Source of the DNA: Prorocentrum cordatum
Taxonomy: Eukaryota
DNA length: 64,000 bases
Assembly (NCBI GenBank): GCA_963575745.1
Contig: CAUYUJ010000162.1
Span: forward strand, 1 to 64,000
Reading direction: 5' to 3'
Made by a program: the position numbers and the translations under genes
Part shown: one piece after another, positions 1 through 64,000 of the stretch
Layout of the letters: each line of letters begins with the position of its first letter
Numbering within the stretch: position 1 is the first letter of the stretch
Notes under the pieces: model-generated
Told to the model about the DNA's origin: nothing
What the model saw: the letters and a program-made list of their open reading frames with translations, nothing else
Database searches by the model: none

Positions 1-138
1 CTCCTCCTCGTCCTCCTCCTCCTCCTCCTCCTCCTTTTCCTCGGCTCATGCTCCTCACAACCCATTCAACGAGCGACTTGTGAGCAATGGATTAGCCTCG
101 GACTTCAAACCGAGGGGGGGCTCCATTCCAGGTGCGCG

Positions 139-317
139 GCGCCACCTGGGGCAGCGCCGAGCACTACCCACCAGGCCGCGTCCCCCCCAAACGGGGGGAG
201 ACCACCGAAGCCACTCCCTGGGAGCCGAGGTATGCGGCGTCACCTGGGGCAGCGCACAGCACTACCCACCAGGCCGTGCCCCCCTCAAAAGAGGGGAGAC
301 CACCGAAGCCACTCCCT
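139..317. repeat. Two-copy ~99-bp tandem duplication
   Basis: cacctggggcagcgc...gcactacccaccaggccg...ggggagaccaccgaagccactccct occurs twice (about 143 and 241). Confidence 0.85.
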
Positions 318-752
318 CTTGATATGGTCCTCAAGCATGTGCCAAGCCAGAAAGACTGAGGACAGAAATCTGGCATCATTGCTGAGGACAAGTGACATCG
401 TCTCTTGGCGGCGAAATGCCAGCTAAGCCTCGCGCGCCACTCTCAGAACGGACACTTCCACGACACTCGTCGATCAGCTTCCGCCGCCGCACGAAAGGCC
501 GTGGCCTGTGTCGTTCTGTCCCCTCCGAAATGAGTTTGCTCCAATCCAGAAGCTCGCTCTCACGAGCTTGTATGAAATCCTCCTCGAGGTCCCGCTTGGC
601 CCGCCGACGCACGAAAAGTCCAGGCCTCGCCGCGGGCGTCCTCCACAATATCAGTTCGTTTTCTCGGGCTCGGATGCAGTCTTGCTCCGCCTCGTCCCCA
701 GACACCGCAGATCCTGAGCTAGGCCCACGACCAGCACGAGCAACATCAGCCT

Positions 753-1434
753 CTACTGGACACTACTAGTGGTACTACTGGACACTACTAGTGGTACTAC
801 TGGACACTACTAGTGGTACTACTGGACACTACTAGTGGTGCTACTGGACACTACTAGTGGTACTACTGGACACTACTAGTGGTACTACTGGACACTACTA
901 GTGGTACTACTGGACACTACTAGTGGTACTACTGGAAACTACTAGTGATACTACTGGACACTACTAGTGGTACTACTGGGCACTACTAGTGGTAGTACTG
1001 GACACTACTAGTGGTACTACTGGACACTACTAGTGGTGCTACTGGACACTACTAGTGGTGCTACTGGACACTACTAGTGGTCTACAAGACACTACTAGTG
1101 GTACTACTGGACACTACTAGTGGGGACACTACTAGTAGTGTCCAGTAGTACCACTAGTAGTGTCCAGTAGTACCACTAGTAGTGCCCAGTAGTACCACTA
1201 GTAGTGTCCAGTAGTACACTGGTAGTGTCCAGTAGTACACTGTAGTGTCCAGTAGTACCAGTAGTAGCGTCCAGTAGTACCACTAGTAGTCCAGTAGCAC
1301 CACTAGTAGTGTCCAGTAGCACCACTAGTAGTGTCCAGTAGTACCACTAGTAGTGTCCAGTAGTACCACTAGTAGTGTCCAGTAGCACCACCAGTAGTGT
1401 CCAGTAGTACCACCAGTAGTGTTCAGTAGTACCA
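753..1434. repeat. 22-bp minisatellite (CTACTGGACACTACTAGTGGTA)n that inverts at 1133/1134
   Basis: Forward units 753-1133 and reverse-complement units 1134-1434; the junction is the perfect palindrome ggacactact|agtagtgtcc. Confidence 0.95.
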
Positions 1435-1644
1435 CGAGGAGGAGGAGGATCACGAGGCGGAGGAGGAGGAACTGAGGAGGAGGAGGAGGAGGAAGACCTG
1501 GAGGACGAGGGCGAGGTCGAGGAGGAGCAGGAGGAGGGGGAGGAGGAGACCGACGACGGGGTGGGCTCCCGCAGGCACCCACGCCCGCAGCGACACCAGC
1601 ACCGACGCCCGCGCCGACGAACAACTCCCACTCCGGCGCTGCAA

Positions 1645-2078
1645 AGGGGGGAGGGGGAGGAGGGGGAGGAGGAGGTGAAGGAGGAGGAGGAGGAGGAGGA
1701 GGAGGACGGCGACGACGACGATAACGACGACGGGGAGGAGGACGAGGAGGAGGAGGCGAAGGAGGAGGAGGAGGAGGAGGAGGAGGAGGAGGATGGGGAG
1801 GGCGAGGACGAGGAGGAGGAGGGCGAGGACGAGGAGGAGGAGGACGACGACGACGAGGAGGAGGACGAGGAGAGGAGGAGGAGGAGGAGGAGGGAGGAAC
1901 CAAAAGGGACCAAAAGGAACCAAAAGGGAACCAGAAGGAACCAAAAGGCACCAATATGGTTCCTTTTGGTTCCTTTTGGTTCCCTTTTGGTTCCTTTTGG
2001 TTCCTTTTGGTTCCCCCCTCCTCCTCCTCCTCCTCGTCCTCCCCCTCCTCCTCCTCCTCCTTCCCCTCCTCGTCCTCC
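1645..2078. repeat. Foldback: (GAG)n-(GAACCAAAAG)n mirrored by (GGTTCCTTTT)n-(CTC)n
   Basis: Symmetry centre near 1955 (accaatatggt). Confidence 0.85.
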
Positions 2079-2908
2079 TTACGGACGGTGAATGTGGTCA
2101 CGCAGTCGTCGTCGTCGTCGTCGGCGGGGCTCTTTTGGCCCCACCCCCGCAGGCGGCGACGCCAGCGTCGAGGCCGGCGTCTGCCTGCTTTCGGCCCAGC
2201 TGTTGCCGATGCTCTGAGAGGTGAGCTGTCCGGTTGGGCGCGGATGTGGAGGAGGAGGAAGAGGAGGAGGACGAGGAGGAGGAGGAGGGATCCAGGATCC
2301 ACACGTTTTTTCCGTGTTGCGCCCGTGGCCGGAGCGGGACTTGCGATCTGGAGCGTTGTCGGACAGCATGTCCGATGCCGCTGCCTTGAAAAAAAGAAAC
2401 AGTATTGATTTGTGCCCATTTCTCCGGAGTTGATCGTCGCGACCAGCCCCATCCTTGCCCAACAGCAATCGCTGTCGGATAACGTTCCCCGCATTTCGGT
2501 CCTCACCGAGCGCGCGGGAGAAAGTTCGTGAGGGTGGAGTGCATTGGAACCATGAGTAGGTTAGCTCCCGCCCAGAGGGGGAGGAGGGCGGGCAGGGGGA
2601 GGACCGAGGATACCTTTCCTGGGTTTCCTCCTCTTTCTCCTCTTCGTCGTCGTCGTCCTCCTCCTCCTCCCCCTCCTCCTCCTCCTCTCCCTCCCCCTCT
2701 TTTTGTCTTCTCACCTCTGACTTGCCCCTTGCGCAGGCCCTTGGAGAGCCCATCCGTCAGGAGGGTCCATGTAACCTAAATGGGGTCTGCGCCTGGTCTT
2801 CTCTCTGCCGCCCTGCTCCTGTCCTGATACGTCTGTTTGTGCATGGCAGGAGAGCAAACCTCCTCGCGCCTACACGGCATCTCGGATTAGCGTCCCGATT
2901 GGATGCAA

Positions 2909-3082
2909 CACTCGGGCCAGACAGTGCGTGGGCCTCGCGGTCTGCACTCGGGCCAGACAGTACAATGGCCTCGCGCGTCTCACTCGGGCCAGACAGTACG
3001 TGGGCATCGCGCGCCTCACTCGGGCCAGACAGTACCCATGGGCCTCGCGCGGCGAGCTCGGGCCAGACAGTACCCATGGGCC
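2909..3082. repeat. Five ~36-40 bp tandem units with core CTCGGGCCAGACAGTA
   Basis: Core at about 2911, 2948, 2983, 3019 and 3057. Confidence 0.9.
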
Positions 3083-3138
3083 AGCGCTGCGCCAGCCGCC
3101 CCGTTCGGGCCCCCGCCCTGCCCGGAGGAGGGCCCCGT

Positions 3139-3157
3139 GTAGCCGCTTTGGTCCAAG
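3139..3157 (+). promoter_or_regulatory. Relict dinoflagellate spliced-leader-like motif
   Basis: gtagccgctttggtccaag versus DinoSL gtagccattttggctcaag (15/19), ~87 bp upstream of ATG 3244. Confidence 0.55.
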
Positions 3158-3243
3158 ATCCCTTTGCGATACGTCCAGCGACGCCAGCCAGAGCGCGACT
3201 GGCACCCCCGCCCCGCCCTGTTCGGAGGAGAGCCGCGGCCGCA

Positions 3244-4530
3244 ATGGATGCTGAGTTGGAGAATATCAAGGCTACTCTCGTCGTTAATAAGAGTTCTCGG
3301 AAAGCGGCCAAGCGCGCCTTGAACGCGTTTCAGGTGCAGGACCCCAACATTGATGCTGAGTCCGAGGAGAGCGTGCGCAAATAGCCAATGGCCTTTGGCG
3401 ATGCTCGCCGCCGCTTCCGCTCGTTGCGAATCGTTTTCCCGCTGCAGCGATGGCCTCATTTCTGCGCTTCCGCTGGTTGCGAATCGTGCTCCCGCTGCAG
3501 CGCTGGCGCAATGTCCAACCCATGCCACAGCGTGCAATGCGCCGCTCAACGCGCGGGGGCGGATTTGGCGTTGAAGACGGTCCTCGCCTCTCGGAGCCCG
3601 CCTGAGCAGGCCGCATGGGACAAGTTCAGCGGGTGGGTGGACGAGGCCTTCACGGAGGCGTCGTTCGAGGCCAAGTGCTGGTGTGTGTGTGTGTTCAAAG
3701 CGACCAATCCTGATATACTCAACAACGCGAAGGTCACCTTGGTCTTCGTCGTCGTCGTCGCCCTTTTCCTCCTCCTCCTTCCCCTCCCCCTCTGCCTCCT
3801 CGTGGTTCCAGTCGCCGCCATCGTCCCCGTCAGGTGAAGAAGTTCGGCCCCGTCGACATTGCCACCATCGGGGGGAACCTCCCAGCAGGGATCAGCGCCG
3901 ACGACGTGTGGCTCTTCGACCCCAAATGCCCTCACGTCTTCAGCGTCGGAACCCATAAGATCAAAATCCGCACGGGCGCAAGGAGCTCCTGCCCGGCGGC
4001 GTCAGGGGGAGCCCGCCCGCGGTTGGCGCTGCCGGCGCAGTCGGCGGCCCCCGCGGCGCCACCGGAACCGCAGGAGCAGTCGAAGGAGCAGCCAGCGCCA
4101 CAGGAGCACGTGAAGGAGGAGCCGAAAGCCCAGCCAGCCAACCCCGCCATGCCCAAGAACCGGGCCATCACCTCCGTGCCGTCAGACCCCGACAAGCGGC
4201 ACTGGTCCGAGAGGCTCGGCCATCAGGTGGTGGAGTCCGTGTCGAAGGGACAGTGGTATTGCAGCGATCCTGTGGTGCCCGGTAACGTCATGCATTGCCT
4301 CAGGGAGTACAAGAGGCACGTCTTGAATCTGGCTCCGAGTAGGACGGAATGGCCTCAACATTTTACGCGGTTCTTCTCTTACGTTTGCAACGAGATCTGC
4401 AAGACCACGCACTTGGATATCTTGAGCGTTCTTGTGGGCGAGCTCCGCAGCATCCACCAGAAGGCGCCGACCTTGCTCGACGACGGCGCCAAGGCGATTC
4501 GTTGGCAACTGGGTGGTATGTTTTCGACCA
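3244..4530 (+). pseudogene. Spliced hypothetical protein gene with a premature TAG, 3' end lost in repeats
   Basis: ATG 3244 (MDAELENIKATLVVNK); in-frame TAG 3382-3384; GT-AG intron 3733-3833 (AAG|GT...CAG|GTG) joins ...ILNNAK to VKKFGPVDIA... in frame; protein-like up to ~4530, then a GAG repeat. Confidence 0.55.
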
Positions 4531-4744
4531 GGAGAAGGAAAAGAAGGAGGAGGAGGAGGAGGAGCAGGAGGAGGAGGAGGATACCAAGAGACCCGACGTA
4601 GTACCCGAAGATAGCCCCAAGAGGGTACCAAGAGAGATCCGAAAGCCCCGAGAAAAACTCCAGGATGGCTCCAATGTTGCCACGAACGGCCTCCGGGAAA
4701 CTGCAAGAGAATTCCACTCTTCCTCTGCTCGCCCTCCTCCCTCC

Positions 4745-5760
4745 TACCCCACCAGCCCTTTGAGCGTGAGTGGTTTAGAGAGCTCTCTCTGTTCTCAACC
4801 TCCCTTCTTCCCCTTCGGGGAGGGGTTTACCCCTCCCACTACCCCCTCCCCCTGGGCCTGGAGAGGTCCTTTCGCGGGTCGTCAGGGGGGTTATTTTCGA
4901 CTCCTGCTAAAAAACGACACCCCTCACGAGGATTCTGGCCCCGACGGGGGGGGGCAGAAAAAATGCCCCCCTCTTCTTTGAAGCCAAAATCATTGATTTT
5001 ACTACGGTTTTGGCCTCATTTTGGCCTTCTGAGGGGGCAGCGCTAATTAAAGCTCCCCTCTTCTTTCAAGCCAAAATCGTTGATTTTACTTAGATTTTGG
5101 CCCCATTTTGGCCTTCTGAGAGGGCAACGCTAATTAAAGCTCCCCTCTTCTTTGATCGATGTCCTCCAAGATGGCCCCAAGACGCGCCCAGGAGGCACCA
5201 AGAGGCCCCAAGATGGCCCCAAGAGGCCCCCAAGAGGCCCCCAAGAGGATCCCAAACGGCCCAAAGAGGCCCCCCCGAGGCACCCAAGACGCCGAAAAGC
5301 CCATCAGGACGACCCTCTACTCGCCTGGGCGTCGTTTCTGGACGGGCAGGAGGAGGGGCCCGAACGACTCACACCAGGACGAGGGGCCCGAACAACTCAC
5401 ACCACGAGAAGCCCGAACGACTCACACCAGGACGAAGAGCCCGAACGACTCACACCACGAAGAGCCCGAACGACTCACACCAGGAAGAAGGGCCCGAACG
5501 ACTCACACCAGGACGAGAAGCCCGAACGACTCAAACCACGAGGAGCGCTTTCTCTCCCTCCTCCTCCGCCTCGTCCTTCTCCCGCTCCCACCACAAGGAG
5601 GATGTACAAGGAGGCGGGAGGAAGGAGGAACAGGGGAGATATGCGGGGGCAGGCGGAAACACGCCTGAAAAACACGACTGTCGGCATGCTTCGCTAGAGT
5701 TGCTGTTTTGAGATGGGCTGGTGGGGATACGCGAAGCGTGAAGAATCCACTCTTCCTCTG
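4745..5760. repeat. Composite dispersed repeat (cccaccagcc...ttcggggaggggtttacccctccc module, GGCCCCAAGA array, CCCGAACGACTCACACCA repeats)
   Basis: Modules recur at about 39333, 39466, 42341, 57500-57610 (reverse) and 39981. Confidence 0.75.
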
Positions 5761-7384
5761 CTCGCCCTCCTCCCTCCTATTTCTGATCCTCCCTCCTCCT
5801 CCCCCTCCTCTGCCTCCTCCTCCTCCTCCTCGTGTCCTCCTCCTCCCTCCGTCCCCCTCCTGCCGGCTATCCACTCGCTTTTCCCCCGCGCGCTCCTCAG
5901 CTCATGCCTGATTCTGCTTTGCAACCGAATCGCTCTCTCGCAAAAAAGAAAAGGGACGCGGGGAACCACGGAGGGGGGGCGGAACGGGAGGAGGGGGAAA
6001 TGACAAACAGCAAGGAGGAGAAGGAGGAGGATGAGGGTTTTTGTTGTCTGCTGCGCGAGCTTGCAGTTAGCGCACGCGCCCAAGTACAATGAATGCGCGA
6101 GGACGTCGAGCTCGCGGCAAGCCGCCAGCGGCGCCAGACGCCCCGAAGAAGCCGTGACCGAAGCCGAGTGCCACAGAGAGCGCAGACCCTGGGCGCCATG
6201 ACATTAGAGGAGGGTGGGACGCATCGAAGCGACCAGAAAGGAAGCGGCGCACCGAGCCACCGCGCGCAGGCACCCGAACAATAGCTAAAAACGCAAAGGC
6301 CGACGAACGCCAAAGCGAGCAACTTGCAAGGGTTGACCGTTGAACGAAAATTGGCAGGAGGACGGAAAAGGAACCAAAGGGAACCAAAAGGGAACCAATT
6401 CTTAAAAAAAGGTTGAGTATATCGCCTCGTAACAACCTCCCATGAACGGCTACACAACTATCGTACACGACAAAAAGCTAAACACCAAATCCACAGAAGC
6501 ATCAGGGCGCGCGCCGGCAGCCACGAGCACGAAGCCGCCGAGCTGCACGAAGCTGAAGGTATTCCACCCCGCCGCCAGCTCCACGAGTCTGTGCCCCAAA
6601 TGCGCCACTGAGTGCATGGCAAGTCCTACCTGCCGCCACCTCCTCCTCGTCCCCCTCCTCTTCTCCTCCTCCTCCTCCTCCTCCTCCTGGTGTGTACAAG
6701 GGCCAAAAACCGCCTGCAAGCCATTCGCAAAAAAGGGGGCGCATCAACCTGTCAAGAGAGACGGGATCACCTTCACCTGGAGCGTCCGATATCGTCTTCC
6801 ACACTGGGTGGATTGTCCTGTTATGCCCTCGGTGGACGTCAACGCTCGAACAACAGAAAACCCAGGGTTAGACGAAGCCAAGACAGGGACGAATCGGACA
6901 GGGACAAATCGGGGATCTCTGAGATCCAGCGGCTCCAGAACTTCGTGGGCCCCAGAAACGGCAGGGCCGTTTCTCTGTCGCCTCGGATAATATCTGTTGA
7001 GAATGGAAACGGTAAACAAACATCAGCAACCGGAAGCAGCAAACAAAACAACTGCGGAATTGGAACCAAAACGGGAAACGGCAGAACAACGGCGACGGAA
7101 CCGGAAAACAACGGCGCCGGAACCTGCAAACATACAGCAACATGGAGGCGGTAAGAAACGGCCCTGTCGTTTCCAAGGCCCACTTCTTGGCGCCCGTGCT
7201 GAACGACCCCTCCGAGGCTTAAGACGAGTCCAGGACGATGATCAATGCGGGTGAGGATGAATCGAGAATCTATGAGATCCGGCGGCTCTGGTCGATGTAC
7301 CGGGCGCCGCGGCCGGCCAGGAGCGCTCTGGAGCTCCCTGAGAGCGTACTGGAACGCTCTGAAACTGTGGGAGGCCTAGAGGTT

Positions 7385-7533
7385 GACACCAACACCAACA
7401 TGGGCGGTGTGCCCTACCGAGGGAAGGTGCTCCCGATCTCGGTGATGGTGGTGGCCGAAGTATTACCACCAACACCGATATCGAGGATCATCTTCCTCCC
7501 GCTGAGGCATACCCGTGGGTTGGTGTTGGTGCC
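7385..7533. repeat. Imperfect hairpin with ~68-bp arms
   Basis: gacaccaacaccaac...gatctcggtgatggtggt pairs with accaccaacaccgatatc...gttggtgttggtgcc. Confidence 0.75.
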
Positions 7534-7545
7534 CATTTCCAGGCT

Positions 7546-7740
7546 CGGGTCGGGCGAAAGGGGGGGATAGTAAAGGGGGGGTTTGAGAATCAGCTCACGT
7601 AGCTGATTTTCCCAGCGCCTCCCGGAGCCGGGAGGCGCCCATGTATCGAGGAATGGGCCCGGCGGCGGGGCCGAAACCAGCTGCATGCAGCAGATTTCGT
7701 AACCCCCCCTTTCCCAATCTCCCCCTTTCGTTCGGCCCGA
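7546..7740. mobile_element. ~195-bp MITE-like element with internal hairpins, copy 1
   Basis: TIR tcgggtcgggcgaaaggggg / ccccctttcgttcggcccga; second copy at 43370-43556. Confidence 0.75.
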
Positions 7741-9131
7741 CAGGCCTCCCAATCTATCCGTCCTGGACCTGGCCCCGCCCGGCAGGGTGTTCTTTGAGCG
7801 ACGGGTGCCCTCAGCCCACGGGCGCTCGCGGGTCCCTCTCCTCCTCCTCCTCCTCCTCCTCCTCCTCCTCCTCTCCTCTCCCTCCTCCTCCCTCCTCCCC
7901 CTCCTCCCTCCTCCTCCCTCCTCTCCTCCTCCCCTCCTCCTCCTCCCTCCTCCTCCTCCCGCCTCCTCCTCCTCCTCCTCCTCGTCGTCCTCCTCCTCGT
8001 CGTCTTCCTCCTCCTCCTCCTCGTCCTCCTCCTCCTCCTCCTCCTCGTCCTCCTCCTCCTCCTCCTCCAACTCCTCTCCCTCCTCCCTGCTCGCGCTCTC
8101 CTCGTCGCGTGAGCCCGCCTGAGATATCCAGGAACCGTGCTTTGTGATGTGGCAGGCTCGTGCCGTGACCACTGGCGCGCGCTGGTCTCTGACACCGCGT
8201 GGCGTCGGCCAACCTTGCACGATCGCAACTTCCCGGCAGCGTGTACAGTCAACCCGGATGGTGAGGATGCGTGGTAAGGATGTCAGGGCCTTGGGGGGCC
8301 ATGCTGACGGTTTTCGAAAAAGGTTGGACAGTCAAAGTCACAAAGGACTGGCCGAGGGTGAAGGATGCAAGGACAGCCTTGGAATGGGAAGGATGGGCCG
8401 AAGGGCCTTCGAAGGGGAAGGATGCAGGATGGGCCGAAGGGGAAGGATGGGCAGAGGGGGAAGGATGCGAGGGCAGCCTTCGAAAATTGCACGACCCTGC
8501 GATGCGGGTGGATTGTATCCAGATCGCCCAGCTTCGCACACAACGCCCCGCGATGCGCGGCGCGAGGCGATCTTCGATCTTCGCGCCCTCGCGCCCTATA
8601 GCGCCGCCCCACCCTGGAGAAGGGCGCCTCTCCATCCCTGGCCGCGGTGCGCGGTTACCTTCGCGCCCCTGGGGGAGGGCCTGGGTGTATCGCTCGATCG
8701 CTCGGCCGCTTCGGAGCGCCGGCGGCGTTCAGGCCTGACTCCCGCGTTGGGGACACCGCCTCGTCGACACGACACGAACCTGGAGCCCGCTCTGTTCTTC
8801 GCGAGAGCGCCAAGGACCGGCCGCCCCCCGCCCTGGTCACGTCGCGGTTCGTGCGGGCACCGTCTGGGAATCGGCCATGCGATCACCCAAAAAGCCCGCC
8901 CCATGCGCGCGCGAGGAGCGAAGCACGCCGAATGGGACATCGCAACTGGACCGCAGCGCTTGAAATTCGTACGCTCGTCCCCCTCCTCCTCCTCCTCTTT
9001 TCCTCCTCCTTTTCCTCCTCCTCCTCCTCCTCCTCCTCCTCCTCCCCCTCCTCCTCCTCCTCCTCCCCCCCCCCTGGTCACGTCGCGGTTCGTGCTGGCA
9101 CAGTCTGGGCCTCGGCCGCCCCCCTGAGCAC

Positions 9132-9336
9132 TCCCGCCCAGAGAATCCCCGTAGCAAGAATTTCTGCTACGTAACAGAATTTCTGCTACAAGCTTAGATT
9201 GTAATAGAATTTTTGCGACGGTAGCTGAATTTCTGCTACCGGTCACGATTGTAGCAGAATTTATGTTACGTAGCAGAATTTCTGCTACAGATCTCCATTG
9301 CAGCAAAAATTCTGCTACGTTGCAGAATTTCTGATA
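9132..9336. repeat. Left TIR and subterminal array of palindromic GTAGCAGAAWTTCTGCTAC
   Basis: About eight degenerate copies of the 19-mer palindrome. Confidence 0.9.
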
Positions 9337-9394
9337 CGCGCGGCTACTCTGTCGTGGCACAGGACCGACCAAGTGGCATTAGCCAGGTGAAAAG

Positions 9395-9415
9395 ATTAGG
9401 CCAAAATGGCAACGG
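9395..9415 (-). promoter_or_regulatory. Relict spliced-leader-like motif pointing out through the left TIR
   Basis: attaggccaaaatggcaacgg versus reverse-complement DinoSL cttgagccaaaatggctacgg (17/21). Confidence 0.6.
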
Positions 9416-9624
9416 GCTGGGGGTGAAACGGGGAGAGCGGGGAGGGAGTCGTACAAGTGGTTCAGTGTCCTACTCTGGTTCCCTGGTTCAGTGCCTACCG
9501 CCTCCTCCTCCTCCTCCTCCTCCTCTTCCTCTTTTTCCTCCTCCTCCTCCTCCTCTTACATCTCGTCCACATCCTACATATTTGCGTTGGCAGAAGTGGC
9601 AGGAGCCATCATATCGATTATTTC

Positions 9625-11441
9625 TCAGTTGCGGCGCAAACGGATCTGTAGCACCAACAAGAAATTTATCAACACCTTATGGCTCACAATCGAAAGGCTG
9701 GAACCAACCATGCACCCTTGTGCTGACCGTATCATCGTCCCTACGAAATCTTCAAATTCAAAGCACCATATCGATTTGGGATTCAAGCGCCGAGCGTGCA
9801 CAGCATGTGCGTTTTCACAACGATTGCGTAGATCAACCTTGTAAGAGACACCGAGTATTGAGCGAGCCAATTATAATGCACCATGAATCTGTCGCAGCTG
9901 CTTACCATTTCCAGCGCCTGAGGGCGAGGGGTAAAATGACCATTGGATTTGCACGTGTCGAATATTGAGCATAACGAATGAAAACATGCCAGGCGGTGCT
10001 CGTCCCGTGAAGAACCTCGAGGAGGAGGAGGAGGAGGAGGAGGAGGAGGGGGGGGAGGAGGAGGAGGAGGAGGAGGAAGAGAATGAGGAGGGGCGCCTGT
10101 GTTGAACTCGAAACATACTCATTTTTAGCATATTCAACTGGTTCCTCAACTCTTGAATGTCGTACTCTATCAATATATGTTGCCACGCTATTTTCGGAGA
10201 TTCTTCTGGCGTTCCTTCGAATGGCCCATCAAACACGAGTTCCCACAACACTGCGCCCAGAAACCACTGAACAACGCCAAGGTGCCCTGTGCGCATTAAA
10301 TCCCCAGGGCAACTGAATATAGAAAACCCCCTCAACCTCTGTATTGGGCGATTGGTCACTGGCAGTAGCACCCCAATGCCATCGGGGGCGAGGTTGCGTT
10401 TCCACGCTGCGTCGCAAGACAGGTCTGCGAGCGAAAACTGCGCCCCCTGAGCCCGACTGATGGGGCCCAACCAACAAGGCTGATTACTTGCAAAATGAGG
10501 TAGATCCAATTCGTTAGCGAAGAATTCCAAATCCCCTGCAACAACCCACACCACAAGCCTGACCTGTCCATTGCAGGTAGGTGTTCCAGCTACCTGTTCC
10601 TGTGGCGAACCTTCTGGCCACCTGATGTGTTTGTGGTCCTTGTGAGGATGAACGCCGCCCCAGCAAGCGTTGGAATCATGCGTGTAAGACTCCCACATCG
10701 CACGAGCTGCGTCCGATTCCTCGCCATGTGTCCTCACTCCTTTGGGCAACACAAACCCTGGAAATATGTTTGCGTCGAACGCTGAAGACAACAAGCTTTT
10801 TACCGACACAACCAATAATGCATTCTGGTTCCTTTTAGTGCACACTCCGCCGTCTCCATGAAGAATGCAAGGGTGCGTGGTGCCCATCCAACCATCAATC
10901 GCAGTGATGTCAGCCATCAACTGGAATTTTGGATCAGCGGGGTCAACAGATTCCCAAAATGCTCGTGGATTCTCACCAAGCATTTCATTCAGTTGGAGCG
11001 GGAAGTGGCGAAAAAGAGATTCCAACCTTTCAGGCAATCCCAACGCAGATAGACTCATATCCACAAGGTTATCGTATTTATCATGTGCAGGTACTTCAAT
11101 GCGTAGAGGTGTCGGTAATGTGACATCGCGGCAAAAGCTCCGAATACGATCTCTCCAAAGGTGTTGCCTGGGCACAGACAATTCGAACCAAGTTGAGATA
11201 ACAATCTGAGCCCCCGACGTCGCGCACCAGCCTTTTCAGCGCAGCTACCGAGCCATTCCACGTTGGGCGCGCTGCGAAGCCCCCATCCGGAAAAAAAAGA
11301 CAATAACGCATCAACGGACTCACATCGACTCTCATCTGAAACATTTTGGCCTGGACTGCTGGACTCGAAACCGGCAGTGGCCAGGCGCTGATGAGAACCA
11401 CCTCTGCCCGTCAGCGCATGAAAAATGATGCCGTCATTCAT
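9625..11441 (-). pseudogene. Decayed CMC-superfamily (CACTA/Mirage/Chapaev- or Plavaka-like) DDE transposase
   Basis: Ordered motifs ILHGDGG (D1), VAGDLEFF (D2), PCWLG (degenerate CxxC), DLMRTGHLG (degenerate DxxH), NPKSIWCFEFEDFVG (E; compare CACTA GPxxxxWMYPFER); frameshift near 11170; microsatellite at ~10019-10092; TGA at 9625-9627. Confidence 0.75.
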
Positions 11442-12185
11442 CGGAATTTCGCAAAACAAGGTGCACTGTTAAGCCACAGCAGGCCACGGAGGAGGACAGG
11501 AGGGAGGTACGGTCGATCGGCTTGCATGGTTGAAGCTGTCTCATTGACGCGTCCACATTCCGGGCGCGACGGAGCGGGGGAGGGAATGCACCCCCTCCTC
11601 CTGCTCTTCTCCTCCTCCTCCTCATCCTCCCCCCCTCCTCCTCCTCATCCTTATCCTCCTCCTCGTGCCCAGGCTCATGCGCAGACTTACTCATGCCCAG
11701 ACTCACTCATACACAGACCTATTCATGCCCAGACTTACTCATGATGATACTGATTCATACCAAGACGGACTCATACTCAGACTCGTTCCCATGCGCATTG
11801 ATATACAGACTTAAGCATACCCAGACCTACTCATATTCAGAGCCTCGCATTGTCTGGTTTACTCAACACACCGCAGACTATTGGGCAGCATATCGTGTCC
11901 GTATACGTATGACATCACATGGTGTGTTAGTGATGCTCAATATCATGCAATTTTGAATTCTCACCGTAGCAAGTTTGGTTTAATGTGCTTGTATAGTCCA
12001 TGTCCGTAACCATCCTGACTCCAACCATCTGCGCGCGCATGGGAAATACATGCCTTTCATGTTGTTGTTTGTCTCGAAACTCTGCGCTGCGAAACTCTCA
12101 GCACGACGGGTCATCCTCACGTGCTTGAAGACACACAATCGCTGCTTGTATGAATCGGTAGATTCAGTATCTCCATTATCTCCAA

Positions 12186-13463
12186 TCACATGTGTAAACA
12201 CAGTATCTCCAGTATCATGTGTAGAATACAGCATTGTGTCATGAAGCATTTGGCCTGCTGGATCTCCGTCGTGGCCTCTGAGTTCCACTTGGTGAATTGC
12301 TTCAATATGCTCTTAGCCTCGGCACCGTCGATGCTGGTGTCAGCTGCTGTCTGTTTCAGCGCGTGCCTGATCTTCTCCCCGCCGGCGTAAGTCACCTGGA
12401 CTTTCTGGAGGGGGGCCCTGGAGACAGACGTGACCTTGCAGCGCAACTTCACCTTGAGGAGAGCTGTCACGCTGGCTCCGATCTGGCGAGAAGCGTTCTT
12501 GATCGAGGCCCCCAGCTTCTGCGCGTCGGTTTTCTCCGCCTTCGGCGCGTCGTCGGGATCGGCGGCGTCCTCGACGGCGGCCTGCTCGGCAGCGGCGGGC
12601 CTCTTCATCTCCCCCACGTCTGCGATGGGGCCTGCTGAACCAGACGAGGACATCCGCGCGTCGAAGCCGGCAATGGCCTTGTTCCAATCACCCTCGTCGG
12701 CCACCATCGACCTCGGAACGAGGTTGCACAAATCCGATCAAGGTTTAACAACCTCCAAGAGTCATGAGAAAATCATGAGACCAGATGTTGTTAAACCTTG
12801 TTTGGTTTTGTATAACATTACGTCATGTTCTGTAGTGCCTGTTCTAATATTGAAATATGAAATTATACTTGGGTAAGACACTAAACATGGTTCAAGTACG
12901 ACCTGCTGCCACTCGCAATCTGCCTCCTCTTCTCGCCGACATCCTCCTCCTCGATCACCTTGACGTACTGAGGCGTGCCCTGCTTGTCCTTGGTCTCCTT
13001 GTACTTGCCCATCGCGATGAACTGCGCTGTCTCCAGCGCGCCGTGGATCTGCTCGAGCTCGCCCTTGTACAGAGGCCGCGCAATCTTGCGCTTGTCGCGG
13101 TACTGCTCGATCTCATCACGCACCGAAATCAAATGCTGCTGCCATGCTGAGCTCCCAGGCGACTTGAGAAACTCAACCAACGTTTTCTTTGTTCTCCTCC
13201 TCAGGCCGTGTTGACCCGAGCTCCTCGAGCGAGTCCCAAGCCTCCTTGACTGTCATCGACGCTGAACCTCGAGCTGCCGACAAGCGCTGCCAAACTGCTT
13301 GAAGGTCTTTAGGGCTGAAGAACTCTGCGAGAACTGTTTTATCTGGCACCGTGGTCTTGTTGGCCTCAACGTGTTTAGTGAAGCGAGCAATCTTGTCATC
13401 CAGCAACCTCGATGCCTCCTTCTTTTCAGATAGCGTCAAACCCTTGGACCCTTTGGGCGGCAT
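12186..13463 (-). pseudogene. Transposon cargo gene B, unknown helical protein with one intron and one frameshift
   Basis: ATG 13463 (MPPKGSKGLTLSEKK); frameshift near 13175-13200; GT-AG intron 12712-12902 joins ...IASGSR to SMVADEGDW... in frame. Confidence 0.7.
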
Positions 13464-13521
13464 CGAATCAAATAGAATATGCGAAGAGAGAATGGTACAC
13501 TGACTAGAACGCCCCCGAGGC

Positions 13522-13542
13522 CTTGAGCCAACTTTGCTATGG
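13522..13542 (-). promoter_or_regulatory. Relict spliced-leader-like motif upstream of gene B
   Basis: cttgagccaactttgctatgg versus cttgagccaaaatggctacgg (17/21), ~59 bp from the ATG. Confidence 0.75.
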
Positions 13543-14108
13543 GAGGGAAGTGATAATCGAAAACCTTTGACTTCCAACGCAGGGATGCAATGGAGATACG
13601 CTTCCTCGAGAGACAGCACCGACTGGCTCTGAGCGCGGGCGTGGCGCCCGTGCTTCCTCACCTGTGCTTCCTCCTCCTCCCCCCCCCCCCCCCCCCCCCC
13701 CCCCTCCCCCCCTTCATCGTCGCCCCCCCCCCCCCATCCTTCTTCTCCACCTAAGCGGAGGAGGGGGGGGGGGAGGAGGGGGGTGAGGAGGAGGAGGACG
13801 AGGAATCATATTCTTGCGAGCCTATTGGGTTACTCGTGGGGCCTCATTGAATCTTGCTGGGTGTCTATTGTGGGCTTATCGGGGGTCTCCTTTGGCCTCT
13901 GCGGGTCGTTCGGGGGGCCTTTCTCCATTAATGTTGCAAGTGTTACGCTGTTAAGTGTGTTGGTATGTGTTATTGCTTGTTATGTGTTATTGCATGTTAC
14001 CGTTTTTTTGTTTTAAAAGAATATATGTTTTTCTCATGTGCAAGCCTGACGCGGGAACGGGAACGGCACAGGCCTGGCGCGGGCTGGAACGTGCGTCTGA
14101 TCGTGGAA

Positions 14109-15155
14109 TCACGAATCGCTGAACAGACCACTGCCATCGCTGAGTGCCATCTCCTCATGGCCGCCCTCGGCCTCGGAGGCCTCTCCGATTGAAAAGAAAG
14201 CCAGCACATCTTCTGGAGGTGTGGAACTGCTGGTCGCAGCAGGACCCTTGGAGCTCGCTGCGACTGGCTTCCTAGAGGTGTTGTCCTGCTTGAGCTTCTT
14301 TGGCGGCGGCACAGTACTCTTTTTACAACTAGAGATGAGCTAGGAACGGATTTCCACCAACGATTCCTTAGTGTTTTTTTTTTGTTGTAGCAATTTCCCA
14401 CAACTGCGGGCAAACATCTTTGAACTTTTCAGTTTGCTTCTCTGTTACCTCGACGATGAGGCGCCACTTCCAATCGCACCCAGAATGCTGCAAAATATCT
14501 GATTTGTGGGTCGCGTGGTAGAACTTGATGCCTCCGAACCATTTCGTAGATGCCTTCGGAACGTCGGTAGCGTTCGCGGCTGGCTTTTTAGCCATAACCA
14601 TTTTCTTGACGGCGCCTTTCTGTGCAGGAAAGGGTGTCTCAGCAACTGCATCTGATTCATCAGACAAGTCGTCGGCACCATCGACTGAAATACCCATGTG
14701 GTCCATGAACTCATTGAATGACTCTTTCTCCTCACCCCAAGACGGTCCACACACGTAGACATCTTCTTATTGTTTTTCAAAGAACGAGCGTGCGCGAAAA
14801 TAACCATCGCCAGTCGCACAACTGCATCTGCAAACCGATCCGTCGAGGACGCAATCGTATTCAGCTCCCGAGAAGTCTTCTGCAAGATCTGTTTCAAGGC
14901 TGCTGTCAAATTCGTAGGCTATCTAAGGCCAGTTCCCAAATCGAATAACGTTTTTATCAATGTTGCATTATGAACCATACCAGACCCGTCCACTTGTTCA
15001 GATCTAGGCTTTTTGTTGTAGCTGTCGAAACCAAATACAGCTGCATCTTCAGCAACCCCAGCAATATATGACGTCCAAGCCTGTTCAATCTGATCTCGTG
15101 GAATGTCCGGGCAGGGGCCAACATGCCACGGTTGAATCTGATTTCGTTTTGACAT
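14109..15155 (-). pseudogene. Transposon cargo gene C, unknown protein, decayed
   Basis: ATG 15155 (MSKRNQIQPWHVGPCPD); in-frame TAG 14919-14921; frameshifts near 14740 and 14380; protein-like segments such as IKFYHATHKSDIL...KWRLIVEVTEKQ; TGA at 14109. Confidence 0.6.
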
Positions 15156-15245
15156 GATAAGGAAGGTATATGGTCGAGCACCAATACAATCTAGAGGGTT
15201 GCACACAGAGGTACCGTACTGAACAAGAAACCAAAAAGCGAGTGG

Positions 15246-15266
15246 CTTCAGCCCGAATGACTACGC
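15246..15266 (-). promoter_or_regulatory. Relict spliced-leader-like motif upstream of gene C
   Basis: cttcagcccgaatgactacgc versus cttgagccaaaatggctacgg (16/21), ~91 bp from the ATG. Confidence 0.65.
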
Positions 15267-15646
15267 GACGGAAGAGAATGAGGGGGGGATTCAAAGTAGT
15301 CGACCGAAAGATTGCCCCGCAGGGGTCGGGGAGCGCACGGCCAGATCTTGGGCCCCAGGACCCCGCGGGCAGCGTAGCTAGGCTCCCTGTCCACTTCCCT
15401 CCCTTGACCTCCTCCCCATATTTCAGTTTCCCCTTCCTCCCTCCATCCCCTTTTCCCCCCTTCCCCCCTATCATCCTTAGTTTCCCCCTCCTGCTGCTGC
15501 TGCTGTTCCTCTTTTTCCTATCCTCCGCCTCCTCCTCCTCCTCCTCCTCCTTTTCCTCATCATCATCATCATTCCTCCACCTCCCCTCCTCCTACTCTCC
15601 TACTCCTCCTCCTCCTCGTCCTCCTCCTCCTCCTCCTCTCCCTCCT

Positions 15647-15799
15647 GTAGTAGTAGTAGTAGTAGTAAAAGTAGTCGTAGTCGTAGTAGTCGTAGTAGTC
15701 GTAGTAGTCGTAGTAGTAGTAGTAGTAGTAGTAGTAGTCGTAGTAGTAGTAGTAGTAGCAGTTGTAGTAGTAGTAGTAGCAGTAGTCGTAGTAGTAGTC

Positions 15800-15857
<58 letters not shown>

Positions 15858-15883
15858 CAGTAGAAGTCGCAGTAGTAGTAGTG

Positions 15884-15917
<34 letters not shown>

Positions 15918-15919
15918 AG

Positions 15920-15952
<33 letters not shown>

Positions 15953-16156
15953 ATAGTAGTAGTAGTAGTCGTAGTAGTAATGGGGGGTGTAAGGACTTTG
16001 CACGGGGTTGCGGGGCCAATGGGGGGCTACATATTGCCATATGGTTTGTGGGTGTGCACGCGCATTATCCCCCACCCCCTTCCGCACACATGGCGTGTGT
16101 GTGTGTGTGCGTGAGAGAGAGAGAGAGAGAGTGTGTGTGTGTGTGTGTGTGTGTGC

Positions 16157-16241
<85 letters not shown>

Positions 16242-16245
16242 TGTG
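15647..16245. repeat. Microsatellites (GTA)n, (GA)n, (GT)n and (GCGT)n
   Basis: Direct inspection. Confidence 0.95.
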
Positions 16246-16483
16246 TTCGGGGGGGGGGGGGGCGGGGGGGGGAGGGGGGGGGATAGGGGGCGTGTTTTAA
16301 GGGAGTAGGATGCACGGGAATCTTTATATCAGGGACAGTATGGCGCGGGGGTGGTGGTGGGGACCTCTACTGGCCTCTGAATATGGTCTACGCGTTGCAC
16401 ATGTTAAGGTGCGTGCCTCGACTGGGGGACACATCATGCGGTGCGGGGCATCGTGCGCCCCATGCACATGGGCCCGCAGCACT

Positions 16484-16701
16484 TGTAGCAGAAATTCTGC
16501 TACAACACCACGGCGCTGTGCGCTGTAGCAGAAACTCTGCTACTGTAGCAGAATTTTTGCTACAATCACCATCGGTAGCAGAAATTCTGCTACGTAGCAC
16601 AAATTCTGCTACCGTAGCACAGTTTTTGCTACAATCTGGGCTTGTAGCAGAAATTCTGCTATGTAGCAAAAATTTTCGAGACGAGGATTCTCAGGGCGGG
16701 A
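16484..16701. repeat. Right TIR and subterminal array of palindromic GTAGCAGAAWTTCTGCTAC
   Basis: Inverted counterpart of 9132-9336. Confidence 0.9.
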
Positions 16702-16750
16702 ACGGCGCCGGCGCGAATCGTGCCGTGGCTGGGCCTCTCCCCCCTCACCG

Positions 16751-16972
16751 TAAGTCGGGCCTGTCCCCCTACAGGGAGATTTTCGACGAAAAAATAATAA
16801 ACACAAAAAAAATACCCCCCAAATGCACCAAAGAGGCAAAAAAATACTCAAAAATAATCCCCAGACATTTTTTTGACTACTGTATGGCTATTTTTTGGGT
16901 ATTTTTGTATTTTTCATTTTTCGTCGAAAATCCCCTCTGAAAATCTCCCTGTAGGGGGACAGGCCCGACTTA
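16751..16972. mobile_element. MITE-like element with TIR (TA)AGTCGGGCCTGTCCCCCTACAGGGAGATTTTC
   Basis: Perfect ~34-bp inverted termini bounded by TA; relatives at 18367-18510, 45981-46135 and 46143-46301, partial copies near 17168, 41609, 42243 and 53181. Confidence 0.85.
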
Positions 16973-19900
16973 ACCCTCACCCCCCCGCAATCGCGCGCCC
17001 CCGCATCGCCAGGGCGCCCAGGGAACAGAAAGCACGCTCTCCGAGTGCACCGCCCAGCCTGCGCGAATCGTGACGTGACTTGGCCTCCCCCCCCTTCTCC
17101 CCCCCTGCAGTCGTGCGCCCGTAGCGCCGGGGCGCCGAGGGAACGACGAGCACGCCATCCTACTGCACCGGGCATGTCCCCCCACAGGCGGATGTTGGAG
17201 GAGAAGTGACAAAACAAAACAAATAAAACGTACTCAAACGTTGTCAAACAGATAGTCGGGAAATCGCCCCCTGGCCGTTGGGTCACGACTTTGGGCTATA
17301 CTCCTCCCGTGGAGCGACCTGCTGCCGACATGTCGCGAGGAACACCCGAGGAGAAGGGGCGGCGGGGCCTCCTCGGGGCACGGCAGGCCCCACGGCCACG
17401 GCGAGGCTCTAAACCCACCCCCACCCACTCGGACGCCCGAGGTGGGCACGGAACAAGCGGGTACAGTGCTCGTTTTTTGTTTGGGGGGGGGGGCCGCGGG
17501 GTCGAACCATGGGCACATCATCCTTACAGTCGGGGCGTTGACCTAAGGAACCCAAAATAAGGAACGAGGCCCCTTTTTCCCATAAGTGAAACCTCGATTT
17601 CCCATGGAAAACCCAACGCAAACTGTAAAACAAACAAGGAACACCAAGCCCCTCGCCAACGAGAAGGGTTCCTTCTTCAGCGCCCCGACTGTATGTGCCA
17701 GAGGAGGCGGCAGCCCTAGCTGCCTCCTCTTTAGCCCGCACACGCAGGCTCAAAGCACTCGTGCCATCAGTCCGGACGAGGCCTGTCGCCGTTAGTTGTA
17801 GCGTGACCTCGTCTGGGAGCGGAAGCGCGGCAGCGTAGCACATACTCGCGACTCCACGTCTGGAGGTCGTCGTCACCTCAGCGTACTGATGGCGCTGAGG
17901 GAAGTGGCCATCGCAAATCCGTCTCAAGCAATGCGCAATGGGTACAGTGCTCAACAGCAAACGTTGTCCCAAACCAGCAGCGGCCGCTGTTGGGCAGGCG
18001 GCCTTCTGCCTCAAATGGGCACTGGCCGCGGCGGCGCGGACGGCGAGTCATGTTCAAAATGGGCAGGAACTGCTGTTGGGCAGTGTCCGAACCCAAAATC
18101 TCGGAGGAAGGGCCCCCCGAAGCCAGGAGCCGTCGGTGGCAACTCCACGGGGGGCGTCCGTACCATCTGGTCAGCTTTTGCGAATCGACGCCAATCGACG
18201 CTAATTCGAGGCTAGTCGACACTTAGATCGACGCTACCTAGACGCTGATCGGCGCTAAATCCACGCTCATCGACGGCACATCGATGCTCATCGACGCTAT
18301 CTCCTTGACTCCCAAACGCTCATCGACGCTAGTCGACGCGAGAAACGGAATCCAGAGGGTATACTTAGGTCGGGCGTGCCCCCCTACAGGCGGATTCTGG
18401 GCGAAAAATGAAACAGATCCAAAACATGTTCAAACAATTAAGGGATGTCGTCCCCGCACTATTCTTTTTCTATTTTAGAATCGTCCTCCTCTAGAGGGAC
18501 ACGTCCGACTGAAGGGCATGACAAACTCCCCTGACTTTTGCAGCCGGAAGCGGGCCCCTTCCGAGTCCGAAGCGCTCCAACGCAAGGCCCGGGGGGCTGT
18601 CCTGGGGCCCGGCTGGGGGCCCGGCTGGGGGCCCGGCGGGAACAGTCTCGGTCGGGGATCTGCGGACCCGGGTGGATCCAGACCCGGACCAGTCAGGCCT
18701 CGCAGAGTCTTGCAGCCTCCTGCAGGCCCTGCACCCGAGCCCGGGTCCATGCGGAGGTCCCTGCAACATTCGGGCAGGATCCTGCACCAAGCCCGGGTCA
18801 ATGCGAAGGGTCCTGCAAGATCCTGCGCCCAGGCCCGGGTCAGTGCGACCCTGGCCCTGCAGGATCCTGCAAGATCCTGCAAGATAACTCGGCGGTGAAC
18901 AAACCTCCCTTTAGTAAACCTCCCTTTAGTGAACACGGCCTAGGACCGAAACCGACGGACCTGGGCCCGCAAAACGGACGGCCGCGACGCCCTCTTGCGA
19001 ACCGAAAACGGCCAATTCGCTAATCGACGTGTCAGGGTAGGAGGTCCACAAACCTCCGACAGACCCGGGTCAACGCCAAGGATCCTGCAACATCCTGCAG
19101 GGTCCTGCACCCCCGTTAAACGGGTCAGTGCGGCCCTGGCCCTGCAGGGTCCTGCATCTGATCGGGCGCTCTGGCGGACGCCGTTTGCACCGACCTCCGT
19201 CTCGAGGCTCCCGACTCGGGCCCCCACTGGCCATCGCTCGGACGTACATTCCCTGTGTTTGTTTCGGTTTCGTGCGTGTGTTTTTTTTCTCGCCAAATGA
19301 TCAAGGATGCTCCTCGATGGTCCTCGCCGAAGAAAAAATGCACACGTCCGAGCGATGCCAAGCCCGGGGTCCGCCCCCGGGGAGCCCAAAGGACTCCGTG
19401 CCCCGCGCTGTCTTTGGCTTTGCCTGCCGCTCGCGCCGCCCTCGCCCCCTCGACCCCCGGGAGCTCGACGGGGGGGACCGGTTGCAGGAGGGGCTTGCTC
19501 CGAAAACGGCTCCGGGCAGGCCGCGCGGCCATGGTGCCGCCGACGCCGCGGGCACGGCGCGCAACCCTCCGGGGAGGCAGAGATGCGATGCGATGCGATG
19601 CGACCACCGTTGCGGACAGCGTCCGGGCCGAGAGCAGACCAGGTGGGTGGGGATCTGAAAGTGTCTGGACTTCTGCAGTGCGAGACATGTACAAAGTTAG
19701 GAGGGGAGGGGGAGGAGCAGGAAAAGGAAGGGACAGAGTCCGCGCGGGACGAGGACACCAGGGAAAAGCGGCCGTCCAGACGGCGCGGGATGAGATGGGA
19801 AGGTACGCTGCAGCAGTAATGAGGCGCAAGCGGGGCTGCGGCAGTAGGCCCGCGCTGCGGGGAATTGCACTGAGTGGGTTTTGCACGCAGAGTTTTGGTT

Positions 19901-20289
19901 TGCAGCGATTCATCGAACAATCATGACAACAATGCTCTTTGGCGTCCCCCCCCGCGGGGCCTCTTGCAAGCCAAGAAGTGTCATTTCTTCCGCTTTCATT
20001 CGGCTAACTTGGCGCAAGAATTCTATGACCTGCCAGAGGTTGAATCGGTCTCGCAAGCTAAATTTCCGCCATCCACTTGCCCCCCTCAGTCCCATCCCCA
20101 AACTATATCACTCCCTCCCTTCGGCCTCACTCTTCCTCTGCTTAAACGCGCATCCCAGGCCAGGGTGGACATACAATCCGCAGCCCTCTCGCACCCCGAG
20201 GTCAGTCGGAAGGGCGCGCCGGGCGTTTGGCCTGAGACGTCATTACCATTTAGTTGCCTGAAGCGTATAAACTGGCAACAACTTCACAG

Positions 20290-20760
20290 ATGGAGGGCAA
20301 GTCGCTTTCAAAATACGGCTCTCGCCTTCGCGCCGCGCGCAATCGTCTTAAAAACTTCCAAGGGTTTCACGGATTGACGGCGGGTGCTTTCAATATGCTG
20401 CTCTCGCCTTAGCGTCGCGCGGACTCGTTTTTTGCAACAGATTCACGGATTCTGAGGGCGGGTGTTTTTCAAAATGTGGTTCTCGCCTTCACGCCGCGCG
20501 CACACTCGTCGTAAGCGTTTGCAGAAGCTTCGCGGATTGAGGGCGGGTGTTTTTCAAAATGTGGCTCTCGCCGTAGCGCCGCGCCCACTCGTCGCACAAC
20601 AATTCTCGAGAGCTTCACGTGTTGAGGGCGGGCGATGTTCAAAATGTGGCTCTCGCCTTGGCGCCGCGAGCGCTCGTCTTAAAGATCTGCAAGAGTTTCA
20701 TGGATTGAGGGCGTTTTTTCAAAATGTGATTCTCGCCTCAGCGCCGCACACATTCGTATT
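20290..20760. repeat. Six degenerate ~80-85 bp tandem units
   Basis: caaaatgtggctctcgcc...gcgccgcg core at about 20309, 20391, 20470, 20555, 20640 and 20720. Confidence 0.85.
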
Positions 20761-22754
20761 TGATTCCAGGGGGGATACTCATGGTCAACCTTCAAGAAAT
20801 GATGCTTCCGAACGGATCACGGATGCCAGGGTGCCCCAGTTAAGTTCAGTTACGTTGGTTCGCGGTGTTGAAGTCCCAGGGGTGGTGCTCTGGCACGGTT
20901 GAGGACCGACGAGACGCAACTGCTAGGTTGACTCGTGGCGTTGAAGTCCTGAGAATGGTGTTCTGGCACGCATCGGGATCTTTACGAGGTCGTCCCCCAA
21001 CGGGGCACGTCCCTCAGTGGAAGTGAATCCTTGCATGAGGCCTGAGGAGAGGGAGCTTGGAGGGAGGGTGTATCCCAACATCGCAGATGAGTCTTGGGTT
21101 TGCACTGGTCCTCCTCCTCCTCCTCGTCCTCATCGCCCTCTCCCTTTCCTCCCCCCCCCTCCTTCTCCATCACCCCTCCTCCTACTCCTCTCGTCTCCTC
21201 CTCCTCCTCCTCCTCGTCCTTCCATCGCCGCTGCACTCCTCCCCTGCATCCCGCAGGTCACCCCTCCCCCCCAGCGCATCCCTCCTCCTGAGGACCCTCC
21301 CCGCTGCCACCATATGGAGATGGTTGAGGACATCTTGATGGTGGTGCGGGCGACGGCGGAGGACCTTCGCGGGCCCGCGCCGGGGCGGCAAGCGGAGGCA
21401 TGCGAGGAGGAGGAGTCAAGGAGGAGAAGGAGGAGGAAGAGGCTGAGAGAAGGCGAATGACCATGAAGCAAGGAAGACGCGTCCCAAGGCTCATGCTGAG
21501 GTGAGTGTGCTGGATGTGCGTATGCATGTGCAACCAAGTATGTGCATGCAATGCCATATATGATTATATGTATGGGAACATGCATACACATATCTATACA
21601 CATGTATGCACACCCATCAAAACTACACAGGCACAGAGAACCTAAGCGGCAACACTGCATGCGAATACACATGGTGTCTTAAACCTGGGCGTGACGATGG
21701 TACGGCACGGAACGCGGGCACGGCACGGCATGCGCAGATGTCATGCAGCATAGAACTCGGGCACGACACGGCACAGCACATGTTGCGCATGTTAAATCGC
21801 AGGCAAGGCACGGAACGCGCACGGTGGAGGAGAAGACAGGCCACGACCGGCGAGTCGACTCCTAAGCCTGGGCCAGGGGGATTCATGCACCCATTCCCAG
21901 GGCGGAGACTGGCCAGCGCAGGCGTCTCCAGCGACCATCGGTGGACGGACTGCTCTGGACCACCATCGCCCGAAAGGCTGGTGGAGCTACTCCACCTATT
22001 CCCCATCCTTGTCTGTTTGCTCCCCCTCCTCCCCCTCCTCCTCACCGCTGGCCACGTGCGACCTCTTCGTCACGTTGGCTCCGGAGAAGTTGAACACGGC
22101 CACAGCGAGCATGGAGCCTCCCCCTCCCCGAGGAAGCAGCGGCAGATGATTGAGGCACCCCCGAGGAGGGGGACGAGGAGGACGCGGAGAAGGAACGAAC
22201 GAAAGAACATCATTGGTAGCACGAGTGTCCCTGCCCACGCAGACTGGAATCGAGGCGTGCAGGAAGAGGATCAGCAGGGCGGGGCCTCCCGAAGAGGCGG
22301 CTCCGAGAGAAGCGGCAGCCGAATCAAGAGGAGCCGAGGAGGAGAAGGAGGAGGACCACCACTGCCCCAGAGTGTTTCAATACTGCTGCGCGCTGTTGCA
22401 TGAACGAGTTTGTAGAGAAGGCCGCTTAGTCGCCAAAGTACGGTTTCGCTTGTTTTACTCTCAAAGCCAGGGCGCAACGATCCCTAGATCAACGCACGCG
22501 CATCGCACACAGGAAGACCACTCGGCTGCCGACACTCGGCTGCCTGTTCGACGATATTTGAATATCGCAGACCGTCTTGGAACGTCGGAAAGCGGAACAG
22601 GCTCAGGAAAAACAGTGATTGGGGCTTCTCGGGGCCCTTTTGGGAATGATCTCGGAGACCCCTTGCGCCGCGTGGGAAGCCTTTTGGGACATCTGGAGGC
22701 CGTCTTGGGCGCTTGGGAATGAAATTTCCCTGACTGTAAACCTCTTGGAGGCTT

Positions 22755-23160
22755 CTTGCAGCCCCTCGTGGCCCCCTCGCTGCCCTTCGTGGCCCCGTTG
22801 CAGCCCTTCGTGGCCCCCTCACTGCCCTTCGCGGCCCCATTGCAGCCCTTCGCGGCCCCCTCGCTGCCCTTCGTTTCCCCATATATGCATGCCCTTCGTG
22901 GCCCCCGCTCGTTCGCGCCCGTCGTGGCCCCATATGCACGCCCTTCGCGGCCCCGCCGTCGCCCTTCGCGCCCCCTCGCTGCCCTTCGCGGCCCCGCTGC
23001 TGCCCTCAAATGCCCCGTCCTTGCCCCCCGCGGCCAAATGGCCAAATATACGCATTCCCTTCGTGGCCCCCGCTCGTTCGCGCTCTTCGTGGCCCCATAC
23101 GCAGTTCCTTCATGTCCCCGCTGTCGCAATTCGTCGCCTACTTCGTGCCCTTGAGGGCCC
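22755..23160. repeat. ~21-bp GCCCTTCGYGGCCCC minisatellite
   Basis: Direct inspection. Confidence 0.85.
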
Positions 23161-23454
23161 TGCTGTCAATCTCTCTCTCTCTCTCTCTCTCGCTCTCGCT
23201 TTCGCTGGTCGTCGTCGTCGTCGTCGTCGGCCCCCTGTCCGTCCCTCTTGGGGTCGGGTTGCCGCCGATCAGCGCTGCCGCTGGCCAGGCCGACGGTCTG
23301 CGGTCGCCCCGCCGCTTGCCGGGGCCCGACCTGCAGGGAAGAAAGGTATACCCCCCAAAAGGGGCAAGATCGAAGACGATGAGGGCGGGTATCGAGGGTT
23401 TGGGAAATACGCGTTAACGGACACTCGAGCAGATAAGAGCGAACAGTCTTAAAA

Positions 23455-24305
23455 TGATTGTTAACATTGTTGTTGTTGGTAGTGTTGTTGATGTTGTTGG
23501 TGTTGGTGTTGTTGATGTTGTTGCTGTTGGTGTTGTTGTTGGTGTTGTCGTTGGTGTTGTTGTTGCTGCTGCTGTTGTTGGTGTTGCTGTTGCCACTGGT
23601 GTTGTTGTTGCTGTTACTGCTGTTGTTGCTGCTGATGTTGTTGTTGATGTTGTTGTTTGTCGCTGTTGAAGTTGTTGTTGATGTTGCTGCTGCTGTTGTT
23701 GATGTTGTTGCTGATGCTGGTGTTGTTGTTGTTAATGTTGTTGCTGGTGGTGGTGTTGTTGTTGGTGTTGTTGTTGGTGTTGTCGTCGCCCCATCCGCGA
23801 CCCACCCGCGACCCACCCCACGAACCACCCCGCGACCCACCCCGCGACCCACCCCGCAACCCAACCCGCGCACACCTCACGACCCGCCCCGCGACCCACC
23901 TCGAGACCCAACCCGCGACCCACTTGCGATAAACCCGAGACCCATCCCGCGACCCACCCGTCACCACCTCGCGACCCATCCGCGACCCACCCGCGACCCA
24001 CCCGCGACCCACCCGCGACCCACCCACGGCCCACCCTGCGACCCACCTACGACCCACCCCGCGACCCACCACGACCCACCCCGCGACCCACCCGCGACCC
24101 ACCCGCGACCCACCTGCGGCCCACCCGCGACCCAACCCGCAACCCATCCCGCGACCCACCCGCGACCCACCTGCGATCCACCTGCGACCCACCAACGGCC
24201 CAACAACGACCCACCCGCGACCCACCCGCGACCCAGTTGCAACCGACGCACCCGCAACCTACCCACCTTAGTTTAGCGAGACAATCGGCGCCTGCGGCGG
24301 GTTCG
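23455..24305. repeat. (GTT)n plus (CCCACCCGCGA)n satellite module
   Basis: The same module, ending atcggcgcctgcggcggg, recurs at 25232-25715. Confidence 0.9.
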
Positions 24306-26309
24306 TTGTCAGAGTGAGGGGGCCGAAAGGTCATTCATCGTCCCTGGATGCGTGGCTGAAGTGAAAAAGGGGTGAGGATTGTGCTTGTTGCGTGTGTGTT
24401 GCTGTTGTTGGTTTTGTTGTTGGTGGTGCTGTTGTTGTCGTCGTCGTCGTTGTTGCTGGTGGTGGTGTTGTTGAACATTATTTATTCTAAAGAATAATTA
24501 TTGTTGGGCCCCCTGGTGCGCGCCCCCCCTGCGCCGCCTAGGCCGCAGCTACATTTTCATCACTTTCGTGAGGAAGCCTCAGAAAAGAGGGTGTGTACAG
24601 GATCCGGTTGTTTTGTTGTAATCCGCTTTCCCTTGCAAAAAACAATAGAAAATGACATTTCTTGTTCTAATATAATCAAATTTCAAGAATCCCTTGCAAA
24701 AAATAAGGTAAAGTGGACATTCGCGCGCGCAAGACGAAATCCTTCCAAAACCTTAGTGTTCGCAGCGATTTTAACATAAAAACATCAAAAAACCAATGGT
24801 TTTTCAACAAAAAATGTCAAAATCTCATCCCGCGCGCTCTTGCGGATTCGTAGGAAACCCAACACTTTTTAAACATTTCTGTCAAACGGGCTTTTGCGAG
24901 CAACTTTTTCGAACTTCTGCGACAACGGTTGCGCACCTGCCAGGGCCATCATCCCTGTCAAATAATACCATGCGGGACACATTCGTTTTTTCTTCGCGCG
25001 CGCACGCCGTCGTCGTCGGCCGCGGGGCCCTGAATAGTAGCCACGGTCGTCCGCATGCCACGAAGTGAAGTGTCCGAACGTCATAGGGCGGGAAGCTGGG
25101 TGTGGGTGGTGGCGAAGAGTCGTTTGGAAATTTGGTAGAGCTTGAACCGGCCCCCCCACAAAGTGGGGGTATTGCCCGCCTCCTATGAAAACCCTGGCAC
25201 TGGTGAGAACGGAGTGTCCCCACGTGCTAGTAATTGGTGTTGTTGTTGATGTTGTTGTTGGTGTTGGTATTGTTGTTGGCGTTGTTGTTGTCGTCGTCCC
25301 CCCCGCGACCCACCCCGCGACCCACCCCGCGACCCACCCCGCGACCCACCCCGCGACCCACCCGCGACCCACCCCGCGACCCACCCCGCGACCCACCCCG
25401 CCACCCACCCCGCGACCCACCTCGCGACCCAACCCGTGACCCACCCGCGACACACCCGCGACCCATCCGCGACCCACCCGCGACCCACCCCGCGACCCAC
25501 CCGCGACCCACCTCACGACCCACCCCGCGACCCACCCGCGACACACCCGCGACCCACTTGCGATCCACCCACGACCCACCCCGCGACCCACCCGCGACTC
25601 ACCAGCGGCCCACCCGCGACCCACCCGCGACCGATCCACATTGGTTCGAAGAAAAGATCGGCGCCTGCGGCGGGCTTGTTGCATAATTTGAAAAACTGTG
25701 GCGCCTGCGGCGGGCTTCTCAGATGATCGCAGACTGCCGACGCCCCCGCCGCCCCTCACTCTTATCCGCATCTGCGGGGTGCTACGTATATACAAACATA
25801 CATACATATCTATATATATGTACAAATATATAAACATATAACTAGATACATGTTTTCTGGTGAGCCCACATCGAAGGCACGGCGTGCTGGGCAAAAAGTG
25901 TCTCAGCAAAGACCATACAGTACATCTTCCACGACAATGCACGGGACCCTGATGCCCCTGAGGTTGCCTCCGAAGCGTGTTGCCGAGGAGCAGCGAAACA
26001 GAAGTGTAACCCAGAATCGGGATCTCTGGGGCGTCTGAAGCTTTTAAAAGAAGCACATGCGACATGTGATACCTGAGAGGCGGTCTGACCGCATCTTGCC
26101 ACCTGATTTGAGGGAACGCTCGGGCCAGAGCACGCCCAAGCTGGGGATTCCAGCTGAAAGCTGAAGAAGAGTTAATTCGAGCACCATTCAAAGTGACCAC
26201 CATTCTAGAACAAGCAATCGATAGAAACTGGGTGCACCGGTAGAATTCCTTAGCCCGCCTACGGTATCATTTACTGGGCATCCTTCGGAGAAGGCAACAA
26301 ACCACGTTG

Positions 26310-27952
26310 TTTCATACCCTGGGACTTCCGAAGAAAAACTGATCCTGGCTGGGGCGGATTTCGGAACAGATGTGGGCATAAGAGGATTCCCCACCCCCCA
26401 CACACATACATACGCGCAAAAAATGGTTATGGGGAAATGGGGTATTTGGAAATGGGGCCGCAAACCGCAGCTGCAATAGTTCGTTGCATGGAACACTTGC
26501 GCGCAGCTATGGCGCGCAACTATTGCGAAATATTGCGCCCGCGTGCTCAACTATTGCGTCAGATTGCATGACCAGGAGCAACTGTTGCATCGTGGCTGGC
26601 CAACTACTGCAAACTATTGCTCGCAAGAAAGGGATAACACAAACTATTGCATCGCAGAGAAAAACTATGGCGCTCGCGCGAGAAAACTATTGATTGCACC
26701 CCGACTATTGCACGAGGCACTGTACGATGTATGTGATCGTTTCGAACTATTGCATGAACTATTACGCGTACGTTTCGCGGACCCATTTCCAAAGACCCCA
26801 TTAGCCCGATTCTGCAAAAAGTCTGCATCAACGTCTCGCATCAGCCGAGGGCCTGCCTCAACAGCGGGCCGGGGAGTCGAATGCCTGTTCGCATTTCAAC
26901 TGGCTGACTGAAACCGTGACTTAAGGTCGCACCGGCATTTATATGCCGCGCATCAGCATTGATATAATGGCATCGCCTAGACGGCGCATCCGGCAGGGCT
27001 CTGTCGGAATGTGCGGCGCACACTGCCGAAAAACCGCGTGGGCCAGTGAACAATCAACGATCGGAGGTGAGGGGGTGAGATCGAAGAGGAACGGAGAGCC
27101 CCCCTACCGGGAAATCGGTTTCGGTTTCATACACTGGGACTTCCGAAAAAAAAAACTGACCCTGGCTGGGGCGGATTTCGGAACATATGTGGGCATAAGA
27201 GGATCCCCCCCACACACACACACACCCACACATACACGCAAAAAAATTGTTATGGGGAAATGGGGTATTTGGAAATGGGGCCGCAAACCGCAGCTGCAAT
27301 AGTTCGCTGCATGGAACACTTGCGCGCAGCTATGGCGCGCAACTATTGCGAAATATTGCGCCCGCGTGCTCAACTATTGCGTCAGATTGCATGACCAGGA
27401 GCAACTATTGCATCGTGGCAGGCCAACTACCGCAAACTATTGCTCGCAAGAAAGGGATACCACAAACTATTGCATCGCAGAGAAAAACTATGGCGCTCGC
27501 GCAAGCAAACTATTGATTGCACCCCGACTATTGCACGAGGCACTGTACGATGTATGTGATCGTTTCCAACTATTGCATGAACTATTGCGCGCGCGCTTCG
27601 CGGACCCATTTCCAAAGACCCCATTTGCCCGATTCTGCAAAAAGTCTGCATCAACGTCTCGCATCAGCCGAGGGCCTGCCTCAACAGCGGGCCGGGGAGT
27701 CGAATGCCTGTTCGCATTTCAACTGGCTGACTGAAACCGTGACTTAAGGTCGCACCGGCATTTATATGCCGCGCATCAGCATTGATATAACGGCATCGCC
27801 TAGACGGCGCATCCGGCAGGGCTCTGTCGGAATGTGCGGCGCACACTGCCGAAAAACCGCGTGGGCCAGTGAACAATCAACGATCGGAGGTGAGGGGGTG
27901 AGATCGAAGAGGAACGGAGAGCCCCCCTACCGGGAAATCGGTTTCGGTTTCA
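26310..27952. repeat. Two-copy ~820-bp tandem duplication, each copy holding a ~375-bp TIR-bounded AACTATTGC-array element
   Basis: Units start near 26310 and 27128; inner TIR gggaaatggggtatttggaaatggggccgc / gcggacccatttccaaagaccccattagccc at 26432-26807 and 27255-27630. Confidence 0.9.
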
Positions 27953-28191
27953 TGTTCGTGCGTGCCGTGCGTGCGGGCGAGGCGAAGCTGCGTGGGCGGG
28001 CGAGAAGAAAGTCTCCTCCGGCTGAGGCGCGGCTGGACCAAATGCTTCCTTTCCGGGGTCCAGTGCCGCGCGGTGTCCCGCCCGTGTCCCGCCTCCGGCT
28101 GAGGCGCAGCCGGACCGAATGTTTCCTTTCCGGAGGCCGGTGCTGCGCGGTGTCCCGCCAGTGTCACGCCGGTGCCCCGTCGGTGTCCCGG

Positions 28192-28860
28192 TGATGATGA
28201 TGATGATGATGATGATGTCGATGATGTCGATGATGTTGATGATGATGATGGTGATGATGATGATGGTGTCCCGATGATGATGAGTATGATGCTGATGACG
28301 ATGATGTTGACTATGTTGATGATGATGATGGTGGTGGTGGTGATGATGGCCATGGTGGTGATGATGATGGTGTCCCGATGATGCTGAGGTTGCTGGTGCT
28401 GATGCTGATGATGATGGTGTCCCGATGATGATAATGATGATGATGATGATGCTGATGATGTTGATGATCTTGATGATGCTGAAGAAACTGTGCTAATGAA
28501 ATGATGATGGTGATGATGGTGATGATGATGAAGATGATGATGGTGTCCTGATGGTGATGGTGATGATGAGGTTGATGATGATGCTGTTGATGATAACGAT
28601 GAGGATGGTGTCCCACTGATGATGATGTTGATGATCATGACGATGATGGTGTCCCGATGACGATGATGATGTTGATGATGATGATGAGGTGATGATGATG
28701 ATTTTGATGATGGTGGCCCGATGATGATGATGATGTTGATAATGATGGTGTCCCGAATATGATGATGATGATGGTGATGATTATGATGGCGACGATGACG
28801 ATGGTGTCCCGATGATGATGCAGTTGATGATGTTGTTCATGATGATGATGATATGATGAC
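28192..28860. repeat. (GAT)n microsatellite punctuated by GGTGTCCC
   Basis: Direct inspection; similar tract at 30720-30850. Confidence 0.9.
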
Positions 28861-28955
28861 TAGAACCACGCGCGCGCTTCGCGCGCGCTTAGGTTCTGTC
28901 GAGTCACAGACCCAGGAATCGTTGTGAGAAGAAATTGGTGACGCGAAGCGTCGTG

Positions 28956-30520
28956 GGGGCGTCCTTGGACGTCTGGGGTCTCCTGGGGCCTCTTGAGGGG
29001 CCTCCTGGGGGCCTCCTGGCGGCCTCTTGGGGCGGAAGGCTCGAGCTTGCGGTTCGTGGTCCCCCTCTGGGCCCCCTCTTGGGCCCGTCTTGGGGCCCTC
29101 TTGGGCCATCTTGGGCGCCTCTTGGGCCGTCTTGGGGCCCTCTTGGGCTGTCCTGGGGCCCTCTTGGAAGCTTCTTGGGCCGTCTTGGGGCGGTCTTGGG
29201 CGCCTCTTGGGCCGTCCTGTAACGTCGGAAAGCCCAAAAGACAACTTTGTTGAAAATGTACGTTTTACGAAGGGAATGGGCCAACTTTTGCGTCTAGGGG
29301 CCCTCTTGGGACGCATGTTGGAGGCTTCTTGGGGGCCTCTTGGGGGCGTCCTTGGACGTCTGGGGTCTCCTGGGGCCTCTTGAGGGGCCTCCTGGGGGCC
29401 TCCTGGCGGCCTCTTGGGGCGGAAGGCTCGAGCTTGCGGTTCGTGGTCCCCCTCTGGGCCCCCTCTTGGGCCCGTCTTGGGGCCCTCTTGGGCCATCTTG
29501 GGCGCCTCTTGGGCCGTCTTGGGGCCCTCTTGGGCTGTCCTGGGGCCCTCTTGGAAGCTTCTTGGGCCGTCTTGGGGCGGTCTTGGGCGCCTCTTGGGCC
29601 GTCCTGTAACGTCGGAAAGCCCAAAAGACAACTTTGTTGAAAATGTACGTTTTACGAGGGGAATGGGCCAATTTTTGCATCTAGGGGCCCTCTTGGGACG
29701 CATGTTGGAGGCTTCTTGGGGCCTCTTGGGGGCGTCCTTGGACGTCTGGGGTCTCCTGGGGCCTCTTGAGGGGCCTCCTGGGGGCCTCCTGGCGGCCTCT
29801 TGGGGCGGAAGGCTCGAGCTTGCGGTTCGTGGTCCCCCTCTGGGCCCCCTCTTGGGCCCGTCTTGGGGCCCTCTTGGGCCATCTTGGGCGCCTCTTGGGC
29901 CGTCTTGGGGCCCTCTTGGGCTGTCCTGGGGCCCTCTGGGAAGCTTCTTGGGCCGTCTTGGGGCGGTCTTGGGCGCCTCTTGGGCCGTCCTGTAACGTCG
30001 GAAAGCCCAAAAGGCGACTTTGTTAAAAATGTACGTTTTACAAAGGGAATGGGCCAATTCTTGCGTCTAGGGGCCCTCTTGGGACGCATGTTGGAGGCTT
30101 CTTGGAGCCTCTTGGGGGCGTCCTTGGACGTCTGGGGTCTCCTGGGGCCTCTTGAGGGGCCTCCTGGGGGCCTCCTGGCGGCCTCTTGGGGCGGAAGGCT
30201 CGAGCTTGCGGTTCGTGGTCCCCCTCTGGGCCCCCTCTTGGGCCCGTCTTGGGGCCCTCTTGGGCCATCTTGGGCGCCTCTTGGGCCGTCTTGGGGCCCT
30301 CTTGGGCTGTCCTGGGGCACTCTTGGGAGCTTCTTGGGCCGTCTTGGGGCGGTCTTGGGCGCCTCTTGGGCCGTCCTGTAACGTCGGAAAGCCCAAAAGG
30401 CAACTTTGTGAAAAATGTACGTTTTACGAAGGGAATGGGCAAATTTTTGCGTCTAGGGGCCCTCTTGGGACGCATGTTGGAGGCTTCTTGGGGCCTCTTG
30501 GGGGCGTCCTTGGACGTCTG
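28956..30520. repeat. Four near-identical 386-387 bp tandem units built on TCTTGGGGCC
   Basis: gggcgtccttggacgtctgg recurs at about 28957, 29344, 29730, 30116 and 30502. Confidence 0.95.
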
Positions 30521-30852
30521 GAGGCCATCTTCAGCATCTCGGAGCCCTCTTGGAGGCCTCTTGGAAGTTTCTTGGGCCGTCTTGGGCGTTTCTGGGGCCG
30601 TCTTGTCTGACCGGGGAGGCCTCCGGCAAGCCCCGACGAGCCTCCGGGCCCCCCGGGGTGCACATTTGCGGTCGAGGTCCCGGCCCCGGGCCCCCGGACC
30701 CGGTGCGCCGTTATATGTATATGATGATGGTGACGATGATACTGATAATTGTGGTGTTCAGATGCTGATGATGATGATTGTGTCCCGATGATGATGACGA
30801 TGGTGACGATGTTGATGACGTTGGTGTTGATGATGTTGATGATGATGACGTG

Positions 30853-31080
30853 ATCGATTGTGATATCGGTAGTGAGATTGATAGCGAGACCCAATGTGAG
30901 ACCGAATGTGATATCAATTGTGAGATCGATTGTGAGATCGATGGTCAGATCGATTGTGAGATCAATCGAATGGAACAGATCGCGTGAGATCGATTGTGAG
31001 ATCGATCGAGTGAGATCGATCGAGCGAGACCGATAGTGAGATCGATAGTGAGATCGATAGTGAGCCCGATCGAGTGAGAC
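30853..31080. repeat. 12-bp GATCGATTGTGA minisatellite
   Basis: Direct inspection. Confidence 0.85.
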
Positions 31081-31149
31081 GTTGGTTCCTCCCCCCCGAA
31101 CCTCCTTATCACCCGAAGACTGGTCGTATAGGTATTTAGACGAGGCTCG

Positions 31150-31900
31150 CTACTGCACGCAGCAAACGTTGGTCACCAAGCAGTCCCGGCCGATGCGGCT
31201 GCTCTTCGGCTGGAGCGCGCTCAGGAAGTCGGCGTGAGCCTGGCGGTCGTCGTCGTCGAGGTGGCCGAGCGCGAGCCTCTCGCCCTCTGACGTGGTGCCG
31301 CCACCCTCGCAGGCCAACGCCTCCTCGCTCAGGGCAGCAAAGGGGCAGACTTCCGCGGTGCCCCTCTTTTGGCCCACGGGCTCGGGCGCGTCGGCGGGCT
31401 CGGGGCCCATGCCCTCGCTGGAAGCGGCAGCCTCTGACGTGATGCCGAGCCTGTCCGCTTTCTTGCCGCCGAGCTCGAGCTGCGCTTGTGACTCCCACCC
31501 CGGTTGCGCCAGACCCTTTATCTCGTCGAACGTCTTCTGGTCGTCTGGGGCCCGCGCGAGCTGAGTGGCGGCGCCAAGCGGGGTCGCGTCGCCAGCCTGC
31601 GCCCCGAGCTGACTCTCTGCCGGGGGCTGGCCCAAGCGGCACCTTGCGCGCAAAGGCGGGGCGGGCTGCGAGCGGGCCCCCGCCGCGACTGCGGGCTCGG
31701 CCGTCACCTCAATGAACGCGTTCTTGCGCGCCGCGCAAACATTGTTGCGCGCGTCGGCGAGGAGTTTGTAAAACAAAAATTACTCCGACGGAAGAACCCC
31801 ACATAAGAATCCTCTGGGCGAATCTGGAAAAAGCCATCACCGTCGTCCTCGTGGTTGGTGAGGCGTCCTGGCTGTCTCTTCTGCGTATATTTCCTCTCGC
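31150..31900 (-). pseudogene. Possible decayed hypothetical coding segment downstream of the helicase fragment
   Basis: Protein-like ORF 31150-31776 with an apparent upstream frameshift; no recognisable domain. Confidence 0.3.
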
Positions 31901-32187
31901 CTTGGCGCGGGCCCCCCTTCCACTCCTTACGTTGTCCCCATCCTCGCCCCCCTGTTTGTTCCGCGCCCCGCCACCTCCTCCCCTTCCTGTTGCATGAGCG
32001 CGCATGTCGATGTTCCTCGGCGCCGTCGCCGCCACGGCCAGCACAGGCGCGTTCTCTACTGGTCACGTCGCGCAGCCGTTGGGACAACCCCGCGGGCCAG
32101 GCTGTCGGGACAACCCCGCGAGCCGTTGGCGCGCAAGACCAAGCCGTTGGGACAACCCCGCGGGCTTCGAGCGAGGCGCAGCCGCGC

Positions 32188-32675
32188 TCAGGCGGAAGGC
32201 AGCACGAAGCCCAGCTCTGCCGCGAGCTGCTTCGCCTCCGCCCTGGACAAAACCGTTCTCTTGTCGAACTCCAGGAGCGCCTTCCGCAGGGACGCCGGCG
32301 GCCCGCACTCCAGGAACTCTCGCGGCGGCGGCCGCAGGATCAGCATGTTCCGCATGCACGTGGCGCGGGAGAACATGACGTAGAGGTGCAGCCACCACTG
32401 CTCGTCCGACATGCCCGTGCGGCCAGCGTCCTCGTCTCTCGCGCAGTCGATGGTGACGCCCTTGCGCAGCGTCTGGCCCTGCGACAGCGTGGAGGTCAGG
32501 TAGGACGCGTGCGTCAGGGTGAACCCCGAGCGGCGCACGCTGTGCGCCCCCGAGCTCTGCCATGTGAACTCCCTTTCGCTGGGCCTGAACATCAGCAAGC
32601 TCCGCGCCCGCGCCTCGGCCTGGCCGTCGTCGTCGGCGCCTTCGGCGCCCTGTCGCAGCACCTCGGCGACCTGAG
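32188..32675 (-). pseudogene. C-terminal fragment of a PIF1-family (SF1B, Helitron-like) DNA helicase
   Basis: RRSGFTLTHASYLTSTLSQGQTL...VTIDC...LYVMFSRATCMRNMLIL resembles PIF1 motifs V and VI (RxQxPLxxAxAxTxHKSQGxTL; YVALSR); the N-terminal part is absent. Confidence 0.75.
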
Positions 32676-32749
32676 GAGCCCAAAAACTTCCTTGTTGCAT
32701 CCAAAGTGTGGCCTGGGAACTGCGTTCTGGCAGCGCGAGAACCCAACAT

Positions 32750-33800
32750 TGACGACAGTTACAGGTTTTGGATGACCTGCTCGGATTACCAACATGATCT
32801 GCGGGCCCCATAGGGAGGGGGCTCCCGCCTGAGACTTCCTCGCAGTTCACTCACAGACGAGGCTCCCGCCTGAGACTTCCTCCATATTCAGGCTTGAGGA
32901 GCCCAAAAGTGACGACAGTTACAGGGTTCCGATGACCCGCTCGGATTACCAACATGATCTGCGGGCCCCATAGGGAGGGGGCTCCCGCCTGAGACTTCCT
33001 CACAATTCACTCAAGACGAGGCTCCCGCCTGAGACTTCCTCCAAATTCAGGCTTGACGAGCCCAAAAGTGACGACAGTTACAGGGTTCCGATGACCCGCT
33101 CGGATTACCAACATGATCTGCGGGCCCCATAGGGAGGGGGCTCCCGCCTGAGACTTCCTCGCATTCACTCACAGACGAGGCTCCCGCCTGAGACTTCCTC
33201 CATATTCAGGCTTGAGGAGCCCAAAAGTGACGACAGTTACAGGGTTCCGATGACCCGCTCGGATTACCAACATGATCTGCGGGCCCCATAGGGAGGGGGC
33301 TCCCGCCTGAGACTTCTTCACAATTCACTCAAAGACGAGGCTCCCGCCTGAGACTTCCTCCAAATTCAGGCTTGACGAGCCCAAAAGTGACGACAGTTAC
33401 AGGGTTCCGATGACCCGCTCGGATTACCAACATGATCTGCGGGCCCCATAGGGAGGGGGCTCCCGCTTGAGCCTTCCTCAGAATTCACTCACAGACGAGG
33501 CTCCCGCCTGAGACTTCCTCCATATTCAGGCTTGAGGAACCCAAAAGTGACGACAGTTACAGGGTTCCGATGACCCGCTCGGATTACCAACATGATCTGC
33601 GGGCCCCATAGGGAGGGAGCTCCCGCCTGAGACTTCCTCCCAATTCACTCACAGACGAGGCTCCCGCCTGAGACTTCCTCCATTTTCAGGCCTGGGGAGC
33701 CCAAAAGTGACGACAGTTACAGGGTTCCGATGACCCGCTCGGATTACCAACATGATCTGCGGGCCCCATAGGGAGGGGGCTCCCGCCTGAGACTTCCTCA
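32750..33800. repeat. ~6.5 copies of a 159-160 bp tandem unit
   Basis: tgacgacagttacagg at about 32750, 32910, 33069, 33228, 33388, 33548 and 33708; each unit carries ggctcccgcctgagacttcctc twice. Confidence 0.95.
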
Positions 33801-36800
33801 CACTTTACTCAACGATGATGAGGATGAAGATGATGAGTGGTGGTGAAGATGAGTGGTGAAGAGGATGATGATTGATTGTGGGTGGTGGTGGCGATGATGA
33901 TGTTTGAATGAGGATGATGTCATCCGCATGATGAGGCAGAAGAGGAGAGGGGGTGGGGTGAGTGTTCCTGCGCGGGGTGTGCAGAGAAAACAAGAGCCCC
34001 ACTTTGGATGTGGGGAAAAAATCTCGCCGTCAGGCTGCCCCTCGCACGCCGAGCGGCCGGCAGCGAGCGCCGGCCGAGCCGCGGCAGCCGGGGCCGCCGC
34101 GCCACCGTCAGAGCCTTCGCCGCCGCCGCAGCGCCCGCGCTGCACGGGCCCTCTGGGGCACTGCGCCCGCCAAGCCCCCGGCGGCAGTGGGGGGCAGTCG
34201 CGCGCCGGGATCGCCCTCAGCGGGCGCATGGGGCGCTCCTTTTGGTGCCCCGTGGCCGCCTCCACGCGGCCCCGGTGCCGCGGGCGGCCTGGGGGCCCCG
34301 CGCGCGGAGGCAGGCGTGGAACTGCGCCGCCCCGACTCGGGCGGGGCCCGTCCGCAGGGGCCGCCGCCGGCCTGGCGGCTGTCTGTGGGCACTGGTCCTG
34401 CTCCTGCTCGCGGCGCAGCAGAAGGTCTGCGGCGGCGGCGGCCGGCTGCAAGCTGCGGCGCGCCTGGCAGCCACCTGCAAACGCTGCTCCCACTCCTGCT
34501 GCGCCTGCCGCGCCCGTGGCGCGTGCCAAGCGCGCGGCGGCAATGCCAGCGTCTCGAGGGCGCCAGTCGAAGCCGCTGCCCCGGAGTCACAGGTCCCGCG
34601 CTGAGCGGGACCAGTATGCCGAAGCGGGTCGTTGAAAACGTAGAGTCGGCTGGCCTTGGGGACGTACGATGGCGCACTGGTGTTCCACACGAAGCGAGGA
34701 CACAAAGACGTCGACAGCCCAGCTGCCTGTTCCGTTGGGGACTCTGGGGCTTTCTGGGCAACCATGGCCGCCAGGACTGATCAGGCTACGCGGGTCCGAC
34801 GCGCCACAGGAGAACTCAACGAAAACCCATGTTGCAGCCCCAATGACTTGAGTTAGAATAGGTACGGATGGCCCCCCTTCTCCTCTTCTTCCTCCTCCCT
34901 CCTCCTCCTCATCCTCCTCATCCTCCTCCTCCTATTCCTATTCCTCCTCCTCGGGCACGGCACATCGACGCCTCAGCGTCACGAACCAACTCCAGGGAAG
35001 TCTCCGCAAGAACAATCGACGGATTATCAGTAGGCCCGATTGGCGAGCCATTAAGCCAGACCGCGGCATGATGAAGCCCAGAAGTAAACTGCATTAAGCG
35101 GGTTATGCTGGAGTAGGCTGGTTATCGACCACGGGTGTACCAACGTCGATGCAGCATGATGCAGAATGCAACCTTCCAGAAGCTTCATCCAAGCGCCGAA
35201 ACGCCTCGACAATCGATATATGTACACTCCGCCTCCCGCGCAGGTGAACGGGCCGCTGCCTGGCATAATAACAACTGCATACCTATAAACTTTCGACGGT
35301 CCGCGCGGATTTCTTGGATCGCGCTCGACCCGCTCGCGCGCGGCGCGCGCCAGGGAAGGGCTGGGGGCGCCGTCAGGTGGGCCCAGCGCCGATCCAACAC
35401 ATCCGCGCGGACATGGTTGTGGCGCTTCCTCTTCTCCAAGGGAAATCGAATGATCAAATCAAAATCCGCCACCGCGGAAGACAGGGATGGCGCGGGCCAG
35501 GGAGACACCCACATCGGGTGATGCTGGACATGCTCCTTCCCTAAGGTGCTCCCAGGATTCCCAAGGAGGCACCCGCGGTCTCGAGAGAACCCCCCCAGGG
35601 GGCCCCTGGGTTCGGTGGCAACTCACTGCAGCCTCCCATGCCATCTTGTTGGCCCTTGTGAATCGACGCTACTCGACACTATTCGAAGCTCATCGGCGCT
35701 GAATCGGCGTTACCTCATCGACTGCCGGCCGCTCATCGACACTGCAGACAGAATGGAGAGGATGCACAAGGCTCCCGCGATTCGTCACTGAACCAAGGAT
35801 TCCAACATGGAGCGAAAAACTGAGGGGGGCACCTTGGGCCAAGGGCACCTTTCTTGGGGATCCCAAGACCGTGCGGTGACAAATCGCGCGGTGACCTTGG
35901 AACCCCAAGAGACCTCACCGCACGGTCCGTCACCACACGGTTTTGGGACCCTGCAGGCTCCAGTCGCCCGAGACATCCTCGGAGAACGACCCGCGTCCCA
36001 AAACCGCGTGGCGACCCCGAATCCCCACCGACTCACCACACGGTGTGGTCACCACCCCGTTTGGGGGCCCCCGAAGTAACTTTCGCAACCCCCGACCACG
36101 GTTCCGGGACCACCTCGAGGGCATCACGCCGGGGGGCCACGTGGCGGCCGCAGAGGCCGCGGGCGGCGGCAGTTGTTTCGGAGATAGATCCACCGTGGGT
36201 GGAGAGACCGATATCGCGTTCGAGACGGAGATCGCGTTTGACAGAAAGGACCAACAAATACCGATACCGCTACTGCGCGGACCTCTCCAGAGGTGCGTCC
36301 CGACCAGAAATGCAAGGCGAATCCAGCCGTGGCGACGAAGGCCTCCCAAGAAGGCCCAGAAACATGGAAACGAGGCCAGAGAAGCGGAATGGGTACTCTT
36401 TCCCTCCCATTGGGACCAAACTACGCGGAAACATCCGTGAGGCCTCGCTCGGTGATTTGAGGCCCAAATGTAGCTGGACACACGTCAGGTTCACGTGGGA
36501 TGCGCGTCGAACTGAACCACGAAGGGACTTTGGATGCCCCCCCGTAGGGGGTAACTAATTCTTGACGCTTCGCTACAGACACCATGCTCGTTTGGCGGCC
36601 TTCAGCCGCCCTCCCTGGCACGTGCACTTCCTGCCTTTGGACCCAAGTGTGTGTACCAGCAACGCCGTCTGCATTGCAACACCCGCACGTGTCGCGTGTA
36701 GCCATAGTGGCCCCGGCCCCGCTGTAGCTGGTTCCACCTTGCCAGGCTCGCCCCGGCCCACGGTTCTGTGACCGACGCAAAGATGGCTTCGCCTCGTCAC

Positions 36801-36835
36801 CCTCAGAGCCGTGCTCTCACTCCCTGGGCTTCCCC

Positions 36836-38604
36836 AAGATACTACGGCCTTCAGCCGCGCTTCTCCGCTTTCCCTGGGGGCGACCCTGGGCTTGGACTCA
36901 TCGTCAGTGGGTCTCATTGTTGCTCAGGCGGTCGGTTGACGTGGTTCGCCCCGCTGCGTCGGCTGGAATGCCCACCCGGTCCGCTGCCGCCGCACTCGGA
37001 CTCTGAGTTCCAGGCGTCCCCCCGTACATGACTTACCACTGTCTGGCAGCGGTTGGCCCAGGCGTGCTACCCCGGTGGCTAGCGGTGCACCGCTCGCCGC
37101 AGGGGCCCGTGCGCTCTGGCGTCATCACATCGTCGCTCCCACGCTCACCTCGTGAGCGGTCACTTCCTGGGCTTCTTCGTGACTACGATTGCTTGCGCTG
37201 CAGTGGGTATGCGACAGCACAACTCTCTCAGGGCGCTATTTCCTGTCTCTGGTCTTTCGGAGTCTCCCGGAGAGCTGCCCTTTGTTATGCCACTTAGTTG
37301 CTTCCTGGCACACGCCCTGTCACCTCGGATGCCGTCGGTTCTCTCGCCAAGGTCGGGAGCAGGTGCACCTTTGCACTGCGTCACATCATGTCGTTGATCT
37401 TTCGCGTGCGAACGCATTCTTCCGCAGTTGGTTTGAGGGTTGACTCTGGTTGTCAATGGCTTCAGGCGTGCCTTTTCAGCCGCGTGGATGCGTACTCTGA
37501 AGCTGCGACGGTTCGCTGGCGCTGTCAGAGTCCCTTCTCCCTGCTGGACGACGTCAGCTCTCTTGCCTACGGCCTCGCTCATACCCGACAGACACCCTGG
37601 GCTACTGACGCACTCCTTGCGCGGAACCAGATCCCCACTGCCCTGTGATCGTCGGACCGACACGATCCTTGACTGGGGGCGTGCGTCGCGCCACTTGGTA
37701 GCGTCCTCCCTGCTTCCTGGGTGGCTAAGATTCTACGGCCTTCAGCCGTGCTTCTCCGCCTTCCCTGGGAGCGACCCTGGGCTTGGACTGATCGTCAGTG
37801 GGTCTCATCGTTGCTCAGGCGGTCTTGTGACGCGGTTCGCCCCGCTGCGCCGGCTGGGATGCCCACCCGGTCCGCTGCCGCCGCACTCGGACTCTGAGTT
37901 CCAGGCGTGCTCCCGTACATGACTTACCACTGTCTGGCAGCGGTTGGCCCAGGCGTGCTACCCCGGTGGCTAGTGGTGCACCGCTCGCCGCAGGGATCCG
38001 TGCGCACTGGCGTCATCCCATCGTCGCTCCCACGCTCACCTCGTGAGCGGTCACCTCCTGGGCTTCTTCGTGACTGCGATTGCTTGTGCTGCAGTGGGTA
38101 TGCGACAGCACAGCTGAGCGCTATTTCCACTTTCTGGTCTTTCAGAGTCTCCTGGAGAGCCGCTCTGCGTTATGTCACTGAGTTGCTTCCTGGTACACGC
38201 CCTGTCACCTCGGATGCCGTCGGGTCTCTCGCCAAGGTCGGGAGCAGGTGTACCTTTGCACTGCGTCGCATCATGTCGTTGATCTTTCGCGTGCGAACGC
38301 ATTCTTCCGCAGTTGGTTTGAGGTTGACTCCGGTTGTCATGGCTTCAGGCGTGCCTTCTCAGCCGCGTGGACGCGTACTCTGAAGCTGCGACGGTTCGCT
38401 GGCGCTGTCAGAGTCCCTTCTCCCTGCTGGACGACGTCGACTCTCTTGCCTACGGCCTCGCTCATACCCGACAGACCCCCTGGGTTACTGACGCACTTCT
38501 TGCACGGAGTCAGATCCCCACTGCCTTGTGATCGTCGACCGACGCGATCCTTGACTGGGGGCGTGCGTCGCGCCATTTTGGCAGCGTCCTCCCTGCTTCC
38601 TGGG
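36836..38604. repeat. Two-copy ~890-bp tandem duplication of complex sequence
   Basis: Units start aagat(a/t)ctacggccttcagccg at 36836 and 37727 and both end cgtcctccctgcttcctggg. Confidence 0.9.
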
Positions 38605-38750
38605 AAGCTGTTTCCCTTCAGACTCCCTGGGCTGCAGCTTGCACCGCCGCCTGATCCGCGGCCCCCGCGCGCGCCCGGCTAATTCGTCTCGGCCGCAGCC
38701 CGACCGTGACCCGCCGCCGCCGGCGCTTCCGCCTGCGGCTGTAAAAAAAA

Positions 38751-39997
38751 TATCCCCACCAGCCCATCCTACACCAGGCACTCGAACAAAGAGCGCTGAT
38801 GATCGGCAGCTGTTCTCCTCCCCCTTTTCCTCCTTCTCCTCCGCCTTCTCCTCCTCCTCCCTTCCTCCTCCTCCTCCTCCTCCGCCTCTTCCTCTTCCCT
38901 GGTGGCGTCTTGGAGGTATCTTCGAACGTTTTGGTGGGCTCTTGGGCCTCGCGGGCGGGCGGGCGGCGCTCCGCCCGCTCGCGCGCAGGGCGCAAGAGGA
39001 GAGTCCGAGACGTCTCTTGAGGCCCTCTTTGAGGACATCGATCGCAGAAAGGGGGAAGCATTTTTTAGCGTCGCCCCCCTGGGGGGCACGATCCTTGTGA
39101 GGGGTGTCGAATTTTAGCCCTCCCAGGGGTCGTTCTTGGACGCTCTAACTACCCGCGGCCCCCCCTGTCCAGGTCAGTGGGGAGGGGGTAGGGGGAGGGG
39201 TAAACCCCTCCCCGAAGGGGAAGAAGGAGGGGTGGAAGAGGAAACGCGTCAAACCACCGACGCCCAGATGGCTGGTGGGATTATTTGTTCGGCGGCCTTA
39301 TTGAAGGAGTGGGGTCCCACCAATCGGGGGTAATCCCACCCGCCCTCTGGGCGTCGGTGGTTTAGAGCGTTTCCTCTTCCACCCCTCCTTCCCCTTCGGG
39401 GAAGGGTTTACAGGGGGGGCCGCGGGTAGTTAGAGCATCCAAGAACGACCCCTGGGAGGGCTAAAATCCCACCAGCCATCTGGGCGTCGGTGGTTTAAAG
39501 CGTTTCCTCCTCCACCCCTCCTGCTTCCCCTTCGGGGAGGGGTTTACCCCTCCCCTACCCCCTCCCCACTGACCTGGACAGGGGGGGGGCGCGGGTAGTT
39601 AGAGCGTCCAAGAACGACCCCTGGGAGGGCTAAAAATCGCCACCCTCACGAGGATCGTGCCCCCCAGGGGGGCGACGCTAAAAAATGCTTCCCCCTTCTG
39701 CGATCGATGTCCTCCAAGAGGGCCTCAAGAGACGTCTCGGACTCTCCTCTTGCGCCCTGCGCGCGGGCGGGCGGAGCGCCGCCCGCCCGCCCGCGAGGCC
39801 CAAGAGCCCACCAAAACGTTCGAAGATACCTCCAAGACGCCACCAGGGAAGAGGAAGAGGCGGAGGAGGAGGAGGAGGAGGAAGAGGAAGGGAGGAGGAG
39901 AAGGCGGAGGAGAAGGAGGAAGAGGGGGAGGAGAACAGCTGCCGATCATCGGCGCTCTTCGTTCGAGTGCCTGGTGTAGGATGGGCTGGTGGGGATA
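38751..39997. repeat. Large inverted repeat (~530-bp arms) of a dispersed element, with a further partial tandem copy to ~40350
   Basis: 38751-39281 is close to the reverse complement of 39465-39997; the spacer holds a truncated third copy. Confidence 0.9.
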
Positions 39998-41437
39998 CGC
40001 GAAGCGTCAAGAATTCGACACCACTCACGAGGATCGTGCCCCCCAGGGGGGCGACGCTAAAAAATGCTTCCCCCTTTCTGCGATCGATGTCCTCCAAGAG
40101 GGCCTCAAGAGACGTCTCGGACTCTCCTCTTGCGCCCTGCGCGCGGGCGGGCGGAGCGCCGCCCGCCCGCCCGCGAGGCCCAAGAGCCCACCAAAACGTT
40201 CGAAGATACCTCCAAGACGCCACCAGGGAAAAGGAAGAGGCGGAGGAGGAGGAGGAGGAGGAGGAGGAGGAGGAGGAAGGGAGGAGGAGGAGAAGGCGGA
40301 GGAGAAGGAGGAAGAGGGGGAGGAGAACAGCTGCCGATCATCGGCGCTCTTCATTATTGTTTTCGGCGGCACCCACCGCGCAACAACGACGACGACAGCT
40401 ACGACCACTACGACGAGGAGGAGGAGCATGAGGAGGAGGATGAGAAGGAGAAGGAAGAGGAGGAGGAGGAGGGAGGAGGAGAGGAGGAGGAGGAGGAGGA
40501 GGAAAGGAAAATAGAAAAAGGGAGGAGGAGGAGGAGGAGGAGGAGGAGGAGGAGGAGGAGGGAGGAGGAGGAGGAGGTGGGAAGGAAGAGGTGGGAGGAG
40601 GAGGAGGAGGAAGAGGGAGGAGGAGGAAGATGGGAGGAGGAGGAGGAGGTCGAGGGAGGGAGGGAGGGGCCCCTCCGTCTGCCTCGGACGCGAGGGCTCC
40701 GCTTGCCCTCCGGAGTGGCCCTCGCGCGCCTCCCACCGAGCTTGCTCTCCAGAGGGGCCCTCGCGCGGCGCTTGCGATGTGGTCCAAGCGTCCGCCCCGC
40801 CGGGTACGGGACAACGGTGGCGCGGGCGATGCTCCGACATAACCGCGAGGGGTCTTCTGCGTTTGGCCCCCTCCCCCCCCCCCTTTCACCCCCCCCTTTT
40901 CACCCCCCCCTTTCACCCGTAGGGGGTAACTAATTATTTGTTCGGCGGCCTTATTGAAGGACTGGGGTCCCACCAATCGGGGGTAATTCATTATTGTTTT
41001 CGGCGGCACCCGCCGCGCAACAACGACGAGGACAGCTACGACTACGACGAGGAGGAGGAGGAGGAGCATGAGGAGGAGGAGGACGAGAAGGAGAAGGAAG
41101 AGGAGGAGGAGGAGGAGGACGACGACGACGACGACGAGGAGGTTTGAGGACCAGTCCTCAAACGCAAAATCAGAAGACGCCGCGCCACCGTCGTCCCATT
41201 ACCTGGCGGGGCGGAGGCGTGGACCCGATCGCATACGCCGGGGCGAGGCCCGCGCGAGGCCTCCGGGGGAGAGCGGGCGCGGGGAGGCGCGCGATGGGCC
41301 ACTCCGGAGGGCAGGCGGAGCCCTCGCGCCCGAGGCAGACGGAGGGGCCCCTCCCTCCCACCCTCTGTGAGAAAAAAACACACGTGGGGAAACACACACA
41401 CACACACAGCTGGGAAACAAAAACACAGAAAACACAC

Positions 41438-41439
<2 letters not shown>

Positions 41440-41530
<91 letters not shown>

Positions 41531-42240
41531 ACACACGTGTGTATAGTTTGTGTGTTGTTGTCTGCTTGTTTCCACAGACTGTGTGTTTTTCCCCACCGAG
41601 GCAACCTCAGGTCGGACATGTCTTCCTACATGCGGATTCTGGGCGCAAATGAAATCATGCCAGAAACATAAAGACAACAACACAGGCTCGGGGAGGCGCG
41701 CGAGGGTCACTCCGGAGGGCAAGCGGAGCCCTCGCGCCCGAGGCAGACTGAGAGGCCCCTCCCTCCTCCTCCTCCTCCTCCTCCTCCTCCTCCTCTCCTC
41801 CTCGCTCCTCCTCCTCCTCCTCCTCCCTCCCCCTCCCCCTCCTCCTACTCCTCTCCTCCTCCTCCTCCCCTCCTCCTCCTCTGCCTCCTCCTCCTCCTCC
41901 TCCTCCTCCTCTGTCCTCCTCTCTCCCCTCCTCATCCTCCTCCTCCTCTCCTCCCCTCCTCTCTCTCCCCCCTCCTCCCTCCTCTCCACTCCTCTCCTCC
42001 TCCCCCTCCCTCCTCCTCCTCCCCTCCTCCTCCTCCTCCTTCTCCTCCTCCTCCTCCCCGCCTCCTCCTCCTCCTCCTCCTCCGCCTCCTCCTCCTCCTC
42101 CACCTCCTCCTCCCTCCTCCTCCCCTCCTCCTCCTCCTCCTCCTCCTCCTCCTCCTCCCTCCCCTCCTCCTCTCCTCTACTCCTCCTCCTCCTCCTCCCT
42201 CCTCCTCCTCCTCCTCCTCCTCCTCCTCCTCCTCCTCGTC
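41440..42240. repeat. (TG)n and long (CCT)n microsatellites
   Basis: Direct inspection. Confidence 0.95.
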
Positions 42241-43369
42241 CTCGGTCATGTCCTCCTACAGGCGGATTTGGGGCGCAAATGAGAACATGCCAGAAGCATA
42301 AAAAAACAACAACCAAACGGTCGAAACATCGTCTCCCGAATCCCACCAGCCCTCTCGGCGTCGGTGGTTTAGGGCGTTTCCTCTTCCACCCCTCCGTCTT
42401 CCCATTCGGGGAGGGGTTTACCCCTCCTTCCCGTGGACCTGGACGGGAGGGGCGGGGAGGTGTCAGAGGGTAGTGTTTCGCCCAAGTTGGCTCCATGAGG
42501 GCCCCAGAGAGCCCAAGATAGCCTCCAAGATGGCTCAAGATAGCGCAAGATGCTTCAAGATGGCTCCGAAGATGCTCGAAGACGCTCCAAGACCGCCCCA
42601 AGATGGCTCCAAGTGTCCAAAAGAGCTCCCCAAGGATGCCCCCAAGAGGCCAACATGCTTCAAAACCCTTGGGAAACTCAATGTTTTTAGCGTTCTCGCC
42701 TTCGCGCTTCCGATGCCCATCCGAGGCGACAACATAGCTCCAAGATGGCCCAAGAGAGCCCCGAGAGGGGCCCAAGAGAGCCCCAAGACGGCCCCAGAAG
42801 CGCCCAAGAGCGCTCCAAGAGCGGCCCAAGAGCGCTCCAAGACGCGATGTGGGGAGCTCCCGAGGGGGGACCGTAAGGAAGGAACCCCCCTTTGTTGATC
42901 GATCTCCTCCAAGATGGCCCCAAGAGACGTCTTGGACCCTCCTCTTGGGCCCTGCGCGCGGGCGGGCGGGGCGCCGCCCGCCCGCCCGCAAGGCCCAAGA
43001 GCCCACCAAACCGCCTCAAGAGACCTCCAAGACGCCACCAGGAGGAAGAGGAAGAGAAGGAGGAAGAGAAGAAGGAGGAGGAGGAGGAGGAGAAGAAGAA
43101 GAAGAAGAAGAACAACTGCCGATGAGCTGTCTTCTGCCCTCCAGAATTCCTGTCGTAGCTCTAGTCGTCATCTCACGCACAGCACCATGAATAACATCGA
43201 TATCTCCAAGAACAAATACGATCCCGCCCGGACCCCGAACTTTCTTTCGGGGGTTGGAAATGGCCCTTGCGCGAGGTGCCCCCAGCTTTTCGCTCCGCTT
43301 TGGAGCCCTCTGTGCCTCGTGAGGGGTGCTCTGGAGGCCGTGGCCTCCTTGGAAATCATGGGGGCACCT

Positions 43370-43556
43370 TTCGGGCTGGGCGAAAGGGGGGGATGGTTTG
43401 AGAATCAGCTCACGTAGCTGATTTTCCCGGCGCCTCCCGGCGCCGGAGGCGTCCATGTATCGAGGAATGGGCCCCTCGGTGGGGCCCAAACCAGCTGCAT
43501 GCAGCAGATTTCGTACCCCCCCCCGTTCCCTATCCCCCCCTTTCGTTCGGCCCGAA
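43370..43556. mobile_element. MITE-like structured element, copy 2 of 7546-7740
   Basis: Shared tttgagaatcagctcacgtagctgattttccc...ccatgtatcgaggaatgggccc...cagctgcatgcagcagatttcgta and the same TIRs. Confidence 0.8.
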
Positions 43557-43777
43557 CCTTGGGCGAGATGTACTTCTAGCAACGCTCGAAGTATCCCTAG
43601 AGAACTATTCTCACCGGCATGGGGCTACGATGGGCGATCGACGTTCCATCCCTGTTCCTGCCCACGCTCCGAGCCCAGGATAGGGCCAGCGCGGCAGCAT
43701 GGATTCTAGGATTCTGGCCCCTGGAGCCGGGAGTTCCCTGTGCATGCCCTGCAAAGTACACAGAGGCCTCCTAAGTC

Positions 43778-44018
43778 CTAGGTCCTAGATGGGGTCCGAG
43801 TAGATGGGGTCGGAGGATCGCGCCGCATCGCCGACGCATCGCGGATGCACCGGCTATGCATTGGCGATGCACCAGCGACGTCGGCGATGCATCGGCGACG
43901 TTGACGTGAAGCAAATTGGGCCCCACATCGAGCCGCATCGATGATGCATGGCCGATGCATCGGCGATGGGGCGAGGTCCTCCAACCCGATCTACTCCGAC
44001 CCCATCTGGGAGGCCTAG
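43778..44018. mobile_element. ~240-bp foldback/MITE with ~80-bp imperfect TIRs
   Basis: ctaggtcctagatggggtccgagtagatggggtcggagga... pairs with ...tcctccaacccgatctactccgaccccatctgggaggcctag. Confidence 0.8.
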
Positions 44019-44451
44019 AACAGCTTATGTCCGCTCTACGTCAGAAAGCGGGAGTGCGAGAGGGACGAGGAGAACGACCACGACAAGGGGGGGGCGTCCA
44101 AGAGAGGGGTTCCAAGAAAGGCGGGGGCTGAACATGCAAGCATGCAATGGTCACCTCGATGACGAATTGTATCCGCAGTACGGTGTTTGAAAGAGGGACT
44201 GGTCTTAGGCGCATGAACTTGCGACTCAATCGGAATAGGCGAAATCCATACGGAATAGATCCATACGGAATGCTCGGTCTCCGCATGGCCTTACACCGTC
44301 TGGACTTAGTCCCTCCTGATAGGAGAATCCTCCTCCTCTTCCTCCTCCACCTCCTCCTCCTCCTCCTCCTCCTCCTCCTCCTCCTCCTCCTCCTCCCCCC
44401 CTCCACCTCCCCCTCCTCCTCCCCCTCCTCCTTCTCCTCCTCCTCTTCCTT

Positions 44452-44485
<34 letters not shown>

Positions 44486-45256
44486 TCTTCGTCCTCCTCT
44501 TCCTCCTCCTCGAGCTTGCGACATAACACCTCCCGAACTTCTGAAACAAGAACCCGCACGCGGGCTGACCCCGTTGCCCACTGTTGATGACTGGCCGGGC
44601 CGCAGTTCGCCGCCTCCTCGTGCTATTCTGCCCCATGCGCCTCCTTCCTCTTCCACCCGATGGCCGCTCCTCCTCCTCCTCCTTCTCCTCCTCCTTCTCC
44701 TCCTAATCCATCCTCCTCCTCCTTCCTTCCTCCACCCTCGTCCCTCCCAAGGGTCTTGCAAGGACTCCTCTGGATTCCTCGAGGATCCCCATCTGATGCC
44801 ACAAGGACTCGCATTAGATTCCACTTGGTCCCGCAAGGATTCCGCTGGGTTCCACAAGGATCTACCCAAGCGATCCAACGTGCCAGGGCCCAGACGCCGT
44901 GCCCTGGACAGCCTCGTGCTACCTCAAAGCAACGAAACACATCGATGATTGGCATAGGAGGGCACTTGACATAGATTGGGATGTCGACATCTCTTGCTCC
45001 TTCCCCTCCCCCTCCCCCCTCCACCCTCGTGCTCCTCCCCTCCCATCTCCTGCTCTTCGTGCTCCGCCTGCTGCTGCTGTGGATTGCTGCTGTTGCGGCT
45101 CCTCTACCTGCTCCTCATCCTGCTTCTCTCCCCCTCCTCCTCCTCCTCCCCCTCCTCCTCCTCCTCCTCCTCCTCCTCCTCCTCCTGCTCCTCCTCGTAT
45201 TACTCTTCTTCTTAATACTACGAATATTAGTCATACTAGTCTTCAAGTTCAGCTTC

Positions 45257-45257
<1 letters not shown>

Positions 45258-45304
<47 letters not shown>

Positions 45305-45660
45305 ATCATCACCATCATCACCATCATCACCATCATCATCATCATCATCATCATCACCACCATCATCAGCATAGTAATCATCAGCAGCATCAGCAGCAAC
45401 AGCAGCATCACCATCACCATTATCGTCATCATCAGCAGCAGCATCAGCATCATCACCACCACCATCATCATCATTATCAGCATCACCATCACCATCACCA
45501 TCACCATCATCATCATCATGGGCAGCAGCATCATCATCACCGTCATCATCGTCGTCATCGTCACCATCATCATCATCATCATCATCAGCATCATCATCAT
45601 CATCACCACCATCAGCATCATCATCATCACCACCACCACCACCACCATCATCATCATCAT

Positions 45661-45698
<38 letters not shown>

Positions 45699-45812
45699 CC
45701 ATCGTCATCATCGTCATCAGCATCATCACCACCATCATCATCATCATCATCGTCATCATCAGCATCAGCATCAGCATTGTCATCATCATCATCATCATCA
45801 TCATCATCACCA
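45258..45812. repeat. (CAT)n microsatellite
   Basis: Direct inspection. Confidence 0.95.
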
Positions 45813-45980
45813 TCAACCTGCATCTCCCCCTCCTCCTCCTCCTGTGATGAGCTTGCACGCCCGCGCGATCTGGGACGGAGAGGGGAGAGCCTCAACTGGC
45901 AGGTCGGGGGGGGGGACACGCGGGCGAAGGCCTCCCCTCCCACGGCAGGAAGGACGCGGAGGAAGACGCGCGTTAGGTTT

Positions 45981-46301
45981 AGGTCGGGCCCGTCCCAGTA
46001 CATGAGGCTTTTCGAGGAAAAACCAAAAATACCCCGAACATGCTACAACCATGCACAGCAATTGTCAAAAATGGTCCCCAGATTATGTTTAAACTATTTT
46101 TGAATATTCCCCCCTGTAGAGGGACAGGCCCGACTGAACGTTAGGTCAGGCATGTCCTCCTACAGGCGGATTTTGGGCGAGAAGTGAAAGACTGCCAAAC
46201 AAAACAACTCAGACACAGTCAAACGTAGTACAAACGAATCGTCCCCCGACTATGTTTTGATTACTTTTGAATATTCCTCCTGCAGAGGGACGGGCCCAAC
46301 T
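45981..46301. mobile_element. Two adjacent MITE-like copies of the AGGTCGGGC...GCCCGACT family
   Basis: 45981-46135 and 46143-46301 share termini with 16751-16972. Confidence 0.75.
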
Positions 46302-47856
46302 TGAGACAAGCGAGTAGAGGCGCTCCCGAATCTGCAAATGGCAAGACGGGAACGGCGACTCCACCACCACCAGGGGCCACGAGCGGGAAGAGCCAGGGGG
46401 GTTCACCCCCGGTGGTACTGCATCCCCCCTCTCGCTCGAGACATCCCCTGAGAGAAAGACGCCCCGGGGTTGGCATCGTGGGCCTCCTCGCTGGAGGTGG
46501 CCCCCTTGGTGGTGTCGCGTCTGCCTCCCCCGACGCGAGTCTGACTGTGCGTTCCCCGTTCGGGAGCGGCCAAGAGGAGGGTGTCCATGAGGGGGGGTGC
46601 AAATCATGACCGGCGGCATGTGCGCGGCCCAGCGGGGGGGCCAGGACGTAATGAAATAAGAAGAGGCGCCATGAAATCTTGGGAAATATCATGGCCCACG
46701 CCATGATATCCACCCCCCCCCTAGTCATCACCCCCCTCTTTTCCGCCCCCAACCCGTCCCGTCCGAGGATGGAGAGGGCCAGCGCCGGGGAGTGCGCGAC
46801 CTGGCAGGCTCTTTGCCGCGGCCCGTCGAGGCGCCAACCTGCCTGCTGCACGATCTGAAGCCAGGGACTTGTGGGCCTGATTTCCACCACCACCACCATA
46901 AGTTGGGGGGGGGAAGGAGGTGGTGGACGAGGAGGAGGACGGAGAGGAGGAGGAGGAGGAGGAGGAGGAGGAGGAGGAGGAGGAGGTTGAGGACCCCCTC
47001 CCCCTCCGACTTCTGGTGGTGGTGGTGGAAAACAGGCCCATCAGGCACGGTCTTGCCCTGAATGGCTGCTCCTGCTGTCTGCCAAGTCGAGTCGGGAGAC
47101 ACTGGAACGCCGCAATCCGCAACTCGCAGCTCCCATCGGCCCGCCTTGCCAAGGATCTTTGACAGTGAGGGGGGGTACCACCGGCTCAGGACGAGGACCA
47201 GGTCACAACACTGACAACGGCGAACATATACATAATGTATACTCAAGGCGGATGCGATCGGAAAACGACATTCGCATGCCATGTGCCCAACGCCCCATGA
47301 CTGAACCCTTATCCTCGATTCACTAGTCCAGATCGCTGTCGCGAGACCTGAAGTCGCATCTCATGTCCGACAGTCGGCCTTTACATTCAGCGCGGAAGAA
47401 CCAGGTGGGCCCACCGCGCTTCATTCTACATCTGCTCACCGCGATTCCACTCGAGAAAAAAAGCGCTGGCCTGATGAAGCGCGCCCAGAGGGTTCGCGTA
47501 GTGAGCGAAGTGGCCCACCACGAGGATCACAGCGCTGGCGCGGGCAGGGGGGACAGCAGCTCCACAGGCTCCTCCCCCGCCTCCTCGGAGTCCTCCTCCC
47601 CCTGGAGGCCCGCACGCCTCCGAGCCGCGAGAACCCTCTGAAACGTCCTCCTTTGCTCCTCCTCCTCCTCCTCCTCCTCCTCCTCCTCCTCCTCCTCCTC
47701 CTCCACGTCCCCCATCCTTCACATCGCCCTCGGCTGCAGGAGCAGCGAAAGGCGCCAACCACCGCCGCCGGCGCGAGGCGCCGGGGAGGGCCCCTCCTGG
47801 CGGTGGGGTCCCCGTCCGGCGGTGGGGCTACCATCCCCCGAAGCTCTGCACTCCAG

Positions 47857-48327
47857 AGGAGGAGGAGGAGGAGGAGGAGTAGGAGGAGGAGGAGGAGGAG
47901 GAGGAGGAGGGGGAGGGGGAGGAGGAGGAGGAGGAGGAGGAGGAGGAGGAGGAGGAGGAGGAGGAGGAGGAGGAGGAGGAGGAGGAGGAGGAGGAGGAGG
48001 AGGAGGAGGAGGAGGAGGAGGAGGAGGAGGAGGAGGAGGAGGAGGAGGGGGGGCAGCCCGCTGACGGCACTGTTGGCGGCCACGACCACTGGACGCCTGC
48101 GCACGGACGCGGGCGCGGCCACGGCGGCCCGACCCGTGGCCTTCGCGCTCGCCCCTCCCCGCTCCGGCCGAGGAGCGCGTGGAAGGCCGAGCCCAAAATG
48201 CAAACGGCACGGGCTGTCCCGCCAAGGATGGTGCGGCCAATTCCCCGCGCCAAGAAGATGCGAGGCGGGGGTTCATCCACATCCACCGCCTGGGAACCGA
48301 CGTCCTGGTGCCCCAGCGGGCGGTGGA

Positions 48328-48368
<41 letters not shown>
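47857..48368. repeat. (GGA)n and (TA)n microsatellites
   Basis: Direct inspection. Confidence 0.95.
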
Positions 48369-48370
<2 letters not shown>

Positions 48371-51164
48371 GCCCCCGGGGGTCCGAATACGTCCATATCC
48401 ACCGCCTGCCGAGGCTCCGAAAACTGACCCTCCAGGCGGTGGATATGGATAAATCCCCTCCTCGGACAAGAAGCCCCACCCCCCCCTCCAACTGCGATAA
48501 CCGCACCTCAATCTGACCCGCCGCCGTGCCATGAGGCACTGGGTGGAGGTTCCGCAGGTCCCGCAGAGCCCCCAGCCTTGGGTATCGAATGTTTCGAGGG
48601 GTGCAGTCGGACTTGACTGGAGAGGACACGCGAGAGGACACAAGACCCCTCCGAGGGCCACGTTGCCACAGGAATGCAGGAAGCATGTGCAGCAAAACAC
48701 AGGACACGAGGGCAACCTTGATGTGGCAGGGTCGACCTACTAATCCGGGCCGCCTGTATCAAGAAGCCCCAAATCTGGATGTTCTTGGGATCATCGCGTT
48801 CCTCTTGGGGCCGTTCGCGTGGCTCGTGGGGTCTGTCGCATGACTTCTCCTGAGTCCAGGGCGCCTGATCCCAAAAGGCCGCCAAGACGGTCCTAGAGGT
48901 CAGGAGACGGTCCAAGAGCTGCCGGGGACGGCTCAAGATGGCCTAAGACGATCTAGGCGGCCACCGACACGCCCCAACATGAAACCCTGACCTGCAGTGG
49001 GGGCATCAATGGGTCCCAATGTATGCAGGTCATGGCTCCCCACCCAGCAAAATGGGGCTGTTAGACTTTCGAAGAAGAACTCCCGTCTGCCCTCCTTGCA
49101 TACTTCGGCCGCCAGACCCCATATGATCCCTATGGTCCCTGAGTATCCCGCCTCGCGCCCTCCACGAATGACGACATCATACTGCGGTCGTCAGACCCAA
49201 CAGGTACCCGAGTTTCCCTAAGTGTCCCGGCCCGCGTCCTCGACGAATGACGACACCATGCCACGGTCCCCAGACCCCACAGGATCCCGAGACTCCTTGA
49301 ACGTCCCGCCTCGCGTCATCGACGAATGACGACACCCTGCAGGCCAGACAGCCCCGAGGGGGGAGGCGTCACGGCGTTACGAAGCATGAACACAGATGCA
49401 TGAATAGTCGGCATCAAGAGCACACAAGAAACACTGACGCACGTATCATAACAAACAGGCTACGGCAGAGCATAGCCTAGTGCTTCCACACATGCAAGAA
49501 TGGCCCGATCATAAGAAACTGCACAATACACTATACACATCATACTAGTACATACCATGGCATACCAAAACGTACCATACCATGTCATCACATACCATCA
49601 CATACATCATGGGATCTCAGATATGGCACATAATGGTTCGCACCGAAGTAACCCATACAATCGCACTGCGAGTCGTACACGAACTGCTCATATAGTACAA
49701 CCAGGGTAAGCAATTACCTGGGTTGTAGGGTAAAACGAAACCTCCGGGCTGTGCGTATACAATTGGCGATCGTAAGGTGCAGTCAGAGGACAAATAATTC
49801 TAAACGTTATCTCCGGTCGGGGCTTCTTCGGACCTTGAGGGACCCAACAGACTTTTCAAAATTATAGAAGAATGTCTGTTCATTTGTCCCAATTTCTTCA
49901 AAAATCCGCAATGTTCATCAGGGTCCATCCAGATTGCGGAGGAATCCGCGGGCGCCAGAGAACCCTTGAGGGTTCCCGAATGAGTCCTGCGGAACGGTGA
50001 TGGTTACTCCAAGAACATGAGAGACCTTCTTGGAAACCATCGTGGGTCTGCAGAGTTTTCTGGAATTTTGGAGATCTCTGGGGAATTCTGGGGAGCCCTT
50101 CAGGAGTCCTTCAGTGTCCAGGCGAACCCCGAGAAGATCCTGAGGAGTGTTGAAGAATGCGGAGGGGACCGAAAGTAGCCCGAAGGGAACCTAATGAAAT
50201 ATCAAAGAATCGGGGGAATCCTGAAGAATCCTGAAGGAAATATAGGGGATCCTGAGACTCAGAAAGGCCCAGCGGAATCACAAGTGGATCTGCGGAATCC
50301 TGAAGGAGTCTGAGGAGTCTTACGCGTTCCTTGGAGAACCTGGGCAGACGTGACGAATCCCGACGAGTCCTGAAGCATCCCGAGGAATCCTGACATGGGA
50401 CCTGCTGGATCCGGAAAAATCCTGAGGATTCCCAAGCGAGCGCTGCGACTGCGGAAACCTTGAGGATTCCTGAGGGGAGCCTTGGTTATACCGTTACCTG
50501 CGTGCGGTAGTTTCGATCAAGTGTGAATGACGGTCGTACTACGGAGTGTAGCAGTTCTATCAGGGACGGGGCAAGTCTAAACGTCATCTACGTGCGGTAA
50601 GGAAAACTGTGCTGTCTGTACTGTATGCGTATTGCATTTGTATGTGTATAGTGTTTGTTTTGTGTTGGGTTTGTAATGTATTTGTATTGTAGTCGTACGG
50701 CATGCGTAGTGCATTAGTATTGTACTTGTATTGTGTGGTACCCAGCCCCGAACCCGAACCCTTTACCCTCTGCAATGTACCTTGACACTGCACACAGGTA
50801 ACGTTCAACCCTGCAACCACGATGGCAGGGCATCGCCTATACCATAAAATAATGACGAATCATTGAGTGTACATCTCGTAGAAAGCGTCTGTTACCAGAG
50901 CTCCCCACATAAGGATGTCACAGTGGAGCCTCAGAAGGCAGCGTGGTGGGGCCTCTGTGGGCGCGCTCGGAGCCTCAATGGGCTGCGTCAGGGGCCTCAT
51001 TTGGCAGTGTGGCGGGCCCTCTGTGCACGCGCTCGGGGCCTTTGTGGGCTGCGTGTGGGACCTGAGTGGGTAACGTGGTGGTGCCTCTGTAGGTGCGCTC
51101 GGGGCTTCTGTAGGCTGTGCCAAGGGACCTGGATGAGCGGGACAAACACGACACCGTATAAAGA

Positions 51165-51430
51165 AATTGGTGTTCTGGTGCTCTCCTCGTTCTGGCGGGG
51201 CCTCCCTGGAGGAACGGGAGGGGCACGAAACCGTGTAAAGAGTATGGTGTTCCGATTCCCCTCTCGCTCTGGCGGGGCCTCCATGGAGGGGCAGGAGGGG
51301 CACGAAACCGTGGAAATAGTATTTACGATGCCCTCCTCGCTCTGGCGGGGCCTCCCTGGAAGGGCAGAAATGGCACGAAGCCGTGAAAATGGTATGGTGT
51401 TCTGGTATCCTCCTCGCTCTGGCGGGGGAC
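51165..51430. repeat. Four degenerate ~75-bp tandem units
   Basis: ctcg(c/t)tctggcgggg core with ggcacgaa(a/g)ccgtg. Confidence 0.8.
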
Positions 51431-52822
51431 GGAAGAGGAGGAAGGAGAGAGGAGAAGAAGGTCGCGACCGCATTGCTCTATCCAGAAAGAGTACCCAACG
51501 CAGGAGTGTTGGGAAAGACAGTGTTCTTAAAACAGAACGCCAATGTGTTCAAACAGGACGGTCTCAGCCAAATAAATTCTGACAGCATGTTGCGCAAACC
51601 ACCGACGGCTATCAGCACATTCTCTGGTGGGCCGATGGGCAGGTACGGCAAGCCAGGACGCCTCGTCCCACTGCTCAAACCTGCTCGGACACCACCCGGA
51701 GGCCCCGAGAGGCGGGTCGACCCCGAGATCCGAGGTCGATATTTGTTCCACACGGGGCCCCCGGAATGCTCGACCCCTCGACCCCCTCCCCAGGACCGGC
51801 TTCTCGTCCAGAGCCGTTGCTGTTGACGGCCCCAGGGCCCGGCAAGGGGCCCCGAGGGCCGAGAACTGCGAAACGAATCCATCGATCTTGATGTTGTTCC
51901 ATACTGAAGGGCCCCTGGGGCACACAAATAAATAAGCACAAATAACAGGATTCCCTACAGTTTCCCACATTTTCTGGGTGTTCGTCTTCCCCCCCACTTC
52001 CCATAGTTCCCATATTTTCTGGGGAATCGACGATTAATTGTGTCTGGGTGTTTTCCCCTCGCTGCCCCTGGCATCTCTAAGGAAGATGCCAGGGGCAGCG
52101 AGTGCAGCTGGGCGCTCGCAGCCGCGGAGCGCTGCCTGATGGCCATGCCGAAGGCGCCCTCCATGCCCACGACTTGCAGGGGCTGTGGCGGGGAGGCCCA
52201 GCCGACCCCTCTCTCTCTCTCTCCATTTCTCTCTCTCTCTCTCACGAGGTCTGGGGAGGGGATCAAGGAAGGGATCGACGAGGGGATCGAGGAGACGGGG
52301 GGGATCGAGGCGAAGGAGGAGAAGGGGGAGGAGGAGGAGGAGGAGGAGGAGGAGGAGGAGGAGGAGGAGGAGGAGGAGGAGGAGAAGGAAGAACCCCCGC
52401 CCCATTTAGCTCTCGCGAGGAACAACGCGCCCGGCGGCCCTGCAGGCCTGCAGGGTGCCCCGCCCGCCCTCCTCATCGGCCTCCTCTGGGCAACGAGGCG
52501 CGACGAAGCCAGGACGAGGACAACATCGGGCGAGGATGAATCGAGCACCTCTGAGATCTCGCGGCCCATGGAGGATGTCAGGATGCCTCGGGCGCCGCGG
52601 CCTGCTCGGAGCCTTCCTCTGAGAGCGTTCTAGGACGCTCTGGGATGGATGTATCCTCGTCCGAGCTCCGTCTGACCTCGACGTCCTCTGGGGGAACCGG
52701 AAAATACCGATACCGCTACTCCCCGGACCTCTCACGTGGTGCGTTCCGGCCAGGACTTCGGGCCGCCCAGGAGGCCCGACAAGAGAAAACGAGGCAAGTA
52801 GAAGACGACAAAACTGCATAAA

Positions 52823-52972
52823 CATAAACTGCTGGCGCTCCGCGCGGACTTCTTGGATCCGCGCTGGCCCCCCTCGGCGGCGACTCCGTCGGCGCCCCTG
52901 GCGCGCTCCGCGCGCCGAGGAGGCGGGTCCAGCGCAGACCCAAGAAATCCGCGTGGAGTGCCAAAAGTTTAT
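52823..52972. repeat. ~150-bp hairpin element with a diverged relative at ~35284-35412
   Basis: ataaactgctggcgctccgcgcggacttcttggatccgcgctgg pairs with ccagcgcagacccaagaaatccgcgtggagtgccaaaagtttat. Confidence 0.75.
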
Positions 52973-53626
52973 ACCGTTTTCTCGTCTTCGAACAAGGGCA
53001 GCGGTATAGGTGCCTTCTCCTCCTCGACCTCCTCGGCCCCTCCGCCTCCCCCCCTCTGCCTCGATGCCCAACTGCTGCTGGTACTGGCACTTCCACGGAG
53101 GCACTGCCCTCCCCCGCCGGCCCCCGGCGGACAGGCCAACGCCGCCGGGGAGGGGAGGGGCAAAGTTATGGAGTAGCGCTAGGTCGGGCATGTTCCCCCA
53201 CCCGCGGATTTTTGACAAAAAAATCAGCCGACACTGTGTCGGCGTGTGTGAGGGGCTTGTCCGTTCCCGTCGTTCGTTCGTCGTCGTCTCCGTCGTCTCC
53301 CAGCGTTTCCCCCCTGGCCCAGTCGTCTCCTGTCCCTGCGCTCCCCCTTTCCCTGGGCCCGTCTCCTCTCCTCCCCGTTTCCCCTCTTCCCTGGGCACGC
53401 CGCCGCTCACCCCTCGCTTTCCCAGGACCTCGTCCTCAAGAGCAACGCTGTCATTGAGTCGAAGGGAAGCTCCTTCCCTTTGATCCATCCCCTGGTCCCA
53501 GGGGGGGTCCGGGGGGGAGCCCCGGGGGGTCCTGCAGGGGGGGGTCCCGCGTCAAATACGACTCCCCACCTGGGGGTCCCGGGGCCCACACGAAGCGTCA
53601 GACGGGCCAAGATCTGAGGCACTCTA

Positions 53627-54192
53627 CTTTGTATATGACCTTTGTTTGTATAGGTAGCGTGGTATATGCCATGTCTTGTATACGACCTGTGTTGTATGTG
53701 GCATGCTTCGTATATCACCTGTGTTGTATGTGGCATGCTCCATATAAGACAAGTGTTGTATGTGGCGGTTGTTGTATATGTGTTTGTTGTATATGTTGCT
53801 TTGTATATGACATGTCTTGTATACGATCTGTAATGTATGTGGCATGCTTCGTATATGACCTGTGTTGTATGCGGCATGCCTGTTGGGGACCTCTTGGCAG
53901 CGCTCTTTGAGGCCTCTTGGGGCGTTTTTGATGCCATCGTGGGCCGTCTGGAGGCCATCTTGGAGGCATCTTGGGCCATCTTGGCGGCCTGGGTGGGCTT
54001 CCTGGGCCGTCATGGAAGAGTTAAAGAGCGTGAGGGAGGCGCCATGGCCGCCCAGGCACCCCACGGGAGTAGGGGTGAATCACAACTGCGTGTCCCAGAG
54101 GGTGGGGGGGTCCTTAGGAGACCACAGAAACCCTGCCAGACAGCCCTTGGCATTCTTCCACGCCCCAACGTGCTGCAGGCACGGAGGCGAAT
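53627..54192. repeat. Dispersed composite repeat, copy upstream of the DNMT
   Basis: ACCTGTGTTGTATGTGGCATG array, then TCTTGGGCC array, then a tail ending gcacggaggcgaat; related to 56275-57210. Confidence 0.85.
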
Positions 54193-54430
54193 CTTGGGAC
54201 CCTCTTGGCTCTCTTGAGTCATCTTGGATATCTTGGGTCATCTTGGGCCGCAGACGCGCGTTGGAAGCGAAGGGGCGATACGGCAAACAAAACACTTGTA
54301 AGTTGCCCTACTCCTTCTCGCCCTCACCCTCCGCCTTTTTGCTCTACCCCGTGCAACCTTTCAACGGTCGCTGACGTCGGTGAGTTTCGCCCAATCGGGT
54401 CGTCCTGATAGACTGGCTGGTGGCCTACTT

Positions 54431-54638
54431 GACTGATGTATTGGGGGGGCTCACCAGCCCCCTGATACATCAGTCGGTGACGTCGGTGACTGATGAAAGG
54501 GAGGGGCATATGGCGATTCCTAAAATCGCGCCCCTCTCTCTCAACGGTCACAGGGTTCCCGCCCCTCCGATAGAACGGTCGGGGACGTCGGTGACTGATG
54601 TATCAGGGGGGCTGGCCAGCCCCTCCGATACATCAGTC
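54431..54638. repeat. Two GACTGATGTA...TACATCAGTC hairpins upstream of the DNMT
   Basis: 54431-54475 and ~54593-54638, each enclosing gggggg-ct...ag-ccccc. Confidence 0.75.
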
Positions 54639-54695
54639 GGATGGGATTGCGCCCGCCTGTAACCCCGATTGCATCCTCCAGTTGGTGTCCTTATG

Positions 54696-54718
54696 TCCTT
54701 AGCCTGTTTTGGCTTAAG
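54696..54718 (+). promoter_or_regulatory. Relict spliced-leader-like motif upstream of the DNMT
   Basis: tccttagcctgttttggcttaag versus tccgtagcc-attttggctcaag; ends 18 bp before ATG 54737. Confidence 0.75.
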
Positions 54719-54736
54719 CTCGCATTGCGAGCTAGG

Positions 54737-55891
54737 ATGGTCCTCACCAAGCCGGTAAAGAAGTTCGCACCAGATAAATCATTTCGGGTCCCCCGTGTCA
54801 TCAAGATCGGAGCTGACTTTGCAGGATACGACACGGCTTTCATAGCGGCCAAACGTCTTGGGCTTAATTGCGTCTCATCATTCGTGTGCGAGAACAACCG
54901 TTCTTGCCAGAAGGTGCTCCGTCATTCAGGCCACTCCACAATCATCGAGGATGCCACGGACCGCGACCCGACTCAGATGCCAGCTGTCGACAGATTCACG
55001 TTCTCTCCGCCGTGCGTGGATTTCAGCAATGAGGGGCTCGGAGCTGGCGAAGATGGAACGACAGGCCACCTCTACAAATGCAGTCTCGACTATATTCGGA
55101 AAGCGAGGCCGAGGCTGGCAATATACGAAAACGTGGCCGCCCAGTACGAGCGGCAGAAATTCAAGACAACGGTGAAGCGCTTGGTGAAGACTTTGCAGAA
55201 CTACAGCTACAACGTCCATCGACGTGTACTAAACACCCGCAACCATGGTGTCCCTCAGTCACGACGCCGCTTCTACATCGTGGCCATTCTAAAGGCAGCA
55301 CAGCGCTGTGAGTTCAAGTGGCCAGAGACGACGCCCCTGAAATACACCATGAAGAATGTCGTGAAGCCGTTCGTGAGAGGGACTGACCACAAGTTCAAGC
55401 TTCCTGGGAGCACGCCCGAGACCGATCACTTCACGCGAAAGCAGCGCAATCGCTGCCGTTCGCTGGTCAAGGCCGCCGTGAAGACGGCCAAGGAGAAGCT
55501 GGCACAGTACAAAGAGAAGTTGAATATCAACAGCTCCGTCTTCTGCGACATCGATTGCACCCCCAAGTTCGCCAGGGTCTCCGGCAAGGACGTGCACACC
55601 CTCACAGCATCCCGTGGAATGGCAAGTGGGCCGTGGATCGCGCCCCGTGGGCGCCGCACAGATCTCGACGAGATGTGCTGGATTCAGGGCCTGGACCCGA
55701 AGGTTGACATCGACTTCGTCGGCGCCGGCGTCAGCGATCGGCAGGCTGGCAAGATGCTCGGCAACGCCATGAGTTTGAACATCGCCGAGCGATTGCTAAT
55801 CCCAGCGAGCACTGCGGCGGAGCTTGTCTCGTGGACGCCGTCGGACAGGTGGGCCGACGATCAGGTTATCGTCAAGCCTTCGTGGTCCTGA
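54737..55891 (+). CDS. C5 cytosine DNA methyltransferase, 384 aa, intact and intronless
   Basis: Motifs in canonical order: I GADFAGYD, II VCENN, III EDAT, IV FSPPCVDFSNEG (catalytic Cys), VI YENV, VII-VIII YNVHRRVLNTRNHGVPQSRRRFYIVA, IX RRTDLDEMCWIQG, X MLGNAM. Confidence 0.95.
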   Translation: MVLTKPVKKFAPDKSFRVPRVIKIGADFAGYDTAFIAAKRLGLNCVSSFVCENNRSCQKVLRHSGHSTIIEDATDRDPTQMPAVDRFTFSPPCVDFSNEGLGAGEDGTTGHLYKCSLDYIRKARPRLAIYENVAAQYERQKFKTTVKRLVKTLQNYSYNVHRRVLNTRNHGVPQSRRRFYIVAILKAAQRCEFKWPETTPLKYTMKNVVKPFVRGTDHKFKLPGSTPETDHFTRKQRNRCRSLVKAAVKTAKEKLAQYKEKLNINSSVFCDIDCTPKFARVSGKDVHTLTASRGMASGPWIAPRGRRTDLDEMCWIQGLDPKVDIDFVGAGVSDRQAGKMLGNAMSLNIAERLLIPASTAAELVSWTPSDRWADDQVIVKPSWS

Positions 55892-56274
55892 TCTCGGTGC
55901 CTTGAGGCGCCGGCCGATGCCTGGCTGCCTGCCGTCCAGGGTCGGACCTTGCATGTGGCAATTGCTGTACCTTCGAATGCACATTGAGCTTGCGTGATAC
56001 ATAATCACGCACGTTTTCTGAGTACGAGTTCAGGGCACCGTTGACGTCAACAGCGACACCAACATCGCTTGCTTTCTGACTCATCCCTCCTGCTCCCTCC
56101 TCCCCCTTCCTCATCGTTCTCCCGCCTCATCCTCCTCCCTCCTCCAACTCCCTGCGGGCCTTCTGGGAAGCAGCCCAAGAGGGCTACAAGAGCGGCCCAA
56201 GATGGCCCCAAGAGGGCCAACGCCACTAATCAAGCTCGTGCAATCTAGTGGTCTTCGGCCAATCCAGCCACCGC

Positions 56275-57210
56275 GCGGCATGCTTCGTATATAACCTGTG
56301 TTGTATGTGGCGGTTGTTGCATATGAACTGCTTTGTATATGTGTTGCTTGGTATTTGGCATGTCTTGTATACGACCTGTGTTGTACGTAGCACGCTTCGT
56401 ATATGACCTGTGTTGTATGTGGCATGTTTCGTATATAACCTGTGTTGTATGTGGCGGTTGTTGTATATGACGTGCTTTGTTTATGGGTTGCTGTGTATAT
56501 GGCATGTCTTGTATACGACCTGTGTTGTACGTGGCATGCTTCGTGTACGACCTGCGTTGTATGTGGCATGTGTCGTGAATGGCATGTGTTGTATGTGGCG
56601 TGTGTTGTATATGACCTTTGTTGTATGTGTTGCTTTGTATATGGCATGTCTTGTATACGACCTTTGTTGTATGTGGCATGCTTCGTATCTGACCTGTGTT
56701 GTATGTGGCATCCTTGGTATATGACCTGTGTCTTATGTGGCGTTTGTTGTGTATGACCAACTTTGTGTATGGGGTGTTTTGTATATGGTGTGTCTTGTAT
56801 ACGACCTGTAGTGGGTGTGTGTGTGTGTGGCATGCTTCGTATATGACCTGTGCGTTGTATGCGGCATGGCTGTTGGGGGCCTCTTGGCATGGCTCTTTGA
56901 GGCCTCTTGGGGCGTCTTGGAGGCCTCTTGGGCCGTCTGGAGGCCATCTTGGGCCGTCTTGGAGGCATCTTGGGCCATCTTGGCGGCCTGGGTGGGCTTC
57001 CTGGGCCGACATGGAAGCGATAGAGAGCGTGACGGAGGCGCCATGGCCGCCATGGCCGCTCAGGCCCCCCCCGGGAGTAGGGGTGATGCAAACACAACTG
57101 CGTGTCCTGGAAGGTGGGGGGGCCCTTAGACTTAGCAGACTACAGACACCCTGCCAAGCAGCCCTTGGCAGTCTTCCACGCCCCAGCGTGCTGCAAGCAC
57201 GGCGGCGAAT
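56275..57210. repeat. Dispersed composite repeat, copy downstream of the DNMT
   Basis: Same modules and orientation as 53627-54192, with a longer satellite part. Confidence 0.85.
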
Positions 57211-57626
57211 ACTTTGCGCTTCTTTGGGGTGCCGTCTTGAAGCCCTCTTGAAACCCACATAGGCCTCTCTTGAGCCCTCTTAAGCCCCCCGTTGAAGGTC
57301 TCTCCTGGCCCGTTTACTGAATCATGAGCCTCGAAGGCGCCCTTGAAAGACTCCTTTGCCACTTGAAGCCGTATTCGGGCGATCTAGGGCCTCTTAAGCC
57401 ATCTCGGGCTATCTTGAACGGTCTTCGGGGTCATCTTGACCTATCTAGGGCCCTCCTGGGGCCATCTTGAGCCACAACATGAAGCCGTGCCCGTCCGGGC
57501 CCAGGGGGAGGGGGCAGGGGGAGATAGAGGTACCTCCCCCCGAAGAGGAAGTAGGGGATTTAACATGATGAGCTCCTGAAGCCACCTCCGCTAAGCGGGC
57601 TGGTGGGATTCGCCTTCTGGAACATA

Positions 57627-57643
57627 TAGCCATTGTGGCTCAA
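57627..57643 (+). promoter_or_regulatory. Relict spliced-leader-like motif upstream of the large ORF
   Basis: tagccattgtggctcaa versus DinoSL tagccattttggctcaa (16/17), ~65 bp before ATG 57709. Confidence 0.8.
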
Positions 57644-57708
57644 ACTTGCAAGGTTTGGCGTGTACTCTCAGTCGTCTTGTTAAGTATTCACTTGCCTGTG
57701 CCTTGTAG

Positions 57709-60632
57709 ATGGCCCATAGGAAGTAAGCTGCTAAGAAAGCTGCGGCGAAAGCAAAATGTGGGGCAGTGCCTGCAGGCCTGGAGGTCCCCGATGCGTGCAA
57801 GGACAACAACGTTGACCACTTGGGGCTTGTGTCCCAATGGCTGGATGCGGTCCGTGCCGACCCGCTGGTCTCTTACAAGTGGGAGGAGGTCTTGAGCATG
57901 GCAAACGGTGCCCACATGGCAGGCTACACCAAGAGCGACTTCGACACCGCAATGCGAAACGGCACGAGCTACACCTGCGCAGGCGGCTTCGCTTGGCAGG
58001 ATTGCTTGAAGTCGCCAAGTCCGGGTGTTTCCATTAGCACAAAGTAAGTCTTGAGGGATATCGAGACTTCTTTCCCAGGGGGGGAGCCGCCCAAGATCGG
58101 GGTCCAGCAGCCCATCATCATCCAAGTGCTGGGGGACGAGTACAATCCAATGGAGCACGTGGGTGCAATGAAGCGGCTTTCGCCTTGTGAATTTGTTCAC
58201 GCCTTACTGGGTGGCGCCGAGTTGGCCGTGGAGAAGCAAGTGCCAGACGCCGTGAAGCGACAGTGGAACGCGATCCTCCGGTCTGTCACCCTTCGCTTCC
58301 AGAAGCTGACTGAGGATCAGGTTAAGAACGGCATGTCCATTGCGGCGTTCTCGCACAGGGAGACGCTGGTCCAGGACATGGAGCGAGCAGGGTGGACGAC
58401 ACTCCAGCGCATCGAGTCCGTGCTCATCGAACGTGCCAGGCTCGCGAAGGAGTTATCGAAGCAGGTGAACGAGCCCGTCCTCACCAAGCACTTGAAGAAC
58501 GTCCGGCTGGCGGACTCCAGTGAGCCAATGAACAAATCGTTCGTTGATTGTTGTCTGACTATCGAATCACGGTTGAAGTCCATTGCCTCTTGCCAGTCTG
58601 TGCTCCGTGCTTTCGAAGAGGAGTCGCCGAATATGGTCAGCACGCCGCTCAACAGCGTCTACAAACTCAATGCCATCATCAGTAAGGCTCGCGTCCCGGA
58701 GGACATCGAATGGACCATGCAGGCATTGTACGACGGCTTCAAGATGGGATATATTCACATCGGTGAGTTCAGTATGGTGAAGCTGTCTCAGATCCTGTGC
58801 AGCTGCGCGCTGTTGCAGAAGAAGTTCAAGGAGTGGGTGTTCCGGTTCATCGATAAGCACCACTTCAAGCCAGAGTTCAATGCGAAGATTCGGGAGTATT
58901 TGTCTTCGCATTCCAAGTGCCGACAGGCCCTCACCAACCGCCCAGGGGACGCCGTGGACGACATAGCTTTCCTCAGTGCTTGGCCGCAGAGCTCCGCCAT
59001 GATCCTGACGCTTGCAGAGTCTATCATCTACGGGGACAGCTACAAGTCCTCAATGCGGAACTGCATCCAGGCTCGCAAAAGTGTGTTGGAATTTGTGGAG
59101 TACCCGTCCGTGAAGACCGAATTGGACAAGTGCCTTCAACAACTGGAGGCTGAGGCGACGACCCCAGCCTGCGACATCACCGTGACCGCCGGTGACGAGA
59201 AGAATGGTAAACCGACCGCCTCTCTCGTTACGCACGCTGTTGGCGCTGAGGACACCAAATTAGAGGAAGCAGTGAAGGCCCTCGAGGAGACGCAGCTCAA
59301 AGATCTCAACAGAGAGTTGGACAAGCACGTGCGCAGGTACTGCTCCTTTAACGTCTACCCCACCCATATGAACGAGCTGAAGACTATGACAGAGTCAAGC
59401 GAGCTGGCAAAGCAGGCCGGGGACGGAAGCGGATTCGCCATGATTCTCTTCAACGCTGACGCTTGGTGCGAAGCTGCATCGCAACCCAGGTCCCGCAAGC
59501 CCCCTGTGCCAGACAAACTGTACGAGCGAGCAGTGGCCGCGGTCATGATGGGCCGCTTCCGAGGCGAGGACGCTTCGAACGCCACCCTCAACGAAGGCGA
59601 TTTGGTATGCTGCCTGGATGGCTCCAGGCCAGGCCTCGTGAAGCGCCTGGTCAAGCCTTGGGTCAAAGGCCTGGCGAAGACGACGAAGCTGGAGGGAGAG
59701 GACGCTGAGGATGACCTGGATGACGATGCACATCCAGGCGACGTCGAGGTCAAGAAGGGCTACTGTGAGCGAAAGGTCGACTGTTTCATGCTGGAGTCTT
59801 CGGCGAAGGCGAGGAAGGGCAAAGTGAGGGGCACGGCGCTGCTGTGCTAGACGTTTCGAGTCCACCTTGTATCGAAAACTCCGATTTGCCTCCCAGAGCG
59901 TGCGTGCGACATCTACCAGGGCCAGACCAAGCGTGGCACTATTTTGGGGCCCGTGGTGCTCGGCAACCCCGACAACGAGTGGGTCGACACCGTGCTGAAC
60001 AAGAAGAAGATCTATGGCTCTTGGCGCATCCCAGTGAGAGGACTATGCCCCAACGGCGATAAGGAGAAACGCCCTGATGCATCGGTAGAGCGCGTGTTCT
60101 TCAACTCGCTCCCATCGACGTTCTTCGAGGCCCTCTTCAAGCGTTTCTACGTAAAGGTCGTCTACGACATGACCCCTGAATGCGGCGGGGCGGCCTTCGC
60201 CTGCGCCAAACTTAGGATTGGATACTACGGTCTGTGCATGACCACCGAACATGCGGAGCAGATCCGCTCCATGCCATGACGCGGACTTCCGTGCTTGCCG
60301 AGATGAAGACCACTGGCAGCCCGATCTACAGCACCGCGATCGCCGCCATCATGAAGTCCACTGGGAATGATCCTAAGGCTGAGCCCAAGAAGAGGTCGAG
60401 GCCTGGCAAGAAGGAGGGCAAAGATGGCAATCCCGAGGGGGGAAAGAAACCTAAGAAGCTGGGGGCGGACGATGCCGCCGGCAAGAAGGACACGAAGGCT
60501 AAGGCCAAGAAGCCCAAGAAGACGATTGACCAAGACGGCGAGGGTGGAGACGGGTCGAATTCCTCGCTCTCGGACGGCAGCGCGTGGGATGACAAGGAGG
60601 ATCCTTGCTCAGATGGTGACGACTTTCGCTGA
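57709..60632 (+). pseudogene. Large (~970 codon) gene with a possible degenerate beta-class N6/N4 DNA methyltransferase-like C-terminal domain
   Basis: One frame from ATG 57709 through TAA 57724, TAA 58045 and TAG 59848 to ~60275, then a frameshift to a Lys-rich/acidic tail ending TGA 60632. LPSTFFEALFKRFYVKVVYDMTPECGGAAFACAKLRIGYYGLCM resembles KPxxLxxxLI...VLDPFxGSG...AAxxLGRxxIGxE. The coding origin is well supported; the domain call is tentative. Confidence 0.65.
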
Positions 60633-61479
60633 GGGCTGCGCCAGAGCTTGCGAATTTCAATTTCAATGAATGATTCCGATGGAACCGCTGATCACAAGCC
60701 CTCCCTGCGGACCCGTCGCCGGGGTCGACGGGTCGCCAGGGGTTTACAGGGGGGGCGTCTGCAGCCAATCTTACACCTCTTCTGCACTGGATTGGATAGA
60801 TAGTGCTGCTCGAAGCAAGCTGAATCATGAGCTCACCAAGCAATCGACTTGCGTGATGGACGTCTCGGCGGTTTCCAGTATCAAGTGGCCTGCGGCCTAT
60901 TATTCCGCCACTGTGCCTGGATCAGACGCTTCTTGGGGTCTGTAGGGGAACCTCTCTGGATCATCTTGGGAACACTCGGGGGCACCCTTGGGGCCTTTCG
61001 GGGGTTAGGCTCGGGGGCTCCCGGGGAACTCACTCTCGGGGGCTGCTGGCGGTTACTGGGGCAAGGGGAGGGCTTGGACTGACAATTCGCGTTCCCCCTC
61101 TTAGGCTCCTCTTGGGGCTCCTTGCGGCCCTTTTTGGACTCTTGGGGGCCCCTGGCCCGTCTTAACTCGGCGACATGTCCTTCTTGGGGGCCTCTTGGGC
61201 CGTCTTGAGTCCGTCTTGGGCGTCTTGGAACGCTCTTGGCCAGTATCAAGGCCCTCTTGGATAGTTTTGGGGGCCTCATTGGACCCTCTTGGCCCGAGGC
61301 CTCCTGAGGAAATCCACCCCTTGGGCCTCAAAGGGACCTGAGGACTCTCCAACTCGTACCTCGAAGCACGGTTGCGGATCATCGGGAAACGCGTTCTGTT
61401 GTGAAACGTGTTGTCTTCAATCGATTCAGACATTATCCCAGTGCGACCCTACCTAGGAGTTGGAGCATTCAGGAAAGCA

Positions 61480-62357
61480 ACATCTACATCTACACCGACA
61501 GCTACATTAACATCTACACCTGCATCTACATCTACATCAACAGCGAGACTCACATCTACATTAACATCCACACCTACATCTACATCTACACCTACATATG
61601 CATCTGCATCTACACCTACACCTACATCCACATTTACACCTACACCTACATATACATATAATATATCATGTCGCATTGGTGTTGCTGTTGCGTTGGATGT
61701 AATGCTATGCTATGATTTGCTTGGCTAAGCTATGATATGCTATGATATGATGTGGTAATGATGCGCTGCGCTATGATGCGCTAAGCTAAGCTAAGGTAAA
61801 TTAAGCTATGTTTCGCTGTGCTATGCTATGCTATGCTATGCTGTGTTATGCTGCGCTATGATATGCTATGATATGCTGCGCTATGATGTGCTATGTGAGG
61901 CTATGATATGAGATGAGATGTTGCGCTATGCTATGCTATGATACGCTATGCTGCGCTATGCTATGCTATGCTATGACATGCAGTAATGTGCTGTGCTATG
62001 ATATGCTGCGCTGTGCTATGCTAAGCAATGCAATGCTATGCTATGCTATGCTGCATTGTGCTATGCTATGCTATGATATGCTGAGCTATGCTATGCTATG
62101 CTATGCTATGCTATACTTGGCTATGCCATGCTATACTATACTGTGCTAATGCTGCGCTGCGCTATGCTGCGCTGCGCAGAGCTAAGCTAAGGTAAGCTAA
62201 GCTATGCTACGCTAAGCGAAGCTAAGCTAGGCTAAGCTAAGCTAAGCCAAGCCAAGCCAAGCTAAGCCAAGCTAAGCTAAGCTGAGCTAAGCTAAGTCAA
62301 GCTAATCTCAGCTAAGCTAAGCTGTGCTAGCTAATAAGCTAAGCTAAGCTAAGCTAG
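61480..62357. repeat. Compound microsatellites (TACAYC)n, (CTATG)n and (GCTAA)n
   Basis: Direct inspection. Confidence 0.95.
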
Positions 62358-63479
62358 GCAAAGCGGGGGATCCTGGGGGAACCGCGGGGCGGGGACTGGG
62401 GGAACCGTCCGGGGCGTTTTACACTGCCCGGCCCCTTTAAGCAAACAAAATAAGAACCCTCTAGGCATAGCCTAGGTAGGGAATCATCAATGACTGTTGT
62501 TGTGATGGTTGTCCGATCGAATCTAGCGCGTGAGAGTGCTGAGGCTGCCAAGTTTACCTCGAGAGATCCGGGGCGCACCACGCACCACAACTGAGCTAAT
62601 ATCATCATACATCCGTCGATCCTTCCCTCTCCCTCTTCCGCCTCACACAACACCTCCATTCATCATCATCATCCTCCCCCTCATTCTTCTCCGCGTCCTC
62701 CTCCTCGTCTGCAACCCCTCACCAAACGGGGGGATATGGGGTGGCTGCCCCGACAGAGCCGCTCGGGGGCCAGGGCCTCCAAGCCCGGCGCCCCCGCCAT
62801 GGGCGGGCTTGGGTCGCAGGGGGCCGCCGTCGCCGTCGTCGCCGCCGTCGTCGCCGCCGTCGTCGCCGCCATCGTCGTGCCGTCGCCGCCGTCGTCGTTA
62901 TTATCGTCGCCGTCGTCGCCGTCGCCGCCGTCGCCGTCGTCGTCGCCGCCATCGTGGTGCTCGTCGCTCGTCGAATGTTTTCGGATGTTCCCGGTGGCTT
63001 TCTGTCATTTTCGGAGGCTCTCGGAAGTCCCTGGTGCTCTCAGAGGCTCCCAAGGATTCCGCCGGGCGCGGGCGACCCCGCCTGCTCCGGCGCCCTCCGA
63101 GGGAAGAAGGAGGAGGGGGGGAGCATAAGGATGATTAGGGGGATGGGAAGGAGTCCGCCCGGCCACCGCAACTATCTTACATTAGACCTACACATGTCAC
63201 CCGAACCTCCAATGTCAAAGGAGCCAGGAGGGGGGGGGAGGAAAAGGAGGAGGAGGGAGGAGGAGGATTTAAATGTGAGCACAGATGATCCCTCGGTGGA
63301 TTACATGTATTCGCCGGCCCAACGGGCCAGAGGCGTGCTAAGATCTCCGGTAACTGGTTAACAATTCTCTAGTTCGCGCGCGCGGGGCGGCCCCTGGGGG
63401 TCCCCGGACGAAAAGGGGCGATCCCCGACCGACCCCCGGGAGACTCCCCCGGAGCGCTCCAGGAGCGCTCCATGAGCGC

Positions 63480-64000
63480 ACCAACAGGGCTCCGAGACGT
63501 CCCCGAGAGCCCCAAGAAAGGCCAAGAGGCCCCCAAGAGGCCCCCAAGATGGTACACGAGGGGTCCGACATGCCACAAGATCGCTCCAAGACGCCCAAGA
63601 TAGCCCCCAGACGCCCCAAGAGGCCTCCAAGAGCACTCCCAAGAGGGCCCCCGGAGGCAAAAATCATTGTTTTTCCTTAGGTTTTTGAGAGATTTTGGAG
63701 CTTCCACCTTTTCGGCTTCCCGACGCCCCAAGACGGCCCAAGAGGCCCCCAAGATCGCCCCAAGAGGGCCCAAGAGGCCCCCAAGAGGGCCCCAAGATGG
63801 CCCAAGAGGGCTCGAAGACGGCCCAAGAAGCCTCCAAGACGGTCCAAGAGGGCCCCAAGAATGCCCCCAAAGGGGCCCCAGAGAGGGAACACGAAACAAC
63901 ATTTCGAGCCCTCGGCCCTAAGAAGCCCCTACGAGGCCCCAAGAGGCCCCCAAGAGGCCCCAAGAGGCCCCCACGAGGGCCTCAGGAGGCCCCCAAGAGT
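63480..64000. repeat. GGCCCCAAGA-based dispersed repeat array
   Basis: Same ~10-11-mer as at 5160-5300, 28956-30600, 42480-42930 and 61100-61300. Confidence 0.9.

What the first reader, a model, noticed from the sequence alone, without database searches (positions are those of the whole stretch)
9132..16701. Multigene CMC/CACTA-like DNA transposon in which every gene has its own genomic spliced-leader relic
Seen: long inverted termini, three co-oriented minus-strand genes, and DinoSL-like motifs at 15246-15266 (gene C), 13522-13542 (gene B) and more weakly 11468-11489 (transposase), all on the coding strand 27-91 bp from the starts. Established: relict SLs mark mRNA-recycled genes in dinoflagellates. 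Inference: this cut-and-paste element was assembled from retro-copied trans-spliced mRNAs, or it hard-wires SL-like leaders as expression signals. The two cargo proteins are unrecognised and may be family-specific accessory factors.
Basis: partly seen in the sequence, partly recalled or inferred. Interest (0 to 1): 0.85.

Follow-up and report, generated by a model that had tools for sequence, protein, structure and literature searches.

The report
Decayed RAG1-like transposon in a dinoflagellate
This is a dead 7.6-kb cut-and-paste DNA transposon in a dinoflagellate-type genome: its transposase belongs to a very large unnamed family with the fold of the RAG1/Transib recombinase, it has a conserved partner gene, and two of its three genes carry leftover spliced-leader tags showing they once passed through an mRNA copy.

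Summary
The roughly 205-bp inverted termini (9132-9340 and 16485-16701) are real and occur nowhere else in the window. Three co-oriented minus-strand genes lie inside them, and all three are broken.

DinoSL relics before gene B (17 of 21) and gene C (16 of 21) are far beyond chance. The window holds 6 hits of at least 16/21 against about 0.1 expected. The "relic" before the transposase is chance-level: 145 equally good sites in the window against 172 expected.

The transposase matches no Pfam family. It belongs to a huge unnamed family, with 5215 representative clusters. A confident model (pLDDT 96) matches the RAG1 core and Transib (Z 14-16).

The window copy has lost conserved residues, has frameshifts, and has a microsatellite in place of about 35 residues.

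Gene B is homologous to the ORF just upstream of a distant family member on an independent contig, so it is probably a native partner gene. Gene C has no detectable relative.

Two family proteins start with the translated spliced leader. Relics mark over 20% of Symbiodinium genes, so they are not special in themselves. Other copies could not be examined because no genome is held.

The parts
9132..9340 (.). Left terminal inverted repeat. It starts TCCCGCCCAGAGAATCC (or CACT at 9129) and carries at least 6 copies of the 19-nt palindrome GTAGCAGAATTTCTGCTAC.
   Evidence: As single-stranded DNA it folds at -50.8 kcal/mol, z -9.1.
16485..16701 (.). Right terminal inverted repeat. It ends GGATTCTCAGGGCGGGA and carries 7 copies of the palindrome.
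9625..11441 (-). Gene A, a transposase pseudogene. Pieces: N-terminal 11238-11441 (ATG 11441), core 10102-11235, and C-terminal 9786-10010 and 9628-9870. It has at least 2 frame changes, C280 changed to G, H339 changed to R, and H506 lost at a break.
10019..10091 (.). (GAG)n microsatellite standing where about 35 residues of the transposase should be.
11468..11489 (-). It is chance-level here, but could be an eroded relic judging by its position relative to P0038.
   Evidence: edit distance 7; 145 observed against 172 expected.
11674..11842 (.). 16-bp satellite (CTCATGCCCAGACTTA)n between genes A and B.
12186..13463 (-). Gene B, the companion ORF family. Pieces: B1 13215-13463, B2 12903-13213 (frame shifted by 1), B3 12189-12711. 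Stop codon at 12186-12188.
   Evidence: Homology to L001 ORF P0156.
12712..12902 (-). 191-nt AT-rich GT..AG intron of gene B (GC 0.37). AGGTCG is repeated at both borders.
   Evidence: and reading.
13522..13542 (-). DinoSL relic before gene B: CCATAGCAAAGTTGGCTCAAG, 17/21.
14109..15155 (-). Gene C, an orphan pseudogene. ATG at 15155. It has a short AT-rich intron at about 14923-14978, an in-frame TAA at 14767-14769, and a frame change at an A10 run near 14375.
   Evidence: No relatives found.
15246..15266 (-). DinoSL relic before gene C: GCGTAGTCATTCGGGCTGAAG, 16/21.
9395..9415 (-). Orphan DinoSL relic, CCGTTGCCATTTTGGCCTAAT (17/21), between the transposase 3' end and the left TIR. No ORF follows it.
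11964..12024 (+). Two SL-like sites on the opposite strand (16/21 and 15/21), starting 40 nt apart. No convincing gene follows them.
15380..16282 (.). Non-coding block of microsatellites ((TCC)n, (GTA)n 333 bp, (GTGC)n, G runs) between gene C's leader and the right TIR.

Best explanation
The region 9132-16701 is an old, inactivated copy of a cut-and-paste DNA transposon in a dinoflagellate-type nuclear genome.

Its transposase (gene A) belongs to a very large, unnamed DDE family. The whole core of that family has the RAG1/Transib architecture and the CMCT signature: D, D, C(2)C, D(2)H, H(3)H, E.

By inference, the intact enzyme binds the roughly 205-bp termini, cuts at the ends and reinserts the element. 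Those termini are arrays of a 19-nt palindrome.

Gene B is a native second gene of this family, since a homologue sits directly upstream of a distant relative's transposase. By analogy with En/Spm TNPA, I infer that it is the accessory protein that reads the subterminal palindromes.

Gene C is an orphan of unknown standing. It may be native, or it may be captured.

The DinoSL relics 58 and 90 nt before B and C are genuine. They show that these gene copies, or their ancestors, were re-copied from trans-spliced mRNA into DNA. This is the ordinary dinoflagellate retrogene route, which tends to insert near the parent gene. The relics were then carried within the element.

This copy cannot make transposase. 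It has frameshifts, a microsatellite in place of about 35 residues, and two lost invariant residues.
For: SHOWN
- TIRs and palindromes are unique to the two ends.
- The transposase has 7 near relatives at 35-47% identity.
- The profile finds 5215 representative clusters at E<=1e-3 and 563 at <=1e-30.
- D155, D258, C277, C280, D336, H339, K500, H502, H506 and E525 are each kept in 81-83 of 83 homologues.
- The model of P0002 has pLDDT 96.1.
- Structural matches: RAG1 core Z 15.6-16.4 with about 440 of 566 residues aligned; BbRAGL Z 15.0; HzTransib Z 14.4; P element Z 10.2; unrelated chains at or below 7.8. Foldseek gives E 1e-5.
- Motif spacing (103, 19, 3..., 4, 19) mirrors mouse RAG1 D600/D708/C727/C730/H937/H942/E962 (PMC4914335, passages).
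- Decay of the window copy is shown.
- L001 has a co-oriented ORF, P0156, just upstream of its transposase. P0156 matches B2 (E 7e-8) and B1 (E 1e-6) collinearly.
- 4 of the 6 strong SL hits fall in the element, which is 12% of the window (binomial P 0.0024).
- P0004 and P0038 begin M-x-VAILAQ, which is the spliced leader translated. P0038 has a second HFGS relic-like stretch.
- Literature on the frequency, position (-50 to -100) and introns of retrogenes comes from PMC5585692 (passages).

INFERRED
- The cutting mechanism.
- The role of gene B.
- The route by which the relics arose.
Against: - No second copy of the element could be examined. No genome is held and there is nothing else in the window. 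Mobility, TSD and the linkage of C are therefore unproven.
- The TSD is ambiguous: AC/AC at the 9132/16701 borders, or GAG/GCG if the ends are 9129/16704.
- The termini are not CACTA..TAGTG, and they are not RSS-like heptamers.
- The B link rests on one contig at 25-38% identity over 55-59 residues. B3 shows no significant match.
- B's GC3 (about 0.8) differs from that of A and C (0.4-0.6), as a captured host gene's would.
- B and C have introns, so they are not simple processed copies.
- Searches with B3 (longer proteins) and C3 (near lengths) found no relatives.
- No RNA evidence was obtained. The RNA contigs laid on the region hit only the 16-bp satellite.
- No sequence-level link to any named transposase family exists.
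Confidence: 0.65

Rival explanations
1. Nested-insertion reading. Only gene A and the TIRs are the transposon. Genes B and C, the orphan relic at 9395-9415 and the plus-strand SL-like sites are ordinary host retrocopies that landed in a dead element. On this reading the relics say nothing about the transposon.
For: - Over 20% of Symbiodinium genes carry relics (PMC5585692).
- The element is enriched for SL relics, including ones with no gene behind them.
- B's GC3 of about 0.8 is host-like and unlike A and C.
- C has no relatives.
- An A-rich run lies about 100 nt after C's stop.
Against: - A B homologue lies in the same position and orientation next to a transposase of only about 27% identity on an independent contig. 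This is hard to explain by chance insertion.
- No poly(A) remnant or TSD is seen around B.
Confidence: 0.2
2. Hard-wired leader reading. The SL-like leaders are kept by selection as expression signals. They would supply the TTT(T/G) core-promoter motif and an AG trans-splice acceptor for each gene wherever the element lands.
For: - The relics sit 58 and 90 nt before the ATGs, in the -50 to -100 zone where Song et al. found the best-kept relics and proposed a promoter role (PMC5585692).
- B's relic keeps TTGGCTCAAG exactly.
- Family transcripts or contigs begin with SL peptides.
Against: - There is no comparison across copies, so no evidence of selection.
- The transposase leader in this copy is not significantly SL-like.
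- This copy is dead, so its motifs are decaying neutrally.
- L001 shows only 14/21 matches, which is chance-level.
Confidence: 0.12
3. Not a mobile element. On this reading it is a host locus bounded by a palindromic satellite, holding a degenerate copy of a domesticated RAG1-like gene family.
For: - The family is huge and its catalytic residues are kept. That would also fit a host recombinase family.
- No TSD or second copy is shown.
Against: - The two repeat arrays are inverted relative to each other, end in the same 17-mer, and bracket the transposase gene exactly.
- Thousands of divergent clusters is the pattern of a selfish family.
Confidence: 0.03

Closest known systems
Transib transposons / RAG1 core, including ProtoRAG (BbRAGL)
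   Same: - The whole-core fold matches: RAG1 residues 466-1004, Z 15-16; HzTransib Z 14.4.
- The D, D, E triad is present with C(2)C 19 residues after the second D and H(3)H 19 residues before E, as in RAG1.
- ProtoRAG and TransibSU also carry a second gene.
   Different: - There is no sequence-level match to RAG1 or Transib.
- The termini are not the CACAGTG/CACAATG type (heptamers recalled).
- No 5-bp TSD is seen.
- The TIRs are about 205 bp long and palindrome-rich, rather than short.
- The partner gene is not a kelch-type RAG2. It looks helical from composition, and this was not modelled.
- The host is a dinoflagellate, whereas known Transibs are mainly from animals. A 2021 survey recovered only 35 (bioRxiv 10.1101/2021.09.26.461848, passages).
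En/Spm (CACTA) and the CMC superfamily
   Same: [quoted passage not shown]
- Subterminal repeat arrays lie inside both ends, and there is a second element-encoded protein. The En/Spm TNPA/TNPD comparison is recalled, not tested.
- The left end can be read as CACT.
   Different: - 0 of 75 members hit any Pfam transposase model, CACTA families included.
- The right end does not read TAGTG.
- A 3-bp TSD is only 2 of 3 matched (GAG/GCG).
- B and the transposase are separate genes, each with its own start, rather than splice variants.
Dinoflagellate retrogenes marked by relict DinoSL (Slamovits & Keeling 2008, recalled; Song et al. 2017, PMC5585692)
   Same: A relic lies on the coding strand 58-90 nt before the ATG. 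The TTGG/TTTG part is retained. Introns are present, as in many annotated retrogenes.
   Different: Here the tagged genes lie inside a TIR-bounded DNA transposon, and one of them is a conserved transposon gene. My library searches found no paper describing that.

Membership tests
CMCT clade (EnSpm/CACTA, Mirage, Chapaev, Transib, RAG1), as defined in PMC12730594 | [quoted passage not shown] | tested here: met
   D155, D258, C277xxC280, H502xxxH506 and E525 are each kept in 81-83 of 83 homologues. The window copy itself keeps D, D, C277, H502 and E but has lost C280 and H339, and H506 falls at a break.
CMCT clade | 5'-CA..TG-3' termini and a 2-5 bp TSD. | tested here: inconclusive
   The left end can be read CACT (9129-9132), but the right end reads ..AACG rather than ..AGTG. 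Candidate TSDs are AC/AC or GAG/GCG. This is a single old copy.
CMC / CACTA (EnSpm) | Sequence membership in EnSpm-type transposase families. | tested here: not met
   0 of 75 members match any transposase Pfam family at E<=1. The window ORFs also have no hit. Repbase profiles were not available.
CMC / CACTA (EnSpm) | CACTA..TAGTG termini with a 3-bp TSD. | tested here: inconclusive
   The ends read CACTC at the left and CGTTC (reverse complement) at the right. The flanks are GAG and GCG.
Transib / RAG1 | RAG1-core architecture (DDBD, PreR, RNase H, ZnC2, ZnH2, CTD). | tested here: met
   The model has pLDDT 96.1. RAG1 gives Z 15.6-16.4 with about 440 residues aligned to 466-1004, and HzTransib gives Z 14.4 with 405 aligned. 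No CMC structure exists to compare, so this does not exclude CMC.
Transib / RAG1 | 5-bp TSD and RSS-like heptamer termini. | tested here: not met
   No matching 5-mers flank either candidate border. The termini read TCCCGCCC or CACTCCC. This is one decayed copy, so the result is weak.
Transib / RAG1 | Detectable sequence similarity to the RAG1 or Transib core. | tested here: not met
   Profile searches against PDB sequences found no RAG1 or Transib at E<=10. There is no Pfam RAG1 hit.
Dinoflagellate retrogene (relict DinoSL) | Relict DinoSL within 500 bp upstream on the coding strand. Song et al. require at least a 9-nt exact match. | tested here: met
   Gene B has a 10-nt exact TTGGCTCAAG and matches 17/21. 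Gene C matches 16/21, but its longest exact run is 5 nt, so it is met by overall match only. Gene A is not met.
Dinoflagellate retrogene (relict DinoSL) | An identifiable parent gene, or a poly(A) remnant. | not testable with these tools
   No genome is held. No clear poly(A) follows B. A short A-rich run at about 14000-14012 follows C.

The most novel reading that the evidence does not exclude
Dinoflagellates harbour a massively expanded, so far undescribed lineage of RAG1/Transib-like (CMCT) transposons. The lineage has a two-gene core, a helical partner gene plus the transposase, and long palindrome-array termini. Its genes are repeatedly recycled through trans-spliced mRNA, so the element carries genomic spliced-leader relics that double as portable promoter and trans-splice-acceptor modules. 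That would make it a DNA transposon renewed by retroposition.
Probability: 0.25. Interest if true: 0.8.

Novelty: new variant of a known kind. Interest (0 to 1): 0.6.

Why it matters
Transib is treated as a small, mostly animal superfamily and as the source of RAG1. A family with the full RAG1-core architecture and thousands of divergent clusters in SL-trans-splicing protists would widen the known range of that architecture. It would also give new material for studying how RAG-type enzymes and their partner proteins evolved.

DNA transposons of dinoflagellates are poorly described although these genomes are huge.

A transposon gene that bears a spliced-leader relic links two copying routes, cut-and-paste and retroposition. 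It offers a concrete locus on which to test whether relict leaders act as portable expression signals.

Tried and rejected
- Whole-genome search: no genome is held for this window, so copy number, TSD and linkage could not be tested.
- Reads: X1, probably the source or a close strain, gave short DNA contigs identical to parts of the element at depth 2.5-7.2, which is not interpretable as copy number. X2 and X3 (RNA) matched only the 16-bp satellite at 11674-11842. X8 gave nothing. This says nothing about expression either way.
- Metagenome scan: only 2 distant loci.
- Scans of genome contigs and viral contigs: no relatives.
- Searches for B3 (longer proteins) and C3 (near lengths): no hits. 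This is weak evidence because of the length and word limits.
- Pfam and PDB sequence searches for A, B, C and P0156: nothing significant.
- First AlphaFold run with 11 sequences: pLDDT 47.6, unusable.
- Rfam: no hit in the window.
- The upstream regions of the four SL-like sites share only the purine microsatellite and the SL motif, with no common promoter block.
- The left and right flanks are unrelated apart from generic repeats.
- The idea that the TIR palindrome derives from the SL: the consensus unit is at chance distance. One variant at 16613-16634 reaches edit distance 5. I treat this as chance.
- The idea that B's intron is a MITE or introner: the AGGTCG repeat at both borders is mostly explained by splice consensus, and the insert has no TIR.
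- Earlier-findings look-ups returned nothing.

Full report
WHAT IS THERE

The window is GC-rich (0.49-0.65 in 2-kb steps) and full of microsatellites. No whole genome is held for it.

The finding's borders are real. The arms 9132-9239 and 16594-16701 are 108 nt long and 81% complementary. A second pair, 9251-9318 and 16545-16612, is 68 nt and 88%. Aligned end to end, the two termini correspond over about 205 bp with one 30-bp indel. Both begin with TCCCGCCCWGAGAATCC, which has 2 exact hits in the window against 0.03 expected.

The arms are arrays of a 19-nt palindrome, GTAGCAGAATTTCTGCTAC. It occurs at 13 sites (25 strand-matches at up to 3 mismatches, 0 expected). All lie within 9171-9337 or 16485-16662. 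Nothing from the interior or the termini recurs elsewhere in the 64 kb.

The target-site duplication is undecided:
- With borders at 9132 and 16701, the flanks share AC.
- If the ends are read as CACT (9129) and its degenerate partner (16704), the flanks are GAG and GCG.

GENE A

On the minus strand, an ATG at 11441 opens a reading frame whose N-terminus (MNDGIIFHALTGRGGSHQRL...) aligns with the N-termini of its homologues.

The gene is in pieces: 11238-11441, 10102-11235, 9786-10010 and 9628-9870. It has at least two frame changes. A (GAG)n microsatellite at 10019-10091 stands where the homologues have about 35 residues.

A word-indexed search found 7 relatives at 35-47% identity. A profile search of 1.84 billion representatives found 5215 clusters at E<=1e-3, 2460 at <=1e-10 and 563 at <=1e-30. 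Full length is about 600 residues.

None of the window pieces, none of 4 close homologues and none of 75 aligned members matches a Pfam transposase family. Profiles find no RAG1 or Transib among PDB sequences.

In 83 aligned homologues, D155, D258, C277, C280, D336, H339, K500, H502, H506 and E525 (P0002 numbering) are each kept in 81-83 sequences. The window copy has G at C280 and R at H339, and loses H506 at a frame break. It is a dead copy.

FOLD

With 11 sequences the model was useless (pLDDT 47.6). With 87 rows it reached pLDDT 96.1 and pTM 0.93.

Foldseek against the PDB puts RAG1 chains first (E 1.1e-5, TM 0.47). HzTransib follows at E 1e-3 and the P element at 0.04.

The Foldseek-independent aligner gives:
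- RAG1: Z 15.6, rmsd 5.7, 436 residues aligned to 485-1023.
- BbRAGL: Z 15.0.
- P element: Z 10.2.
- Apo HzTransib: Z 8.7.
- ISCth4: Z 8.4.
- Unrelated helical proteins: at or below 7.8.

The second look raises RAG1 to Z 16.4 (440 aligned, residues 466-1004) and DNA-bound HzTransib to Z 14.4 (405 aligned).

The motif spacing is D-103-D-19-C-3-C ... H-4-H-19-E. It mirrors mouse RAG1 D600, D708, C727, C730, H937, H942 and E962 (numbers read in PMC4914335).

[quoted passage not shown] The paper groups them as "CMCT", with CA..TG termini and 2-5 bp TSDs (PMC12730594, passages).

The family therefore belongs to that clade by signature and fold. No CMC structure is solved, so the RAG1/Transib match does not exclude a CMC affinity.

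GENES B AND C

Gene B starts at 13463. Its first piece (13215-13463) and second piece (12903-13213) differ by a one-base frame shift. A 191-nt AT-rich GT..AG intron (12712-12902, GC 0.37) joins the second piece in frame to the third (12189-12711).

Gene C starts at 15155. It has a short AT-rich intron (about 14923-14978), an in-frame TAA at 14767-14769 and a frame change at an A10 run.

Neither gene has a Pfam or PDB match. Searches with B3 (longer proteins) and C3 (near lengths) found nothing.

The metagenome scan returned L001, a 4816-bp contig whose transposase is about 27% identical to family members. Directly upstream on the same strand lies a 370-residue ORF, P0156.
- It matches B2 at 38% over 55 residues (E 7e-8).
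- It matches B1 at 25% over 59 residues (E 1e-6).
- The two matches are in the same order, with the same spacing between them.
- B3 shows no significant match.

This is the only independent locus available, but it makes B a conserved companion of the transposase rather than random cargo. B's GC3 (about 0.8 in B2 and B3) is unlike that of A (0.5-0.6) and C (0.4-0.6). I cannot explain that difference.

SPLICED-LEADER MOTIFS

I scanned with CCGTAGCCATTTTGGCTCAAG. The sequence was confirmed in PMC5585692.

The window has 6 sites with at least 16/21 matches. 300 shuffled motifs give a mean of 0.10 and none reaches 6. 100 simulated windows give a mean of 0.06.

Four of the six lie in the element, which is 12% of the window (P 0.0024):
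- 13522-13542 (-), 17/21, with 58 nt between it and B's ATG.
- 15246-15266 (-), 16/21, with 90 nt between it and C's ATG.
- 9395-9415 (-), 17/21, with no gene behind it.
- 11964-11984 (+), 16/21. A 15/21 site starts 40 nt further on.

With gaps allowed, hits at edit distance 4 or less number 3 against 0.33 expected. Hits at 5 or less number 10 against 1.7.

That class has 145 members in the window against 172 expected. It is not evidence.

Two of the 155 family proteins (P0004 and P0038) begin M-x-VAILAQ, which is the leader translated in one frame. P0038 continues with HFGS, the leader in another frame, about 7 codons before its true Met. So family mRNAs or gene copies do carry leaders or relics. 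They also place the family in SL-trans-splicing organisms. The window's weak motif sits at a comparable place, with 26 nt between it and the ATG, and may be an eroded relic. That is conjecture.

HOW UNUSUAL ARE THE RELICS?

Song et al. report the following (PMC5585692, passages):
- Relics lie within 500 bp upstream of over 20% of Symbiodinium genes.
- They are best conserved at -50 to -100.
- Retrogenes have about as many introns as other genes.
- Retrogenes often insert near the parent gene.

Two tagged genes out of three is therefore not remarkable in itself. What is notable is that the tagged genes lie inside a DNA transposon, and that one of them is native to it. The simplest route is re-copying of the element's own trans-spliced mRNAs into or beside the parent copy. 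A selected role as portable promoter or acceptor cannot be tested on one dead copy.

PRIOR WORK

Library searches for Transib, CACTA/EnSpm or transposase with TIRs together with dinoflagellate or Symbiodinium terms returned only incidental mentions. The 2024 review of dinoflagellate genomics mentions DNA transposons once and transposases not at all. A 2021 survey recovered only 35 Transib transposases. Repbase could not be consulted, so prior description there is possible.

LIMITS

- No RNA evidence was obtained.
- There is no second copy of the element.

VERDICT

This is a real but decayed transposon of a large, unannotated RAG1/Transib-like (CMCT) family with a conserved partner gene. It has genuine spliced-leader relics before two of its three genes. 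"A relic for every gene" and "assembled from retrocopies" are not established.

Noticed in passing
window 16751-16972: A 222-bp MITE-like element with perfect 34-bp inverted ends (100% complementary), flanked by the direct repeat CCCTCACC. It lies 50 bp outside the right TIR. There is no other copy in the window.
   Followed up: partly
window 54599-55891 (+) and 54697-54718 (+): An ORF with a C-5 cytosine DNA methyltransferase domain (PF00145, E 1.4e-33). A strong DinoSL relic (edit distance 4) lies near the start of the open frame. This is probably a DNMT retrogene.
   Followed up: partly
window 11674-11842: The 16-bp satellite (CTCATGCCCAGACTTA)n between genes A and B is extremely abundant in other runs. 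Summed contig depth is 7683 in X1 and 1138 in X2, and it is present in metatranscriptome contigs of X3. It accounts for all of the small-share run hits.
   Followed up: partly
window 3137-3157 (+), 34847-34867 (-), 57624-57644 (+): Further DinoSL-like sites outside the element, at 15/21, 16/21 and 16/21. They support a dinoflagellate origin for the window.
   Followed up: no
window 16613-16634 (+): One variant of the TIR palindrome pair (CCGTAGCACAGTTTTTGCTACAA) lies within edit distance 5 of the DinoSL. The consensus palindrome shares CGTAGC..ATTT..GCT with it. This is probably chance, given about 14 repeat units.
   Followed up: partly
window 8821-8876 / 9062-9117 and 16707-16745 / 17057-17095: The host DNA just outside each TIR is itself locally duplicated (89% and 87% identity). 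The left and right flank repeats resemble each other in inverted orientation by my reading of the sequence; blastn found no such match. The element may sit inside an older repeat.
   Followed up: no
window 29026-30206 and 32786-33765: Identical 23-mers recur at about 386-bp and about 160-bp periods. This indicates two tandem arrays downstream of the element.
   Followed up: no
L001 262-350, 2385-2405, 4412-4432 and 125-196: In the distant relative's contig, a hairpin motif (GGGGCC-GAAA-GGCCCC followed by ACATCT) recurs before the B-like ORF, before the transposase and after it. A block of short palindromic repeats (TCTTATAG units) lies near the contig's 5' end and may be a subterminal repeat array.
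   Followed up: no
window 13200-13202 and 11979-11980: Contigs of run X1 break exactly at gene B's frame-shift region and at the plus-strand SL-like site. This would fit variation between copies or alleles there.
   Followed up: no

What the first reader, a model, noticed from the sequence alone, without database searches (positions are those of the whole stretch)
54431..60740. Tandem methyltransferase locus: intact C5-DNMT plus a large N6/N4-MTase-like gene, both SL-tagged
Seen: a complete stand-alone DNMT and, after a ~1.5 kb repeat insertion, a co-oriented large gene; each has a near-canonical SL relic; paired hairpins lie upstream (54431-54638) and another hairpin downstream (gacccgtcg/cgacgggtc, ~60710-60735). 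Established: dinoflagellates carry expanded, mobile-element-associated C5 methyltransferases. Inference: this may be a mobile DNA-modification cassette pairing a 5mC writer with an amino-MTase-fold partner, with no RT or transposase visible in cis.
Basis: partly seen in the sequence, partly recalled or inferred. Interest (0 to 1): 0.8.

Follow-up and report, generated by a model that had tools for sequence, protein, structure and literature searches.

The report
Cytosine methylase beside broken methylase-fold gene
A dinoflagellate-type locus holds an intact bacterial-style DNA cytosine methyltransferase gene next to a decayed copy of a very large, unnamed gene family that folds like an adenine/N4-cytosine DNA methyltransferase but lacks its catalytic motif, and the same two families sit side by side at a second, very distant locus.

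Summary
The observation largely holds. 54737-55891 is an intact 384-aa C5 DNA methyltransferase (PF00145, E 9.7e-34) of bacterial/phage Dcm type. 57709-60632 is a co-oriented large gene. Each has a spliced-leader relic just upstream. A 208-nt foldback lies at 54431-54638.

Three corrections. The large gene is a pseudogene here, with three in-frame stops and a 5-nt duplication frameshift that its relatives lack. The "1.5 kb insertion" is spacer repeat, and a copy also sits upstream of the DNMT. The downstream hairpin is near chance.

The gene belongs to an unnamed family of at least 1348 clusters. All six named genome records I saw are dinoflagellates. One Prorocentrum cordatum gene model joins a distant member of this family to a DNMT of the window's lineage, so the pairing recurs.

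No reverse transcriptase, transposase or shared termini were found. Mobility is unproven.

The parts
53629..54192 (.). Spacer repeat copy 1, made of a 16/32-nt minisatellite followed by 11/21-nt TCTTGG-type repeats, upstream of the DNMT.
   Evidence: 82.1% identical over 609 columns to 56605-57210. Tandem arrays are listed.
54431..54638 (.). The outer arms are 54431-54462 and 54607-54638, and each end also folds on itself.
   Evidence: Inverted repeats I1, I2, I7 and I14. DNA fold of 54355-54660 gives -87.4 kcal/mol, z -9.2, 0 of 100 shuffles as good. Its flanking 20-mer occurs only here in the window.
54700..54718 (+). Spliced-leader relic 1 (TAGCCTGTTTTGGCTTAAG), ending 18 nt before the DNMT start codon.
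   Evidence: Sequence read. The 15-mer core matches with 3 mismatches. The DinoSL sequence is as printed in PMC9651163 and PMC12014239. A 1255-nt contig of run X2 starts at 54713, inside the relic.
54737..55891 (+). Intact intronless C5 DNA methyltransferase gene, 384 codons plus stop (P0001), of bacterial/phage Dcm type.
   Evidence: PF00145 E 9.7e-34, 117.7 bits against a cut-off of 22. TIGR00675 108.7 bits against 100.65. phrog_116 E 8.4e-41. PADLOC MTase_II E 3.9e-38. Best solved relative is M.HhaI, E 1.3e-11. Motifs PC, ENV, GVPQSRRR and GN are conserved.
56277..57210 (.).
   Evidence: Summed contig depth in run X1 reaches 34034 in bin 56871-57137, against about 5-7 over the genes.
57627..57644 (+). 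Spliced-leader relic 2 (TAGCCATTGTGGCTCAAA), 2 mismatches to the 18-nt DinoSL core.
   Evidence: 2 hits with up to 3 mismatches against 0.04 expected.
57709..60632 (+). Pseudogene of a large dinoflagellate gene family (full length about 900-1070 aa). In-frame stops at 57724-57726 (TAA), 58045-58047 (TAA) and 59848-59850 (TAG). A 5-nt duplication shifts the frame near 60265-60274.
   Evidence: Translations. Collinear with full-length relatives over residues 12-848. P0004 reads Q and P0013 reads K at the TAG codon, and both read through the frameshift. The run X1 contig lacks the 5 nt at 60269.
59326..60345 (+). Part of the pseudogene that corresponds to the beta-class amino-methyltransferase fold domain (P0004 residues about 110-450). 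The motif-IV position reads AMILF-NADAW. The motif-I loop reads DMTPECGG.
   Evidence: AF2 model of P0004, pLDDT 82.3, pTM 0.73. Foldseek and VIA-align matches. Column conservation. Coordinates are mapped from the alignments.
60710..60735 (.). Short GC-rich hairpin (9-bp stem) downstream of the pseudogene. It is probably not a feature.
   Evidence: z -2.57, 3 of 200 shuffles fold as well.
60950..61292 (.). More TCTTGG-type satellite downstream of the pseudogene.
   Evidence: Depth 8239 in X1 bin 61143-61400.

Best explanation
The locus holds two separately spliced-leader-tagged, intronless dinoflagellate genes set in repeat-rich spacer DNA.

Gene 1 is an intact, probably functional, stand-alone C5 DNA methyltransferase of bacterial/phage (Dcm, type II) ancestry. 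It belongs to a dinoflagellate lineage that also includes the DNMT part of P. cordatum protein P0298.

Gene 2 is a dead copy of a very large, so far unnamed family. Every named genome record of it that I saw is a dinoflagellate. Its C-terminal ~330 residues adopt the circularly permuted beta-class amino-methyltransferase fold, the fold of CcrM, M.PvuII, M.RsrI and rotifer N4CMT. A motif-I-like SAM loop is recognisable, but the (D/N/S)PP(Y/F/W) catalytic tetrapeptide is missing. A ~500-residue, poorly conserved N-terminal region precedes the fold and a Lys-rich/acidic tail follows it.

Inferred: intact family members are most likely non-canonical or catalytically inactive methyltransferase-fold proteins that bind nucleic acid or SAM. 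The two families are genetically linked, being neighbours in two deeply diverged loci. This fits a functional pairing of a 5mC writer with an MTase-fold accessory, as with METTL3/METTL14 or DNMT3A/DNMT3L. In this window only the DNMT half can still work. The copies arose by the ordinary dinoflagellate route of mRNA retroposition and local duplication. They are not shown to be an autonomous mobile element.
For: DNMT identity and intactness.

A 97%-identical copy of the DNMT exists in two other runs. In X2 it is a 1255-nt contig running from inside the SL relic to 73 nt past the stop. This is a weak hint of an mRNA-derived contig.

Gene 2 is broken.

Family size: 1348 representatives at E<=1e-3, 641 at E<=1e-10 and 65 at E<=1e-30, found with a 539-position profile.

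Family range: named members are Prorocentrum cordatum/Polarella glacialis (P0013, P0033, P0298) and Symbiodinium sp. CCMP2592 (P0071, P0110).

Permuted order and motif I: strand 147-154 comes first, and strand-helix-strand 387-415 carries DLTPGxG (D 87%, G 65%, G 76%). hhalign places that stretch on motif X-I of the YhdJ family.

Recurrence: P0298 consists of the family domain at residues 39-755 (27% identity to P0002, E 1e-70), a PF00145 DNMT at 920-1231 (E 2.6e-40; 34% identity to P0001 along the whole length including the variable region, E 3e-54), and a further 600 aa. In a tree of 46 family members, P0298 and the window copy lie in distant clades, with patristic distance 3.04 against 0.63 to P0004.

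SL relics.
Against: Sequence methods do not support MTase homology. There was no PF01555 hit in P0002, 0 of 72 relatives at E<=1e-3 and 0 of 96 at E<=5. There were no NCBIfam, PHROG or PADLOC hits in 10 members. A profile search of PDB sequences gave nothing relevant. hhalign probability was only 2.3%. The fold assignment therefore rests on one predicted model.

The linkage rests on two loci only. The second is a merged gene model with a junk-like linker, and its gene order is reversed.

Both families may be large enough for occasional chance adjacency. I could not count copies in any genome.

The DNMT differs from its 97% copy by 12 synonymous and 21 non-synonymous changes among the 33 listed differences. 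Constraint on this particular copy is therefore weak, and an open frame alone does not prove function.

No poly(A) remnant is visible after either gene (read).

The N-terminal half of gene 2 was not folded.
Confidence: 0.55

Rival explanations
1. Chance neighbours. The DNMT and the pseudogene are unrelated retrocopies that landed, or were duplicated, side by side in a one-directional, repeat-rich dinoflagellate gene array. The second adjacency (P0298) is coincidence between two abundant families.
For: Each gene has its own SL relic, so each came from its own mRNA. Retrogenes are reported as 22-25% of Symbiodinium genes (PMC12014239, passage). The partner family is huge. Gene order differs between the two loci. 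The window partner is dead while the DNMT is open, so they are not co-maintained here.
Against: Of the DNMT loci of this lineage whose neighbour I could see, 2 of 2 have a member of the family next to them (window; P0298). The two pairs are deeply diverged in both genes: 27% and 34% identity, and distant clades. Both genes' nearest relatives outside this species group are about equally distant (P0005 60%, P0004 61%).
Confidence: 0.25
2. This is a mobile two-methyltransferase cassette, a 5mC writer plus an amino-MTase-fold partner, that moves as a unit using enzymes supplied in trans. The foldback and repeats would be its boundaries.
For: The pairing recurs at a second locus. A strong 208-nt foldback lies 61 nt upstream of the first SL relic. 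The same 600-nt repeat precedes both genes. There is precedent in retrotransposons carrying both a DAM and a DNMT domain ('EpiLTRs', bioRxiv 10.64898/2026.05.21.726589, passages read) and in SymbioLINE-Dnmt (PMC5890265, sections read).
Against: There are no shared termini or target-site duplications, and no second copy of the foldback in 64 kb. There is no RT, endonuclease or transposase domain in gene 2 or in the 25 other ORFs of 220 aa or more that were scanned. Two separate SL relics argue for two mRNAs and not one unit. The unique parts lie at single-contig depth of about 4-7 in run X1 at 85% likeness or more, so there is no sign of many recent copies there. The downstream hairpin is near chance. 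No relatives were found in viral contigs.
Confidence: 0.13
3. The large gene is in fact intact and active. On this view the stops and the frameshift are assembly or consensus errors, and the protein is a working DNA or RNA amino-methyltransferase with a non-canonical active site.
For: The related run X1 lacks the 5-nt duplication. Close paralogues are open at the TAG codon and the frameshift (P0013) or open over their own span (P0012, from a transcriptome). D at the first motif-IV position is kept in 75% of family members. E160, P165 and R168 just after it are 96% conserved, which suggests a conserved site of some kind.
Against: Four independent lesions of two kinds in 2.9 kb are unlikely to be errors. 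Whether X1 shares the three stops could not be read, because the difference table was cut. The PP-aromatic part of motif IV is missing in the whole family. In this subfamily the first glycine of the SAM loop is Glu.
Confidence: 0.07

Closest known systems
Bacterial/phage type II C5 DNA methyltransferases (Dcm superfamily; M.HhaI, M.HaeIII)
   Same: The window DNMT has the single-domain architecture and all catalytic motifs. It passes the PF00145 and TIGR00675 cut-offs. Its best solved relatives are M.HhaI and M.HaeIII, ahead of DNMT2. No DNMT1 or DNMT3 chain was listed at E<=0.01 in the single-sequence search.
   Different: It is encoded in a eukaryotic (dinoflagellate-type) genome behind a spliced-leader relic. 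No restriction partner is recognisable. Motif I reads FAGYD instead of FxGxG, a variant shared with P0005, P0007 and P0011.
SymbioLINE-Dnmt and other 'orphan' dinoflagellate DNMTs (de Mendoza 2018, PMC5890265; Sarre 2025, PMC12344493)
   Same: It is an intronless, lineage-specific, domain-poor DNMT in a dinoflagellate genome, with another large ORF downstream.
   Different: The downstream ORF has no endonuclease or reverse transcriptase and has an amino-MTase fold instead. There is no CpG depletion: o/e is 1.10 against 0.84 for the window. Phylogenetic placement against SymbioLINE sequences could not be done because no reference sequences were at hand, and the supplements searched held none.
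Beta-class DNA amino-methyltransferases (N6_N4_Mtase, PF01555: CcrM, M.PvuII, M.RsrI, M.MboIIA, M1.HpyAVI, rotifer N4CMT)
   Different: Identity to the structural matches is only 7-14%. There is no Pfam hit in 96 members. The (D/N/S)PP(Y/F/W) tetrapeptide is replaced by D-V-K-L in the family and N-A-D-A-W in the window. The family adds a ~500-aa N-terminal extension and a charged tail.
Catalytically inactive MTase-fold partners (METTL14 with METTL3; the DIRS1 MTase domain; DNMT3L with DNMT3A)
   Different: The pairing here would be between a C5-MTase and an amino-MTase fold, for which I know no precedent as a heterodimer (recalled, not searched).
EpiLTRs: retrotransposons encoding both a DAM adenine MTase and a DNMT (bioRxiv 10.64898/2026.05.21.726589)
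   Same: A 5mC writer and an amino-MTase-type domain are genetically coupled in a protist genome.
   Different: EpiLTRs are LTR elements with RT, integrase and a chromodomain. Their DAM domain keeps the NPP(Y) site and sits in one polyprotein (passages read). Here there are two separate SL-tagged genes, a beta-class fold without the site, and no retroelement genes.

Membership tests
C5 DNA methyltransferase (PF00145 / TIGR00675 dcm) | Scores above the curated family cut-offs | tested here: met
   PF00145 117.7 bits against 22. TIGR00675 108.7 bits against 100.65.
C5 DNA methyltransferase (PF00145 / TIGR00675 dcm) | Catalytic motifs IV (PC), VI (ENV) and VIII (QxRxR), and motif X (GN) | tested here: met
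   PPCVDFS, YENV, GVPQSRRR, LGNAMS. P92, C93, E131, N132, Q174, R176 and R178 are invariant in alignment A5.
C5 DNA methyltransferase (PF00145 / TIGR00675 dcm) | Motif I FxGxG SAM loop | tested here: inconclusive
   It reads FAGYD. The same variant occurs in P0005, P0007 and P0011. The 97% copy in runs X1/X2 has G at this codon (D32G).
C5 DNA methyltransferase (PF00145 / TIGR00675 dcm) | Methylates cytosine C5 in DNA | not testable with these tools
   This needs expression in a dcm-minus host and methylation mapping.
SymbioLINE-Dnmt retrotransposon | DNMT ORF1 followed by an ORF2 with endonuclease (PF03372) and reverse transcriptase (PF00078) | tested here: not met
   No such domain is present in gene 2 or in the 25 other ORFs of 220 aa or more in the window. 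Definition from PMC5890265 section 6.
SymbioLINE-Dnmt retrotransposon | CpG depletion relative to the genome | tested here: not met
   CpG o/e is 1.10 for the DNMT CDS against 0.84 for the window.
SymbioLINE-Dnmt retrotransposon | DNMT falls in the SymbioLINE orphan clade | not testable with these tools
   No reference sequences were available. The supplements held as text contained none.
Beta-class amino-MTase (N6_N4_Mtase, PF01555) | Sequence match to the family model | tested here: not met
   P0002 gave none at E<=1. 0 of 72 relatives at E<=1e-3. 0 of 96 at E<=5. hhalign against the YhdJ family gave probability 2.3%.
Beta-class amino-MTase (N6_N4_Mtase, PF01555) | Fold and permuted motif order (IV ... 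X-I) | tested here: met
Beta-class amino-MTase (N6_N4_Mtase, PF01555) | Motif I glycine-rich SAM loop | tested here: met
   The family reads DLTPGxG (D 87%, G 65%, G 76%). In the window copy and in P0013 the first G is E (TPECGG).
Beta-class amino-MTase (N6_N4_Mtase, PF01555) | Motif IV (D/N/S)PP(Y/F/W) after strand beta-4 | tested here: not met
   After strand 147-154 the family reads D(75%)-V-K-L-S-G-E. P0004 reads N-A-D-T-W and the window reads N-A-D-A-W. There is no Pro-Pro.
Beta-class amino-MTase (N6_N4_Mtase, PF01555) | Transfers methyl to N6-adenine or N4-cytosine | not testable with these tools
   This needs assay of an intact family member.
Dinoflagellate retrogene (DinoSL relic-tagged) | Relic of the 22-nt spliced leader on the coding strand upstream of the ORF | tested here: met
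   54700-54718 and 57627-57644. Definition from PMC12014239 and PMC9651163.
Dinoflagellate retrogene (DinoSL relic-tagged) | No introns | tested here: met
   The DNMT is one ORF. Gene 2 is collinear in one frame with full-length relatives over residues 12-848.
Dinoflagellate retrogene (DinoSL relic-tagged) | Poly(A) remnant or target-site duplication | tested here: not met
   No A-run was seen after either stop codon when reading. No flanking direct repeat pair appears.
EpiLTR (DAM + DNMT retrotransposon) | LTR retroelement genes (RT, integrase) and a DAM domain with an NPP-aromatic site | tested here: not met
   No RT or integrase. The fold is beta-class without PP. Definition from passages of the preprint.

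The most novel reading that the evidence does not exclude
Dinoflagellates carry a conserved two-part DNA-modification module. One part is a Dcm-type 5mC writer. The other is a member of a huge, unnamed beta-class amino-methyltransferase-fold family. That second protein could be a methyltransferase with a new active-site solution (hFDxKxxGE...RPxxR in place of DPPY), perhaps writing 4mC or 6mA. Alternatively it could be an inactive targeting subunit for the DNMT. On this reading the module has been kept together since before the deepest splits of the family, and it spreads by retroposition.
Probability: 0.2. Interest if true: 0.8.

Novelty: new variant of a known kind. Interest (0 to 1): 0.55.

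Why it matters
Dinoflagellate DNA is heavily modified, and the enzymes behind this are only partly known. This analysis assigns a fold to a very large "dark" family that no Pfam, NCBIfam, PHROG or PADLOC model recognises. The family has at least 1348 clusters at 50% identity.

The family is a diverged beta-class amino-methyltransferase fold without the canonical catalytic motif, and it is found next to a bacterial-type C5 methyltransferase in two deeply diverged loci. If the pairing is functional, it would be a new kind of writer-plus-accessory arrangement, or a new active-site variant of an amino-methyltransferase, in a eukaryote.

The question is directly testable with genome-wide neighbour counts and simple expression assays. 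My literature searches found no description of such a family. Those searches cover only the held open-access library.

Tried and rejected
Whole-genome search of the source: no genome is held, so copy numbers and neighbour statistics could not be computed.

Rfam on the window: no match.

Earlier scan notes: nothing by place, sequence or words.

Loci searches. Alignments A2, A3 and A1 were too diverse for the search for related loci. A4 in metagenome contigs matched 273 pattern stretches with 0 confirmed. P0292 in metagenome contigs matched 593 stretches with 0 confirmed. In viral contigs, A4 matched 94 with 0 confirmed and P0001 matched 4 with 0 confirmed. No extra genomic contexts were obtained.

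Sequencing runs: no RNA holder is listed. In one search, run X2 had no cover on gene 2, and runs X6 and X7 had almost none anywhere. This is not evidence of absence or silence. The difference table was cut (201 rows not shown), so I could not see whether X1 shares the three stop codons.

ESM Atlas for P0078: no model is held. The feature hits were unnamed clusters, labelled Streptophyta from a few members, and this was not followed up.

Sequence-profile routes to an MTase assignment gave nothing significant (Pfam; PDB profile; hhalign).

An intron reading of the TAA at 58045 (GTAAGT...CAG, 35 nt) was rejected. The length is not a multiple of three, and relatives align in one frame across it.

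A PD-(D/E)xK nuclease reading of the conserved hFDxK stretch was considered. It was set aside because the model places that strand as beta-4 of the MTase fold.

The supplements of PMC5890265 held as text contained no DNMT sequences. Supplementary figures and data that I could not see may hold the SymbioLINE sequences needed for placement.

Full report
WHAT IS THERE

The window is GC-rich (0.49-0.65 in 2-kb bins) and repeat-rich. Apart from the DNMT, none of the 25 other ORFs of 220 aa or more that I scanned reached a Pfam cut-off.

On the + strand, 54737-55891 is a single open frame of 384 codons (P0001). It matches PF00145 at E 9.7e-34 over profile positions 7-318 of 324. It passes the NCBIfam dcm superfamily cut-off, 108.7 bits against 100.65. 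It also matches phage and type II restriction-modification methylase models (phrog_116 E 8.4e-41; PADLOC MTase_II E 3.9e-38).

Among solved structures M.HhaI is nearest (E 1.3e-11), then M.HaeIII. DNMT2 is far weaker (7.2e-5), and no DNMT1 or DNMT3 chain was listed at E<=0.01. A profile search keeps the same order. The profile includes five Logan/ENA relatives (P0007-P0011) that carry no source names and look bacterial or phage-like, so it is biased toward that result.

The catalytic motifs are all present: PC in PPCVDFS, ENV, GVPQSRRR and GN. Motif I reads FAGYD. This variant is shared with relatives P0005, P0007 and P0011, so it is not a lesion.

THE SECOND GENE

Reading 57727-60279 in one frame gives a protein interrupted by TAA at 58045 and TAG at 59848 (P0002). 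The rest continues in another frame to 60632. The likely start, ATG at 57709, is followed by a third in-frame stop at 57724. Relatives' N-termini map to about 57700-57770.

The nearest relative, P0004 (61% identity), reads Gln at the TAG codon and reads straight through the frame change. P0013, a named P. cordatum protein that is 88.5% identical over 59752-60273, reads Lys at that codon and also reads through. A contig of a related DNA run (X1, about 97% identical) lacks 5 nt at 60269. The window copy is therefore a pseudogene unless the assembly is wrong at four places.

THE FAMILY

No Pfam family matches P0002. A profile of the C-terminal 539 positions, searched against 1.84 billion representatives, found 1348 proteins at E<=1e-3, 641 at E<=1e-10 and 65 at E<=1e-30. 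Full-length members are about 900-1070 aa and align with P0002 from residue 12-60 to 848 at 21-31% identity.

No domain recurs in these proteins: 0 of 72 at E<=1e-3 and 0 of 96 at E<=5. Ten members gave no relevant match in NCBIfam, PHROGs or PADLOC; the few rows were scattered chance-level hits at E 0.05 or weaker.

Where sources give names, they are Prorocentrum cordatum/Polarella glacialis (P0013, P0033, P0298) and Symbiodinium sp. CCMP2592 (P0071, P0110). There are also transcripts filed under a Pyramimonas MMETSP sample, which are 95-100% identical to the window or to P. cordatum proteins.

FOLD

AlphaFold2 on P0004 with 90 family sequences gave mean pLDDT 82.3 and pTM 0.73. Most 10-residue blocks between about residues 90 and 450 are above 90, with low-confidence loops near 230-250 and 350-360.

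Foldseek against the PDB returned 26 matches at E<=1e-3. Every listed hit at that level is a beta-class DNA amino-methyltransferase: M1.HpyAVI (E 1.4e-5, TM by target 0.61-0.67), a type III Mod subunit, TTHA0409, M.PvuII, CcrM, rotifer N4CMT, M.BceJIV and M.RsrI. M.MboIIA follows at E 1.9e-3, and METTL14 chains come further down.

VIA-align does not depend on Foldseek. Run against 48,161 chains, it put 11 beta-class enzymes first:

The viral library gave Pandoravirus, Megaviridae and phage N4C/N6A methylases. The ESM Atlas's own model had pointed the same way.

The order of elements is the beta-class permutation. A strand at 147-154 is equivalent to beta-4. A strand-helix-strand at 387-415 carries DLTPGxG. 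hhalign lays this stretch on motif X-I of the YhdJ family, but with only 2.3% probability.

The defining catalytic tetrapeptide is missing. After beta-4 the family reads D(75%)-V-K-L-S-G-E(96%)...R-P(96%)..R(96%). The window subfamily reads N-A-D-A/T-W.

Membership in PF01555, and enzymatic activity, are not supported.

SPLICED-LEADER RELICS AND REPEATS

The DinoSL is printed as (D)CCGTAGCCATTTTGGCTCAAG in PMC9651163 and PMC12014239. The window has TAGCCATTGTGGCTCAAA at 57627-57644. The 18-mer with up to 3 mismatches gave 2 hits in 128 kb of both strands against 0.04 expected. It also has TAGCCTGTTTTGGCTTAAG at 54700-54718, with one indel and two substitutions. Each relic is on the coding strand, 64 and 18 nt before the start codon, and each keeps the AG that serves as the new acceptor.

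The 1.7-kb spacer between the genes consists of a 16/32-nt minisatellite (56277-56809) and 21-nt TCTTGG(A/G)GGCC repeats. Window 56605-57210 is 82% identical over 609 columns to 53629-54192, upstream of the DNMT. The TCTTGG repeat recurs at 60950-61292, around 29000-30500 and at 63500-64000. It reaches summed contig depths of 8,000-34,000 in run X1, against about 4-7 over the unique parts. It is therefore genomic satellite and not an insertion into an element.

The foldback at 54431-54638 is strong (z -9.2) and unique in the window. The hairpin at 60710-60735 is not convincing (z -2.6).

OTHER COPIES

Run X1 covers the whole locus in at least eight contigs at about 97% identity. This includes the unique spacers, so the locus as a whole exists in a related genome.

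Run X2, whose kind is not on record, holds a single 1255-nt contig equal to 54713-55964. It starts inside the SL relic and ends 73 nt after the DNMT stop, and it carries the same variants as X1. This looks like an mRNA-derived contig but is only a weak hint.

Of the 33 listed differences in the DNMT coding region, 12 are synonymous and 21 are not. By my rough estimate dN/dS is about 0.5, so constraint on these two copies is weak. CpG is not depleted: o/e is 1.10 for the DNMT, 0.92 for gene 2 and 0.84 for the window.

IS THE PAIRING MEANINGFUL?

The key result is P0298, an 1838-aa P. cordatum gene model that UniRef names a DNA (cytosine-5-)-methyltransferase. It lies in the same 90% cluster as family member P0033.
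- Residues 39-755 are a member of the partner family (27% identity to P0002, E 1e-70).
- Residues about 800-908 look like translated repeat spacer.
- Residues 920-1231 are a PF00145 domain (E 2.6e-40). It aligns with P0001 over its whole length at 34% identity, E 3e-54, including the variable region (DIDCxxKFA, GPWxxxRGRR).
- A further 600 aa have no counterpart in the window.

In a tree of 46 family members, the window copy and P0298 lie in distant clades, with patristic distance 3.04 against 0.63 to P0004. The two families are therefore neighbours in two deeply diverged loci, in opposite order.

The nearest relatives of the two window genes from another source are about equally distant (P0005 60%, P0004 61%). 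This fits co-inheritance but does not prove it.

I could not obtain more genomic contexts, so the strength of the association is unknown.

MECHANISM, WITH WHAT IS SHOWN AND WHAT IS INFERRED

Shown:
- an intact Dcm-type DNMT
- a broken partner gene with a beta-class MTase fold that lacks motif IV
- separate SL relics
- shared spacer repeats
- one further adjacency of the same two families

Inferred:
- Both genes arose by retroposition of trans-spliced mRNAs, the known dinoflagellate route (PMC12014239, PMC9651163, passages read).
- The DNMT can methylate DNA.
- Intact partners bind SAM and/or nucleic acid, and are either inactive accessory subunits or enzymes with a different active site.
- The families are functionally coupled.

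I found nothing that supports autonomous mobility.

COMPARISON WITH THE KNOWN

SymbioLINE-Dnmt elements have a DNMT ORF followed by an endonuclease-RT ORF, and they show CpG depletion (PMC5890265, sections read). Neither holds here. Sarre et al. 2025 describe 'orphan' DNMT clades, including SymbioLINE and virus-derived ones (PMC12344493, passages). This DNMT fits that loose category.

EpiLTRs couple a DAM and a DNMT inside LTR retrotransposons (preprint passages). Here the amino-MTase fold is beta-class, lacks its active site and is a separate gene.

Inactive MTase-fold partners are known, namely METTL14 and the DIRS1 MTase domain (PMC4738411, passages).

My literature searches found no description of this dinoflagellate family.

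VERDICT

The local pair is half dead and is not shown to be mobile. However, the fold assignment of a very large dark family, and its recurrent linkage to a bacterial-type DNMT, are new and testable.

Noticed in passing
window 13522-13539 (- strand), with ORFs 12707-12186 and 11058-9871 (-): A third spliced-leader relic (TAGCAAAGTTGGCTCAAG, 3 mismatches) lies on the minus strand. Downstream on that strand are open frames of 173 and 395 aa. The stop-to-stop frame 9871-11235 that holds the 395-aa ORF had no Pfam match, and the 173-aa ORF was not scanned. This may be another decayed retrogene.
   Followed up: partly
window 56871-57137, 61143-61400, about 29000-30500, 63500-64000: A 21-nt TCTTGG(A/G)GGCC-type repeat occurs in both orientations across the window. 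It reaches summed contig depths of 8,000-34,000 in a related DNA run, so it is a very abundant genomic satellite.
   Followed up: partly
proteins P0012, P0299-P0301 (EukProt EP00959, filed as Pyramimonas sp. CCMP1952): Transcripts filed under a green alga are 95% identical to the window's gene 2 and 98-100% identical to parts of a P. cordatum protein. That transcriptome probably contains dinoflagellate sequences through contamination or mislabelling.
   Followed up: no
protein P0298 residues 1240-1838 (P. cordatum gene model): A third ~600-aa region follows the DNMT in the merged gene model. It has no Pfam match and no counterpart in the window. Near-identical transcript fragments exist (P0299, P0301). 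It may be a third gene of that locus.
   Followed up: partly
window 54831 (DNMT codon 32): The ~97% copy in runs X1/X2 has Gly where the window has Asp at the last position of motif I (FAGYG against FAGYD). The two copies therefore differ in the SAM loop.
   Followed up: partly
window 7414-8331 (-): A 305-aa frame gives a weak CDC45 match below the cut-off (E 9e-5, 21.4 bits against 34). It is probably compositional.
   Followed up: no
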